Shown piece after piece: positions 1 to 64,000 of a DNA stretch of 64,000 nt. The notes beneath the pieces were generated by a model. The model was given only the letters and a program-made list of their open reading frames with translations. It did no database searches and was not told the DNA's origin. Numbering within the stretch: the first letter of the stretch is position 1; each line of letters opens with the position of its first letter. The stretch comes from Massalongia carnosa (lineage: Eukaryota): positions 992,001-1,056,000 of the forward strand of contig OZ287085.1 in NCBI GenBank assembly GCA_965645245.1, in the 5' to 3' direction. The translations under genes were made by a program, and so were the position numbers.

Positions 1-1456
1 GGACCTGAATGCCAGCGTGTCGACTACGGCGGCAGAGGACAGAATCGACAAACTCGGGCTCCGTGAGCTGGATCAGGGGAAGTTTGGTAGTGTCCAGTCG
101 TGGTGACGCGTTGCTGGGCAGCACCGCTTGGCGCGCCCGAAGACCGTCGACGTCAATGGCATGCATCAAAGCGGCGTCCATGGTCTTGCTCCTAGTCTGC
201 TCCTCGCCAACCACGACGATGGCTTGGTCTGCCTTGCTCAACATTTTCAAGTCCAGGAGGCTATCTCCGAACGCCCAAACATACATCTGGTGGGTATCTC
301 GCAAACGAGCGATCAAGGCGGCTTTCACATCAGCGGTAACGATGAAGCCGTCAGCGATGCGTCCCCCGCCGATAACTTTCACTGTCTCGGATAGACCTTC
401 CCTCTCCAGCACCTTGTCCCAAACACAACGCAGCCCACAGCTGACTATAATCGCTCCAACATGCCCCTGTTCTGCTATCAGCTGCAATAGGGACACGAAC
501 TCGGGATGCATGATCACCGTCGATGCCACGTCTTGACAGAGGGCATCAAACTCTTGATCGTCGGCTGTCTCCTCATACAGCAATGTGGCCTGACGAAAGG
601 CGGTGTACGAGTAGCCCAATGGGCTGCTGAACAACGCTTTCAGCGGACAATCAGCGTCCCTCAGCCGGCGAGAGCTCAAGACTTTCTTCCAGAACAACGC
701 GCCAGTGTCCTCCGCAGCCAATGTCCTGTCGGCGTCCAGAACCAGCACCGTCTCTAGCTGGCCTTGGCTAACAAGGGCCTCGTCCAGCCTGCTTTCGGCG
801 CGGAACAAGTTGTATTTCTCGGTATGATGCCAGAAATCGCGTAGCAGCGTCAAGACTCTATTTAGCAACGTCGGATGCGGGGATAAGACCGAGAACAATA
901 TGCCATGATGGGGGCAAAGACGACGTAACTGGGTCTTTTCGGCCTGTTGCCACGTGCGTAGATGGGTGACAGATGTGGACGGACGGCTTCTTTCCCTGTC
1001 ATCCAGACGACGTTGCACAACGATCTCAGCAGGAACGTCCAAGTAGAGTATGTGCGTAAACGTATCCAGGTCATTTAGAGTATACACTGGCCATCCAGCT
1101 TCCTCCTCCTCAGGCCAGAACATGAAATGTCCAGCAACAACAGCAACCTTTCCGCTATCAACACATTCTTTCCCAATAGTTTCGATAGCAAGCTGGCGCC
1201 AATGGACCTTCTCTCGCTCATCCAGTTTTTGGAATGCGTCGAGACCGCCAGGAACAACGGTGGCAATCATCTTGGAGCCTTCGTAGAATGTGAAATTCTC
1301 TTGTCCGAGTTCTTGCTTCAGTTGGTTCAACAAAAACGACTTACCGCAGCCTGGAACTCCGTATAAACCAACAACTACTGCTTCGTTATTGGAAGTAGAC
1401 CGACTTTCTAGAGCTGTCGATGGGAATAGTTGGGGATCCGCCGTTGAGCCCGACAT
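1..1456 (-). CDS. P-loop kinase-like + HAD phosphatase multidomain protein (resembles fungal nucleoside kinase/HAD/UPRTase fusions); 3' end outside window
   Basis: ATG at 1456 (MSGSTADPQ...). Walker A GLYGVPGCGKS, HAD motif I VLVLDADRTL and HAD motif IV-like WAFGDSLLD. The frame checked at both ends is the same and runs off position 1, which explains its absence from the ORF track. Confidence 0.75.
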   Translation of the reverse strand, partial: MSGSTADPQLFPSTALESRSTSNNEAVVVGLYGVPGCGKSFLLNQLKQELGQENFTFYEGSKMIATVVPGGLDAFQKLDEREKVHWRQLAIETIGKECVDSGKVAVVAGHFMFWPEEEEAGWPVYTLNDLDTFTHILYLDVPAEIVVQRRLDDRERSRPSTSVTHLRTWQQAEKTQLRRLCPHHGILFSVLSPHPTLLNRVLTLLRDFWHHTEKYNLFRAESRLDEALVSQGQLETVLVLDADRTLAAEDTGALFWKKVLSSRRLRDADCPLKALFSSPLGYSYTAFRQATLLYEETADDQEFDALCQDVASTVIMHPEFVSLLQLIAEQGHVGAIIVSCGLRCVWDKVLEREGLSETVKVIGGGRIADGFIVTADVKAALIARLRDTHQMYVWAFGDSLLDLKMLSKADQAIVVVGEEQTRSKTMDAALMHAIDVDGLRARQAVLPSNASPRLDTTKLPLIQLTEPEFVDSVLCRRSRHAGIQV

Positions 1457-3339
1457 GGTGCTTGATGCGTTCTCGCAGTTGATAAGTATCACAACAATTT
1501 CTCAAGTTCTCGGCAAAGGTGGATATGGAAAGCGTATAGACTCAGTCTAATGATTGATAAGATATTCACCACCAGACGCACCAGGCGTAAGGTGAGATGA
1601 AACGTCGGGGAAACCGGTTATATACACCAATTTCTGGCCGGCCTAATTAGACATCATCAAGTTTGTTATGTCAATCTCAATTTGACCCAAAAACCAAATT
1701 CCAGCGGCTATCCGAAAGACATACGGATGGCTTATGTATGTCGCCTATAGACCTTTGAAGAATTTACCACTCTAGTTGTTAGCGAAAGCATGCAATCCGC
1801 TCAAGATGATTTATAGCGCTAAAGAGCAGATGGTGTTGAGTCTATATGTGAATGGTTGGATATTCCCTAAACGCAAATGCAGGAACTTGTAGATCCGTGC
1901 GATAAATGGCTAAAGTAGAAGAGCCGTCGCCTAGGTGGCTACAAGAAAACTTTTCGACCCATTACTGTTCTAGTCTAAGGTGGCGCCGCTCCAAGACGTT
2001 TTCATGCAACAGCCTTGGGTGCAGTATGCATTGATAAGAGGTGTGGAAAGTCAGACAGCGTAATGGGTCTCTGAGAATCACTAGGTTCCTAATATTCAAC
2101 CGAGCGCTAAATCACGTAATTTGTGTCAGCAAGGACAACCAAGAAGTAGGAATAGAGCGTTTGTTGATGATGGATCCATACATTAAGGCAGCATCACAAG
2201 AATGAAATCCTTATGCTCACGCAAACAATCATATCGGTGAGGACGCTGAACTTTTGGAACGGCTAGGTTCCTCTGCAGCTCCATCCTGCAAGCAAGCTCG
2301 ATATACAGCGCTCCAAAGAACAGGGGACTCAAAGAAGCCGATTATTGCGGAACAAACGAGGTAACAAACAACTCTACAAGCGAACTCGATGTCCAGTGAA
2401 ATGCATCACAAACAATCACCTGCAAAGATTGGCGAGCCTTGCAGAAGAACGCTTACATAGTACTTATCTCTCTGCCAAGGCGAGATGCCGAAATCAACTT
2501 TCGTAAGACAGCACACGGCGATCAACATAGCCGAAAGATATCTGAAGCGGGTCAATGCATTTCGTAACCTCGAAGAATCCTAACCGCTCGTGCAATATAC
2601 TTTCGTACTAGATCGCTGTCAAGATATCCTCTGGAATCTTCCACATAGATATGAGTTGATCACGCAGTCCATGTTCATTGTATGTATTCCTGATAAGTGT
2701 CGATCAACATAATCGCAGTAAGCAAGGTCATTTGTGATGATGACTACATGAGAGAATGGAGTCGAGATACAGCTTCCACCGATAGAATAACCATATAGAA
2801 ACACCGATGGCAAGGAAGACTGAAGTCAACGCAGATCATAAAGATCAACACTGCACAAGAAAATTAATGAAGAGAAGGAGAAAGTTCATCGCGACATTGT
2901 GATCAATGGGGGTTCAAAGCAACTAACGCGAGAGGTTGAGTACCAGCAAATCGAAATTGAAAAAACCTCGCATAATCACTTCTTGAGGTTCGTCATGCTT
3001 CAACACAACTTCGACACACTTAGGTTCAATGCTGACGATAAGACGAGAAGGTTGCCGTGCATTGCGTTGTTTCGACGATTTCTTTGCGGTAAACCAATTC
3101 ATGCCAAAACGATGACAACTAGTCAGAGTTATGTGCTCCTCTCGGTAAGAAATGCCTATCATCTCATTTGGTTATCAAGCCCTTCCCCAAGATCAGTAAT
3201 ATGAGACTGCCAAGAATCAAGCAACCTCAACTAGACAGGTCTGGCGGACGCGGTACGGGACACACGGGAACGCACCAACTCTCTGCAACAAAACAGTTCT
3301 TCGAGGGCACGGCCGGTTTACTTTATTCGTCAAGATAAG

Positions 3340-3900
3340 TCATACGAGCTGCAGCTTCACACAACTCACAAATAATATTTCTGCATGTGATACCAGGCTA
3401 GACACATGAGGTCTACCTACACTTCCTCGTCTGTTTTCCAGGAGCAGCCGGTTGAAGTCTCCGTCCAATCCGTACAGAATTCGCTGGCGACAGACTTCGA
3501 ACAAGCGTGGAAAAAATCCAGCCGCTTCCCAATCAACGAAGCAAATCGAACCATCCTCGAGCCAGAGAATATTTCGAGGGGCAACATTCAGGTGACAGAG
3601 GACTAAATCGAAGTTCTTCATGCCTAATCTCCTCTCACCACGTAATCTGCGAGTGAAGAATTTCTCGAGATCCTGCACGTGGCAAAGGAAACTTCTTCAT
3701 TATCGGGCCGAAGCAGAGGCCATGTCTTAGACCGCCATCGAGCGAAGCCCGGAATACTTAACGATTTCCCGAACCGATAGTTACATAATCGATCTCGGGC
3801 GGATGGCCGAGCTTGCTGTGTTTCATTACTCTACATCCGCTGCACCAAGGGCTTTGCCAATGGTTCAAGGACAATTTGTTTAACCGTTGATGACTGCTTC
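3340..3900 (-). pseudogene. Aminoglycoside-phosphotransferase/choline-kinase-like fragment
   Basis: LVLCHLNVAPRNIL...ICFVDWEAAGFFP resembles the APH Brenner (HxDxxxxN) and DWE motifs, with the catalytic D replaced by N. The upstream part is broken. Confidence 0.55.
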
Positions 3901-5559
3901 TTCTCTACCGTTCGTCCTATCCCAAATCAAGAAAATAGCCAAACTTTTACTGGGTACCTTTCCTGTTCTTGAGCTAAACGGGGAATACAAGACCCGGGCT
4001 ACTCGATGATACATAAAAAGCCCGACAGGCCGAAACTGCAATCCGAGCAGTCTGCCTAGAGCGGCGTATTCGCACATGTGCACTTTGATTGATTTTCTGC
4101 TTTTCATCGCTCGATAAAGTTTAGTGAAGATGCTCAATCTGTTCTTGATATTTCATGAGGTTATAGCAACACAGCTGAAGTCTTAGCAAGAGAACTTCAA
4201 ATATTGATCGAGGTAGTTGACACAGGACGAACGAAGTGCCCTGTTATGTCATTATTTCCCCCCAAATCCCTCTTCTTATCACATCATGCTTTGACGTTAA
4301 CCACCTCTCACCTATGCTTGAGGGAGTTGATACATACGAATCAAAATACAGGATATTATTTGCGCGTTGGTAGTTGTTTATAAAAGCTGCGGTGAGTCGG
4401 TTTCTTCTCTTCTGTAGCTTTCTGCTGCTCAGGCATCTTCTACATAAGAATCTCCGATCAAGAATGTTGCGAGGATGATTAAACATGAGATGAGGATAGG
4501 GCTATTTACTGTCAGCGTTATCACTGCGCATACGGACTTTCAGAGTCTCTCCTTTCACGTTATGTTCTAGAATAGGAATAAAAAGATATGACCGATTCGT
4601 GTTCCTTCCTTAACGAGCAGCATGCTAGTACTAGTATCGACTACTTAATCAAAGCGATCTTACCGCCTTAATTAACGGTGATGTTGCTAGTTACTTGAAA
4701 CTAATCATTATTGACAGTGTAGTCGTATATCTTCCAATCTTTCGTGTGTTTACCGCTCAGTTTTACACCCATCAATCAAGTCGCATCATCTCTCATAAAC
4801 AACTTTCACAATCGACAAGCACGTTGCAGTTGATAACACTGATGCAATCGAGCAGTTGAACCGAACATCAGACATCGAAAAATCCTCTAAAACTGCATAT
4901 CTAACCTCTCCAACTACTCCACCTCCGATCATGTAGAACCGCGTATCATGGCCCTTATTCATCTTTTACTATTTATTTCCGCTACCGCTAATCTATCGCC
5001 GACAAATTTACGATCCATACGTCTATTCCCGGGCCTAGCTAGTCATACTATCCACTGAACTGATGAAATCTATCTCATGCTTCATCTTCCGAAACCATTG
5101 CGCTAGTCCAGCTATATTTACACCTTAAACTGCCCAGTCCGAAGCGTGACAGATTTTCAAAAAAGCTTCCGTTTCAACTTTCGAGTTCTCCGCCGCTTTC
5201 AAAATGTGTACGTTTATCTTCATCTCTACACTTAGTAACACTCAGCCCAATTATGAGCAAGCAATAGATATCTTATTTCTAGAGGAATCGACAACGAAAA
5301 TAGCCGGTTCGTCTCCGCATAGAGGACATCATTGATCGGTTCGTCAACATCGTCAATATCATTATTATCTGTCTTCGTTGTCTCGGGTGCAGAACCTTCC
5401 TAATTACAATATCACACATGAACACAACATGAAAAAGACATTCGCGAAATGCCGGGCACAAAAAGCCTATGCGGCCTATATAGATTATTCAAAATCGTCG
5501 TCTCAATATCGGTTATCATGTCTTCATATTCACTGTCCTCATCCATCACCGCTTTCGGT

Positions 5560-6150
5560 TTTGTGAGGTTTAGTAGAAGCATCAAATACCCGACTGAGAC
5601 TAAAGACCGACTTTGATTCGACCTCTTTTTCAAACGAAGGAGCGATAAGATAGGAACGACGCACAAGTGAGAAGACGTCCGCGTAATGAGTGAGCACGAG
5701 CAACTCGCTTCATTCATGGGCTTTTCCCTCCACGGAGCGATCATGAAGCTATTAATGTTCAATCGATCGGATTCTTACAGCTCAGGGGAATTTGATATCT
5801 ACGAGAAACTCAAGTAATTTATTCGAGCATCTGTAGATACGTCATGATGAACGACGAAGAGCTAGGCTTGAACTCGTTCGTGAAGCGGAATGAGAGAGAT
5901 CTAATTATAATCATGACGGAAGATGCGACTAAAAAGAAAAGGAGGTTTCGGCTGAAGCGAGATCCACTGATTGTGCAACTAGGTATAGTTTTTCGGGGAA
6001 CAACCTATCATCGCACCGTGAATCTAAAAGATGTAGTCAAGTTCTCATAAACATGATCAAGGGTCACCGAAGGCAGATTCCCCGAGATTGACACATGAGA
6101 AGAATGTCAAAGGCTTGGCAAAACTACTAAGCTATCAATGCATAGCTTTC
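5560..6150 (+). pseudogene. FunK1 (Pkinase_fungal) protein kinase remnant
   Basis: Degenerate K*EDVRV, FSLHGAIM...FNRS.SYSSGEFDI, MMNDEELGLNSFV and IVFRGTTY...VVKFS*. Stops fall at conserved Trp positions. Confidence 0.65.
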
Positions 6151-7801
6151 GTCAAGAAGATGCGCATTGAATTGACCTTTCTTACTACTCATCGATTTCG
6201 AAACACCTCGTCAAACGTCTCGACACCTTTCTCGCAATCTGACTCCCAGCAGCCACTTTCTTAGTCTTCCGAGCCATTCCAACATTCAAGCATTGTAAAG
6301 ACATCCTCCGAGATCTCTTTGAAGAAACCGAGCTCTCCAGATGACGAAGCAAAGTCTTCACAAAGGGCAAAGATCCCGCAGTCGAAGATCAAGGCTACAG
6401 CGAGTCGAAGGTCTGTGAAACACGAAGGAAAGCTATTTGAGGAAACCGCGTTCTTGAGTCAAAAGTCGAAGTCACGCAAGGAGCACGAAGGGTCGCAAGT
6501 CTCGGGAAATGCCGGTGCAAGAGAACGGAAGTCTGAGGAAAGCGAAAAAGGTCAAGGAAAGAATAGAAACCCAAAGTGACTCATAGGTCATACTATAAGA
6601 AAATGGTTTACGATTGCTTTCGCAAGCGAAGGTTCAATCCTCGACGACCAAACATGACGAAAATAAATCAATCATCTCGATGCTTCAACCCTCTTCAGCC
6701 TTTATTCTTTCTTGTCTGGCGCGCTGTTCTCAATCCTATTCGATTCGATTCAAGAACTCGCGTATGTCTGTCTGTCTCTTGGCGTCGGGGTCTTGTGGAT
6801 GATTATCTCTTCTTCTCGTGACTTGTTTCAAGCTTACGTGTGCCTCTTGAAGCTAGATGTGAAACTTCGCTGCCTTCTTTCCATTATGACCACTCACCTA
6901 TGTATGCTCCTTAATGTTGACTCCAACTGCGCTTATCCAACTTACTCCGGTTCATGAACACGTATGTATGACTCTGAACGCTAGACTTCAGGCTTTCCTC
7001 CTGCTTCATTCAGTCCCTCATTTCATTCCTTCTCAACTTCTATCGTTTGACTTCTTGACGCTCAACCTCCTCAACCTTGATGTTCCTATTCCTGTTTCAT
7101 TCGATTCTTCATCTCTTCTTCTCCCCGGTTCCAACTTGCGACAGGATCACTGTTGTAGAAATGACACACAGGCAAGCAAGCAAGCAGACAGACAGGCAGA
7201 ATATAGATAGATTCAAGATCACAGTTCCCTCTGCGACTATCAGAAACAGCCACGGATCTCGATATCAAGAGCATGGTCAAGAAGTTGAGTGTGTGAAAAC
7301 GCCTGCTGTTCGAAAAAGGCGAAATAGGTGGTAAATGCTGCATGTCGAATTATCGACAGGGATGGGAAGTTGAGAAGGCAGAAGAAGTGACTGAAGAGCG
7401 TAGATCTAATGCCGCATTAACAGGACAAGCACAGTGCAACGGGGAGAATAGAATGAGAAGAAATCCCCCTTTTCATCGATGTGGAAGTAGGTATGGCGAA
7501 CTCGATACTAGAAGTAGCGACTGTGACTGTGACGTGTGTCTAGGTCGCGTTGAGATGTCGAATGTTGAGATATTAAAATGTTGAAATGTTGAGATAATTG
7601 GAGTCTTCGCCTAGTGTGTCCGTCACACATTGTTTGTTGTTCTGATTTTCGGCGTCGGTCATTATGTTTTTCCTCTTTTCACACTTCACAGATCGGCGAT
7701 AAGAGATCTCGCGGACATAACGTATGTATAAATGAATTTCACTGTAATTGCATCCTGCTTTCTCACACTCAACGACTTTCTCATCAATCTCCGACTTCAT
7801 C

Positions 7802-8665
7802 ATGTCGGCTCTCACAGGTGAGGATAATGCTGAAACGAACGATAGGTCAACCCCTATCACCGCCGAGGAATTCCTTCATCGAATTGTTCTGAGGGAGAAC
7901 GGTCAACTAAAGCACAAGGATTCGACCTTTCGTCTTCATGTGCGAGAATATACTCGTGCATGGAGCATTCTCGGAGATCAGCGACATCCATTGCACGGAT
8001 ACGCATTTGATAAGCTTCGGTGAATTGCGCTCTGATGTTTCCGATATTCTTGAATACTGCTAACGATATGTAGCTACGATTACGACTCCGTGACGCAGCA
8101 ACTACAAATCATGTCGACCAGTTTAGAACATGAGTCCTTTGTTGCCAAGATTGTGGCCATCATCAACGAGCGATTACAATCATCGGCTTCGTCGGAGCTG
8201 CAGAAGATGTTCACATCAAAGATCGAAGTCTTGAATAGCGCACCGTTCCATTATACCGAATCAAAGGACCCTTGCTATCAATCAGAAGAGCCTTCAATAT
8301 CATTCAATTCTCCTCTCTCCTGGAATCTACGCTCGCCAAGTCTCCGCTTCTTCAATGACGAAAACTCACCCCATACAAGTTCTTTTCCTACTCACGATGT
8401 CGACGACATTTCCAATACAAGCTCTTTCTCCTCGGAGGCTAGTGATGTAGTAAGGCATCTCCAACCGGATTCTCAATGGCGGTTTGAGGGAGCAAAATTA
8501 TCAAGTATTGTGCTTGAAGTGGCCAAGAGTCAGTCATATGACAGCTTAGAAACGAAAGCGAAGCAATTTATCTCCGATTCAAATGGGGAATATCCACGGT
8601 CGTTGGCTTTATGCTCAATTCAGAAGGTCGCGGAGACGAAAGGTTACATAAAGATTGTTCTGTGA
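7802..8665 (+). pseudogene. Fungal hypothetical protein with PD-(D/E)xK/Uma2-like motif, 3' end disrupted
   Basis: Probable intron at about 8020-8072 (GTGAAT...CTAAC...TAG). Motif QPDSQWRF...IVLEVAKSQSYDSLETKAKQFISDSNG, followed by an apparent frameshift and then Copia sequence. Confidence 0.4.
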
Positions 8666-8758
8666 TGATCGTGTGGATTGCTGTTCGTAAGACGAACAAG
8701 TCCTACGTCGCAAAACGCGCTTGCGAGGAGGTGAGTTTGTCGAAATGGTCAAAATACG

Positions 8759-11700
8759 GTGACCAACCCAAGCAAGTCCAGCGATAAGGCCGTAATCGCA
8801 ATGGCAGATGTTTCAAACGCTCAAACCCAAGCAGGAGCTCAACCCGGAACAGCCCATTCTCGAATCATCACCAAGACCATCAAGTACTGCAACCACTGCC
8901 GAAAAGACTATCACGTAGAGAGCGAGTGTCGTGAAAAATATCCACACCTCGTTAACCAAGAATCACAGCGTAAGTCCAATAAGCGTCGTAGGAATTCCAA
9001 AAGTCAAGGTCAAAGTCAAAAGCCAACCGGAAACAATGACTCAACCAAAGGAGCCTTCTGCGCCTACATGGCCACCGCGGATATAACCAAAATATCTAAG
9101 CTCTGGATCTGTGACTCTGGAACTAGCCAACACCAACATATTACCCATGATCGCTCCATCTTCACCTCATTCAAGACATCCGATTGCCCTCCAATTCAAG
9201 GTATTGGAGGAGTATTAATTCCAAAAGGAATAGGTAACGTCATGTTGCGGTGTGCCGGTAACGAGGGTCTTCGGGAGTTCCCTCTTTTCGATGTGTTATA
9301 CGTTCCGGACGGAGGCCTAAATCTCATCTCCCAAGGACAATTACAACGAGATGGATATACCCTGAAGATTGTACCAGAGGGAATTGAAATCGGGAACTAT
9401 GGTATCATCGCTCGCCGCCAGGACAACAATCTGTATATCCTGAATATGTGGAACGTCTCTGAAGCCGCTCTCGCTCTCGCTGCAATTAATAGCGAGGCGA
9501 TAAAAATGTGGCACGCTCGTTTAGGCCATCTTGGAAATCAAAACATTCTCAAGCTCGCTGGAATTTCAAAAGGAATGGACCTCACCAAGCCCCCGCCCCA
9601 AGACGCCTGTCCTCCGTGCGCCATCGCTCAGTCCCAAGTAGAACCACACCGGGCCCCCATCCAACCATGCAAGCACCCGCTGGACTTAATTCACAGCGAT
9701 GTCCAAGGACCTTTTCCAGAAGCCTTGAATGGCGCCAAATATATGGTGACCTTTCTTTGCGATTTCGATAAACGGTCCCACGTCACCTTACTGCGCGTCA
9801 AAAGCGGAGTCCTTCAAGCCTTTAAAAACGACAAGAAGCAAAATGAATATGGGGACAAACGAATTAAACGCTTGCGATCGGACTGTGGGGGTGAGTATGA
9901 CTCCAAAGATTTCGAGAATTTCAGAAACGAGCATGGCATTCAGTGGGAACCTACCGTACCGGGAAATACACCCATGAACGGGGCAGCCGAGCGCCTAGGT
10001 CAAACGCTTCACAAGTTAGCCAGCACCATGCGAGAAGGCGCTAAACTCAACATCAAATATTGGGCTGAAATGGTTCTCACTGCCAACTACCTAAGAAATC
10101 GACAACCAACTGCGGGACGCTCCATCACCCCCTACGAGTCTCACACCGGCAGCCTACTAGAACTAGGACATCTAAGGATAATAGGACAGACTGGCTATGC
10201 GCAAAATCGCAAGCCCTCCACCGGATGGAAGAAATTTCAGGAACGAGCCACCAAATGTACTTTAGTAGGATACGAAGGCGATCACATCTATCGAATGATA
10301 AATCCACGGGGCGCGGTCATGCGTTATTCCAATGTTCAGTGGATAGATAACAACCCCCCAACTCCTCCTTCCTTATCATTCTCTCAAACTAAAAGAGCCC
10401 TACATGTTGGACAGTCAGGACCGCCCACAAGAAAGCAAAAAATTACCCATCATACGGACTCCCCTCATACGGACTTAGTCGACGCTCATGAATCCATAGA
10501 ATCAATTCCCACTGGACCTCTCCCATCAAACGCTGGACAAGAGGCATTGGCAAACAAACTGCCCATTGAGTCTCGGTCCCAGGCAGATATTCTCTCTAAG
10601 CACCCAAAACTTCATGCCCCCTCGCCTGACCCGCTAGCTCTTTTGGCTCTTCTTGCTCGAGCCAATGACCCGGAGCCATATGAGCCTAAAACCTATAAAC
10701 AGGCCGTAGATAGTCGGGAGGAAAAGGATTGGCGAAGGGCAATGCAGGAAGAAATTGACTCTATCAACGAAAATGATACCTGGATCCTCACCTCCCTGCC
10801 CCCGGACCGCAAAGCCCTGCGAGGCAAATGGGTTTATAAAATCAAACGAGGCCCGGCTGGCGAGATTCTTCGTTACAAGGCTCGATGGGTAGTCAGAGGC
10901 TTTGAGCAACGTGAAGGCATTGACTACAATGAGACTTTTGCTTCAGTAGTGAAGCCAATGAGCTATAAAGCCATCTTCGCTATCGCTGCAGCCAATGATT
11001 GGGAAATTCACCAAATGGACATAAAAACAGCCTTCTTGTACGGAAGGGTGGACGAGGAAATCTACGTGGAGCAACCAACCGGTCTGGATGACGGGTCAAC
11101 GAGAGTTTGCAAGTTGAAGAAAGCTCTTTATAGCCTGAAACAGTCGTCTAGAATCTGGTATGAAACGATCACTACTTTTTTCAAGTCTCATGAATTCATT
11201 CCAGTCAACGCCGACCTTAGCGTTTTCGTTAAAGAAGGGGTTATCGTAGCCATTTACGTCGATGATTTAATCATCACTGGCTCTTCTTCTTCCTAGATAC
11301 AACGTGTCAAGAAACTGCTGAGCGACGAGTTCTCGATGGTTGATTTAGGCCCTATCAACTACTACCTGGGCATGACGATAACTCGGGATCGGGCTAATAG
11401 GATTCTTCGCCTTGGTCAGCAGGCCTATCTGGAAAAAGTACTACGTGACCATGGCATGTGGGACACTAACCCCGTGGCTACCCCGATGGATGGGCGACTG
11501 GAGGCTGCACCAGAGGGCCATCAGGCCACAGATGACTCTCGCCTCCGCTACCAATCAGCGGTGGGCTCTCTCATGTATGCTATGCTAGGCACTAGGCCTG
11601 ACTTAGCCTACGCCGTATCGGTGGTCAGCCGCTATGCCTCGAACCCGACCGATACGCACTGGAAGGCAGTCAAACGTATCTTTCGATACATCAAGGGCAC

Positions 11701-12693
11701 TCTACCGTTGCAGTTAACATACAAAGGTCACTTACAACCCTTGAACGGTTACACTGACGCGGATTGGGCCGGAGATCATCATACCCGATGGTCTACCTCT
11801 GGCTTCGTGTTTAATGTGGGTAGTGGCGCTATTAGCTGGTCTTCCAAACGACAACCGACCGTAGCCCTATCTTCATGCGAAGCCGAGTACATGGGTCAGA
11901 CTCAAGCCACCAAGGAAAGCCGTCTGGCTGTCTAGTCTTCTCGACCAACTTTCAGCACCTCAAGTCCCTGGGAATCACTCTCTCCAAACCCAGTGCACCT
12001 CTGTAGCCCTTGCCTGCTTGCCTACATCTTTCGCCCTAAATGCTATCATCATTCACTGCGACAATCAAGGAGCAATGGCTTTGGCCAAAAATCCCCAGGA
12101 ACACGCGCGGAGCAAGCATATTGACATCCAATGGCACTACCACAGAGAGAAGATCGAAGACAAATCAGTGGAATTTCGCTATGTTCCTACCGAAGAACAG
12201 GTAGCTGACGGCCTAACCAAGGCCCTACCAAAGGACAAATTTGTTGTCTTTCGAAAAGCTTTAGGCTTAGAGTAAACCAGAAGCCCTTTGTCGTAAAAAT
12301 TTCGACCTTAACTCAAAAAAAAAAAATTAAAGTATCACCCACAGCTGAGCTTGTGGGGGTATTTTCGTACATCGCCAGCAGCATTAGCCTGCGGAGTACA
12401 CTGACTCACCTGCAGGTGATCCACTGGGAAGCATGATATTATACTGGAGTATGTGGGAGTTATTGAATTTCTCTTTATCATGTGGGAGTGCTATTTCAGT
12501 GCCTAAGTGGGAGTGTTAGAATGTACAAATCAGCTACTTCATTTCAGCCGCACGAGTATGGCGCACGCTAATGGCTAGACGTATCGCTAGTCTAATACTA
12601 GCATACCGTACATTGTCTATAAATCTAGCTATTCCCACTATATAGAACAATAGCAAGCGTTCTATCCTCTATCTACTATACTAACTTTTGACA
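8759..12693 (+). mobile_element. Ty1/Copia LTR retrotransposon (Copia-1), 5'-truncated, defective
   Basis: Zn knuckle CNHCRKDYHVESEC, protease WICDSG, GAG-pre-integrase WHARLGH, integrase core, RT YVDD and RNase H DADWAG in Copia order. In-frame TAG at 11294 and a frameshift near 11915. Confidence 0.92.
12514..12693 (+). repeat. 3' LTR of Copia-1
   Basis: Polypurine tract AAGTGGGAG followed by TGTTAG...TTGACA. No second copy in the window. Confidence 0.65.
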
Positions 12694-15600
12694 CCGTGAC
12701 CTACAACAAGGCCTCGAGTTCAAAGACGAGCGAAACTTCCGAGGCTAGTCCCGCTCAAGCAGCCGTTACCTCCCCGAGTCGTAAACGACCCCGAGAAGAC
12801 ACCACCGACTCTCCAAAAATCACTTGTTGGAATTGTGGTAAGAAGGGTCATAAAAAATCTGACTGTCGAGCCCCAACAAAGAAGACGGGAAAAGCTTAGA
12901 GTCAATCGATATTGCCTCGATTGTGTTGGCTCGGCAAAAGAGAGGTGAAAAAATAAATCACTTGTTTATTATGATAACTTTATATCTAGGACAAGTCATA
13001 CTACGAATTCGGGCCATGATTGACTACGGCTCGACATGGAATTTCGTGTCACAACTCAAGGTCAAAGAACTCGGTATCCGATTCACCCCCGACTCGCCAC
13101 CGCCGTCCGATTTAAAGACTCTGGATGGAACACCTCTGCGTACCTATCGAAATCACTCCCTACTAATTGGGGTTGTTGATAGTAGGGGTATTGAGGATCG
13201 AACGGAACATAAGTTCGTGGGTGCTGACATGTTCGGGGTGGATATGATACTAGGCCTACCCTGGTTAAACTGGGTGGACCCGGTTATCCGCTGGCATGAG
13301 CGCAAATTGTTCCATGTTCGTCGGACCAAAAGTGGCGACGATGGGGCTTGTCTGCATGAGATTTTACCTCTCGAGACTGAAAGGCCTGTAGACGGGGGAG
13401 TTACCCCCCCCCCGAAGTAAAAATACCAGTAGTCAAGCGGACGTAGCGATGGTGAGCAGGGACGAAATTTGGGACATTTGTGAAAAAGATGGAGTTCAGG
13501 AATTCCTTTTAGATATCGAGAAGCTCGATCGGGCAGGAACCGTAGTCGGTTCGGTGACGGAGGTTACAAATGAAATCCCTTCCAAATATTCAGATTTCCA
13601 TGACGTCTTTTCGAAAGATAATGCACAGAAGTTGCCTGAACATGGACCTCAGGATCATGCTATCGATACGGAAGGAAAACAGCCTCCATTCGGCCCAATA
13701 TACAATTTATCCTTGACCGAGTTACAAATATTACGGGAGTACCTCGACGAATATTTGGCCAAAAGATTTATAGTTCCTAGCACTTCATCGGCCGGTGCTC
13801 CTATTTTATTCGTCAAGAAAAAGGAGGGTGGTCTGAGACTATGTGTTGATTATCGGGGACTGAACGCTATTACCATAAAAAATCGATATCCTTTATCCTT
13901 GATCATGAACCTATTAAATGTTCTGGTTGGCGCCGTCTACTTCACTAAACTCGATATCCGGGATGCATATCATAAAATCCGGGTACGGGCCGGTGACGAA
14001 TGGACACCGGCTTTTCGATGCAGGTACGGTCAATTTGAATACCGGGTTATGCCTTTCGGACTAGTCAACGCCCCTGCGTCATTCCAGGCCTACATAAACG
14101 AAGCCCTACAGGAATGTTTAGATGACTTCGTAGTGGTGTACTTGGACGACATTTTGATATTCTCCAAATCGATGAAAGATCATACATTTCATGTACGACT
14201 AGTCCTGGAGAAATTATGGAAATTCAGTGTACAGGTGAAATTATCCAAGTGCCTCTTTGACCAGACTGAAATTGAATTTCTGGGATTTATTGTAAAACGG
14301 AATGGTATATCTATGGACTCGTCTCGGGTGGCGACGATTATAGATTGGCCTGAACCCAAAAATCATCGAGATGTTCAAGTATTTCTCGGGTTTGCAAATT
14401 TCTATAGGCGATTTATCAACGAATTCTCGCGCATTGTGGCCGCCTTAACGACGCTACTAAAAGGGGGAAAGAAAGGAAAGTTCGATATTAAATTCTCATT
14501 CACCGAAGAAGCAAGAGAATCATTTCGTCGTCTCAAGCATGCTTTTACCACCGCTCCTATTTTATTGCATTTTGACCCTAAGCGGAAAATACAATTAGAG
14601 ACGGACGCGTCCGGAGTCGCAATTTCAGCTATTTTATCACAATTGGTTGAATCGACGGGACAGTGGCATCCTATTGCTTTTTAGTCAAGAAAAATGCATG
14701 CAGCCGAATTAAACTACGGTGTTGGCGAAACAGAAATGTTGGCCATTGTTGAAGCATGTAAGGAGTGGAGACATTATCTTGAGGGGGCGATACATTTGAT
14801 TCGGGTAATAACCGATCATTGTAATCTTCGTACCTTTCTTACTACCAAAAAGTTATCTAGACGAGAGGCGAGATGGTGGGAAAGACTTTCTAGTCTTGAT
14901 CTCGTCATTGAATATCGTCCAGGTCGTCATAATCCAGCCGATGGACCCTCTAGACGCCCGGATTATATGGAAGAAAGGCACGACTTGTCTCATCAAGCCG
15001 GAGCTATAATTCCTGGAAGATTCGGGGGGGTCTCGGAGAGGAATCGGGGTGGGATAGAGGAGCTCATTACGTCAAATTGGACAATGGCCCTTGTGAATGA
15101 TGAATCTCAAGTAGCTGACGATGCTATGGATTGGGAATCTACTATAAATGAATTATCAGACGGGGCAAATCGCAATTTGATGAGTCCACCCGTTGTCGAC
15201 AAAAATTGTCGGAGTACTGCGTAGGCCCAACAAACCACTGAAGGAATTGGAATTGATTCGGCTGAAATTGTCGAAATTCCTGAAATTCTTGCGGTTGTTG
15301 GAAGAACTAAGGGGAAACAATCCGGAAGTAGTTCCGATACCTCTCAGTTACACGAGAAATTGATTAATATAAAATCAGTTGGACTCAAACTCGTGGAAAC
15401 TTTGGATGAGAAGTTTGAAAATTCTCGGAAAGAGATAAAAAATGTCTCTGAGAAAGACTCGGCGTTTGGGGCCGCCCCAAAAGAACTACGCACCGTTTTA
15501 CAAATTCTGCAAGAGCCTGATCAACTAGTGCAGAAGAAACGGCCCTCCATCGCAGCGTCGATGGAAGAGGGGCGGAATTCTATAGGACGACTACATGACG

Positions 15601-17246
15601 CGTCGAGGGATAAATCGGGGGGCAACGAAGACTCGTCAGGCTCTCAGCTCCAAGACGGGCGGGAGTCGGGGGGCGAAGTCGAAGGAGACCTAGAAAAAAC
15701 CCGATGGCACATGAAGGATAATATCCTATGCAGGGACAATAGGTGGTATATTCCCCCTGGTCTATTACGTGCTGAACTTTTGCGGCAGAATCATGATGAT
15801 CCCAATGCGGGCCACTTTGGTTATTCCAGAACGTTGGAATTGATCCAGAGGAAATATTATTGGCCCGAAATAGTCAAGGATATCAAGCATTATGTGGAAA
15901 CGTGTACTCGTTGTCATCAAGTCAAATCGTCCAGACATAAGCCCTTCGGATTATTAGAATCCCTACCCGTACCAAAAGGGCCTAGACAAAATTGGACGAT
16001 GGACTTCATAACGGATCTGCCCCCGAGTCTCCGCCGAACCGTGGCCTATGATGCGATTCTTGTCATGGTGGATCGGTATACGAAATATTCTCGATATATT
16101 CCCGCACGAAAGGACTGGAATGCTGAAATCATGGCTGACGTCCTAGTGGAAGAAATATTTACCAAATTCGGTATGCCAGTGTCTATTGTCTCGGATAGGG
16201 GTAGTTTATTCACCTCAGATTACTGGTCTCATTTCTGTTATCATTTGAGAATTCGACTCAGTTACAGTACAGCCTTTCATCCACAAACAGATGGTCAAAC
16301 CGAGATACAAAATCAGACACTGGAACAATATCTACGATGCTACGCCAATTATCAACAGGATGACTGGACTTACTGGTTACCCTTGGCAGAGTTTGCTTAT
16401 AATAATAGCTTACATAGTGTCATAAAAATGACCCCCTTCGAAGCTATATTTGGAGAAGCGCCCAAATGGGAAGACGAAATTCTGACTGAAAATGGGTCCG
16501 AGGTTCCTGCTGCACGCGTCCTGGCCACTGACATAATGGACAAAAGAAAACACCTGGAGAAATTATTACAAACAGCTTCAAGTACCCAGGCTAGATATTA
16601 TGATCAGAAACATATTCCCAAGACGTATAATGTGGGTGATAAAGTCCTCCTGAACGCAAAAAATATTAAATCCACTCGTGCGTCCAAAAAACTGGACTAC
16701 AAATATTACGGGCCATACGAAATTGTCTCTTCTATAGGAAAACAGGCCTACAAACTCCAACTTTCCCCGTTATTGAAGGGCATTCATAATGTGTTCCATG
16801 TTTCCCTATTGGAACCTTATAGATATGACCCGAACAAAATATCTGAACCACCTCTACCCATAGAAGTAGAAGGGGAAGAACAATGGGAGGTAGAACAGGT
16901 GCTGGATAGTAGAATTCACTATGGAAAACTCCAATATCTGGTGAAATGGATGGGATTTTCTGATACGGATAATCAATGGTTATCCGTCGAAGACATGGAA
17001 GGATCACAGGAATTAATTAATTCCTATCATAATCAATATCCGGAAAAACCGTCCAGAACTCCTACGAGGAAGAAAAGAAAATCGAAGGCATGAACCATTT
17101 CCATTGGAGTCGAATGATCCAGAATCAGACTGCTATCTACCACACCACAACCACCTTCTCTCACCCCTTCACCCCCTTTTCAATCACCAAAATATCCTCC
17201 CCTGGAGGGGGTCCAACCTCTAATCCTGCCTAAAAGTGTCAAATGA

Positions 17247-17734
17247 TTAAATTAATTCGGCACTAGACCTCCCCCAAGAGATGAGCCACCGAGCAGCGGA
17301 AATTGACTGGAACCTACCCAAATTAGACCAAATTTTCCTAATAGAGCTCCACCTACGGAGAACATTCATCCTTCTTCCGGCGACACTCCCCACACTTCCC
17401 CGACTCCTCGGACCACTCACAGGCGACAGGGTCGCCCCCAAGGGTCTGCTTGGCACACCGGAGGCAAACGCTTACCTCCGGGGTAGGCCCCACCCAAATG
17501 GGCGGGTGGAGGAGCGAAAAAGGGGGAGGCAGAGGGGAACCGCCACGAACCGGGGCGGAAACGGGTGGCGCGGCCGGGGGAAACCAAAACACCCAGGAAA
17601 ACATGGTCCTGCGGACCAGGAGTGGTAGGGCGGCGGGGGCGAGGAGGGGGGGAAACGGCCGGGTGGGACCGCTTGGCCCGCGATGAACGGGCAGAAACCG
17701 GAACAACACGCCGAGGTTGTTTAGACCTCGACAT
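17247..17734 (-). pseudogene. Antisense Cys-rich Zn-finger-like ORF inside the Gypsy-1 3' region
   Basis: Pro/Arg-rich start MSRSKQPRR, then in another frame CLRCAKQ...ACEW...KCGECRRKKDEC. Possible intron GTAGGT...CTAAT...TAG at about 17313-17356. Confidence 0.45.
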
Positions 17735-18136
17735 GAGAGTTGATGATGGAGTGGTTGATGGTAAAGTGATGAAAGATTGATGAAAATATGGAGTACGGAG
17801 TTGGGTGAGGTGATGTTTAAAGAGAAAGAAACAACGAACCCTACCTGTTGATATGAAAAGAAAGAAGAGACTAAGCCCAAAAAAGTTGGCACCGCCAGCA
17901 AGGTACGCTCAACAACAACGAAGGGTTAAGACTGATGAGACGTCAACAGAACAATAAGAAAGAGTTGAGACTTGGACTCATGACAGCAAGCATGACTTCT
18001 AGACTGAACACGGATAACGTGTGTCTGAAGATGCTATCCCTAGTACTCGGACAGTACCCGGAACCACATGCGATATGAAGTTATACAGAACTTTCACATC
18101 GGGCTCCTGAGGACATGAGCCCTAGAAGGAGGGTAA

Positions 18137-18424
18137 TGTCAGGTCACGCACGTCCTGACATAAGCGAATCGGTAGTTATAACCGATCTCCGATCTCTGAC
18201 TAGGACACGGCTCGTCTTCGTAATCTTCTTTTCATTGTACCAATCATAATCACAGTAATTAAATCAACGGACTGGTGACCCTAAGAAGTGGGGCTATAGG
18301 ATAAAGACCTGATCGCCCACTTCTTTCAAGGGGTCACTGATCAATTTATTGATTTACCACTCTCTATTCGTACATTCATCACGAATCCATATAGTAGTCA
18401 CGCTGTTAGACTTGACCCCTTACA
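18137..18424 (+). repeat. 3' LTR of Gypsy-1
   Basis: Polypurine tract AGAAGGAGGG-TAA followed by TGTCAGG...CCTTACA. Confidence 0.65.
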
Positions 18425-18948
18425 GATTGTTCTTATTTTGATTAGTAATTTCGTTCATGATTTTATCCATGGCTTTGTTATTAGTCGTGAAATTATTTAT
18501 CGTGGCTTTCTCATCTGTAACTTTATCCACATCATTTTCCTCTTTATCATGAAGCACAATATCAGATTGATCAACAAATGCTAGTATTTTCAGTTAATTA
18601 AGAGAGATGTTCTTGATCATATGCACATCCTGATAGTCTGAATAATGAGCAGTTAGAAAATCCGACCAGACCTCTTCGTTTTTACGCTGTAATTTGAACG
18701 ATTTGCCAAACTCTCGATGCACAGCACTATCATTGACAGACAAAGAAGATGGTTTCAGAATTATAACTTGCTATTTCGTTGGCAAAGAAGAAAGACGATG
18801 TGGAAGAATAAACTGGGTGGTGTGCGTGGTCCACTACTGCTAGGAAGTTAGGAGAACAAATAAACAAGAGAAGAGCAAGACAATAAAATAAGAACGACGC
18901 ACTGCATGCCTCGTGCCTCGTGCCTCGTGCCTCTGTATGTGAGCTGTA

Positions 18949-19535
18949 ACGTAACCCACTAGACAACCGTTCAACGGAACTAAGAAATATACGTCCACTT
19001 CCTCCCCGACTAAAAGTGGGCAGAAATGTCCTCAGAAAGCATCTTGTTGAATTGCACTGCCCTAGTTCTAGAAGTTTCTATGCTTAGTCAGCTGAATGTA
19101 TATTAGCCGCTCTTCTCCCTCTATAGTACAATCAACCGTCTCAAGTTTCAACACATCTGATAGTTCACAAAGAACGCTTATAAATCCTTTCAAAAGATCA
19201 TTACTCCCCCCTCCCATGCTTCGACCAATCAGGGAGGCGGAAGAGATAGTAGAAGGGCTGCAAGAGGTAGAGTTGATGAAGGTAGTGGAAGGGGTGAAAG
19301 AGGTAGAGGAGGAGGAGGTGAAAATGGTTAAAATAAACCCGACGGGGTCGCATTGTCCGACCACTAAGCAAAATGTGACTGCTTTATGAAACATGCATGC
19401 ATATATAATGTTATTTTTACATATAATAGTCATTGAAGATAGAATTGTAAAATGGGTGGGAAGAAGGCTTCAAAGACTAAGCGAAAATTAGTTAGTTCCG
19501 TTGAACGGTTTGTTCCGTTGTCTAGTGAGTTACGT
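18949..19535. mobile_element. Non-autonomous pogo/Fot1-type DNA transposon (MITE-like, 587 bp)
   Basis: Terminal inverted repeats ACGTAACCCACTAGACAAC..CGTTCAACGGAACTAA and TTAGTTCCGTTGAACG...GTTGTCTAGTGAGTTACGT, flanked by TA on both sides. Confidence 0.8.
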
Positions 19536-20119
19536 TATGGATGCTCTAAAGGAAAAAGAACTATCTGTCACCTGATTTTCCCGCGACCTTTGCCAAGACT
19601 CAGCCGGAAAAACCAACTCCAGTACATACATTGCAAGCGAGAACTCCATAATCTAACTTGTCGAGCTTGCTGTTGAACTTCTCAATATATTTTCAATGCT
19701 GACTACACGGCCGCATTATCGAGAAATTGAGTTTTGACAATTGCGTCGTCGTCCAAAGCGGAGGGCTCTTTATTGCGAGTGCGACGGTTAAAGATGGCTC
19801 TTTGTTGTTAAAGGAAGCTATTTAGTTCTTCAGTTTGACGATTTTACTGTTACAATAGGAGTGAAAAAAACATTCATAGCATTCTAGCGAGTAAGCTGGA
19901 CCTTCTGAGCCGAGCATCCCTGATCGTAGGGTGCCGGCGTGGTGCGAATGGCACCAACTCTAGATAGACAAGAATGTGAGGGTTTTGACGAGTTAGACGG
20001 TAGCTATCAAACTTGAAGATTTTCGCTTATGAGCGAATGTGCGGATTTTTTGGTTCACCGCGTGCCACCATATCAATTGATCGGTAGTAAGCTCGTCACA
20101 TCCGTGCTATGTTTCTAAT

Positions 20120-20360
20120 CTATTGCATCAGCAGCAAGTAGCATTTGCATTATTTTATCATGATCTTCCGCTGATGCAGCCTGTAATGCGCTGTCATATC
20201 ACATTGAGCATTGGGATTAGCCTCTTTGTCGAGCAGTATCTGCATCACTCGAGCATGATCATTAGATGACGCCGTCAGCACCTTGAGCGTTCACGTTGAC
20301 TCTTATCTTCAGCAGCTGCGATGCTTGGTCATGACCTTCAGATGATGCGGCTTGCACTTC
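20120..20360 (-). pseudogene. Degenerate ankyrin repeats
   Basis: Minus strand reads VQAASSEGHDQ...VNVNAQG, ASSNDHARVMQILLDKEANPNAQ and ALQAASAEDHDKIMQMLL. Confidence 0.6.
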
Positions 20361-20993
20361 ATCTTCATGAATCGCAAGCCAATTATTAACATGGATCAGT
20401 GAAGATTTTCGCCAACTTCAGTCCTTGCTCAAACGCTTTGGAATCTTAAGGCGGAACCTCAATACTGTCAACGTACTAACCTGACATAATGATGATGATA
20501 GGAATAGATGTCATGACTTGATGTATTGTAATTGTTCGTCTTATCCTCAGCTTTGTCGTCGATTATGATGCGAAGTCAAGTTTTAATTTAAGCGTACTTT
20601 ATCAAAGGCTCGACAGACGTAAGCATTGACTGTACATCTTTATAAATCTCCGTGATTGCATCTACGTAGATTAATGAAATAAGAAGCTTATTCATTCATT
20701 AATGATTCAAAATCTTTTCAGAATCTGTTCCCAAGTGCTTACGGAAGTAAGGGTAGGATTTAGAGATTGGACATAAGACGAATAAGTATGCTCTTGGAAG
20801 TGGCCTTTAGCTGCGGCATATTTGAAGCCTGTAACTCAAGGAGTCAACCTCCACTCGAAGCTGGTGACTGCGCAAGAAAAACATTGTTTTGAAAGACGTC
20901 AAAATGTCAGTTGATAATTTCATGTTCCTGAATAATGTCCTAGAATGACTCCGTCATATTGACCAGTAGTTCCGCCATTTCCTATCCCTCGGT

Positions 20994-22259
20994 CTACACA
21001 GAGTCTTTTGGGTTAATGCCATGATAAGTATTCTTTATGTTCTATCAGCTTGTACATCGCTATCGAAAGGATAGGTGATCCTTACAGAGATATTACTTCC
21101 AGTTATCCTAACCCCGTCTGTGGCCGTACTGTTTGCATGACCCATAATCACACCTCGATTGTTATCGATATTGCCCCTAAAGTTAACATCGCCCATACGA
21201 ACCGAGTGTTTCTGTTGGGTTTCAGCTGATTTCAAGCGCGCGAAAGAGATGTCAGACCTGGCGATCCTCTTCAGATCCCTTGGATCGACTATCAAGATCC
21301 GATATCCATTGAGCCAACTTTTGTGAAATTCTCTTGTATCCCTCTCGGTCTTCATCCTCAAACTTGCACATATCAACATGATTCGCCTGGATCGACTGTG
21401 GATCGATACCAGGCAGGCAAGCCGATTCCTTGGGCACGATAAATCCCATCTTCGTCCCTCCCTTGTACATAGCATACCGTTCAAAGAAGCAAGCTACTTC
21501 CACAAACTCTCTTGATTCCGAACGATCTCGTGCTTTTAGGAATTTCTGAAAGGCTTCGTTAACGCTGATGAGCTTTGCCGAACGCTCTTCAAGATCCTTT
21601 ATATCCTGCTTATGCGTGGTACTTATCCAGCCCAGTATCTGTAGAGCCCTGCTTCCCCATTTCGCTTTTGACGATCCCTCAAAGGGCGTTCCAAGGAAGC
21701 CGACTCCAATCGTTCTCTCTACGAGGGCAGTGCTAGCTATGTCGGTACCATTGTGCCTTGACAACGCATTGGCGCACACGAGACCCCCTAGGCTGTGCGA
21801 GACGAAAATAATCGGCCGTTCAGCCTAGACATAGACATCCTATTAGCATATTTCTGTGGAAAGGGTAGGGGTGCGCCGATTCCTACAGTTTTGGTTTTCT
21901 CGCGGAGACCGATTAGGCTCTGGAACATTGCAGTCGCGTGATCATCAATAGTCAAATGCTCAGGGATGAATTTCGGTCCAACAAACGGATAGAAGTGAGA
22001 AAAGTCCGCATTGTACCCAAAAGAAAGGATGCGAGCTGTTGGGCAGGCTTGAGGTAAGAGATCTTGAGGCCACAACAGCGATCTATCTCGACCCTCCCAT
22101 GTCCAAGTTTTCACTCTGTCGCCGCCGAGCCCGTGGACGAAGACAATACTGTTTGGTCAGTACAAAGCAACCCGGACGAGAAATGACATCTGGTGCGTAC
22201 TCTGTATTCGCCTCTGGAGAATCAAAGAAGGGGTCGCCTAATCCGTACGGTTCGGCCAT
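20994..22259 (-). CDS. SesB-like alpha/beta-hydrolase (putative lipase effector) with C-terminal candidate amyloid signalling motif, about 350 aa, 5 exons
   Basis: Exons 22259-22201, 22148-21887, 21824-21258, 21211-21086 and 21032-20994 (all GT-AG) join in frame. Motifs DIVFVHGLGG, WPQDLLP, RILSFGY, nucleophile elbow FVSHSLGG, FLGTPFEGS and NHVDMCKF. Tail KHSVRMGDVNFRGNIDNNRGVIMGHANSTATDGVRITGSNISNTYHGINPKDSV*. Confidence 0.85.
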
Positions 22260-22558
22260 GCTGGCGTTGTCATCGCAATACTACAGAGGAGTCGTGCTTC
22301 AAATTTAGCACTATAACTTATGCGAGATAATCGTGATACCGCCTGCATGGAGAGACCAGCTCGTGCATAGCCTTGGCTCTATCAGCGGCGAGTCCGTGCC
22401 TATATTTATACCTAGAGATGAACAGTGCTTTTGGAAAGTCGTGGGCGTCGAGTTTCCGACCGAGCCTAGTTGCGGTCCTGAGCACGGTAAAGATAATGGT
22501 TTTCAGTCTTATTCAATATTGCTCCGAGCTCTAATGTCTACAATCTTCTGACGCAGCA
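22260..22558. promoter_or_regulatory. Putative bidirectional promoter between effector and NLR
   Basis: 299 bp between divergent ATGs, with a TATA-like CTATATTTATA at about 22400 that is conserved in the second copy (about 62855). Confidence 0.5.
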
Positions 22559-25161
22559 ATGGTCGGTAACACGCTAGCGGTCTCTACAAGCGCGAAGGAT
22601 TTTGGCACCATTTCTGGCAATCAAGGCGCTGTGGTCGGTGACGTCTCAGGCCATGCAAAAGTGATTGGTCTGGGTCCTGTTCACATCGATATTGATCTTA
22701 TGCTAAATCCTGATTAGGCTCTCAGATATACAATATTGTTCAATATCGAGGCAAGTCGGCATTCGCAATGATATAGCGTTCTGTGAGCCAAGGCTGATAG
22801 CATTCTGCGTTTGTAGAAAGACCCGATACCCCACTAAGCCCATCATCTACTGTTCCTTTCCGCCGCGACCCTGATTTCGTCGATCGCGGAAAGCTACTTG
22901 ATCAGATCCACGAAAAGTGCTCCGCGCCAGCGTCAAGGGTAGCGCTTGTCGGCCTAGGCGGCGTTGGGTAAGCTAAAGGGCCTCAGGCTAGTTCTAATAG
23001 CTTACTTTCGCAAAGAAAGTCGCAGCTTGCCATCGAATACTGCTATCGAATCAGAGAGCACTTGCCGGCGACGTGGGTTTTCTGGATACACGCCAGCAAC
23101 GCAGCCCGTATCGAGCAAGGTTATAGAAAGATTGCAGAGCAAGTCAAGATTCCTGGCAGGGGGGACCCAAAGGCGGACATATTCCGGCTAGTTGAAAAGT
23201 GGTTATGCAACGAGAAGAACGGAAAGTGGGCTCTGGTCCTCGACAATGCCGACGAAACTACTGTGCTGTTCGAAACTCTTATCACGGGCCCGAAGGCGCA
23301 GGCCAGCGGGTCTAGCGGCGGGCACACGCAATCACTGTTAGCATATCTACCTCAGAGCCGAAACGGCTCGATTCTCGTCACCACCCGGACTAAAAGTGTG
23401 GCATTGCAGCTAGCGGAAGAAAGTGACATAATACCGATTGAGCCGATGAATTATGCCCATGCGCTAACGCTTCTTGAAAAGAAGCTGGGAGAACAGATCG
23501 ATAGCGAAGATACTTCTGAGCTAGCTGTAGCACTTGAATTTATGCCGCTTGCCATTGTTCAAGCGGCTGCATACATTCGACTAAGAGTACCAAGATATTC
23601 TGTACGACAGTACGTAGATGAGTTCCATAAGAATGATAAAAGAAAGACTAGTCTCTTGAATCACGAAGCGGGACATCTTCGCAGGGACCTGGAGGCTAAA
23701 AACTCGATCATTATAACCTGGCAAATATCGTTTGATCATATTCATCAGATCAGGCCTTCGGCGGCTAATCTGCTGTCGCTTATGAGCTTTTTCGATCGAC
23801 AGGGAATTCCTGAGGCTTTACTCAAGACACAATACGAAGGGGAAAATGAAAATACAGCCGAAGCTGCTGGAGATGACGCAGATGATGACCACAAAGACGA
23901 TAGCGATGGGGATATCGTAACCTATCTCAGCGTCGATGAGTTTGAAGACAACATACTTATCTTGAGAAACTATTCGTTCATCACCATCAGCATAGATGGA
24001 ACTACCTTTGAGATGCACGGGCTAGTGCAGCTAGCCGTCAGAAAGTGGCTAGAAGCATCTAATCAGCTCGAAAGATGGAAGCAGCAGTTCATCAAGAATC
24101 TCTGTACAGTATTTCCGAATGGGGATTACGAGAATTGGACAAAGTGTCAAGCGCTTTTTCCTCACGCAAAGTCAGCAGTAGCGCAGCAGCCAGCTGTCGA
24201 AAGCTCATTACAAGATTGGGCCTTGATACTATATCACGCTGCGTGGTATGCGTGGGCGAAAGGGAGTTACATTGAAGCAGCGACAATGGCCTTAAAAGCA
24301 ACAAGAACCAGGCAAAAAGTGCTGGGTCTAGAGGATGAAAAGACATTGGAGAGTATGGCTATACTAGCCATGGCATACAGCGATGGAGGGCGACTAAAGG
24401 AGGCAGAAAAGCTGCAGGTGCAAGTGATGGAGACGAGTGCGATGGTGCTAGGGACGGAGCATCCAGACACGCTGATGAGCATGGGCAACCTTGCGTCGAC
24501 GTATTTGAATCAAGGACGATGGACGGAAGCCGAAGAGCTGGGCGTGCAAGTGATGGAGACGAGAAAGAGGGTGCTAGGGACGGAGCATCCAGACACGCTG
24601 ATGAGCATGGGCAACCTTGCGTTGACGTATTGGAGTCAAGGACGATGGACGGAGGCCGAAGAGCTGGAGGTGCAAGTGGTGGAGACGAGAATGAGGGTGC
24701 TAGGGACGGAGCATCCACACACGCTGATGAGCATGGGCAACCTTGCGTTGACGTATTCGAATCAGGGACGATGGACAGAGGCCGAAGAGCTGGGGGTGCA
24801 AGTGATGGAGATGAGTGCGAGGGTGCTAGGGACGGAGCATCCAGACACGCTGAAGAGCATGGGCAACCTTGCGTCGACGTATTCGAATCAAGGACGATGG
24901 ACGGAGGCCGAAGAGCTAGAGGTGCAAGTGATGGAGATGAGAAAGAGGGTGCTAGGGACGGATCATCCTTCCACGCTGACTAGCATGAACAACCTTGCAT
25001 TCACGTGGAAGTCTCAAGGCCGCAATGATGAGGCTTTCTCACTGCTAAAGGAATGTTTTCAACTACAAAAACACAAATTGGGTCCTCAACATCCTAATAC
25101 AGAGTCTTCGCTTAAGTATCTCAATGGGTGGCAGATGAAGAGTTTATCATTGGAGTCTTAA
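22559..25161 (+). CDS. Fungal NLR (STAND): short N-terminal amyloid-like motif, NB-ARC-type NTPase, TPR array; about 812 aa, 4 exons
   Basis: Exons 22559-22667, 22718-22750, 22817-22967 and 23016-25161 (intron 2 is GC-AG) join in frame. Motifs VPFRRDPDFVDR, P-loop GLGGVGKSQLA, Walker B WALVLDNAD, ILVTTR, MPLAIVQAA and FEMHGLVQ, followed by 42-aa TPRs. Confidence 0.9.
24400..24990 (+). repeat. Highly conserved 126-bp (42-aa) TPR tandem repeats
   Basis: GTGCTAGGGACGGA recurs at 24445, 24571, 24697, 24823 and 24949. Confidence 0.95.
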
Positions 25162-25328
25162 AGCGATTAATATAAATCAAAACCAAATCCCATTCTTCTT
25201 AAAACTTAACTGTTTGAGCGTTTGGTGAACAAAGCAGCGTAAGAATACTACTTTTTATTTTGTCCAAAGCTGAAAGCTCAGAACATGAGTGACAGAACGG
25301 TCGAGCTCGCTGACGCACGCGCCTACCC

Positions 25329-25800
25329 CTAGGTTTTGAACTCGCCCGCGGTAGCAGAAAGGCCTAAGCGGTGTGCTCGAACTGTTCCAAATAGCAGGAA
25401 GTCGTCAAACTTTCTCCCTCGAGCATTCGTATCCGCGCCCTTGTCCAGCAACATCTCCGCCACCTTTTCGTGGTCTAGTTCCGCTGCCCATATTAACGCT
25501 GTCCGCCCGTGCTGAGCTTGTGCCTCCAGATCTACCAATTTAGCACCCATGATCATGCTCAGGATAACTTCGTGTCCATTGAACGCTGCAAGCCTGTTGT
25601 CAATCATGACCGGCTGGTCTTTATATCATGATAAAGCCCGCCATAGCGAGTAAAATCATAGTCGAAATTGATTATCTTCTACTCGGCACAGTTCACGAGT
25701 CTTTGATACAACTGCATCTTTCAGCTCGAAAGCTGCATTTCGGAAACGAGCCGCCGAATGTTCAGAACCTGATTTTGCTGTATCTCGAGCCATGTTTGAC
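25329..25800 (-). pseudogene. Remnant of an ankyrin-repeat (NACHT-ANK-like) gene
   Basis: RLAAFNGHEVIL...GRTALIWAAELDHEKVAEMLLDKGADTNARG, preceded by a degenerate F..(W)F...W linker of the kind seen before ANK arrays of fungal NACHT proteins. Confidence 0.6.
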
Positions 25801-26064
25801 TAGTCGGACCAGACACATTTTGCATGATAGGCGGAATTTATGCTGCTTCTCAACAATGCTTAGAGTTATGATTTTCTTGCACATGTTTTGGCAACTTTGA
25901 TGAAAAGCATCGCTCTTGCTCCTAATTGAAATCAGTATTATGAATTCGTCCGTTGTAGCAGTTCAGAATCTACTACATTTTGAGGCTTGATAACCTGACT
26001 CTCGCTTGTGATAGGATTGGCTATGATTTATGTATGTACAAGTGATCAGAACGTGAGATGCTTA

Positions 26065-29000
26065 GGGACAGTCCCCCCCCGACCGTTCCCCCCCCCTGTG
26101 TAAATCTTTACTAGTAAACAGCCATTTTACTACTCATCCAGGGGTGCGTACAAGCTAGCAGTTACACTACGTATTAATGTTGCTGTTACTGACTAAGTGA
26201 ATTCAACACCTACAAATCCGAGAAGACTCGGGACAGTCCCCCCCCACCGTCCCCCTAGCGAAAATCATTCCAAAGTAGGACTAGCTACAAGCCACCTCCC
26301 CATACTAAATAATTAGGTGATAATATTATAGGTATAGGCAGCCAACCCTCTGTATAGATTTATCACTATGATAGGTAGACCGCACTTCTTCTCTCCCTTA
26401 TCTTTTTCTTTGCTATGGCCCTCACATCAACGTCCCTGGATGCACGTTTGCAAAGGGCTATAGCGAGTTTACCGTCGTCTCATCGTCTTCCTCCGAGTGA
26501 GAGTGAAATCTTTATCTCCTGGGAGGAGGGAAAAACCCGCCTTCAGAATTATGCCTTTACTCAAGGCTTTGCATTGGTCACAGAGACTAATGATAAGAAG
26601 AATCATCTCGTTATACTAGATTGCAACCGTCATCACAAATGAGAAAGAAATACTAGAAAGCTAGAGGAGAAGGACCGCGTACGAAAAAACACGAAGGTCT
26701 CGTTCAACGAGTGCAAATATCGACTAAGACTGAAGCAAAATAAAGACCAATCGTGGAGATTAATCATCACCAATCCTGATCACAATCACGAGATGGCTAC
26801 AGACCCCTTCGGTTTCAAAGAGCAGCGTAGCCAAGACCTCGATCGAGCAACTGCCCTAGATCAAGCAAAAAGTCTCTGTGATGCATCAACTAGATACGGT
26901 CAAGCATCTCGCGTTTTGGGAATGACTGGCCTGCGCCTTTCGAAGAAGGACTATTACAACCTGGCTCGATCCCAGGGCAAACATACACCTGAAGAAGAGT
27001 TGACCTATGCACTTGGATTTCTAGAAGAAGAAGGGTTTCATGTACGGACTTTGGAGAAATATCTCGTTGAAAACAATACTCCCCGAAGACGTGTTGTTGA
27101 ACATTTCTTTTTCTGTAACGCTGAACAGATCCGATTTACTAGACGATTGGTCAGTGGATTTTTGATAGAAACGGATGCTACGTTCAATACAAATCAGTTG
27201 AACTTACCTCTATCGGTGTTGATTGGCATCACCAACACAAATCCGACTTTCCCCGCGGCCTATTGTTATATAACTTCCGAATCGGCTGAGTGCTTTACGT
27301 TTCTATTTGATTGTATGAAAGATCTCTTTTTTCATGATACATGTCCTGGTCCTAGGGTCATCCTCGGAGACTTCGCCGCTGGATTGACTGCAGCGATGCA
27401 TAAAAAACGGGCTAAGGAAATAAACCCGGATCCAGCAATGACCGTTGCATGGCAAGTCGCCCAATCAATACACGAAACCGACCCTGATTGTGTGTTGCAA
27501 TTATGCACGTGGCACGCAGCGGAGGCAATCAAATAACGCCTGATCAGGGCGTGTTCATATCCTTTAGAAGTACGGAAAGAGCTGCATGAATTGATATGGG
27601 AGTGGATCAAAACTCCTACCGTTGAACAGCTGGATGAGAAGAGAAACGCGTTGATATTGAAGCTTCATGCTTCAGAAAAGGTATGAAGCCATGAAAAAAC
27701 GTTAATAAGGGCTAACTCACTCCTATTTCCAGGAGTATTTTACTAGCTATTATCAACGTCAGGAGTATAATTTTATTTCCACATACACCAGAAAGTTCCC
27801 TAATTTAGGTGCACATAGCACACAAAGGGTGGAGGGTTTGCATCCGTTGGTAAAGAATGTGACAAATAGGCATACACCTATTAAGGACTCGGTGCGGAAA
27901 ATATGCGAAACAGTGCAAAGAGTTCAGGTTGACTACGAAATATCAACCAATCATCAACGAATCAACAACCCCCGGCTAATGGATAGAAGTGCGTTCAAAG
28001 ACCTTATAGGTTTAATAACTCATCATGCTATTGACCTCAAGAGAGTTGGATGCAGCTAAACTTTTAGCCGAAGATTTCAATCAACAAGTTTCTTTTGGAG
28101 TTGAAGGGACTGCATTAATCGAACCAACCGGTGAGGATTGTATGTATGATTGTGATTTGCCTCCACGATACGGTTTTCCGTGCAGATGCTGGTTGTATCG
28201 TTGCGTCATTGATGTTATCCCCATACCTATCTCCCTCATTCATCCCCGCTGGTTTTTCGATGGCCCGCCTTTTGTGGTCTCGTAGAGCATGGTTTTCGAC
28301 CCACCATAAATTTCGCTGAGATGTTTCGGAGAGCAGCTCACAGGAAGACCACAGAAGAGCAGGATGAAGAGGCGGATGAGGGGGGGAATTCTCAACAAAG
28401 ACAAGAATCTGAGCCGGAAGAGGAGATCGAGAAGGCAGTTGACAATAATATTAGTGATAGATTTCGTCGCGGTGTTGATTTGCTGCATGCAGCCGCACAT
28501 CAATCTATTGATTTTCATAAATCAATAGAAAATATGCGTAGAAGGGAGGGATACGCTCGTGAATTCGCCAAATTCACTGCTATTTTCAATAAAAAATGGC
28601 AGGATAAGGAGCTAGCGAGGCCACTTATCCCTACAACATTCCCCGACGAAATCCGACCGAAGGACAACCTCATGTATAAAAAGAGTGGGAGTCGCCGGTG
28701 GGCTTACACTGGCCGTGAGGCAGCTGAGGCAGATGAAGCTAAGCAGCGACGTGCTAAACGTAAGGACTCGATTGAAGAAGGGAGGAGAAGAAGGCATGAG
28801 GATGAATTGCGGGCAGGCGGTGAAGACAAGGGTATGATTTATGATAAAAAACCCACGATATCAGCAAATCGATCGATGTAGCGCGGCTAATATTCGGTAT
28901 AGATTCCGGACATGCTATCATCGTATCTGACGACGATGACCTGCAATATATAGCAACTCAGCCTACCCCCGAGCCTCCACTCTCTCTGAATGAGAATGAT

Positions 29001-29600
29001 GATTTTATCCCTCCATCCCCGGCATCTTCTTCCGATTCATTTGAAGATATTGATGAAGTGCTGGCGAAACATAGCCAAAAAAGGCTATTTCCCAAACGGT
29101 TCCCTCTCCAAAAGCTCCTTCCCTTTATAGCCTCAGTCAAAAAAACATCCACGCTAGCCAGCTACCATCCACATCGTCTGCAACAACAACACGAGGGTCA
29201 CGGGGTGTGGTAGCCAAAAAATCGAAGGCTCAGTTGGAGTTGGAGTCTCAGCAGAGGGCCGACTAAGCGGCCAAAGAAGCAAGGGCTGAGGAGAGGAAAA
29301 CGCAGCTGTAAGAAAGGTTGCTAAGACTATGAAGCCTAGAAAGGATAATGTTTCGCAATTGAGTGATGTATTTTCGGAATTGAGATCATCGCAATGAGTG
29401 GTAGGAGTAGTAGTAATAGTAGTAGTATGAATAGATGAGGATTTTTCAGAATGCGGGGCTAAGCTAAATTAGCTAGAGGAAGCTTACGGAGAGACGGTGG
29501 ACGTGCATATATTTAGTATGGGGAGGTGGCTTGTAGCTAGTCCTAATTTGTAATGATTTTCGCTAGGGGACGGTGGGGGACTGTCCCAAGTCTTCTCGGA
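26065..29600 (+). mobile_element. Mutator-like (MULE) DNA transposon, defective
   Basis: Transposase pieces LIETDATFNTN, VILGDFAAGL, QLCTWHAAEAIK and a SWIM-like CDLPPRYGFPCRC. Inverted repeats 26217-26310 and 29510-29600, plus an extra GGGACAGTCCCC at 26065. Stops and frameshifts present; no TSD found. Confidence 0.85.
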
Positions 29601-29948
29601 AGATCTGGCACTCTTTTATCTTCTTTACTTCAGAGACTGATCACAGGCATCAGAAGAAGACGAGGGAAGGAAGACATTCGCGCGCGTCTTCCTATCACAA
29701 AGAATTCTATGACCCTTATCGGTGCCGTTACCTTCGCTTGCGCTGGGGGGGGCTTTTAATTGGATGAATTGATTTGAATGCTTGAATTTGATTGGGCATG
29801 GGAACGACACAGGTCAGCCCGGGCAGGCCTAGGCACGTGACTCGGGGTCGGTGCTGAGGTGAGAACCTCATCTTCTAGGCCCGAGGCGTCTGCTGACGCT
29901 CAACGATCCGATAGATGATGCCCGACGGCAGTGCCCGACGGCGATGAT

Positions 29949-31112
29949 CTAGATGGAGGTGCCCGGCGGCGCTCCGGATCGATGCCCTGGTTGACCTGTA
30001 CGCCCAATGGAATGCCCAATTGAGTAGGGGTAGGAGTTTGTAGGATGCGTCTCGGCGACGACAGCACGTGGGACTGCCAGAGGGATGCCTTTTTGAAAAC
30101 TGAGGTTCAAATTGAATAGTGAGGCCTGGGACGTCTGAAAGTATAGCTGAAACGCGTTTGATGACCATCTTCCGAGTCTCTGAATACTCTCATCCAGCAT
30201 CCCGTGGTCGGTGGCGTGTTGTGCTGCTCCTTTTCTGAAGCTGTGTCCCGAGTATGCCGAGTCGTTGATGCCGGCTGCTATCAGTCTCTTTTTCAGGGAT
30301 GCTATGACGGAGGCTCTGGTGAATGCGGTGCCGAGACGAAAAAGCGGGGATGTAGATGGCTGAGGATCATTTCTGAAAAGACGCCGTAGTGCTGTCACGG
30401 GGCAAGTGCTCTCATTGGTCGCTGCCAGCACTATCTGAACTCCTGAGTGATTTGTGTCTGTTTTGCTTCTTTTGAGACGTAATGTCGCGTATTGATCGTT
30501 CTCGGCGAATGAGATGTCACCTCGTGTAGGTTTCAATCTCTGAAAAGATGTCTTCTTACGATCGGCGACAGTGTAGGTGATTTCCCCGAGTCTGAGGAAC
30601 CCTGCCCATGCAACTTTGAATGTCGCGTCGATGTTGAGGTCTTCGGCCGAATGAGCGGGAATACTGGTGATTTTTGTCAGTAATTCTTTTGAAATGGGTA
30701 GGCGTCTTCTTTTTGTCTGAGAAAAGATCCTTTTTCCCCCTTTCAGCATCAATTGAAGTCTCGGCCCCTCGAATGGGGTGAGGCCGTATCCTCGGTCTAC
30801 ATGGTATGATCTGAGGCCGGCGAGGTAGCTCGCTGCCGTCTCTGGTTTTATCTTTCCCTGCTTGGGTGTGCCGCCCCCGTATAGTCGACCGGCTAGCCAT
30901 TCCTCGAGGGACTCGGTTGTTGCAGGCCACGACGTGCGTCCTGTCGTCGCGCAGAATGCCTCGTATGAGTCGATCGCCGTCCCGTACCCTTTTCTCGTGT
31001 CCGCCGAGTGTCCGTGCCAGACGAGGCGTTTTACCAGGGCTGACCCTGGTGTGGAGGATAGGTAGGTGGAGGGAGGTTCATCGAATTGTATGGGTTCTGC
31101 CAATGAGGGCAA
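29949..31112 (-). CDS. Tyrosine recombinase of YR-1
   Basis: FLRLGE, KRSKTD, GHSFRKGAA and LGRWSSNAFQLY catalytic residues in an open 387-aa ORF. Confidence 0.85.
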   Translation of the reverse strand: MPSLAEPIQFDEPPSTYLSSTPGSALVKRLVWHGHSADTRKGYGTAIDSYEAFCATTGRTSWPATTESLEEWLAGRLYGGGTPKQGKIKPETAASYLAGLRSYHVDRGYGLTPFEGPRLQLMLKGGKRIFSQTKRRRLPISKELLTKITSIPAHSAEDLNIDATFKVAWAGFLRLGEITYTVADRKKTSFQRLKPTRGDISFAENDQYATLRLKRSKTDTNHSGVQIVLAATNESTCPVTALRRLFRNDPQPSTSPLFRLGTAFTRASVIASLKKRLIAAGINDSAYSGHSFRKGAAQHATDHGMLDESIQRLGRWSSNAFQLYFQTSQASLFNLNLSFQKGIPLAVPRAVVAETHPTNSYPYSIGHSIGRTGQPGHRSGAPPGTSI

Positions 31113-32535
31113 AAGTTAGCCAATCTTTCATCATCAAAACGTGACAGGGCATCTGCTAGTCCATTGGAAGTGCCACTGATCCATTGACAACGTAGTACGA
31201 TGTCCCACTTTGCAGCTATGGACAGTATTTCTCGTAGAGGCGCGTTGGCCGGTCCCTTGAGGGTTAGATTCGTGAATCCTGTGTATGCTGTGTTGCTGTC
31301 GGTAAAGACAAGGATCTGTCGATGTCGCCATGTCGGCGCCCATTTCTGAAGGATTAGAAGGATAGCCTCGACTTCTCGGACGTTTATGCTCGGTGATTCT
31401 TCCTGATTGAGGACTAGGACTCGGGCCCTACATGCGTTTTTTTGATTCACGAGCTAGTTGTCTTGTTGAAAATAGCCTCCGAGACCCGTGAGGCATGCAT
31501 CCGTATGCACCTTGATCGTGTCTCGTGTTGACGTCTCGAAGAAGACAATACCGTTGAAGTCCACTAAAAGTTTGTTCCACCAGATGAGATCCTGTCTGAC
31601 CCATGTGGGAATTCTTCTTTTGACCCGACGATGACTGCCCGAGGGAAATGAGGCTATAAAATTCCAGAATAATCGTAAGAAGACTCGGCCCAATTTGACT
31701 GCCTGTGCGCAGAAGCTTAGGAAGCCCGCTATTGACTGCATGTCGCCTCGGCTGATTGTCGTCTCGTTTAGTGCCTTTGTAGAAAGGATTCCAAAATCCA
31801 ATGAAAGCCTTCCGCAAAAAGATTGAAGATGAACGGGGCCGTCGACAGTCCGAACGAAAGGCATGTCTCGGTGTAGAATTCGTCATTCCATCCGAAACCC
31901 AGAAGCCATTGATGATGAGGTGCGACGGGAACGTTTCGAAAGGCGTCTTTGACGTCTCTTTTCACTATGACAGCACCTTTGCCCTCTGACAGAATCAATT
32001 GAATAATGTCGTCGAGTCTGGCGTATTGTAATTTGGATGCCTCTTCTGGAATTTTGTCGTTGACTGATGTTTGATTGGGATGAGACAGAGGATGAATGCG
32101 TCGCCATCCTCCGTCATGTTTCGGGACCAAGCCGAGGGGGGAGGCCACAAATGGCTGACTCGGGGCGGCTATTCGTCTGACTCGGCCCTTCCTGAGGTCC
32201 TCTTGAAGCTTATTCTCGATCGTTTCCGGGTCCTCATTCGCTGATGTCAGATTTTTTTCGATCCGAAGGATGTCTGTGGGGCCTTAGTAACCGATTTGTA
32301 CTCCGAAACGAAGGATCATGGGCAGATGGACTCGGAGGGGGCCCGGATACTCTTGAAGTAGGGTTGCCCATGCGGACGGTACGAGGGGAGATGGGCTGTC
32401 TTTCAAACGCTGACGAGATGCGTCTACGAGTTGAAACGAAGGGATTGTATTTGGTCTGATTGGTGCAGGTAAGCAGGGATGGGACGTCATGAATTCAGCT
32501 ATTGAAGCTATTCTACTGCCTCCTGCACCAACCCC

Positions 32536-33573
32536 CTATTTCTTCGTTGGGCATGTCTTCTGGCCATGCCCAGCCGCGCCGCACGATTTGCATTTGTGCT
32601 GTCGGTAGCACGACGGCCAGGTGCAGGTGCCGCTGTTGTACTTGTCGCAGATTTCCCCCGCTGCCTTCTCGGCCCTCTCGGCCCTGTCTCCTCTCGGGGT
32701 CGGTCGTCGGGACGGCGGGGATCGTGAGCGGCGACGGCGTAGGACTGTGAGGGGGGTGCAGAATCGAGCTTGGAATTCGTCGGGCATTTTCCATTGGGAT
32801 GCGTCGGATGGCTGAGACGCGATGATGTGGGTGTGGGTTTCGATGGCGAGGGGGAGGACTGCTTCCTGCCACTCGTACACCTTGGCCAGCGTGAGGATTT
32901 TTCCGTGGAATGCCGACATGGTGGCGTGAAGCTGTTGACTCGATTTCCCGAAAAGACTGACCATGATCGAGGTGTAGTTGATGAAGCTCTCGGTCCAGAC
33001 GTCATGAACTGTCTTTCCGAAATCTTTGTAGGTCCCGGATGCCTTTCTCAACCTCAAGGCGCCGTCTTCGATGCCGATGCGGTCTTGATCCTTGTATGAC
33101 TCGTATTGCATGCCGTGCATGTGTCGGAGGCGGGAGAGGTTGATGGCTTTGAATTTATTTGAAAAGATCTTGATGATCTCGTCCTGTGGTAGGCCCGCGA
33201 AACGGGGTGCTATGCTTCTTACTTCGAGAGGGATCTCACCTAGGTCCTCGTCGTCATCGCCGACGACCCGACTCGGCTTGCCAGCAGGAATGACGGCCGC
33301 TATTCGGGCGTCAGATTCTCGGCGCATGCAGTCGATTTCTAGCTGCATTTTTTCCACCTCCTTCTCGGCGACCAATGCCTTGAACTCTGCAATTCTAGCC
33401 TCAGCCTCGGCCGCCTTCGCTTCCGCCTCGGCTTTCTTCTTTTGTAGGGCGAAGATTTGATTGGATTGGGACTGCGTCAATCCGACAATCTCCTGGGGGT
33501 CGGGGACTATGTCGTCCATCAAGGTGCTTTGGGAACGGGTGTTCGTCATTGGGAGGTAGGGGCACCGAGACAA
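32536..33573 (-). CDS. Gag-like ORF1 of YR-1
   Basis: Coiled-coil region and C-terminal CDKYNSGTCTWPSCYRQHKCKSCGAAGHGQKTC. The true start is probably a downstream ATG. Confidence 0.7.
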   Translation of the reverse strand: MSRCPYLPMTNTRSQSTLMDDIVPDPQEIVGLTQSQSNQIFALQKKKAEAEAKAAEAEARIAEFKALVAEKEVEKMQLEIDCMRRESDARIAAVIPAGKPSRVVGDDDEDLGEIPLEVRSIAPRFAGLPQDEIIKIFSNKFKAINLSRLRHMHGMQYESYKDQDRIGIEDGALRLRKASGTYKDFGKTVHDVWTESFINYTSIMVSLFGKSSQQLHATMSAFHGKILTLAKVYEWQEAVLPLAIETHTHIIASQPSDASQWKMPDEFQARFCTPLTVLRRRRSRSPPSRRPTPRGDRAERAEKAAGEICDKYNSGTCTWPSCYRQHKCKSCGAAGHGQKTCPTKK

Positions 33574-34089
33574 CGTGAGGTCGACGACGAGTCAGTGAGA
33601 TTGGAAAAGCAGCAAGCACTGACAGCGAGGTAGGGGCACCGAGACAACGTGGGGTCGACGACGAGTCAGTGAGATGGATGAGGCCGAGTGAGAAGAAGTG
33701 AACGAGGAAAGAATTTTCAGAGGGTGATTCTTAATTTACTTTGACTCAGGAGCCTCACGTGACATAGAACCATCTCATTTATTTTGTCACCCGCGTGATC
33801 ATCTACGGAAACCGTAGATGCCGCATTAGGCTTAGTCCCAAGATAAGATAAGATCACCTCGCTTAGAAGGGTGACCAGTAATAGGAAAAGATTGCTGCAT
33901 AGCAACTCTTCATCCTTAACATCACGGTCATACATACCTTTATTATTACATAGCCATATAGCCATAGTCATATACCTATTTCAACAGGTTATGAGCCCGG
34001 AATGGTGCTAGCGATTTAAAACGAATCGAAGCTTTTAATCCGCAGCATCGCAGTGCAATCAGCTAAGCATCGTTCCTATTCAAGGAATA

Positions 34090-36906
34090 ATCGTCGGGTC
34101 GCTTAGCTCCGTGGATCCGACTAAAATGCAAAAGCATTTTAGTCGGGGAAAGCGGTGCATCCAGCCAAAATCATCAAATTTTCATCTTTTTCACCTTTTA
34201 CCCTCAATCATCTGGGTTAATCATTAGCTAACGTCATACAAAGCTTGAAAAACAGTGTCATCATCATAACCATCAGCAAAATCATCCCCTCGACCCCCCT
34301 GATCCCTTGGATCCCCCCGATTCTTCCGGTTCCCCCCATACCCCGCATTCTCCTCATCCTCTTATCCATGACAGATACGAAATCACTTTGCATCTCGATG
34401 GAGCCCCCGAAATCTCTCTGCACCCATGATTCTTTCATCTACTACAATCGCGGTTTCTTCCTCATCGATCGTAGCATTGACACGTGGATTTTTTCTGGCT
34501 TCTTTCTTCGCTTCCTCAGCTATCCACACCTCATTCGTCGCTTTCCATAAGGCTTCGGAGTCAGAAATTGCTTCATAAAACTCAATTGGTATGGGATTGA
34601 GGGTTTTGGTCATTTCTTTTAATCGTTTGACTCGATCCCTTTCTGCTTTTCGAGCAGCCATTCCCTTGACGTGAATTTCGTCTCTTTCCATTCTCCATAT
34701 CTTCATAAACTTATTGTCCACTCGTTTCTTTTCAGCCTTTTTTTCGTGTTGTAGCTTCATGGTTAAGGCATGCTCCGCATCTTCCTTAGTCAGTCCCAAT
34801 TTTCCTGATTCAGGTCTCAGTCGTTTGCGAGAAAATTTTCTACTGTTTAACTGTTGCATTCGTGTCTGTAGCCACATTTTCAGCTCCGTTTCCTCGAGAA
34901 TCGAGTTTGAAATAACTTCTTTTGCATTGATAACGAATGAGTCAAATTCCTCAGCCCGAATGGGGTCACTCCATTGCATAGATTCCTGAATTTTTGGTCC
35001 ACATTGATGATCCAATCCATATTCTATGTCGGCTATTTCCCTTGGTTGGATTTGACGAGGTATGATGGGTAATGGGAGCTGATTATCATTATTCGTCTCG
35101 GTCAGAATCTCAGTCAGATTGTTTGGATTGTTGGGATTGAATGTTTTCAGCTGTTGAATGCATGCTTTTGGATTAACAGGCCACATGCCCGACTTTTCAA
35201 AGGCATGTCGAATAGTGGATAGTTTGAAGGTATTTTTCCTGATTTTGACCAAATCCTTCAGGAATTGCGTCAGGGAATACTCAATAAATGACTCCGATAT
35301 AGTCTCTTGAGTAGCCACATTATGCCAATGCTTATAGGGTTGAAATACACCGACATCTAATGGCTGCATACAGTGGGTTAAATGCGGAATTAGTGGATAA
35401 GGACGAATGTAAATTTTCATTGGCCAAAGCAACAAATTCAGGAGTAATATGACTGCCGTGATTATCCATAAGCAACAATTTCCAGTCCGCATTCGGTCCT
35501 GCATCTGAATTCTTCATAAGATGCTTCAGATATTCAACTGCTATCTTATCAGATGTAAATCCACTGTCCGAAGGCACGATATGCGTGCCCTGTGGCAGAT
35601 CATCCGAAAACCATATGGCCATGATGTCATGACCTTGTATGATGACCATTAGAGGGGGGAGATAGTCGCCGGCAGCATTGATTGTCTCGATAATCGTCGC
35701 CGATCTACGGTTTTCCGGGCTGACCGCGTAGAATTGTTTAATTTCCATGGGAACAAGAATTTCCTGTCCCCTCATGCACCCAATGCGGAAGCCAGCTTCA
35801 TCAAAATTCAGAATATTTCGTCTTTTTCGAATATTCAGTGTTTTCAATGCACGCCTATAATCAGCAAACCATCTGGTCACATCCGATTCCTGAGCGGCTT
35901 CGAATCGGATCATGGACAATGGTTTTGTCTTGATTTTATGCAAATTGCTACGCTGTCACGGTGCGAGGGCGTGTAGTAATTCAGGTGGTGCAAACGTGAG
36001 ACTTGATTGTCTAGCTAAATGGACAAGACGTTCGACAAAGAGAAAAGAAACAGTAGAACGAAAAGACATGCCTATTACTCCTGATAACTAAGCTAGTCCA
36101 CCTTCGGACGTTGTCTGCTCTGATTACCATGTTGACTTCGTCATGCTTTCGGCATGCACTTCCGCAATGCCATTACCTCATAACTGTTCTTCGCACCTCC
36201 GGAAGACTAGTTCTTCCCGTTCCGACGTGGCATGTGCTTTGACACCCCGTGACATACGCTTCCACTAACCCCAAAACCATCGTCTTGACGGCCCTACATC
36301 GAGTGGATTATGAGCTTTTTTCAAGCTTACAATGGCATTAAAAACGATTTAATGCGTTGGTGGAATTCCATGCACCAACAAAGATTGAATAAAACAATTG
36401 ATAGCCTTTGTTTCATGATCTCTCAATATCTGATTTTGTCCTCCATTTTTCACTCCCGAACAATGACGAATGGAAGAAGTCAACGTTTTAACATTGACGT
36501 TGAAAAGTCTAGATGCAGTCACCTTGGTTTCTTTGGGATTTGTCTTCAGAAATTGCTTCGCTTCCTCCATGGGATTGAGAATGGGGGCGTTACTATCCAT
36601 GGAGTGGGTTAAGAATGATGGATAAAAAGGATGATTGAGGACGTATAGAAAAGCTGAATATGCGACAATCCAATGAAATAACTAGTTATTTTAGGAATAA
36701 ATGCTGGGAAGGCTATACTTATCAATATGAGGTGATTAAATCGTCAATAATCAAGGTAGTTATTCAGATGATTGAGGGTAAAAGGTGAAAAAGATGAAAA
36801 TTTGATGATTTTGGTTGGATGCACCGCTTTCCGGGATGCACCGCTTTCCCCGACTAAAATGCGAAAGCATTTTAGTCGGATCCACGGAGCTGAGCGAGCC
36901 GACGAT
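34090..36906 (-). mobile_element. pogo/Fot1 (Tc1-mariner) DNA transposon, disrupted
   Basis: DDE motifs NFDEAGF, LLMDNHGSH and MQPLDVGVF, with an HTH N-terminus at 36349-36600. TIRs of about 125 bp with TA flanks at 34088-89 and 36907-08. Confidence 0.9.
35954..36254. repeat. Solo LTR inserted in the pogo transposase
   Basis: TGTCACGG...CCGTGACA with 5-bp TSD TACGC. Confidence 0.88.
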
Positions 36907-37062
36907 TAGTAGACACATGACTAAAATCTTTCTGTGTCTTTAGAAACGATCCCTCAAATCACATCAATCAGTTCTCTGTTCTGTACACAGCGATTTATTG
37001 TCAGAAGCACAAAAATTGCGTGTTAGAAAGAGCATGAACACATTGATCGTACTACACTGAAG

Positions 37063-37250
37063 CCCTCGGACACGAAAGAGCTTGCTAAGCTCGATGGTCG
37101 AAGGCACCCAAGTCCTCGGACACCAAAGAGCTTGCTAAGCTCGATGGTCGAAGGCAATCAAGTCCTCGGACACCAAAGAGCTTGCTAAGCTCGATGGTCG
37201 AAGGCACCCAAGTCCTCGGACACCAAAAGAGCTCGCTAAGCTCGATGGTC
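37063..37250 (+). repeat. About 50-bp tandem repeats (about 4 copies) in the Copia-B leader
   Basis: AGTCCTCGGACACCAAAGAGCTTGCTAAGCTCGATGGTCGAAGGC recurs at 37111, 37161 and 37211. Confidence 0.9.
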
Positions 37251-38534
37251 GATGGCAAAAAAGTACATTGCTGGGCCTGAGTTGGTACAAATATCATCGA
37301 AGCGTCAGTTTCAACCGCGATTGAATTCTGGACACGCAAAAATACAAAATCCATCGGACATCAAAGAGCTTAGTAAACTCATTGATCGAAGGCACAAAGA
37401 ACTTTCTTTTTGGCAATTATGCCTCATTAAGGCACTAGGTGAGATTGTGCGGCAGTTGCCTCTTATTATTTAATCGGCCCAAGGCCGGTTAAATCAAATT
37501 GGAAGAACCTTGCGCTCAATTTCCTTTTGGTCAATTGGACCCTTGAAAAAGCCTAAGTTGAAATTCTCATCATGGCAAACAAGCATGTTAAGCAAACAGG
37601 TTTCTCTGTTGAGACATCAGAGTGGACATTGGCTAAGGAGGGACAGTCTTTTCCTTGTCTATAAGAAAGGTCACAGATCCATATTCTTTCAGTCACTACT
37701 TATACAAGTTTCTCGCCTTGTTCAATTGCTTCCCATTCTCCCATTATGTCTATCATAGATACGTCACATCTTTTGGAGAAGGCCAAAAGATATTCGGCAT
37801 GGGCAAGCTATACGAAGGGCATTCTGCTCAAGAATAACTGCGAAGGAGCCATTCTAGAGAATCAATCAGAAATCACCGCTGAAACCATCAAGGAAGGTTT
37901 AATACAAGCAGGCTTCGACGCCAAAGGTCTTTCTGTCAGCATCTTGGTAAAAGAGCTACGTGACGAGAAGAATAGTCAGAAGGCCGAGATGACCAAGGCT
38001 ATAGGAATCATTCACGGATTAGTTGCGGAGTGCCATTACAGCCTCAACGACAACAAGAATGCGGCAGAAATGTGGAAAATCCTGAAGGTTAGATTCCAAG
38101 ATATAGCACCAATGAGCATCAGCGACATCATTCTGAAGGTTAGTTCTAAGAGGATGACTGACTTCGAGACTACTAGCCTATACTGTGCAGAGTACGAGAG
38201 CGCTTTAAACAAAATTAAAGGAATGCTGGACGACAAGGCCAAAGTGGATGTGCATACCGTGGAGTTCATGCTTCAGGGAATGATGCTGGGTAACACCACA
38301 GACGTCTATTCCCCATTGATAGCCCAACTTCGACGAGATTGGACACACGAAACCACAAACCTGTCGGCATCCTCACTCAACTTTCGCACTTTTTAGCTAG
38401 CACTAGAAATTGCATTCGTTACCCATACAAGCCCTCAATAGTCATTGTGATCACGTAGAATTGCTCCCCGACTCTGTAGCTATCTTGGCCGAAAGTTATA
38501 TCGTCCCTTCTGTTGTGGCTGCATTGTGGCAACC

Positions 38535-40223
38535 ATGGGGAGCTCTTTTGTCGTGCCCAACGACGCCCCCCCCGATTCACTAGACGAGCATCGTCACTTC
38601 CTCACCAATGTGCTTAATAACTTAACTAACTGCGAGGCATATCAGAAGCAAAGACCTATGAAGGTTCAGTCTTACACCCCGTTACTCTCCAGTATGCTCA
38701 GCCTACTGGAGAAGATGCGCAACCAGCCCACAATGGATCAGCTCCAAGCTACCATCAACCAAATAAAGAACACTACAGAGCAAACGCTCACTAAAGTCAC
38801 CTATGTCGAGCGCAAGCAAGACACCGCCCGCACAACACCCACTACCTCCTCCGCGGCCACTACTGGCTACAAGAGGACGATAACCTGGGCAGAACGGGCA
38901 GCCTTTGCTGCCTCGGCCCCAACGATCTCTACGCTTTCGGGGACGTCCATCCCCGCTCCTATACTAGAAGAGAAAGCTCGTGAAATCGTCGTCAAACTGA
39001 ACAACGAAGCCATAGCAAAAGATCTGGCCAAACTGGCCTCCTCAGCGCTCAAAGACAGAATCAACGCGGCAATATCTAACGCGTTAAAGGATCATAACAA
39101 CACGAGAATTCCGACCAATCAAAACGCTCCCGCCCCCCCTATTTCCAATGGCACAGCCAAGGCAGCAGCCGTAGCAATAGCAGCAAGGGTCCTCCCTAGC
39201 GGAGACCTACAGGTAATAGTCAACAACGCCTCAGACACGGAACGCCTAAGAAAAGATACCCGATGGGCCATCAGGCTATCGAGCAAAGCTACTATAATAC
39301 AGCCAAGCTTCGGCTTAATCGCGCACTTTGTACCGGCTAATCTAAGCATGACAGACATCAAGGAACGCCTCTGGGAGGAAAATAAGTCACATATGCCCGT
39401 TAGGAATAGGGTAACAGGAGTAGAATGGTTGTCCCGCACGAGTAAGGCAGGAGCCACAGCTAGATCCATGGTGGTATACTTTGAGAACGAATTAGACTGC
39501 AATGCCATTTTGGCCTCGCAGCTATATTTGGATGGGAGATCTTTCGCGGTGGAAAGACATGTTCCGGAGGCCAGGCTTAGGCAATGTTTCCGGTGCGGTA
39601 AGTATGGTCACACGAGCCATGCTTGCCGACAGAAGCATCAAACATGCTTCAAATGTTCCGAAAGTCACCACATGACCGATTGCAAATCGGTCACTCTCAA
39701 ATGCAATGCGTGTGGCAAGGAGGGCCACGGGGCAAGCGCAGAGTCTTGCCCGGAGCGAAAGAAGGAAAAGGCCCGAATGAAGCGGGCCAAAGAAGAAGCT
39801 CTCCCCTTCTGGCCTCTCAGGGCCTCCTCAAGGGAGACCCTAAATGGTCAGGAACAAGAACGGAGCAGTCCGCCGGCATCGACCACGCCGACGGTCACGA
39901 CAAGCAGTGAGGTGACCCCAGCCTCAACCCAGGTGGAACAGGGCCCTCGAACGGGCTCTGTACGAGAGAAAGATTGGCAAACCGTGCCAACTCTCCGCAA
40001 GGGGAAGAAGCGGGCGCATGGGGAGGTAGATCCCCTGGCAGACAACCCCAGTTCTACCAACAGGAGCATGGCACAAGCAGCTTCTAAGAAGGGAAAGAAG
40101 AAACCCTCCTCGAAGGCTGTGGAAGTCTTGAGCGATAAGGAGAACGACGATAGTTCTTCAATGACCACCAGATCGGCAACCCGTCGCTTGCAGCCCAGTA
40201 CTCAGACAGAAGAGGAACTATGA
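38535..40223 (+). CDS. LINE ORF1 (gag-like, CCHC zinc knuckles)
   Basis: QCFRCGKYGHTSHAC, TCFKCSESHHMTDC and KCNACGKEGHGASAESC. Overlaps ORF2 by ATGA. Confidence 0.9.
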   Translation: MGSSFVVPNDAPPDSLDEHRHFLTNVLNNLTNCEAYQKQRPMKVQSYTPLLSSMLSLLEKMRNQPTMDQLQATINQIKNTTEQTLTKVTYVERKQDTARTTPTTSSAATTGYKRTITWAERAAFAASAPTISTLSGTSIPAPILEEKAREIVVKLNNEAIAKDLAKLASSALKDRINAAISNALKDHNNTRIPTNQNAPAPPISNGTAKAAAVAIAARVLPSGDLQVIVNNASDTERLRKDTRWAIRLSSKATIIQPSFGLIAHFVPANLSMTDIKERLWEENKSHMPVRNRVTGVEWLSRTSKAGATARSMVVYFENELDCNAILASQLYLDGRSFAVERHVPEARLRQCFRCGKYGHTSHACRQKHQTCFKCSESHHMTDCKSVTLKCNACGKEGHGASAESCPERKKEKARMKRAKEEALPFWPLRASSRETLNGQEQERSSPPASTTPTVTTSSEVTPASTQVEQGPRTGSVREKDWQTVPTLRKGKKRAHGEVDPLADNPSSTNRSMAQAASKKGKKKPSSKAVEVLSDKENDDSSSMTTRSATRRLQPSTQTEEEL

Positions 40224-43200
40224 GTGAATACACCCACTATCTGTCCATACTTCAGTACAACTGCAACAAATCCAAGAACACTGTCATGGCGGACTTCCTT
40301 CGCAGGGAGGAAACCATGAAATACGGCATCCTGGCCATCCAGGAACCCTGGGCGGGGAACCCCTATCAACACACCACGCACAATCCGGTCAAAAATGTTT
40401 TCCACCTTCTCTATCCCCCCGAAACAGGAGAACAAGAGCTCCCTCCGAGAGTATGCATGTTCGTCAACAAAGACATAGCAAGCGCCTCTTGGAAGGTAAC
40501 CTTCCACTCTCCCGATCTGATGACTTTGCACTTGGAACTTCCTGGCGAAACCCAGCGAGTCATCAATATCCATAACATCTACAATCCCTCCCCCTCTCAG
40601 GGAAAGTACAGCACCTTGCCAGACCTAAGCAAGGCGCTAGAGGTGGAGGGAGAACACATAGTGGTAGGGGACTTCAATCTTCGCCATCCCCTATGGACTG
40701 GCGAAGACTACCATCATCAACATCCGGAGGCAGACCAACTACTGGAGATTCTCGATCAAAGCGAGCTAGAACTTCTGCTCCCCCCTGGCACCATAACATA
40801 CGATCATAGATCAGCACAGAGCACGATAGACTTAACGTTCGCAACCCCCGCAGTGGCTTCAGCCGTACTCATGTGCGATGTGAGAAAAGAGTTGGATTGT
40901 GACTCAGATCACTACCCCATTGGCACAGCATTCGATATCACCACAGTTAAGAGGGCCATAAGGTCCTCTCGCATGTGGTCTAAGACTGATAGGAAAAAGC
41001 TACTAGACACGATGACAGACAAGCTCCCGGCACCTAGGAGCGTGAGCACAGTTCAAGAACTCGACAACTTGGCCCATGAGTTAGTTGAAGCTATCCAGCA
41101 CGCAGTGGAGACAGCAGTCCCACTTTCTAGAGGGTGCAATCATTCAAAACCTGGCTTTACCCCGGAATGCAAAGAGGCAGTCACCCTATGCAGACGTCTC
41201 AGGCGCAAGCATAAGGAAACGCGCTCTCTGGAAGACTGGGAAGCCTACCGAAAGGCGAGAAACGGCAAAAACAAAATCGTACAAAAAGCTCTTAAGACAA
41301 CACATAGGGACAGGGTAGAGGAGGCCACCAGCACTCCAGATGGTCTCTGGAAGCTTGCGAAATGGGCGAAGAACAGGTCGACCCCATTCCAAGCCTTCAC
41401 CCCAACCCTAATGAAAAGCGATGGCTCCAAAGTGACGGAGGCCTCGGGCAAGGCTGAACTGCTTCGCAGACAGTTTTTTCCTATCCCGGACGCCACCAAT
41501 CTTGAAGACATCGCCGATTATCACTATCCAGAGCCAATCCAATTTGCTCCCATCTCAGCTCGGGAAATAACTAAAGCCATCACAAAGGCAGCACCACTCT
41601 CGGCCCCAGGCCCCGACGGACTGCCTAATAGAATCCTCAGAGATGTGTTACCGCTTATCATGCCCACACTTGTAGCTCTGTATAACGCCAGCTGGGAACT
41701 AGGTCATCACCCCAATGCTTTCAGAGAATCCACCACGGTGGTTCTCAGAAAACCAGCTAAGGCCGACTACAGTTTGCCGAATTCATACAGACCCATAGCC
41801 TTGCTCAACACTTTAGGTAAGACTATGGAGAAGATCATTGCAACCAGAATCAATCACGCGGTGGAGACCGAGAGCCTACTCCCCAGACTCCATATAGGCG
41901 GCAGGCGAGCTAGATCACCCGAACACGCCCTCCATCTGCTCCTAGAGGCCATCCACGCAGCCTGGCTTAACAACGAAGTGGCCACAGTGCTCATGCTGGA
42001 CATCTCGGGTGCTTACGATAACGTATCCCACGAAAGACTACTGCACAACCTACGGAAGAGAAGAATAGGCGGCAACATAGCTAAATGGATCGAAAGCTTC
42101 CTTCAGGAAAGGAAAACGACCATCGCCATGCCCGAATACACCTCGCAACCATTCACCACGAACTTTGGAGTCCCTCAGGGATCCCCTATATCTCCTATTC
42201 TTTATCTCTTCTACAACGCCGACCTTATGGAAGAGGAAGGGCCCAAAAAGATGAACTTGGGCTATGTCGATGACATATCCAAACTAATTATTGGAACTTC
42301 AGCAGAACAGAACTGTAAAAATCTCGAAGCCTCGTTCATGACGAGGGAGCAGAAATGGGCGGACACACACGCCTCCAAATTTGCCCCCGCCAAATTCCAG
42401 CTCTTGCACTTCATCAAAGGACCCTCAGAGACGGATTTGAACCCCCCGGAGAGAGCTATCTCCCTAGCGGGCAAAACCATCAAGCCACAGCATACCGCCA
42501 CCTACCTGGGCGCCACATTTGACGACAAGCTCAAATGGCACGCCCATTTAAGGAAACTGGAAGCCAAAACCTCAAAGAGACTGGGGGCCCTAGGCAGCCT
42601 TGCGGGCTCCACATGGGGCACCAGTCTTGCGAGCCTTCGAAGGATCTATCAAGCCACCATACTACCGCAACTCACCTTTGGATGCTCTGCATGGTATGTT
42701 CCCGAGGGCGGATACGGGACTATCACGCAAGCAACCGCCGTGCTCAAAGCCGTCAGATCTATTCAGCGACGGGCGGCACTCATCATTTCAGGGGCATTTA
42801 GAACAACCTCGGGCCCGGCCTTGGATATGGAGCTTCACCTCCTGCCTGGCCGGCAACGCATGGAGCAGGCAGTGAACGAGTCACTACTGCGCATACGTTC
42901 AAGCCCCCTTTACGCCATAATACGTGAGATCCGCGCCTGGACAAGCCAAGCGGACTCCCACTATCGATACTGGAGCCCTCTAGCTAAGCTAGAGTCCCGC
43001 TTAATGACTTCGGGGAAATGCCCTCAACCCTGGCGGTTAGAGGTCATTCTTCCATTCATAGTGGAACCATGGTGGTCTCCCCCCGAAACGCACATTGCTT
43101 CCAGTAAAGAGGAAGCAATCAAAGAGCATGACAAGATGACATCAGAGCCGAACCAAATAGTCATATACACGGATGGGAGTGATAACCCCTTCGGAGTTGG

Positions 43201-44074
43201 TGCGGCAGCGGTCATCCCCAGCGACAACACACGGGTAGGAACCCGCCTCGGAACGAACAAAGAAGCCACAGTTTACCTCGCGGAACTAGTGGGCATCGAC
43301 CTGGGACTGGCAGCGGCTATTGCACGATGGCAAGGGGAGATAATAACGGTTTTTGCAGATAATCAATCAGCCATCAAATCAGTAGCCGACCCCGGAACTC
43401 AATCAGGTCAGTTCATACTACGCGAGATCATTGGAAAACTCCACGCATGCCGGGAGATGCAGGCCAGAGTCAGACTCTGCTGGATACCTGGGCATATGGG
43501 AGTAGAAGGCAATGAGATAGCAGACCTAGCAGCAAAAGAAGCATCAGGCTGGTTAGAACCTGGCCAGAGTCCCTCCATCACCCACTTCGACTTCCTCGGA
43601 CATACAGTGAAGTCGGCGATAAAACGCAACATGAGGACAATGATCAGCAAAGAATGGGCTGGGGATTGGGAGGCAGAAAAACGCGGACAGATGACGAAAA
43701 GGCTCCTCCCCCAGCCCACTAACAAGGTCTTGCAGCTCTACCAGGGGCTTCACAAGTCAATGAGTTCCACCCTGGTGCAGATGAGAACAGGTAAGATTGG
43801 TCTACGCAAGTATCTCTCAGATATAGGCCGCACCGAAACGGGCGAATGCCCATGCGGCTTCGGTTATCAAACAGTTCACCATGTGCTTCTAGAGTGCGTC
43901 AGGCACCATCGATTGCGCATGGAGACTATCTGGATAGGCCGGAAGGTGTTCGATCTCCAAGAAATTTTTAGCACCCCCAGACTGGCCAAGGCAGCATCCA
44001 AATTCATGCTATCCTCACGTCTCCTCGGCCAATTTGGAGACGTGAGGATAGCAACCGAACAATCCACGAGTTAA
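40220..44074 (+). CDS. LINE ORF2: APE endonuclease, RT, RNase H, C-terminal Zn finger
   Basis: GDFN, SDH, PGPDG, GVPQGS, YVDD, YTDGS, WIPGH.G..GNE.AD and CPCG..QTVHHVLLEC in an open 1284-aa ORF. Confidence 0.95.
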   Translation: MSEYTHYLSILQYNCNKSKNTVMADFLRREETMKYGILAIQEPWAGNPYQHTTHNPVKNVFHLLYPPETGEQELPPRVCMFVNKDIASASWKVTFHSPDLMTLHLELPGETQRVINIHNIYNPSPSQGKYSTLPDLSKALEVEGEHIVVGDFNLRHPLWTGEDYHHQHPEADQLLEILDQSELELLLPPGTITYDHRSAQSTIDLTFATPAVASAVLMCDVRKELDCDSDHYPIGTAFDITTVKRAIRSSRMWSKTDRKKLLDTMTDKLPAPRSVSTVQELDNLAHELVEAIQHAVETAVPLSRGCNHSKPGFTPECKEAVTLCRRLRRKHKETRSLEDWEAYRKARNGKNKIVQKALKTTHRDRVEEATSTPDGLWKLAKWAKNRSTPFQAFTPTLMKSDGSKVTEASGKAELLRRQFFPIPDATNLEDIADYHYPEPIQFAPISAREITKAITKAAPLSAPGPDGLPNRILRDVLPLIMPTLVALYNASWELGHHPNAFRESTTVVLRKPAKADYSLPNSYRPIALLNTLGKTMEKIIATRINHAVETESLLPRLHIGGRRARSPEHALHLLLEAIHAAWLNNEVATVLMLDISGAYDNVSHERLLHNLRKRRIGGNIAKWIESFLQERKTTIAMPEYTSQPFTTNFGVPQGSPISPILYLFYNADLMEEEGPKKMNLGYVDDISKLIIGTSAEQNCKNLEASFMTREQKWADTHASKFAPAKFQLLHFIKGPSETDLNPPERAISLAGKTIKPQHTATYLGATFDDKLKWHAHLRKLEAKTSKRLGALGSLAGSTWGTSLASLRRIYQATILPQLTFGCSAWYVPEGGYGTITQATAVLKAVRSIQRRAALIISGAFRTTSGPALDMELHLLPGRQRMEQAVNESLLRIRSSPLYAIIREIRAWTSQADSHYRYWSPLAKLESRLMTSGKCPQPWRLEVILPFIVEPWWSPPETHIASSKEEAIKEHDKMTSEPNQIVIYTDGSDNPFGVGAAAVIPSDNTRVGTRLGTNKEATVYLAELVGIDLGLAAAIARWQGEIITVFADNQSAIKSVADPGTQSGQFILREIIGKLHACREMQARVRLCWIPGHMGVEGNEIADLAAKEASGWLEPGQSPSITHFDFLGHTVKSAIKRNMRTMISKEWAGDWEAEKRGQMTKRLLPQPTNKVLQLYQGLHKSMSSTLVQMRTGKIGLRKYLSDIGRTETGECPCGFGYQTVHHVLLECVRHHRLRMETIWIGRKVFDLQEIFSTPRLAKAASKFMLSSRLLGQFGDVRIATEQSTS

Positions 44075-45875
44075 CGGCAGGCCGGCTCTTGTTTTATCCC
44101 GCTCACAGAATAGTCTCTACCATGGTAGGGCTTGCATGTATCAACACCAAGCACAGGGGCCCAGGAGGGTGGCGTTGGAGTTCTATTTATCGATTTGTCT
44201 CAAGCGGTTTGTCCCTCTGTTCGTGTCTTCTTTTCCCTCTTCCTTGCATTCACAACCCCTCGTACAGCTAAAAGAGTTTTTGTATTTTTTGTACTTTCAG
44301 CGCTTAGTGCAGCAATTCTGCCCTCAGCAGACTTAGATACCCATCCCCTGGGACACCCCCCGATGTAGTTTAGCACTCCCGCATAAGGGCCTTCGGCCCT
44401 TGGATCGGTGTATGAATCAATCAATCAATCAATCAATCAACAAACCTGTCGGAAGCAATGAAGACCATTGATGCTTATTCTGTCAACATGAAAAACACCA
44501 AGGCACTTCATATCAGCTCACCTGACTCGAGAGGTCGAGCCCCATTTGGGACCTGCACCTTCTCTGAATGTGTCGAGAGGAAGAACACTCGTCATTGGCC
44601 AGATAACTGTTGGCAGAAGTTTCCACAGCTAAAAAGACATAGAAGTTCGCTCGAATCCGGAAGAGCAAAGAAACAGAAGACTACCTCGTCAGAAACGAAG
44701 GCGGACTTGCCTAATACATCACCCAGCATTCCAACGGTTAGTAGTTGACTCACACAGGTCATGGCCATAAGACTGCAAAAAGTCATGACCATGACGAATC
44801 TGAACAAGAACTCGTGGTTATTGGACAGCGCTGCAGATATGCACGTATGCAACCACAGATACTCGTTCACTGACTATACGAGCTACTCCACTGATCTAGC
44901 AGGGTCAACGTCCACAGGAACGTCGCTAGGAAGAGGAACCATTCATAAGACATTGATCTTGGAGGACGGCTTACCCTCGTCGATACTGATTCTTAACAAT
45001 GTTCTCTACATTCCTCAATGTCCGGTGAATCTTGTGAGTTTGGGAATGCTGAATCAACACGATATCTTCTATGACAATTCAAACTGGAGACTGTTCATGG
45101 GATCCACTGCAAAAGTCATAGAGCACGTACCGAGAGTTGACAACAACTTCATGCTACAGACCGTTGACACCCCAGATATGAGGATGCATTTGAGCAAAGT
45201 GGACGAGGACACCTATCAAGGACTGGACGTCACTATTTGTCAAATATCTGTCAAATCAAAACTCACTACATGGCATGCAAGGCTTGGTCATCTCAACATT
45301 CCGACGTGTCGAAAATATTTGAAAACGCTATACATAACTTCTGCAAATACGCGTTATGATCGACTGCGGTTCTACTTGGAATTTCCTTTTTCAAATAAAG
45401 GTGAAGGAGGCTGCCTTGCGAATCCTTGCCGAGTTCTCCCCGCCGTCGGAGTTGAAGACACTGAATGAAACGCTTCTACAAACTTATCATAATCACATTC
45501 TACAAGTTGGAGTCGTTGATGATAAGGGTGTAGAGGTACGAGCGGATCAAATGTTCGTGAGTGCTGACATGTTTGACGTTGATATGGTACTGGGAATGCC
45601 CTGGGTAGATCAGGTTGACCCGGTTATCCGCTGGCACAAGCGCAAATTGTTCCATATTCGTTCATCGGGAAACGAGGACGGTCAGGCGTGTCTGCATGAG
45701 GTCTATGACCTTGAGACTGGTGAGCCTGTAGTCGAGCGGACACAAGTCCGTCGAAGTAATACTTTCGATAGTCATTCAGATATAGCGGTAGTAGACACGC
45801 AGGGAATTCGAAGGCTGTGCGCAGAAGAGGGAATACAAGCATTTCTTTTAAATGATCAAGATCTCGATCAAACGG

Positions 45876-46207
45876 TGTGAAGGGATAAACTGGGTGGTGG
45901 CGAACGATAGAAGGATGAAACAAACAAACAAATGACCGAATCAACAGAGCCTCACTGCATCGATGAATTAATCGTCATGCCCATCAATGGCCGACTAGCT
46001 GTATGAATGAAAGTGTCTATGATAGCTGTAATTGTTGATAGCAGTATGATCCGAAGATGGATATCCCGAAAGATGAGAAGGAAAGTTTCAGAAAAAGACT
46101 CATATAACCGGAACGCCAAGACGCCAGCACCCGACCACATGACCAATCACCTGACTCATCACCTCACTTGCCACCGACCCGGTGGAGTTCCACTCCACCC
46201 CTCTACA
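45876..46207. repeat. Solo LTR in Gypsy-C
   Basis: TGTGAAGG...CCTCTACA flanked by ACGG. Removal restores DQTGIVIGSVTEV in frame. Confidence 0.75.
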
Positions 46208-46823
46208 ACGGGAATCGTAATTGGTTCTGTGACTGAAGTATCAACTGAAATTTCTTTCAAATATGTCGACTATAGTGATGTGTTCTTCAAAGAGAAAGCA
46301 CATAGATTATCGGAACATGGACCTCATGATCATGTGATTGAGACCGAAGGATTATTCCGTTCGGGTCTATTTATAATTTATCGCTGACAGAATTAAATGC
46401 ACTGCGTGAGTATTTGGACGAGCAATTAGCTAAAGGTTCAAGCAAGTCCTCGGCTGAAGCATCTAATTTATATTATTCGGGAAGAAAAAAGATGATGGCC
46501 TGCGACTATGCGTCGATTATCGAGCTCTTAATGCAGTAATGTTGAATAGGTCTATGACTATGTAAAGATAGGGGCCTGTATGACCATGATGTTAAGGATG
46601 CAGAGTTGCTACGGAGTGCAGAGCAATCTGTTCCTTTTATCTTGGTCACCTCTGCTAAGCGAGATGATAATAGTTTATCCGAGCCTCTATGCGCTTAGAT
46701 TAGATCTGATATTATCTAATCTATCGGCTAGGCAATGCTGGTAGAAGTTGAACATTCAACACCCTCCCTCAAGTTCTGCCAGTACTTGTTCTGATGATCA
46801 AAACTGCGCTGCGCGGTGTGAAC

Positions 46824-49800
46824 TCAACTAGATGAATTCATGTGAAGTTGTCTGATGAAGGAGAAGAATTTGACGTGGGTAAGCGGTTTGGTCAGTCCGT
46901 CCGCTACCATGTGTTCTGTTGAAACATAGGTAAGGTCTATTCGACCCTCTGTGACCTCATTCCGTATGAAGTGATGCTGAATGTCGATGTGCTTAGTCCT
47001 TGAATGTAAGACGGGATTATTGGCCAGTGCTATAGCACTCTGATTATCACCTTTCGATGCTATAGCGCCTTCCCTTTCAAGTACATTCACTGTCGGAGTA
47101 GCATCATCCTGCATCAGCCCGAGTTCTGTCATCAATAAGCGTATCCATATGGTCTCCTTAGCAGCTAAGGTGAGTGCCATATATTCGGCTTCTGTGGATG
47201 AGAGGGCAACGGTTTTCTGTCTTTTTGAGGCCCAACTGATTGGTCCATTGTTCAGCATGAAGACGTATCCGGAGGTGGACTTGCGGTCTTCCTTGTCACC
47301 GGCCCAATCAGAATCGGAATAGCCCTGTATAGACAAATCTCCGCCACCAAAGGTAATGCCTCTGTCTCTGGTTGCACTGAGATATCTGAGAATCTGCTTG
47401 GCTGCCTCCATGTGTGATTTGCCAGGATTTTTGGCATGTCGGCTGACCACTGAGGTCGCGTAGGCAATGTCAGGCCTTGTTTCTATCATAGCAAACATGA
47501 TGGAGCCGACGATTGCTTGATACTGTTTAATGTCTGATTCTGAGGCCTGGGATTCATTTCTGAATAGACTGCCTTCTTTCATTGGGGTGGTGGTAGTTTT
47601 CGCGTTCTGCATATGAAACTTCTCCAGGACCTTTTCGATGTAGGTAGATTGAGATAGTTTGATTGTTCTGTTATCGCGATTTCGTTCTACCTTTAGGCCT
47701 AGATAATGACTGATTGGGCCCATGTCCACCATCTTGAACGCAATGTTCAGTTGTTTCTTGACTTCAGATATCATAGGAGATCCCTTTGGACCTATGATGT
47801 TCAGATCATCAACGAAGGAGGTAACAATTGGACCTCTTATTCCTGCCGAAGAGGAGAAGATACTATGATCTGCGTGAAGTTTGGACAGACCCAGCTTGGT
47901 AAGTAGAAATTCGGATAGCCTTTCATACCATAGGCGTGGAGATTGTTTCAGGCCATAGAGAGCCTTGTTCAGTTTGCAGATCATGCCCGCTTTTTCATAT
48001 CCTTTGGGCATTTGGACGTAAATCAATTGATCTATTACCCCATACAAGAATGCTGTGACGACATCAAGCTGTTCGATGTCCAAGTCATGATGAGCTGCTA
48101 TGGCAAACAATAATCGGAAGGCCATTGGTTTCACTACGGAGGCATAGGTCTGTTCGAAATCTACTCCGTACTGCTGGAGATAGCCTTTCACCACCCATCT
48201 GGATTTGTACCGTGTGATATTTCCATTGACGTCTCGTTTCAGTTTGTATACCCATTTTCCACTGAGAGCAGTATGATTGGGCTCCATATCCTCGGTTCTG
48301 ACAAGAGTCCATGTTTCGTTCTCGAGAAGACTGTTGTGTTCATTGTCCATGGAACGACTCCAGCTTTCGGAATGTGGACCTTTCATAGCTTGATGGTATG
48401 TCTGAGGTTCAGCTATGTCGAGTTGAGACAGTGCGTCATAGTCTTCCAATCCTGATGATCCTTCCTTTTCCAAGGTTCTGGCAAGAAGAACGAGTGGATC
48501 CTCTGTGTCTATGTCATCGTATGTAGGAGTATGATTGGGTTCATCTAAAGCTGTGTCTGATAGAAGAGACAATGCGTGTTCTATCTGAGCATGCTTCCTG
48601 GGTCTGCCACGTCCACGTTTTGGAATCGTTGTGGGGGATGAAATGACTGTTGATTTTGATGGAGTGACTGTATCGGGAGTCATGATGGCCTCGTATGTAG
48701 GAACGTTGGTCTGGTCTTTGGAGATGGCGTCTTCGTGAATGCGCAGATCTTTGACCCTGATGACCCTGTAGTCCTTTTCCAGAAAGACTCGATAGATTGT
48801 GCATCCATCGTACCCACACAAGACTCCGCGTTGGGCCCGAGGTAGAAATTTGGCCGATTTGCTGTTGGCGCCTTTGCGTTCTTCCTCATGAATGAGGACA
48901 TACACGGTTGATCCCAACACTCGCAGATGATTCAGAGGAGGTGACTTTGACTCGTAAATTTCAAATGGGGTCTTTCCGGATAAAGCATTTGTAGGTCTGA
49001 CGTTTTTTGTGTGAACCATAGCTAAAACCACCTCTGTCCATAGGTAGTCCGGAATGCCTCCTGCAATGATGGTACATCTAGTCATGTCCATGATAGTTCT
49101 GCCTGTTCGTTCAGACACACCGTTTTGTTCCTGTGAATACGGTGCGGAGGGTTCAAACGTTATCCCTTCTTTCAGGAACCAATCATCCGATTTCAGACTT
49201 CGAAGTTCTGTGCCGAAATCAGTTCGAAAGATGTTTATTGGCTTGCTCTTTCCTGTCTTGTTCTGAGCTAGACTGTAGTATGTCAACAGATGATCAAACC
49301 ATTCGCTCTTCTTGATGCCTGTATACACATGAGTGTATCTGCTGGCATCGCAGGTGAAGGTAAAGAAGTACTGTTCTTCAAGAAGTCCTGCTGGTTTGAT
49401 GGGTCCTACTAGATCGGAATGAACCTTTTGAAAGATGCCTGTTGCTCTCTCCTGAGGTGTCCGGTTGTATATCTTAGTGGCCTTTCCGAGTTCACAGGAT
49501 GAACAGTACCAATCTTTGTTCACGTTGTCTGAGTACGACACATCGAGTCTTTTCAGAAAAGCTCGGCAGGTGATCAGGTTTAAATGACCAAGACGCGCAT
49601 GCCATGTTGACAGGTCTGTTATGGCTGACGTGTGGTAGACTGATGTGTTCGGCCACTGAAAGGTGCTCTCATCTGTCTGCATAAGATGTGTAGCCACGTC
49701 TGGGGCGTCCAAGGTCTTTAGTACAAAGTTTGTATTGACTCTTGGCACATAGCCTATGATGTTCTGACTAATCCCGTTGAATAGGGTCCAGTTAACATTG

Positions 49801-50129
49801 TCATAGTAGATGTTGTTTTGGTTGAGTAGTGCCAGACTGACGAGGTTCACTGGACACTGTGGAATGAAAAGAACGTTGTTCAGTATTAACACTGACGAGG
49901 GTGAGTCGTCCTGTAGTGCCAACGTTTTCCGGATCATTCCCCTCCCTGGAGACGTGCCATCTGATGTAGATCCTGCCAGACCTGTGGAGCGTGTTATGTA
50001 GTTGATGAACGACGGCCTGTGATTGCATACGTGCATGTCCGCTGCGCTGTCTAGTAGCCAGGTGTCTCTGTTGAGATGGTTGATGGTCATGACCTTCTGA
50101 GAGTGGTAGTCATGACCACTGTGAGTCAA
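46824..50129 (-). CDS. Copia-A pol (protease, integrase, RT, RNase H)
   Basis: WLLDSAAD, WHARLGH, integrase core, FVDD and YSDSDWAG in an open ORF of about 1100 aa. Confidence 0.92.
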   Translation of the reverse strand: MTHSGHDYHSQKVMTINHLNRDTWLLDSAADMHVCNHRPSFINYITRSTGLAGSTSDGTSPGRGMIRKTLALQDDSPSSVLILNNVLFIPQCPVNLVSLALLNQNNIYYDNVNWTLFNGISQNIIGYVPRVNTNFVLKTLDAPDVATHLMQTDESTFQWPNTSVYHTSAITDLSTWHARLGHLNLITCRAFLKRLDVSYSDNVNKDWYCSSCELGKATKIYNRTPQERATGIFQKVHSDLVGPIKPAGLLEEQYFFTFTCDASRYTHVYTGIKKSEWFDHLLTYYSLAQNKTGKSKPINIFRTDFGTELRSLKSDDWFLKEGITFEPSAPYSQEQNGVSERTGRTIMDMTRCTIIAGGIPDYLWTEVVLAMVHTKNVRPTNALSGKTPFEIYESKSPPLNHLRVLGSTVYVLIHEEERKGANSKSAKFLPRAQRGVLCGYDGCTIYRVFLEKDYRVIRVKDLRIHEDAISKDQTNVPTYEAIMTPDTVTPSKSTVISSPTTIPKRGRGRPRKHAQIEHALSLLSDTALDEPNHTPTYDDIDTEDPLVLLARTLEKEGSSGLEDYDALSQLDIAEPQTYHQAMKGPHSESWSRSMDNEHNSLLENETWTLVRTEDMEPNHTALSGKWVYKLKRDVNGNITRYKSRWVVKGYLQQYGVDFEQTYASVVKPMAFRLLFAIAAHHDLDIEQLDVVTAFLYGVIDQLIYVQMPKGYEKAGMICKLNKALYGLKQSPRLWYERLSEFLLTKLGLSKLHADHSIFSSSAGIRGPIVTSFVDDLNIIGPKGSPMISEVKKQLNIAFKMVDMGPISHYLGLKVERNRDNRTIKLSQSTYIEKVLEKFHMQNAKTTTTPMKEGSLFRNESQASESDIKQYQAIVGSIMFAMIETRPDIAYATSVVSRHAKNPGKSHMEAAKQILRYLSATRDRGITFGGGDLSIQGYSDSDWAGDKEDRKSTSGYVFMLNNGPISWASKRQKTVALSSTEAEYMALTLAAKETIWIRLLMTELGLMQDDATPTVNVLEREGAIASKGDNQSAIALANNPVLHSRTKHIDIQHHFIRNEVTEGRIDLTYVSTEHMVADGLTKPLTHVKFFSFIRQLHMNSSS

Positions 50130-51061
50130 CTGCTCACTGTGGGAGTTGTAGTGACTGTGGTGCCTGGAGTTGACGTGGTGACTTCTGGCTTGGAGTTCTT
50201 TTGTCTCTTGACCCTCCCTGATTCAGCCGTGTCTCCTCTCGCCCGTTTTAGATGGGGGAATTTCTGGAAACACTCATCTGGCCAATGTCGTGTTCTGTTC
50301 CTATTTACACACTCTGGAACGGTGCAACTTCCGATAGGTGCTCTACCTCTGTTGGAAGCGCCAGTGTGAAAAGCCTTGACAGTTAGGTTTCGTGCATAGG
50401 CTATGAGGATTTTTGTTGTTTCCGAAAGGTTTGTGGTGTCGTGCGTCCAGTCCCTGCGGAGTTGTGCAATGAGCGGGTCATACTTGTCTGTGCAGTTACC
50501 AAGCAGCATTCCCTGAAGTACAAACTCTATGGAGTCGACGTTCACCTTGACCTCTTCGATCAACATGCCCTTGATCTGATTGAAGGCACCGTCATACTCT
50601 GAACAGTATTGACTGACTGTGTCGAAGTCTCTCATCTTTTTCGTACTAACCCTCAAGATGACATCCGTGATGCTCATTGGTGCCACGTCCTGGAATCTAT
50701 TCTTCAGAATGGCCCACATCTCGGCAGCGGTCTTGTTATTGATGAGGTTGTAGTGACATGGTGCAACCAGTCCATGGATGATTCCAATAGCCTTGGTCAT
50801 CTCGGTTTTCTGTCTGTTCTTATCATCCCGAAGTTCTTTGACGAGGATGCTGGTAGTAAGACTGGCCGGAGTAAACCCTGATACGATGAGGCTCTCTCTG
50901 ATGGAGTCCAATGAGATCTCTGGTTGGATTTCCAGAATGGCTGTGTCACAGTTATTCTTCAGCAGAATACCTCTGGTGTAACTAGCCCATGCTGAGTAGT
51001 GTTCCGAGTTCTCTAGAAGGTGAGGCTTCTCTGTAGAACTGTTGATGTCAGGAAGAGACAT
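50126..51061 (-). CDS. Copia-A gag
   Basis: 311-aa ORF with CTVPEC...HWPDEC knuckle, paralogous to the Copia-B gag. Confidence 0.85.
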   Translation of the reverse strand: MSLPDINSSTEKPHLLENSEHYSAWASYTRGILLKNNCDTAILEIQPEISLDSIRESLIVSGFTPASLTTSILVKELRDDKNRQKTEMTKAIGIIHGLVAPCHYNLINNKTAAEMWAILKNRFQDVAPMSITDVILRVSTKKMRDFDTVSQYCSEYDGAFNQIKGMLIEEVKVNVDSIEFVLQGMLLGNCTDKYDPLIAQLRRDWTHDTTNLSETTKILIAYARNLTVKAFHTGASNRGRAPIGSCTVPECVNRNRTRHWPDECFQKFPHLKRARGDTAESGRVKRQKNSKPEVTTSTPGTTVTTTPTVSS

Positions 51062-51479
51062 GATGAAGTCAGATGAAGAGAGTCAGATGAAGATGAAGAA
51101 GAGGTCTCTAGTAAACTTCTGTAGATTGAAAGGTATCTAAGTTTCTGAGATTGGTGCAGGAGTAGGATGTGCACTGGAATGAATGGAGGAGATTGGGAAT
51201 ATGTAATCTAGTTATAGACAAAACATTTCCTTTCCTTTGTCATCAAACTGTGATGTTCCTTTCTTTGCCACAACGCTTGTACCCGCATGAAAGAACTCTC
51301 TTCAGATGGTGAAACTTTCACTTGGTGGTGTGGAGATAGGCTGTCGGAACCACGGTCCGACCGTTCCATTTAATAGGCCGGGCCTGTTAAATGGAATAAG
51401 GTTTTTTCCGGATTCCGAATTTCCCGATTGAGGCGTTCTGCTTAATTGAAGTCTGATTACTCCATCTGTATACGCGTAG

Positions 51480-52210
51480 ACTAGTCAGAAAGTCTGTTGA
51501 TGAATGATGCAGCAAGGATCAAACCTTGGAACTGAATTTCCGAAGTCTGTCTCTGGATCAAAGTATGTTGAGTGGTGATGCAGCAAAAGTCAGAATGAAG
51601 TCTGCCCTTGGGTCAACGTCAGTCATTTGATGATTCAGCAGAAATCGGACCCTGAAAGATAGTTTAGATGGTCGGTCTCTGGGTCAAAGTAAGTTGAGTG
51701 GTGATGCAGCAAAAGTCAGAATGAAGTCTGCCCTTGGGTCAACGTCAGTCAATTGATGATTCAGCAGAAATCAGAGTTTCATGAGTGGTCAAGGCCGCGC
51801 TGCGCGGTTTTTGAACAAAACTCAGTGAAAAGGTCTGTTCCTGGGTCAAAGTCAAATGAATGATGATGCAGCAGAGGTCAATCGTTGGAACTGGTCCACT
51901 GGAGTTCTGTCTCTGGGTCAAAGTCAAATGAATGATGATGCAGCAGAGGTCACTCATTGGAACTGGTCCACTGGAGTTCTGTCTCTGGGTCAAAGTCAAA
52001 TGAATAATGATGCAGCAGAGGTCACTCATTGGAACTGGTCCACTGGAGTCTGTCTCTGGGTCAATGTCAAATGAGTGATGATGCAGCAGAGGTCAAACCT
52101 TGGAGCTAGTCCACTGGAGTCTGCCTCTGGGTCAAAAGTCAAATGGATGGTGATGCAGCAGAGGTCAAACAATGGAATTGGTCCACTGGAGTCTGCCTCT
52201 GGGTCAACGT
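51480..52210. repeat. Tandem repeats (mainly about 72-bp units) in the Copia-A leader
   Basis: CTGGGTCAAAGTCAAATG...GATGCAGCAGAGGTCA...CCACTGGAG recurs at about 51841, 51913, 51985, 52056 and 52127. Confidence 0.9.
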
Positions 52211-53632
52211 CATCCTCCGGAGTGCCTCTCAGATATTCGGGCATGAGAGCATTCTGATGGTCTGATATGAAGAGAATGTCTTCTGATGCTTGTAGTCTGG
52301 CAAAGAGCCTCTCTGCTTATAATGTAGATGATTTCCATGCTCTTTCTGATAACCCTTTGTAGGTAGGGAACGCTGGATCAGGTGGCGTTGTTGTTAAACG
52401 TCTCTATCTGATTGAGAGGTTGTCATGATGTGCTTTCACGAAGCTGTTCAACTAGCTAGACTTGCGGGTGCGAATCCCGCCTGATTCAGGTCTGTAAACA
52501 AGTAGAGATTTAGTCTTTGCATTGTCCATCTAGTTCTTTTCGAGAAAGGATAATGATGCTCAGCTAATGATTTTGCATCGTGATGCTGCGGATAAGAATT
52601 GCTTCGATTCCTGTATGATCGATAGCGCCCTTCCGGGCTCATAACCTGTTGAATAGGTCTATGACTATGTAAAGATAGGGGCCTGTATGACCATGATGTT
52701 AAGGATGCAGAGTTGCTACGGAGTGCAGAGCAATCTGTTCCTTTTATCTTGGTCACCTCTGCTAAGCGAGATGATAATAGTTTATCCGAGCCTCTATGCG
52801 CTTAGATTAGATCTGATATTATCTAATCTATCGGCTAGGCAATGCTCAACAAGTAACGATCAAAAACCGTTTTTCACTTTCATTAATTCAAGGATTATTG
52901 AAGTGCTAGTTCGTGTCAATCTCGTTATATTGCTACTAAGTATGTTTGGGCTATTGCTCACAGCCCCCGGCCTCGAGAGGGGGACTCGATAAGGGCCTTG
53001 CTGTCTACTAATGTAAGACCCTCTCGCAGGCCTTGGGCTGTGAACAGACTCCCTCTATCTAAGCGACAGAAGAACTGGAGTGGGTGGGTGGGAAAGAAAA
53101 CGTTGCAAACAGTGCTATCAAAATGCTATGCTTTTTGATTGTCTTGAGATGTGAGATGATGAGGGATACCGTCTGGGACCTCCTCTTTATATATCTTCTT
53201 CCTATTCTCCTTGTCCTACTCTACCATCCCAGTATGCCCCATCAACGCGGCCCATAGCAAGGCATACACAAATCCGAAACCTAACTGTCGTCCGAAGGAT
53301 CGATGCGGTGCTAAGATCTCTATGCCGTGCTGAGACATCCTTATGGTGCTGAGACATCTATGCCGTCCGAGAGATCCATGCGGTGCCGAAATCAAAGCGG
53401 GAGCTGTCTCGATTAACGACGCACTAGCTCTCAGCATAGCCGAACTAGCTAGTTCGTGTCAATCTCGTTATATTGCTACTAAGTATGTTTGGGCTATTGC
53501 TCACAGCCCCCGGCCTCGAGAGGGGGACTCGATAAGGGCCTTGCTGTCTACTAATGTAAGACCCTCTCGCAGGCCTTGGGCTGTGAACAGACTCCCAATC
53601 CCCAACATGGAACGACCCGCTTGCGGTGTTGT

Positions 53633-54600
53633 TCAGGACCTAGTGACTGGATTGTGAGGTTCCGTGGGTAATGTTTGAAGGCGTTTTGAGGCGTTAAGAA
53701 GGTAAGTGGGGTGGGTTTGTATGTAAAGCTTGTATGCGTCTGACTTCCATCTTCCTAGCATCTGAATCTCGTCTTCGGTGAGTCCTGCCCGTCGCGCTGT
53801 TGTTGCCGCACCTCTTCTGAACGAGTGGCCAGAGAAATTTCCTATATAGCCCAAGTTCCTTAAGGTGGATTTCATCGCTGTTGTAATGTAGTCTCGAGTG
53901 AAGGACTGACCGTTTTTAAAGAGTGGTGCGGCCGGAGAACTTGGGAATCGCCTATATAACTTTGTAAGAGAAGCTAGTGCACAAGCAACATCGTTGGTAG
54001 CCGCAATTGTCAGTGTTATGCCTCGGCGAAAGGGATCGGTTTTGGAGACTGGTAGAGAGAGCTGTAGGTGATCTGCTTCGAACCTAATAGATTTTCTGGT
54101 GAGGTGCCATTGATCAAAGCTTGGGTCTAGTACATCTTGCGTTGTGTAAGTAAATTCTCCGGCTCGTAAGAAGCCTGCAAACGCTAAGCAGTACGCCGCA
54201 TGTAAATTTGCGCCTTTCTCTTTCGTTTGATCAAGACGACTTAGCAATTTGATTAAGATCTCTCTAGTAATTGGTAACCTTTCACGTTTCTCGGCTTCAC
54301 CGTTCTTTCGCGAGGCCCATATCTATCTGGCATGATCTTATGCCCGTCAAGTAGCTCTTAATAGTTTTTGGTTGCAGGCGTCGTTCACCCAACGCTGCGA
54401 TCCACGAAGACAGCGTCCGGATGTTGGCTGGAAATGGTGGCGCGTTGAGGTTTACCCTACAGTAAAGAACGTATCCCTTTCTTGCCGTTGTGTATAAAGA
54501 TCTTGTCTTAGTGGCCAGGCCCCACCAGAGGTATCGTGCTGCGATTTCGTCTAGAGGTACCTCACTGTACCAAGATGGGGGTGGATCGCGTCCTATATTG
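53633..54600 (-). pseudogene. Tyrosine recombinase of YR-2 (frameshifted)
   Basis: FLRAGEF, SKTD, GHSFRRGAA and LGRWKSDAYKLY are present, but a deletion near 54310 disconnects the N-terminal domain. Confidence 0.75.
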
Positions 54601-56164
54601 CTGAGGGTAGAGCCTGAAACTGAGGGATTTTGTCAGCCAGTTTCTTCAAAAGTCCTCTAGACAAGAGATCAGCAATATAATTTTCTTTGGATGATATCCA
54701 TCGCGCTTCTATCTGGATATCATGTAATGCAGCTAGCATTGTAATTGCCCGCAGGGCATGCATTGCTTGGCCTCGTATAGAGGTTTTATTCACTCCTTTC
54801 GTGACAGCGTAGCTATCACAATAGAGGATTAAATGACTACCCTTGCATATAGGTAGCCACTTTTTCATAGCTTGAAGAATTGCTGTCATTTCTTTGACGT
54901 TGATATGCTTTGCCCTAAGGCGCGTAGTAAAGCGTGTGCTAAAAGCCTGCCGGGCTGCTTGTATATTATGCAAATTTTGATCCTCGCTGAGGATAAAGCC
55001 GCCCATACCATATGAGCCGGACGCATCTGTCCATATTCTCATAGTATGTCTAGTACGGTTGAGCAGATGTATGCCATTCCATTTAGGTAGGAAATGATGC
55101 CACCATAGAAGATCAGCCCTCATGTCCTTGTTAAGATGGATTAGTTTAGAGGTTACGCTTGCCGTAGCATTGAAAAGACGGCGTAGAAAGGCTCTTCCTG
55201 GTTTTACCACTCTGGCTGCAAAGCATAAGAATCCTAGAAGAGAGTCGAGTTCCTTCCTGGGTATGGCTTTTTTATTCAAAGCTGCCGATACTAGGGTCTT
55301 TGCTTTTAGTAACTTTTCGGAAGGCAAGCGTGCTTCCATGAGCGCGGTATCGATTTCAATGCCGAGGAAATCGCAAGTCGTTCCAGTTCTGTTCTTTTCG
55401 AGCTTGATTTTCATGCCAAGATCTTTACAAATGTTGTGGAAAACTTGATCAAACTTTTCAGCATCTGGTCCGGTGCTGACTATTATTAAAAAATCATCCA
55501 AGTAATGAATAGCGTCTTTCCAACCACAGTTGTACAATATCCAGTTGATACCCTTCGCGAACAGATCAAAAAGGAACGGCGACGTTCTCAGCCCAAAGGG
55601 TAAGTATTTATCCATCCAAAAGGAATCCTGCCACTTGAAACCTAGTAACCACCAATCGCTTTTTGCTACTGGTATGTGGCGAAAAGCGTCCGCAAAGTCT
55701 CTTTTAATAAGAATACACCCTGGCCCGCGTTGCTCAATCAACCTAATGGCTTCGTCGAAGCTGGTATATTCCAGGGAGCCCCAGTCTTCCGGTATGTGGT
55801 CGTTGACTGAGCTACTCTCCGGATACGATAGATGATGGATTCGCCGCCAACCACCGTTAGCCTTTGGTACAAGGCCTAATGGGGAACATATAAAGCAAGA
55901 AGGAATGTTGTTGACTTTCTCCAACCGATTACTAGCTATTTGTTCTTCGAGGTCATTGGTAAGAACTTCCGGTGCCTCATTTGCAGAGGCAAGATTATCG
56001 CTAATAATGAGTTGATGTGGTCCTGTATAACCAACTTTGGCACCGTAGGTGATGATATCGATAATTGTTTGTGTGTAAGTGCGATCCGGGTGATTGGCCA
56101 AATGTTTCTCCCAGCCTTCTTTCTTCAATGGGCCCGGTGGGATCTTTGTTAGATTGTCCGTCAA
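54593..56164 (-). CDS. RT/RNase H of YR-2
   Basis: SPLGLVPK, LPFGLRTSP, HYLDDFL, WTDAS and YCDS in an open frame. Confidence 0.88.
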   Translation of the reverse strand: MTDNLTKIPPGPLKKEGWEKHLANHPDRTYTQTIIDIITYGAKVGYTGPHQLIISDNLASANEAPEVLTNDLEEQIASNRLEKVNNIPSCFICSPLGLVPKANGGWRRIHHLSYPESSSVNDHIPEDWGSLEYTSFDEAIRLIEQRGPGCILIKRDFADAFRHIPVAKSDWWLLGFKWQDSFWMDKYLPFGLRTSPFLFDLFAKGINWILYNCGWKDAIHYLDDFLIIVSTGPDAEKFDQVFHNICKDLGMKIKLEKNRTGTTCDFLGIEIDTALMEARLPSEKLLKAKTLVSAALNKKAIPRKELDSLLGFLCFAARVVKPGRAFLRRLFNATASVTSKLIHLNKDMRADLLWWHHFLPKWNGIHLLNRTRHTMRIWTDASGSYGMGGFILSEDQNLHNIQAARQAFSTRFTTRLRAKHINVKEMTAILQAMKKWLPICKGSHLILYCDSYAVTKGVNKTSIRGQAMHALRAITMLAALHDIQIEARWISSKENYIADLLSRGLLKKLADKIPQFQALPSAI

Positions 56165-56209
56165 GGTGTATGGAAAGGACTCCGCGATGGATAAGAATGG
56201 GGCGGTTAG

Positions 56210-57364
56210 TCATTGCCTTGATGGGAGAGGCATCGAATTTGGGTTAGAGGGTTGATTTTTTCCATTTGTACAGTCCATCGCCCGATGTTGCTTTCCACAT
56301 TTCTCACACACATGTTGGAATCTACAATATACGGGACAGTCTTTGCCATAGTTGTATTTCTTACAGATAATCTTTTCGCCTGAGGTTTTGAAAGCCGTAG
56401 AATTATCGTCCGGTTTTGCAAAGTAAGCGGACGGTTTCCGCACAAGATGCCTTTCCAAGGAATGGTCCATTTCTTTCCATCCATCCGGGTTGTCAATCCC
56501 GCGAAAGGCTCGAGATTTGTGGAAATTCAAATGAAAGATGCGAACCGAGTCCCAGGTGTAGAAGGCGTATAATGATAGAAGATGGTCCTGATAAGCCATG
56601 AAGGCTCTCATCAGGTTTATCTGGAGACCGGGGTGTGCAAAGTGTAGTAGTATCATCCAATATACCCCGAGACATCGTATCAAATGAACTATCCCTTTGA
56701 TATCTTTTAAGGAGCCATCTTCTTCTCTCGTGGCGATTTCCAGACCTTCTCCGAGTTTGACGTATCTAGAGTTGGTTTGAACTCCGTCGATGTCGGTACA
56801 TAGCTTGGTAATGTTGATTGGGTCAAACGTATTCTCGGAGATTTGCTTTATCCATATGGGCTTGATAGTGGGATATTCGTTCATAAGAGAAACAAAACGA
56901 GGATCCATACCTTCTGTATACAATGAGTTTGGTCGATGCGGTGGAAATGATGTCGGAAATAATAGGGAAGGCTGTTGAGCTGAGGCTACTGGCCCAGGGA
57001 CCACGTCTCGGGCACGTGCTTGTTGGGTTTCGATATCCCGCCTAAGACTTACTCTTTCTCTTTCCTCGGCTTCCCTGCGGGACATTTCGCGTTGTGCTCT
57101 AAGTTCAATAATGTCATCAGGGGTGCGAGAACGGGTTTCCGGTATAACAGGCCCTTGTGAGGAGGAATTAAACGCTGAAGATGGAAGAGGAGAAGGTTGA
57201 GGATGGCTTTGAAGGGTTGCCGTGCTGTCTTGTGAGTCGGGTACTTCGACGTCTGGGTTGGAGTTGACTAGATTTGCCCTAGCTCTAGTTCTAGTACGGG
57301 CTAGAGTGCTGCCTTGTGTGCGGGAGGTAGGCTTGGTGATTCTGTTGGAGATGCGGGTGGCCAT
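56210..57364 (-). CDS. Gag-like ORF1 of YR-2
   Basis: MATRISNR start and C-terminal CKKYNYGKDC...CRFQHVCEKCGKQHRAMDC. Confidence 0.78.
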   Translation of the reverse strand: MATRISNRITKPTSRTQGSTLARTRTRARANLVNSNPDVEVPDSQDSTATLQSHPQPSPLPSSAFNSSSQGPVIPETRSRTPDDIIELRAQREMSRREAEERERVSLRRDIETQQARARDVVPGPVASAQQPSLLFPTSFPPHRPNSLYTEGMDPRFVSLMNEYPTIKPIWIKQISENTFDPINITKLCTDIDGVQTNSRYVKLGEGLEIATREEDGSLKDIKGIVHLIRCLGVYWMILLHFAHPGLQINLMRAFMAYQDHLLSLYAFYTWDSVRIFHLNFHKSRAFRGIDNPDGWKEMDHSLERHLVRKPSAYFAKPDDNSTAFKTSGEKIICKKYNYGKDCPVYCRFQHVCEKCGKQHRAMDCTNGKNQPSNPNSMPLPSRQ

Positions 57365-57836
57365 TTTTGGAGGAGAGGGATTTGAATAGAGTAAATTTAA
57401 GTGTAGTGGTTGTATAAATTTGAATTGGGTGAAAAGAAAACGTTGCAAACAGTGCTATCAAAATGCTATGCTTTTTGATTGTCTTGAGATGTGAGATGAT
57501 GAGGGATACCGTCTGGGACCTCCTCTTTATATATCTTCTTCCTATTCTCCTTGTCCTACTCTACCATCCCAGTATGCCCCATCAACGCGGCCCATAGCAA
57601 GGCATACACAAATCCGAAACCTAACTGTCGTCCGAAGGATCGATGCGGTGCTAAGATCTCTATGCCGTGCTGAGACATCCTTATGGTGCTGAGACATCTA
57701 TGCCGTCCGAGAGATCCATGCGGTGCCGAAATCAAAGCGGGAGCTGTCTCGATTAACGACGCACTAGCTCTCAGCATAGCCGAACTAGTTAATACGCTAG
57801 CTGATCTTTATTAAATTCGACATTCGGGACGCCTTC

Positions 57837-58098
57837 TGTCATGGTGTGAATTTGAACTTCCATCTACCATTAAGGCTTAGCTCGGTCGCACGGACCAGCT
57901 CGTGTGTTGCCTCTCTTCGGCACTGCTGCGGTCTAACCGCATTGGGCTTAGGATACCATTCAGGAGGCATATAGGAAATCTCTGCAAGTAAGCAATGCTT
58001 TTCTCTTCGTGTTCGTCTTGTCTAGCTATCATGTAGTATACTTCGTAAGAAAGCACTATTCACAACATGGATAGGACCTCTGCCTACAGACCGTGACA
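57837..58098. repeat. Solo LTR in the Gypsy-C RT
   Basis: TGTCATGG...CCGTGACA with TSD CCTTC/CCTTT (one mismatch). Removal restores DIRDAFNSIRI. Confidence 0.75.
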
Positions 58099-58119
58099 CC
58101 TTTAACTCTATACGCATTA

Positions 58120-59149
58120 TGTAATGGGCTACGAGACCAGTAAGCTTATCACGAGCGACACTGATCTCGAAAGGGGAAATGCTCAGCGTGAGAGGAGGAA
58201 GATAGCTACTACGTGCTAGTCTCCGAGAGTATACGTGATCCAAAGAACTAATGGATGTGGAAGTGCTTAGACCAAGAGATCTCGTCCGAGACCCAAACGT
58301 AGGTTGTTCATAGAATAAAGACTAATTGCTAACGAATACTACAAGATTCGTTCTGATATTTATCCTACTCACCCCAAGCCTATAGCCTTGGGAGCCTTGG
58401 AACCTTAGGAGCCTTGCAAGCCTTGGGAGTCTTGCGAGCATTACAGCCTTGCAATCCACATCCGACTTTATCGCATTACATCCAACCATCCCTCAGGATC
58501 CATCCACGAACTCGGCGTTCGCTGGATCATCTAGTCAGCCTCGAGCAGCCTTCTAGACCTTCCCTTGCAAGGTAGAACAATTCTACCCCCGGCTAGATCC
58601 CTCACTACATGCCTCAGGCTATGTAGCTTCATTTCGCCGTCACCACTACCTAGTGATGGAAGGTTACCTCCGACTGAATACCTCGCTACAATGCGGACCT
58701 GCCTCTAGACACAAGGTCTAGACAACGAGGTCATGTAGGTTCATTCAGCCGACATCACTACCAACGTAGTAATAAAGGTTGAAGCTGAAGTTTACACCGG
58801 GGAGCCTAGCTCAAGCTGCGTCCAGCGAGCCGTGCCTCCTGCTACCTCTCTTGAACCATCAAGAGATCCAGTAGCTCCGAGTAGGCCAGTAGATCCCATA
58901 TAGAGTTCCTTGGCGTCTCCACAGGAGTCCGCCTTACACTCCATGGCAATCTACCACCACGGCCTCGACAGGTGTTTGATCTGTAAGTAGTCAAGAACGT
59001 GATAACAATAACTCCGAAGTTTCGGGGCAAGATGGCAGTGTGTCAGCCTCGACGGCTTATGCGACTTCGTACTACGGCATGGTCCACGCTAGTTAATCCC
59101 GCAACCGCCATAGGCGATCACGTATCCCTCTAGCGCCATCCGTATTACA
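58120..59149. mobile_element. LTR-type insertion (long solo LTR or internally deleted element)
   Basis: TGTAAT...ATTACA with 5-bp TSD CATTA. Removal restores RIRTGDE.KTAFRCRYG. Confidence 0.75.
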
Positions 59150-61413
59150 CATTAGAACCGGCGACGAATTGAAGACCGCGTTCAGATGCAGATACGGTTA
59201 CTTCTAATATTTATTAATGTCGTTTGAGTTAGCGAATGCATCTGTCACGTTTCAGGCGCATATTCACGAAGCTCTAAGGGAGTATTTGGGCGTATTCGTA
59301 GTAGTGTATCTGGACGATATTTTGATGTTTTCTAAAAAAAATCGAAGAGCATGCGGATCACGTTCGAATGATACTCGAGAAGCTTCGGAAATATAATCTG
59401 CATGTCAATCTCTTCAAATGCCTTTTCGATAAGTTCGAGATTGAATTCTTAGGATTTATTTTGACTCCGACGAGCATAAGAATGAACTCCTCTCGCATAA
59501 CGACGATAATAAACTGGCGAGAATTCAAAAATCATAGAGACGTACAAGTCTTCTTGGGTTTTGCGAACTTCTATAGACGATTTATAGACGAGTTTTCGCG
59601 GATAGTAATTGCCCTTACTATCCTTCTCAAAGGAGTGATAAGAGGTAAATTCGACGGCCAATATACGTTCACAAAGGAAGCCAAGGAATCCTTCGAAAAA
59701 TTGAAATTTGTTTTCACGACTGCTCTCATGCTATTGCACTTCAACCCGAAGAGGAAAATCTAATTAGAAACGGACGCATCAGGAGTCGCGATTTCTGCAA
59801 TTATATCACAATTAGTCGAGGAAACCGGACGCTGGCATTCTATCGCCTTTTGGTCAAGGAAAATGGCCCCAGCTGAACTCAATTATGGAGTGGGCGAAAC
59901 TGAGATGTTAGCGATCGTCGAAGCATGCAAGCAATGGCGACACTATCTTGAAGGGGCAATGCATCCCATTCGTGTGATCACTGATCACTGCAACCTTCGT
60001 ACGTTTCTCACCACTTAGAGTTTATCGCGAAGAGGAGCGAGGTGGTGAAAGAGACTCTCTAGTCTCAACCTGGTAATTGACGACCAGGGCGCTATAATCC
60101 TGCGGAGGGGCCATCAAGGCGTCCAGACTATGCTGAAAATGAACCCAACTTGTCCTATCAAGTCGGTGCAGTAGTTTCCAGAGAAGCAGGCAGGTCGCTG
60201 GGCATTCGACAAGGGACAGAGAAACTCGAAGAAAAGTTCGAGACGAAGAAGTGAGTGATTGCGTCGATAATCGGCATTCCTGTAACTGCTTTTAGGAGAA
60301 ATGTTATGAAATGGGTGTGACGAAGCGAAATAATGAATAGCTTTCTACCATTGCGCCACCTGTCCTCCCGACCAAAAGGCACAATACTTAGTCCGCAGAC
60401 CAAGTTCTATTCTACTATAACTGGGACTCCTGTTATGTTCGCTGTAGGTGCTGCCGTCGGCACCACGCATGGTCGAACCGTCACAATGGGAGCCTACTGT
60501 TGATAGCACAATTGTGCACGAATTCATAGAACCTGAATCTGTTAACGGAACTGATGATGAATCAGGGAACTCTTTCGTTGATGAGATAGAAAATGATTCA
60601 AGCGCGCGTTTCTTGCTGACTACTGAAGGAACTGAGAATGAAACTCTCGAGATTCTTGAAGCAGTAAGAAGAATTAAAAAAAAAAAAAGTCTTCATCTAA
60701 ACTAAACGAGGGAAAGGCCAATTCGAAGCCTACAGAGTTTCAACTCGTGAAGGCATTCGAGAAGAAGTCTCAAATTTCTCTAAAACAATTAATGAAAGTT
60801 TCAGAGAAGGACTCAGCCTTTACTACTTCACCGCTCGAGTTACGCATCGTTTTTCTGACACTGCAAGAGTCTGATCAACTCGCGCAGCAGAGACGGCATC
60901 TTGTCGTCTCGTCGGCACAAGTGGGAGCAACATAAGAGAAATAGCTTGTATGAAACGCTGAAGATCAACAAATATGTTCAAAGTCACTCGCAGTTCAATA
61001 TCCTGACATTCGAAGAAGAATCGCGGGGAGATAATAAGAAAAAAGAAAACCTTTGACACATAGAAGACGGCCTTTTATGCAGAGACAATAAATGATACGT
61101 ATCTTCAGGCATATTGAGAGAAGCGCTACTGCGATAGAATCATGACGACTCTAATGCGGGTCACTTTAGAATTAGGCGGACAGTGAAATTAATTCAAATA
61201 AAATACTACTGAACCCCTCTAGCTGCGGCATATTTGAAGCCTGTAACTCTTGTCATGCGAGCTCTTCACTTCTCATAAGGAGTCAACCTCCACTCGAAGC
61301 TGGTGACTGCGCAAGAAAAACATTGTTTTGAAAGACGTCAAAATGTCAGTTGATAATTTCATGTTCCTGAATAATGTCCTAGAATGATGTTTACTAGTAG
61401 TTCCGCCATTTCT

Positions 61414-62670
61414 CTACACAGAGTCTTTTGGGTTAATGTCATGATAATTATTCTTTATGCTCTATCAGCTTGTACATCGCTATCGAAAGGATAGGTGATC
61501 TTTACAATGATATTACTTCCAGTTATCCTAACCCCGTCTATGGCCGTACTGTTTGCATGACCCATAAGCACACCTCGATTGTTATCGATTTTGTCCCTGA
61601 ATTTAATATCGCCCATACGAACCGAATGATTCTGTTGGGTTTCAGCTGATTTCAAGCGCGCGAAAGAGATGTCAGACCTGGCGATCCTCTTCAGATCCCT
61701 TGGATCGATTATCAAGATCCGATATCCATTGAGCCAACTTTTGTGAAATTCTCTTGTATCCCTCTCGATCTTCATCCTCAAACTTGCACATATCAACATG
61801 GTTCGCCTGGATTGACTGTGGATCGATACCAGGCAGGCAAGCCGATTCCTTGAGCACAATAAATCCCATCTTCGTCCCTCCCTTATACATAGCATACTGT
61901 TCAAAGAAACAAGATACTTCCACAAACTCTCTTGATTTAGAACGATCCCGTGCTTTCAGAAATTTCTGGAAAGCTTCGTTAACGCTGATGAGCTTTGCCG
62001 AACGCTCTTCAAGATCCTTTATATCCTGCTTATGCGTGGTGCTTATCCAGCCCAGTATCTGTAGAGCCCTGCTTCCCCATTTTGCTTTTGACGATCCTTC
62101 AAAGGGCGTTCCTAGGAAGACGACTCCAATCGTTCTCTCAACGAGGGTAGTGCTAGATATGTCAGTACCGTTGTGCCTTGACAGCGCATTGGCGCACACG
62201 AGACCCCTTAGGCTGTGCGAGACGAAAATAATCGGCCGTTCAGCCTGGACATAGACATCCTATTAGCATATTTCTGGTGGAAAGGTAGGGGTGCACCAAT
62301 TCTTATAGTTTTGGTTTTCTCGCGGAGACCGATTAGGCCCTGGAACATTGCAGCCGCGTGATCATCAATAGTCAAATGCTCCGGGATGAATTTCGGTCCA
62401 ACAAACGGATAGAAGTGAGCAAAGTCCGCATTGTACCCAAAAGAAGGATGCGAGCTGTTGGGGCTTGAGATAAGAGATCTTGCGGCCACAACAGCGATTT
62501 ATCTAGACCCTCCCATGTCCAAGTTTTCACTGTCGCCGAACCCGTGGACGAAGACAATACTGTTTGGTCAGTACAAAGCAACCCGGACAAGAAATGACAT
62601 CTGGTCCGTACTCTATATTCGCCTCTGGAGAATCAAAGAGGGGGTCGCCTAATCCATACGGTTCGGCCAT
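61414..62670 (-). pseudogene. Second SesB-like hydrolase copy, inactivated
   Basis: A 5-nt loss after VHG gives an early TAA, there are further indels near 62445-62460, and the intron-2 donor GT is changed to AT. Confidence 0.8.
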
Positions 62671-63012
62671 GCTGGCGTTGTCGTCGCAATACTACAGAGG
62701 AGTCGTGCTTCAAATTTAGCACTATAACTTATGCGAGATAATCGTGATACCGCCTGCATGGAGAGACCAGGCGCTTCAGCACGTGCATAGCCTTGGCTCT
62801 ATCTGCCATCTATCCCGCATGATGGCGGGGTGCCCTCCATCGGCGAGTCCGTACCTATATTTATACTTAGAGATGAACAGTGCCTTTGGGAAGTCTAGGG
62901 CGTTGACTTTCTGACCGAACCTATGTGCGGTCTGAGCACGGTAAAGATAAGAGTTTTCAGTCTTATTCAATATAGCCTATAGCTCTAATGTCTACAATCT
63001 TCTGACACTGCA

Positions 63013-64000
63013 ATGGCCGGCAACACGCTAGCAGTCTCTACAGGCGCGAAGGATTTTGGCACCATTTCTGGCAACCAAGGCGCTGTGGTCGGTGACGTCT
63101 CAGGCCATGCGAAAGTGATTGGTCTGGGTCCTGTTCACATCGATATTGATCTTATGCTAAATCCTGATCAGGATCTCAGATATACAGTATTGTTCAATAT
63201 CCAGGCAAGTCGGCATTCGCAATGATATAGCGTTCTGTGAGCCAAGGCTGATAGCATTCTGCGTTTGTAGAAAGACCCGATACCCCACCAAGCCCATCAT
63301 CTACTGTTCCTTTCCGCCGCGACTCTGATTTCGTCGATCGCGGAAAGCTACTTGATCAGATCCACGAAAAGTGCTCCGCGCCAGCGTCAAGGGTAGCGCT
63401 TGTCGGCCTAGGCGGCGTTGGGTAAGCCAAAGGGCCTCAGGCTAGTTCTAATAGCTTACTTTCGCAAAGAAAGTCGCAGCTCGCCATCGAATACTGCTAT
63501 CGAATCAGAGAGCAGTTACCGGCGACGTGGGTTTTCTGGATACACGCCAGCAACGCAGCCCGTATCGAGCAAGGTTATAGAGAGATTGCAGAGCGAGTCA
63601 AGATTCCTGGCAGGGGGGACCCAAAGGCGGACATATTCCGGCTAGTTGACAAGTGGTTACGTGACGAGAAGAACGGAAAGTGGGCTCTGGTCCTCGACAA
63701 TGCCGACGAAGCTACTGTGCTTTTCGAAACTTGTGTTACGGGCCAGAAGACGCAGGCCAGCGGCTCTAGCGGCGGATCCATGCAATCACAGTTAGCATAT
63801 CTACCTCAGAGCCGAAACGGCTCGATTCTCATCACCTGCCGGACCAAAAGCGTGGCATTGCAGCTAGCGGAAGCAAATGACATAATACCGATTGAGCCGA
63901 TGAATCATACACATGCGCTAACGCTTCTTGAAAAGAAGCTGGGAGAACAGACCGATAGAGAAGATACTTCTGAGCTAGCAGTAGCACTTGAATTTATGCC
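63013..64000 (+). CDS. Second NB-ARC NLR copy (5' part, continues beyond window)
   Basis: Same exon structure including the GC-AG intron. N-terminus MAGNTLAVSTGAKDFGTISGNQGAVVGDVSGHAKVIGSQIYS, P-loop GLGGVGKSQLA, frame open to 64000. Confidence 0.85.

Follow-up and report, generated by a model that had tools for sequence, protein, structure and literature searches.

Of the known cases in which prion-like templating serves as a signal, fungal amyloid signalling is the simplest, and it has an evolutionary link to the RHIM of animal necroptosis. In NWD2/HET-S and HRAM1-5, the paradigm for the mechanism proposed below, the tail of an NLR templates the tail of an effector; the HRAM is described as a 21-aa unit with G19, hydrophobic residues at positions 5, 8, 10, 16 and 18 and R/K15, doubled on HeLo-type effectors (PMC4518210). 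As of 2025, the list of fungal motif families comprised HRAM, sigma, PP and two PUASM, five in all, with one single-pair addition. Closest to the locus reported here is the PP signalosome (PNT1, HELLP and the lipase SBP in Chaetomium globosum; PNT1 and HELLP in Podospora anserina), in which PNT1 and SBP of C. globosum are described as an NB-ARC/TPR NLR and a SesB-like lipase (PMC7885112, PMC5485727). PP is defined there by a G-h-Q-h-G core with Gln at the centre of a pseudopalindrome (PMC7885112, PMC3321046), is reported to form prions (PMC7885112) and, according to PMC12261475, is what the Pfam model PF17046 really describes, its label 'Ses_B' notwithstanding. In the sigma cluster of Nectria haematococca (het-eN/sesA/sesB) the C-terminal tail of SesB is likewise reported to be common to the N-terminus of the adjacent NLR, the sigma motif being given as GxGxQFNxx and GGTQNINT units repeated threefold (PMC3321046). 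PUASM (pattern FxGxGxQxxGxGxF) and the single-pair 'GDQN' motif of Fusarium oxysporum (NxxxGxQYxxxGxGDQN...) are described as motif families, each linked to a single effector family and uncovered through the same genomic logic, and thus serve as precedents (PMC9815663, PMC12261475).

The pair analysed here lies in a 64-kb window, that is, the whole stretch of 64,000 nucleotides examined from Massalongia carnosa. As in the PP system, an NB-ARC/TPR NLR without effector domain is clustered with a SesB-like effector, and a short motif is placed at the NLR's N-terminus and the effector's C-terminus, with N and G flanking a five-residue G-h-X-h-G core. Unlike PP, the motif has no central Gln, belongs to a conserved stretch of ~40 aa and carries a second [RK]-h-h-G-S block, correctly noticed as a second GS block in the first-pass annotation of this DNA; between the blocks the effector side bears a loop of four extra residues which the NLR side does not have, and no gene for a HeLo-like partner was found in the 64-kb window.

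Structure of the gene pair

Rebuilt gene models (Table 1) confirmed the head-to-head order of hydrolase and NLR, 299 bp apart from ATG to ATG, that had been noted before. The four introns of effector gene 1 (52, 62, 46 and 53 nt) are all GT-AG, and the exon layout agrees with the intron-less relatives P0122 and P0123 and with the metagenome contig L001. Because of these three sequences the last acceptor was placed 9 nt beyond the simplest choice; the protein after exon 4 then reads N-T-Y-H-G, an ending that recurs in P0123 and L001. Exon 4 encodes a S-V-x-M-G-D-V-N lead-in, the core N-N-x-G-V-I-M-G-H, the 4-residue loop and G-V-R-I-T-G-S in this order; it forms row 1 of the effector-side alignment A1, whose profile scores 70.7 bits on it, and the motif spans the exon 4/5 junction. 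DUF676 and Abhydrolase_6 (Pfam) were matched weakly by the hydrolase exon and above cut-off by full-length relatives. The Ser of S-H-S-L-G-G (nucleophile) and the His of A-N-H-x-D-M-C-K-F are invariant in 35 relatives, and effector copy 1 of the window retains both of these predicted catalytic residues. AF2 modelling of the orthologue P0122 led to an alpha/beta-hydrolase fold (pTM 0.75; Foldseek matches among esterases and thioesterases with E from 5e-8 to 7e-6) with a confident core, and to a tail (residues 290-344) with pLDDT 33-55 and no secondary structure. With this predicted fold, the nucleophile elbow and a putative catalytic His, the effector can be classed as a SesB-like alpha/beta hydrolase.

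Table 1. Coordinates of the hydrolase/NLR pair and its second copy, counted from the first letter of the window
Feature	Position	Strand	Description
Effector gene 1	20994..22259	-	SesB-like alpha/beta hydrolase, 350 aa, 5 exons
Effector gene 1 exons	22259-22201, 22148-21887, 21824-21258, 21211-21086, 21032-20994	-	stop at 20994-20996
Effector exon 4	21086..21211	-	42 aa; carries C-terminal motif nearly complete
Effector exon 5	20994..21032	-	12 aa + stop; motif end N-T-Y-H-G, then short tail
Divergent intergenic region	22260..22558	.	299 bp between start codons; presumed shared promoter
NLR gene 1	22559..25161	+	812 aa: N-terminal motif, NB-ARC, DUF7779, TPR; 4 exons
NLR gene 1 exons	22559-22667, 22718-22750, 22817-22967, 23016-25161	+	
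NLR-side motif	22589..22750	+	~residues 11-46, across intron 22668-22717 (exon 1/2 junction)
Tandem TPR_10 repeats in NLR sensor domain	24399..25006	+	126-bp period, 4.8 copies, 89% matches
Effector gene 2	61414..62670	-	diverged copy, ~93% nt identity to effector gene 1
NLR gene 2	63013..64000	+	truncated by window end; exons 63013-63121, 63172-63204, 63271-63421, 63470 onward

NLR gene 1 has introns of 50 nt (GT-AG), 66 nt (GC-AG, 22751-22816) and 48 nt (GT-AG), whose positions are kept in L001; the GC donor of the second intron is also present in the second copy of the window and is a canonical GT in L001. Upstream of the NB-ARC part we find ~46 aa with no effector domain and no Pfam family, in agreement with the about 45 aa reported in the first pass, and both terminal peptides quoted there are indeed present after splicing, across the NLR exon 1/2 and effector exon 4/5 junctions. 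The NLR-side motif consists of the core F-G-x-I-S-x-N-x-G-A-V-V-G-D-V-S-G, followed by A-K-V-I-G-S-Q and an aromatic-rich end, and on exon 1 the profile made from the NLR-side alignment (A2) gives 78.5 bits. Pfam analysis gave TPR_10 (4e-89), DUF7779 (2e-7) and NB-ARC with 20.5 bits, below the cut-off of 23.5, a weak score because the Walker A sits in the preceding exon (G-L-G-G-V-G-K-S straddles exons 3/4); the full-length orthologue P0007 from Lobaria immixta, which shares the N-terminal layout, clears the cut-off with 33.4 bits. Walker A, NB-ARC (via P0007), DUF7779 and TPR_10/TPR_12 are therefore all found, as is characteristic of fungal NB-ARC/TPR NLRs.

The pair is duplicated as a unit inside the window (second, decayed copy, 61414-64000), with 342 bp between NLR gene 2 and effector gene 2. 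In exon 2 of effector gene 2, three deletions (5, 3 and 1 nt) cause a frameshift and an in-frame stop, and the invariant Gly of S-H-S-L-G-G is replaced by Arg; the motif exon (61631-61506) and the last exon (61452-61414) remain open, and the gene is probably a pseudogene. The exon-1 peptide of NLR gene 2 differs from copy 1 in 2 of 37 residues and its motif core is unchanged. The surrounding region is rich in transposons.

Likeness of the two tails

Alignment of the NLR N-terminus with the effector C-terminus of pair 1 led to a Smith-Waterman score of 45, compared with 25.4 +/- 5.3 for composition-preserving shuffles, 18 out of 5000 of which reached it; other gap costs gave a score of 43 (15/5000). 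The score of the cognate L001 pair was reached by none of 5000 shuffles (z 6.3), and the likeness was weak for window pair 2 (195/5000) and for the Lobaria pair (92/5000), whose effector model is without its last exon. The resemblance of the pair 1 termini is thus above chance, yet modest. NLR-side tails were seen in only five sequences of four named species, and in L001 besides. When A2 (5 rows) was compared with A1 (30 rows) by hhalign, a probability of 89% (P 2.1e-6, 34 columns) and a score of 29.0 were obtained; 300 column-shuffled controls gave 8.5 +/- 1.9 with a maximum of 17.4, none reaching the score, and removal of the window's own rows left 27.6 (P 4.2e-6). The earlier statement that the two ends align is therefore borne out both by pairwise and by profile-profile comparison.

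An HMM made solely of effector-side sequences gave 0.1-4.6 bits on NLR N-termini, with the window NLR first of 121, and at E 0.01 none of 55 NLR N-termini passed; similarly, the 51 matches of the A1 profile among 1.84 billion representatives included no NLR N-terminus. Started from the effector side, the profile search thus retrieved no NLR N-termini, and the two sides are therefore less alike than PP, sigma or PUASM pairs. The window NLR tail scores 65 against P0133, a foreign effector, and 45 against the effector of its own pair; judging from these alignments, cluster-specific co-evolution of the tails is absent in the window.

Conservation and pairing across fungi

Co-conservation of the pair, on which its first interpretation depended, was detected in other genomes. 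In Lobaria immixta the NLR MMC22_008330 and the effector MMC22_008331 have consecutive locus tags on contigs of equal size (53149), L001 bears the same head-to-head pair with identical intron positions in both genes, and in related ENA assemblies five of six distinct contigs (told apart by size) with the effector motif exon also contain the NLR orthologue. Pairing is not universal, since the motif-bearing NLR (P0051) and effector (P0125) of Lindgomyces ingoldianus are on contigs of differing size. Logan contigs of relatives (1.3-2.5 kb) are intron-less and contain the coding sequence in full, both motif exons among it, the genomic copies having four introns. These contigs, and likewise the Lobaria gene model, show that the terminal exons, whose presence in transcripts had been proposed as a check, are used in relatives.

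The effector-side motif is conserved in SesB-like hydrolases of Lecanoromycetes and Dothideomycetes, the lineages checked, and occurs in hydrolases of further genera which we take to belong to Eurotiomycetes, Sordariomycetes and Leotiomycetes. The linker leading up to the motif lacks such conservation: mean top-residue frequency on this side reaches 0.47 within the motif, against 0.30 for the linker and 0.24 for the tail, a pattern read as selection on the tail motif. In 32 of 33 A1-matching proteins (29 of these built A1), between 1 and 30 aa separate the motif end from the C-terminus. Among the 14 longer A1 matches from the 1.84 billion representatives, counted after two unrelated repeat proteins had been set aside, six contain a Pfam domain, always DUF676 or Abhydrolase_6, and the other eight gave no domain match; among the sequences examined, the motif thus appears tied only to SesB-like hydrolases. 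Effector tails contain 16% G, 11% N, 11% V, 8% I, 1.6% L, 1.3% P and 2.4% K, a bias also reported for amyloid signalling motifs by Dyrka et al. (bioRxiv 10.1101/2020.01.06.895854). In composition and in AF2 disorder, the tail would behave like a prion-forming-domain-type appendage.

Relation to described motifs and alternative explanations

No Pfam family was matched at E<=10 by the motif exons and peptides of the window. Sigma units are absent from the window tails and A1 on inspection, and PF17106 (NACHT_sigma) gave no Pfam match. Neither block shows the HRAM spacing on inspection, K/R-h-h-G being one residue too short: with the Gly threaded at HRAM position 19, G or A falls on 15 and polar residues on 5 and 8; PF11558 (HET-s) matched none of the window peptides and homologues scanned. 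The PUASM pattern is absent from the window tails and A1, and the PUASM and GDQN effectors are PNP_UDP and SesA, in contrast to DUF676/Abhydrolase_6 here. Metazoan RHIM (RIPK1/RIPK3) and bacterial BASS3 are related in the G-h-X-h-G region via PP, as far as described (PMC7885112; 10.1101/2020.01.06.895854); both keep the central Gln, which the window motif does not have (BASS3 compared by description). A check of the searchable pair tables in Wojciechowski et al. 2022 for six effector accessions and six motif strings found none of them.

PP aligns to both tails in one N-x-G-h-X-h-G register with the flanking N-x-G ... G kept on both sides, and the central Gln position is occupied by Ile in the window effector (G-V-I-M-G) and by Val in the NLR (G-A-V-V-G), which fits the PP/RHIM-like core with an aliphatic residue described in the first pass. 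A PP-type profile was matched at the N-terminus by 39 of 55 NLR relatives with a short extension (13 of the 39 built the profile), and the NLR-side tail occupies the place where these paralogous NLRs bear PP; together with the NLR and effector types, which are those described for C. globosum PNT1/SBP (PMC7885112, PMC5485727), with Gln in the central column of 3/30 effector-side sequences and with cross-matches of the A2 profile to four PP-type N-termini, this would suit a divergent motif within the established PP family (PNT1/HELLP/SBP type), acting by the same mechanism and making a new family unnecessary. We nevertheless regard such simple membership as unlikely, since the defining Gln is missing in 27/30 effector-side and 5/5 NLR-side sequences, and since PF17046 at E<=10 matched neither window peptide, none of the three Gln-bearing relatives and none of nine full-length motif-bearing homologues, with PP-type controls at 19.3-32.0 bits (beyond ~E 0.1, matches may be lost to the HMMER filters). 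Moreover, PP reached probabilities of only 26% with A1 and 11% with A2 over 14 columns, compared to 89% over 34 columns for A2 with A1, and the published tables are silent as given above. The proposal of an undescribed motif family thus stands as to its absence from these tables; as to an unrelated family it does not, since the motif grades into PP (Gln in 3/30, A2 cross-matches), and a PP-derived subfamily is therefore preferable. The tail is most likely a PP-derived, SesB-specific amyloid-signalling motif.

A functional sensor/effector pair might also use non-amyloid tails, either for finite heterotypic beta-strand docking or as an autoinhibitory or membrane-targeting tail of the hydrolase; each side is indeed conserved as an orthologous lineage apart, the two differing in length by a constant four residues and not homogenising within clusters, the Gln ladder of PP/RHIM is missing, and the AF2 monomer tail is merely disordered. 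This is rather improbable in our view, because composition and G/N spacing match known amyloid signalling motifs, position and gene layout are those described for amyloid signalling (PMC3321046, PMC9815663), and the core is continuous with PP, reported as prion-forming (PMC7885112). Least probable is chance likeness of low-complexity tails in genes that simply adjoin each other in a region rich in NLRs and transposons: the modest pairwise scores, the effector-side HMM's inability to retrieve NLR tails and the abundance of transposons could be explained in this way, but the profile-profile controls (0/300), the L001 pair (z 6.3), the recurrent adjacency in Lobaria, L001 and related assemblies and the conservation of both tails across fungal classes already disfavour it.

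Proposed mechanism and significance

From the conserved pairing and the related tail profiles, the interpretation as an amyloid-signalling pair is supported, all computational checks suggested in the first pass having favoured it as far as they were run, and we think it probable that the locus encodes an NLR and its effector as a two-gene module of this type for cell death or defence, with a PP/RHIM-related tail. Its steps, from oligomerisation through amyloid folding and templating to enzyme activation, we infer from the NWD2/HET-S and PNT1/HELLP/SBP paradigms. A ligand would be sensed via the TPR repeats and the NLR would oligomerise via its NB-ARC, gathering the effector-less ~46-aa N-terminal tails, which could then fold cooperatively into a cross-beta nucleus. 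This nucleus would template the related C-terminal tail of the neighbouring SesB-like serine hydrolase, disordered as a monomer, and the hydrolase may thereby be clustered or activated. Common to both tails is the consensus N-x-G-h-h-h-G, with an aliphatic residue for the central Gln, followed by [RK]-h-h-G-S-x-x-N-x-Y.

More tentatively, and with somewhat more doubt than confidence, the tails may define an uncatalogued SesB-specific amyloid family of at least five Pezizomycotina classes, derived from the PP/RHIM core by loss of the Gln, with two sides that are kept different for asymmetric heterotypic templating. The sensor and effector versions would have been systematically distinct since the split of Lecanoromycetes and Dothideomycetes, the sensor side without the 4-residue loop. 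The central Gln ladder would then be dispensable for such signalling, and templating would be stably heterotypic instead of relying on near-identical tails co-evolving cluster by cluster. Profile-HMM screens from one side of such a pair can miss the partner. If true, a widespread Gln-less, hydrolase-specific relative of PP would enlarge the motif catalogue, the unequal length of sensor and effector tails would bear on the mismatch tolerated by templating, and the family would be a natural experiment on the core residues needed by the RHIM/PP-type fold.

Domain organisation and gene structure

As judged from its sequence, the minus-strand protein of pair 1 belongs among the SesB/DUF676-type alpha/beta hydrolases. 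Its large exon gave weak DUF676 and Abhydrolase_6 matches, and full-length relatives scored above the Pfam cut-offs. The AlphaFold2 model of P0122, an intron-less relative 90% identical to the window hydrolase, resembles esterases, thioesterases and lipases (pTM 0.75), and the putative catalytic residues, Ser in S-H-S-L-G-G and His in A-N-H, do not vary among 35 relatives and are both found in window copy 1. The plus-strand protein, transcribed divergently and separated from the hydrolase start codon by 299 bp, is assigned as an NB-ARC/DUF7779/TPR NLR. A tandem array of 126-bp TPR units (4.8 copies, 89% alike) lies in its sensor part, and the approximately 46 residues ahead of the NB-ARC part match no Pfam family.

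Coordinates of the paired genes and of surrounding features in the window
Feature	Position	Strand	Remarks
Hydrolase gene 1	22259-22201, 22148-21887, 21824-21258, 21211-21086, 21032-20994	-	5 exons, 350 aa; 4 GT-AG introns of 46-62 nt
NLR gene 1	22559-22667, 22718-22750, 22817-22967, 23016-25161	+	4 exons, 812 aa
Second effector copy	61414-62670	-	hydrolase of the duplicate pair
Second NLR copy	from 63013	+	342 bp from the second effector
Open frame	2-1501	-	runs past the window start; AAA_17 and HAD-like hydrolase domain; unrelated to the pair
Transposon-rich DNA	8054-19500, 26600-57500		around the pairs
Recombinase-like ORF	29952-31115		weakly tyrosine-recombinase-like
Ankyrin-repeat ORF fragment	20153-20290	-	Ank 0.01
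Ankyrin-repeat ORF fragment	25332-25625	-	Ank 1e-9

Use of the terminal exons on which the first-pass annotation had placed both peptides is backed by sequences from relatives. The full hydrolase is coded uninterrupted on Logan contigs of 1.3-2.5 kb (P0122, P0123, P0236 and P0242), the junctions of which coincide exactly with the window hydrolase introns placed here, both motif exons included; as the genomic copies in the window and on L001, a metagenome contig with the same head-to-head pair, carry four introns, we take these contigs to be spliced mRNA. In the GenBank model of Lobaria immixta MMC22_008331, the motif exon is joined at the position used in the window effector, and the Lobaria NLR model (P0007) has the N-terminal layout of the window NLR. 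On L001, both NLR introns match those of the window in position and phase, with a second donor of canonical GTAAGT compared to GCAAGT in both window copies (22751-22816; 63205-63270). According to relatives, the last effector acceptor lies 9 nt beyond the simplest reading, so that the effector tail continues N-T-Y-H-G. Sequence contigs from four runs cross the introns and the intergenic region and show no splice-like joints. Those of runs X2-X4 contain a 34-nt insertion at 22382-22386, and some probably come from copy-2-like sequence or other alleles, as copy 2 has a 35-nt insertion relative to copy 1 at the same site.

Similarity of the two tails

The earlier alignment of the NLR and effector tails was correct in substance, and both motif strings were recovered. 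The NLR tail reads F-G-x-I-S-x-N-x-G-A-V-V-G-D-V-S-G followed by A-K-V-I-G-S-Q, and the effector tail F-x-G-x-I-x-N-N-x-G-V-I-M-G-H followed by four extra residues and G-V-R-I-T-G-S-N. When pairwise scores were compared to 5000 composition-preserving shuffles, that of the pair 1 tails was reached in 18 (15 with other gap costs), that of the second window pair in 195 and that of the Lobaria pair, whose effector model is without the last exon, in 92, while none of the 5000 reached the score of the L001 pair (z 6.3). The signal is clearer at the family level: hhalign of the five NLR tails (A2) against the thirty effector tails (A1) led to 89% probability over 34 columns (P 2.1e-6), and the observed score of 29.0 was reached by none of 300 column-shuffled versions of A1 (8.5 +/- 1.9, maximum 17.4). 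The comparison holds without the window rows (27.6, P 4.2e-6).

An HMM-based search for the motif, as envisaged in the first-pass annotation, recovered hydrolase C-termini but retrieved no NLR N-termini with the effector-side model. This HMM gave 0.1-4.6 bits on NLR tails, with the window NLR at the top of 121, and 0 of 55 NLR N-termini fell below E 0.01; among 51 matches of the effector-side profile to 1.84 billion representatives, none was an NLR N-terminus. In large part, the weak response of NLR tails is explained by the fixed four-residue length difference. Residues 1-48 of P0007 matched only themselves among 30 candidates when used as homology query with a strict word index, and gave no usable match in the ESM Atlas. 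Sensor and effector tails are less similar than in textbook pairs.

Distribution of the motif and conservation of the pairing

Across the relatives compared, the hydrolase tail is widespread. Among the 42 longer sequences related to the hydrolase exon, 33 match the A1 profile, 29 of these 33 having been used to build it, and in 32 of the 33 the motif ends 1-30 aa before the C-terminus. The 29 aligned sequences exclude one partial (P0141), two divergent (P0143, P0155) and two near-duplicate proteins (P0151, P0153), as well as P0156-P0163, which are without tail or of different architecture. Named sources are Lecanoromycetes and Dothideomycetes (lineages checked), Aspergillus, Penicillium and Nannizzia, which we take to be Eurotiomycetes, Xylaria, Fusarium, Thozetella and others, presumably Sordariomycetes, and Pseudogymnoascus, Hymenoscyphus and Venustampulla, which we assume to be Leotiomycetes. 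Mean top-residue frequency is 0.47 in the effector motif versus 0.30 in the preceding linker; G, N, V and I are abundant in the motif and L, P and K scarce, and it is disordered in the AF2 monomer (pLDDT 33-55). All A1 matches with a recognisable domain are DUF676 or Abhydrolase_6. Two long matches to the A1 profile (P0180, P0195) were set aside as false positives, since they are repeat proteins whose domains are either of the bacterial Ig/cadherin-like type or unrelated. The NLR side is represented by only five tails, one each from the window, Lobaria immixta and Lindgomyces ingoldianus and two, both shortened, from paralogues of Patellaria atrata; L001 provides one more.

The pairing is conserved at every examined place except one, in line with the co-conservation in other genomes expected from the first reading. 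In Lobaria immixta, the NLR and the hydrolase follow directly on one another in both locus tag and accession number, on a contig of 53 kb. A search for related loci with the seven-row alignment A4 led only to two short metagenome contigs, L001 with both genes head to head and a hydrolase nearest to Dothideomycete sequences, and L002, which begins within the effector gene and is uninformative on a neighbour. In related ENA assemblies, the effector motif exon occurs on contigs of six distinct lengths, and for five of these an NLR orthologue was found as well, which is evidence of linkage rather than of adjacency. The one departure from the pairing is Lindgomyces ingoldianus, whose motif-bearing NLR and hydrolase lie on contigs of different length; amyloid pairs from non-adjacent genes are discussed in the 2022 survey (PMC9815663).

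The whole pair is duplicated in the window (61414-64000, approximately 93.5% nucleotide identity to pair 1), which shows that sensor and effector move as a unit. The second hydrolase is broken: its exon 2 has lost 5, 3 and 1 nt, which shifts the frame and leads to an in-frame stop, and Arg replaces the invariant Gly of its nucleophile elbow; in the second NLR tail, 2 of 37 residues are changed relative to copy 1 and the core is untouched. A third NLR paralogue (P0003), 89% identical to copy 2 across 161 aa, is located elsewhere on a contig whose length equals that of the window contig. In contrast to what is usual for such systems, pairwise scores place the window NLR tail no nearer to its own effector tail than to foreign ones, which, together with the retention of each side in its own lineage, favours a stable asymmetric pair over co-evolution within clusters. 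The L001 tails have one substitution in common, a His preceding the conserved Asn.

The transposon ORFs around the pairs are copia-type (RVT_2, gag_pre-integrs), gypsy-type (RVT_1, Integrase_H2C2, Chromo) and LINE-type (Exo_endo_phos, RVT_1, RNase_H) or belong to MULE and DDE_1 families. The short ankyrin ORF fragments on both sides of pair 1 may be what is left of a further gene with repeats.

Relation to known amyloid motifs

A short N-terminal extension is present in 55 of the best 120 NLR relatives, and a PP-type profile matches 39 of the 55 at exactly the motif position, 13 of these 39 having built the profile. The Pfam model PF17046, labelled Ses_B, is the PP model and is termed misnamed in a 2025 paper (PMC12261475). 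It gave 19-32 bits on PP-type NLR paralogues, and no match to the window tails, the Lobaria, Lindgomyces and Patellaria NLRs, six effector relatives or the three Gln-bearing effector tails. In Cenococcum geophilum, an 828-aa gene model (P0032) combines NB-ARC in a single protein with a SesB-like hydrolase and with a PP motif at residues 343-365 (PF17046). Comparison of PP with both tails led to a single register, N-x-G-h-X-h-G, over 14 columns only and with 26% and 11% probability. In 27 of the 30 effector tails and all five NLR tails, Val, Ile, Leu, Met or Ala takes the place of the Gln that defines PP (PMC7885112, PMC3321046). Neither tail has sigma units, HRAM spacing or the PUASM pattern; the second block was ruled out as HRAM, its spacing being one residue short.

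The comparison with known profiles, proposed at first pass, separates the tails from PF17046, sigma, HRAM and PUASM, but the motif grades into PP: three effector members bear the Gln and the A2 profile also matches four PP-type N-termini, which together show continuity with PP. That the motif of pair 1 should simply be filed under PP would agree with this continuity, yet is unlikely given the failure of PF17046 and the replaced Gln. A distinct, PP-derived motif in an amyloid-signalling pair is the reading that we consider probable.

DUF676, PGAP1 and Abhydrolase_6 were among the effector types on which the 2022 survey was based, and its accessible text links SesB-like effectors to PP and sigma alone; rows for effectors of these three types in its pair tables bear PP/RHIM- and sigma-group motif ids (PMC9815663). 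None of six family accessions or six motif strings occurs in its searchable pair tables; its profile and FASTA files and two archives may contain these proteins or a similar motif. The 2025 paper gives five fungal families and one new SesA-linked pair (PMC12261475), and a full-text literature search found no description of the shared tail in the text it covered. The subfamily therefore appears uncatalogued, although the undescribed family first suggested is better seen as a PP-derived subfamily tied to PP by its Gln-bearing members.

Proposed mechanism

The type of system is textbook for fungal amyloid signalling. By analogy with NWD2/HET-S and PNT1/HELLP/SBP, ligand binding by the TPR repeats would lead to NB-ARC oligomerisation, the gathered NLR N-terminal tails would nucleate a cross-beta fold, and this fold would template the hydrolase tail, by which the hydrolase would be concentrated or activated. 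Anatomy, conservation and descent from PP support this mechanism and, with it, the initial reading of pair 1 as a putative NLR-effector amyloid signalling pair. In the Chaetomium PP system, HELLP takes SBP to the membrane region (PMC7885112), whereas the window contains no HeLo-like partner bearing the motif. The subfamily would serve as a natural test of the requirements of the PP/RHIM core, and is a useful addition rather than a new principle.
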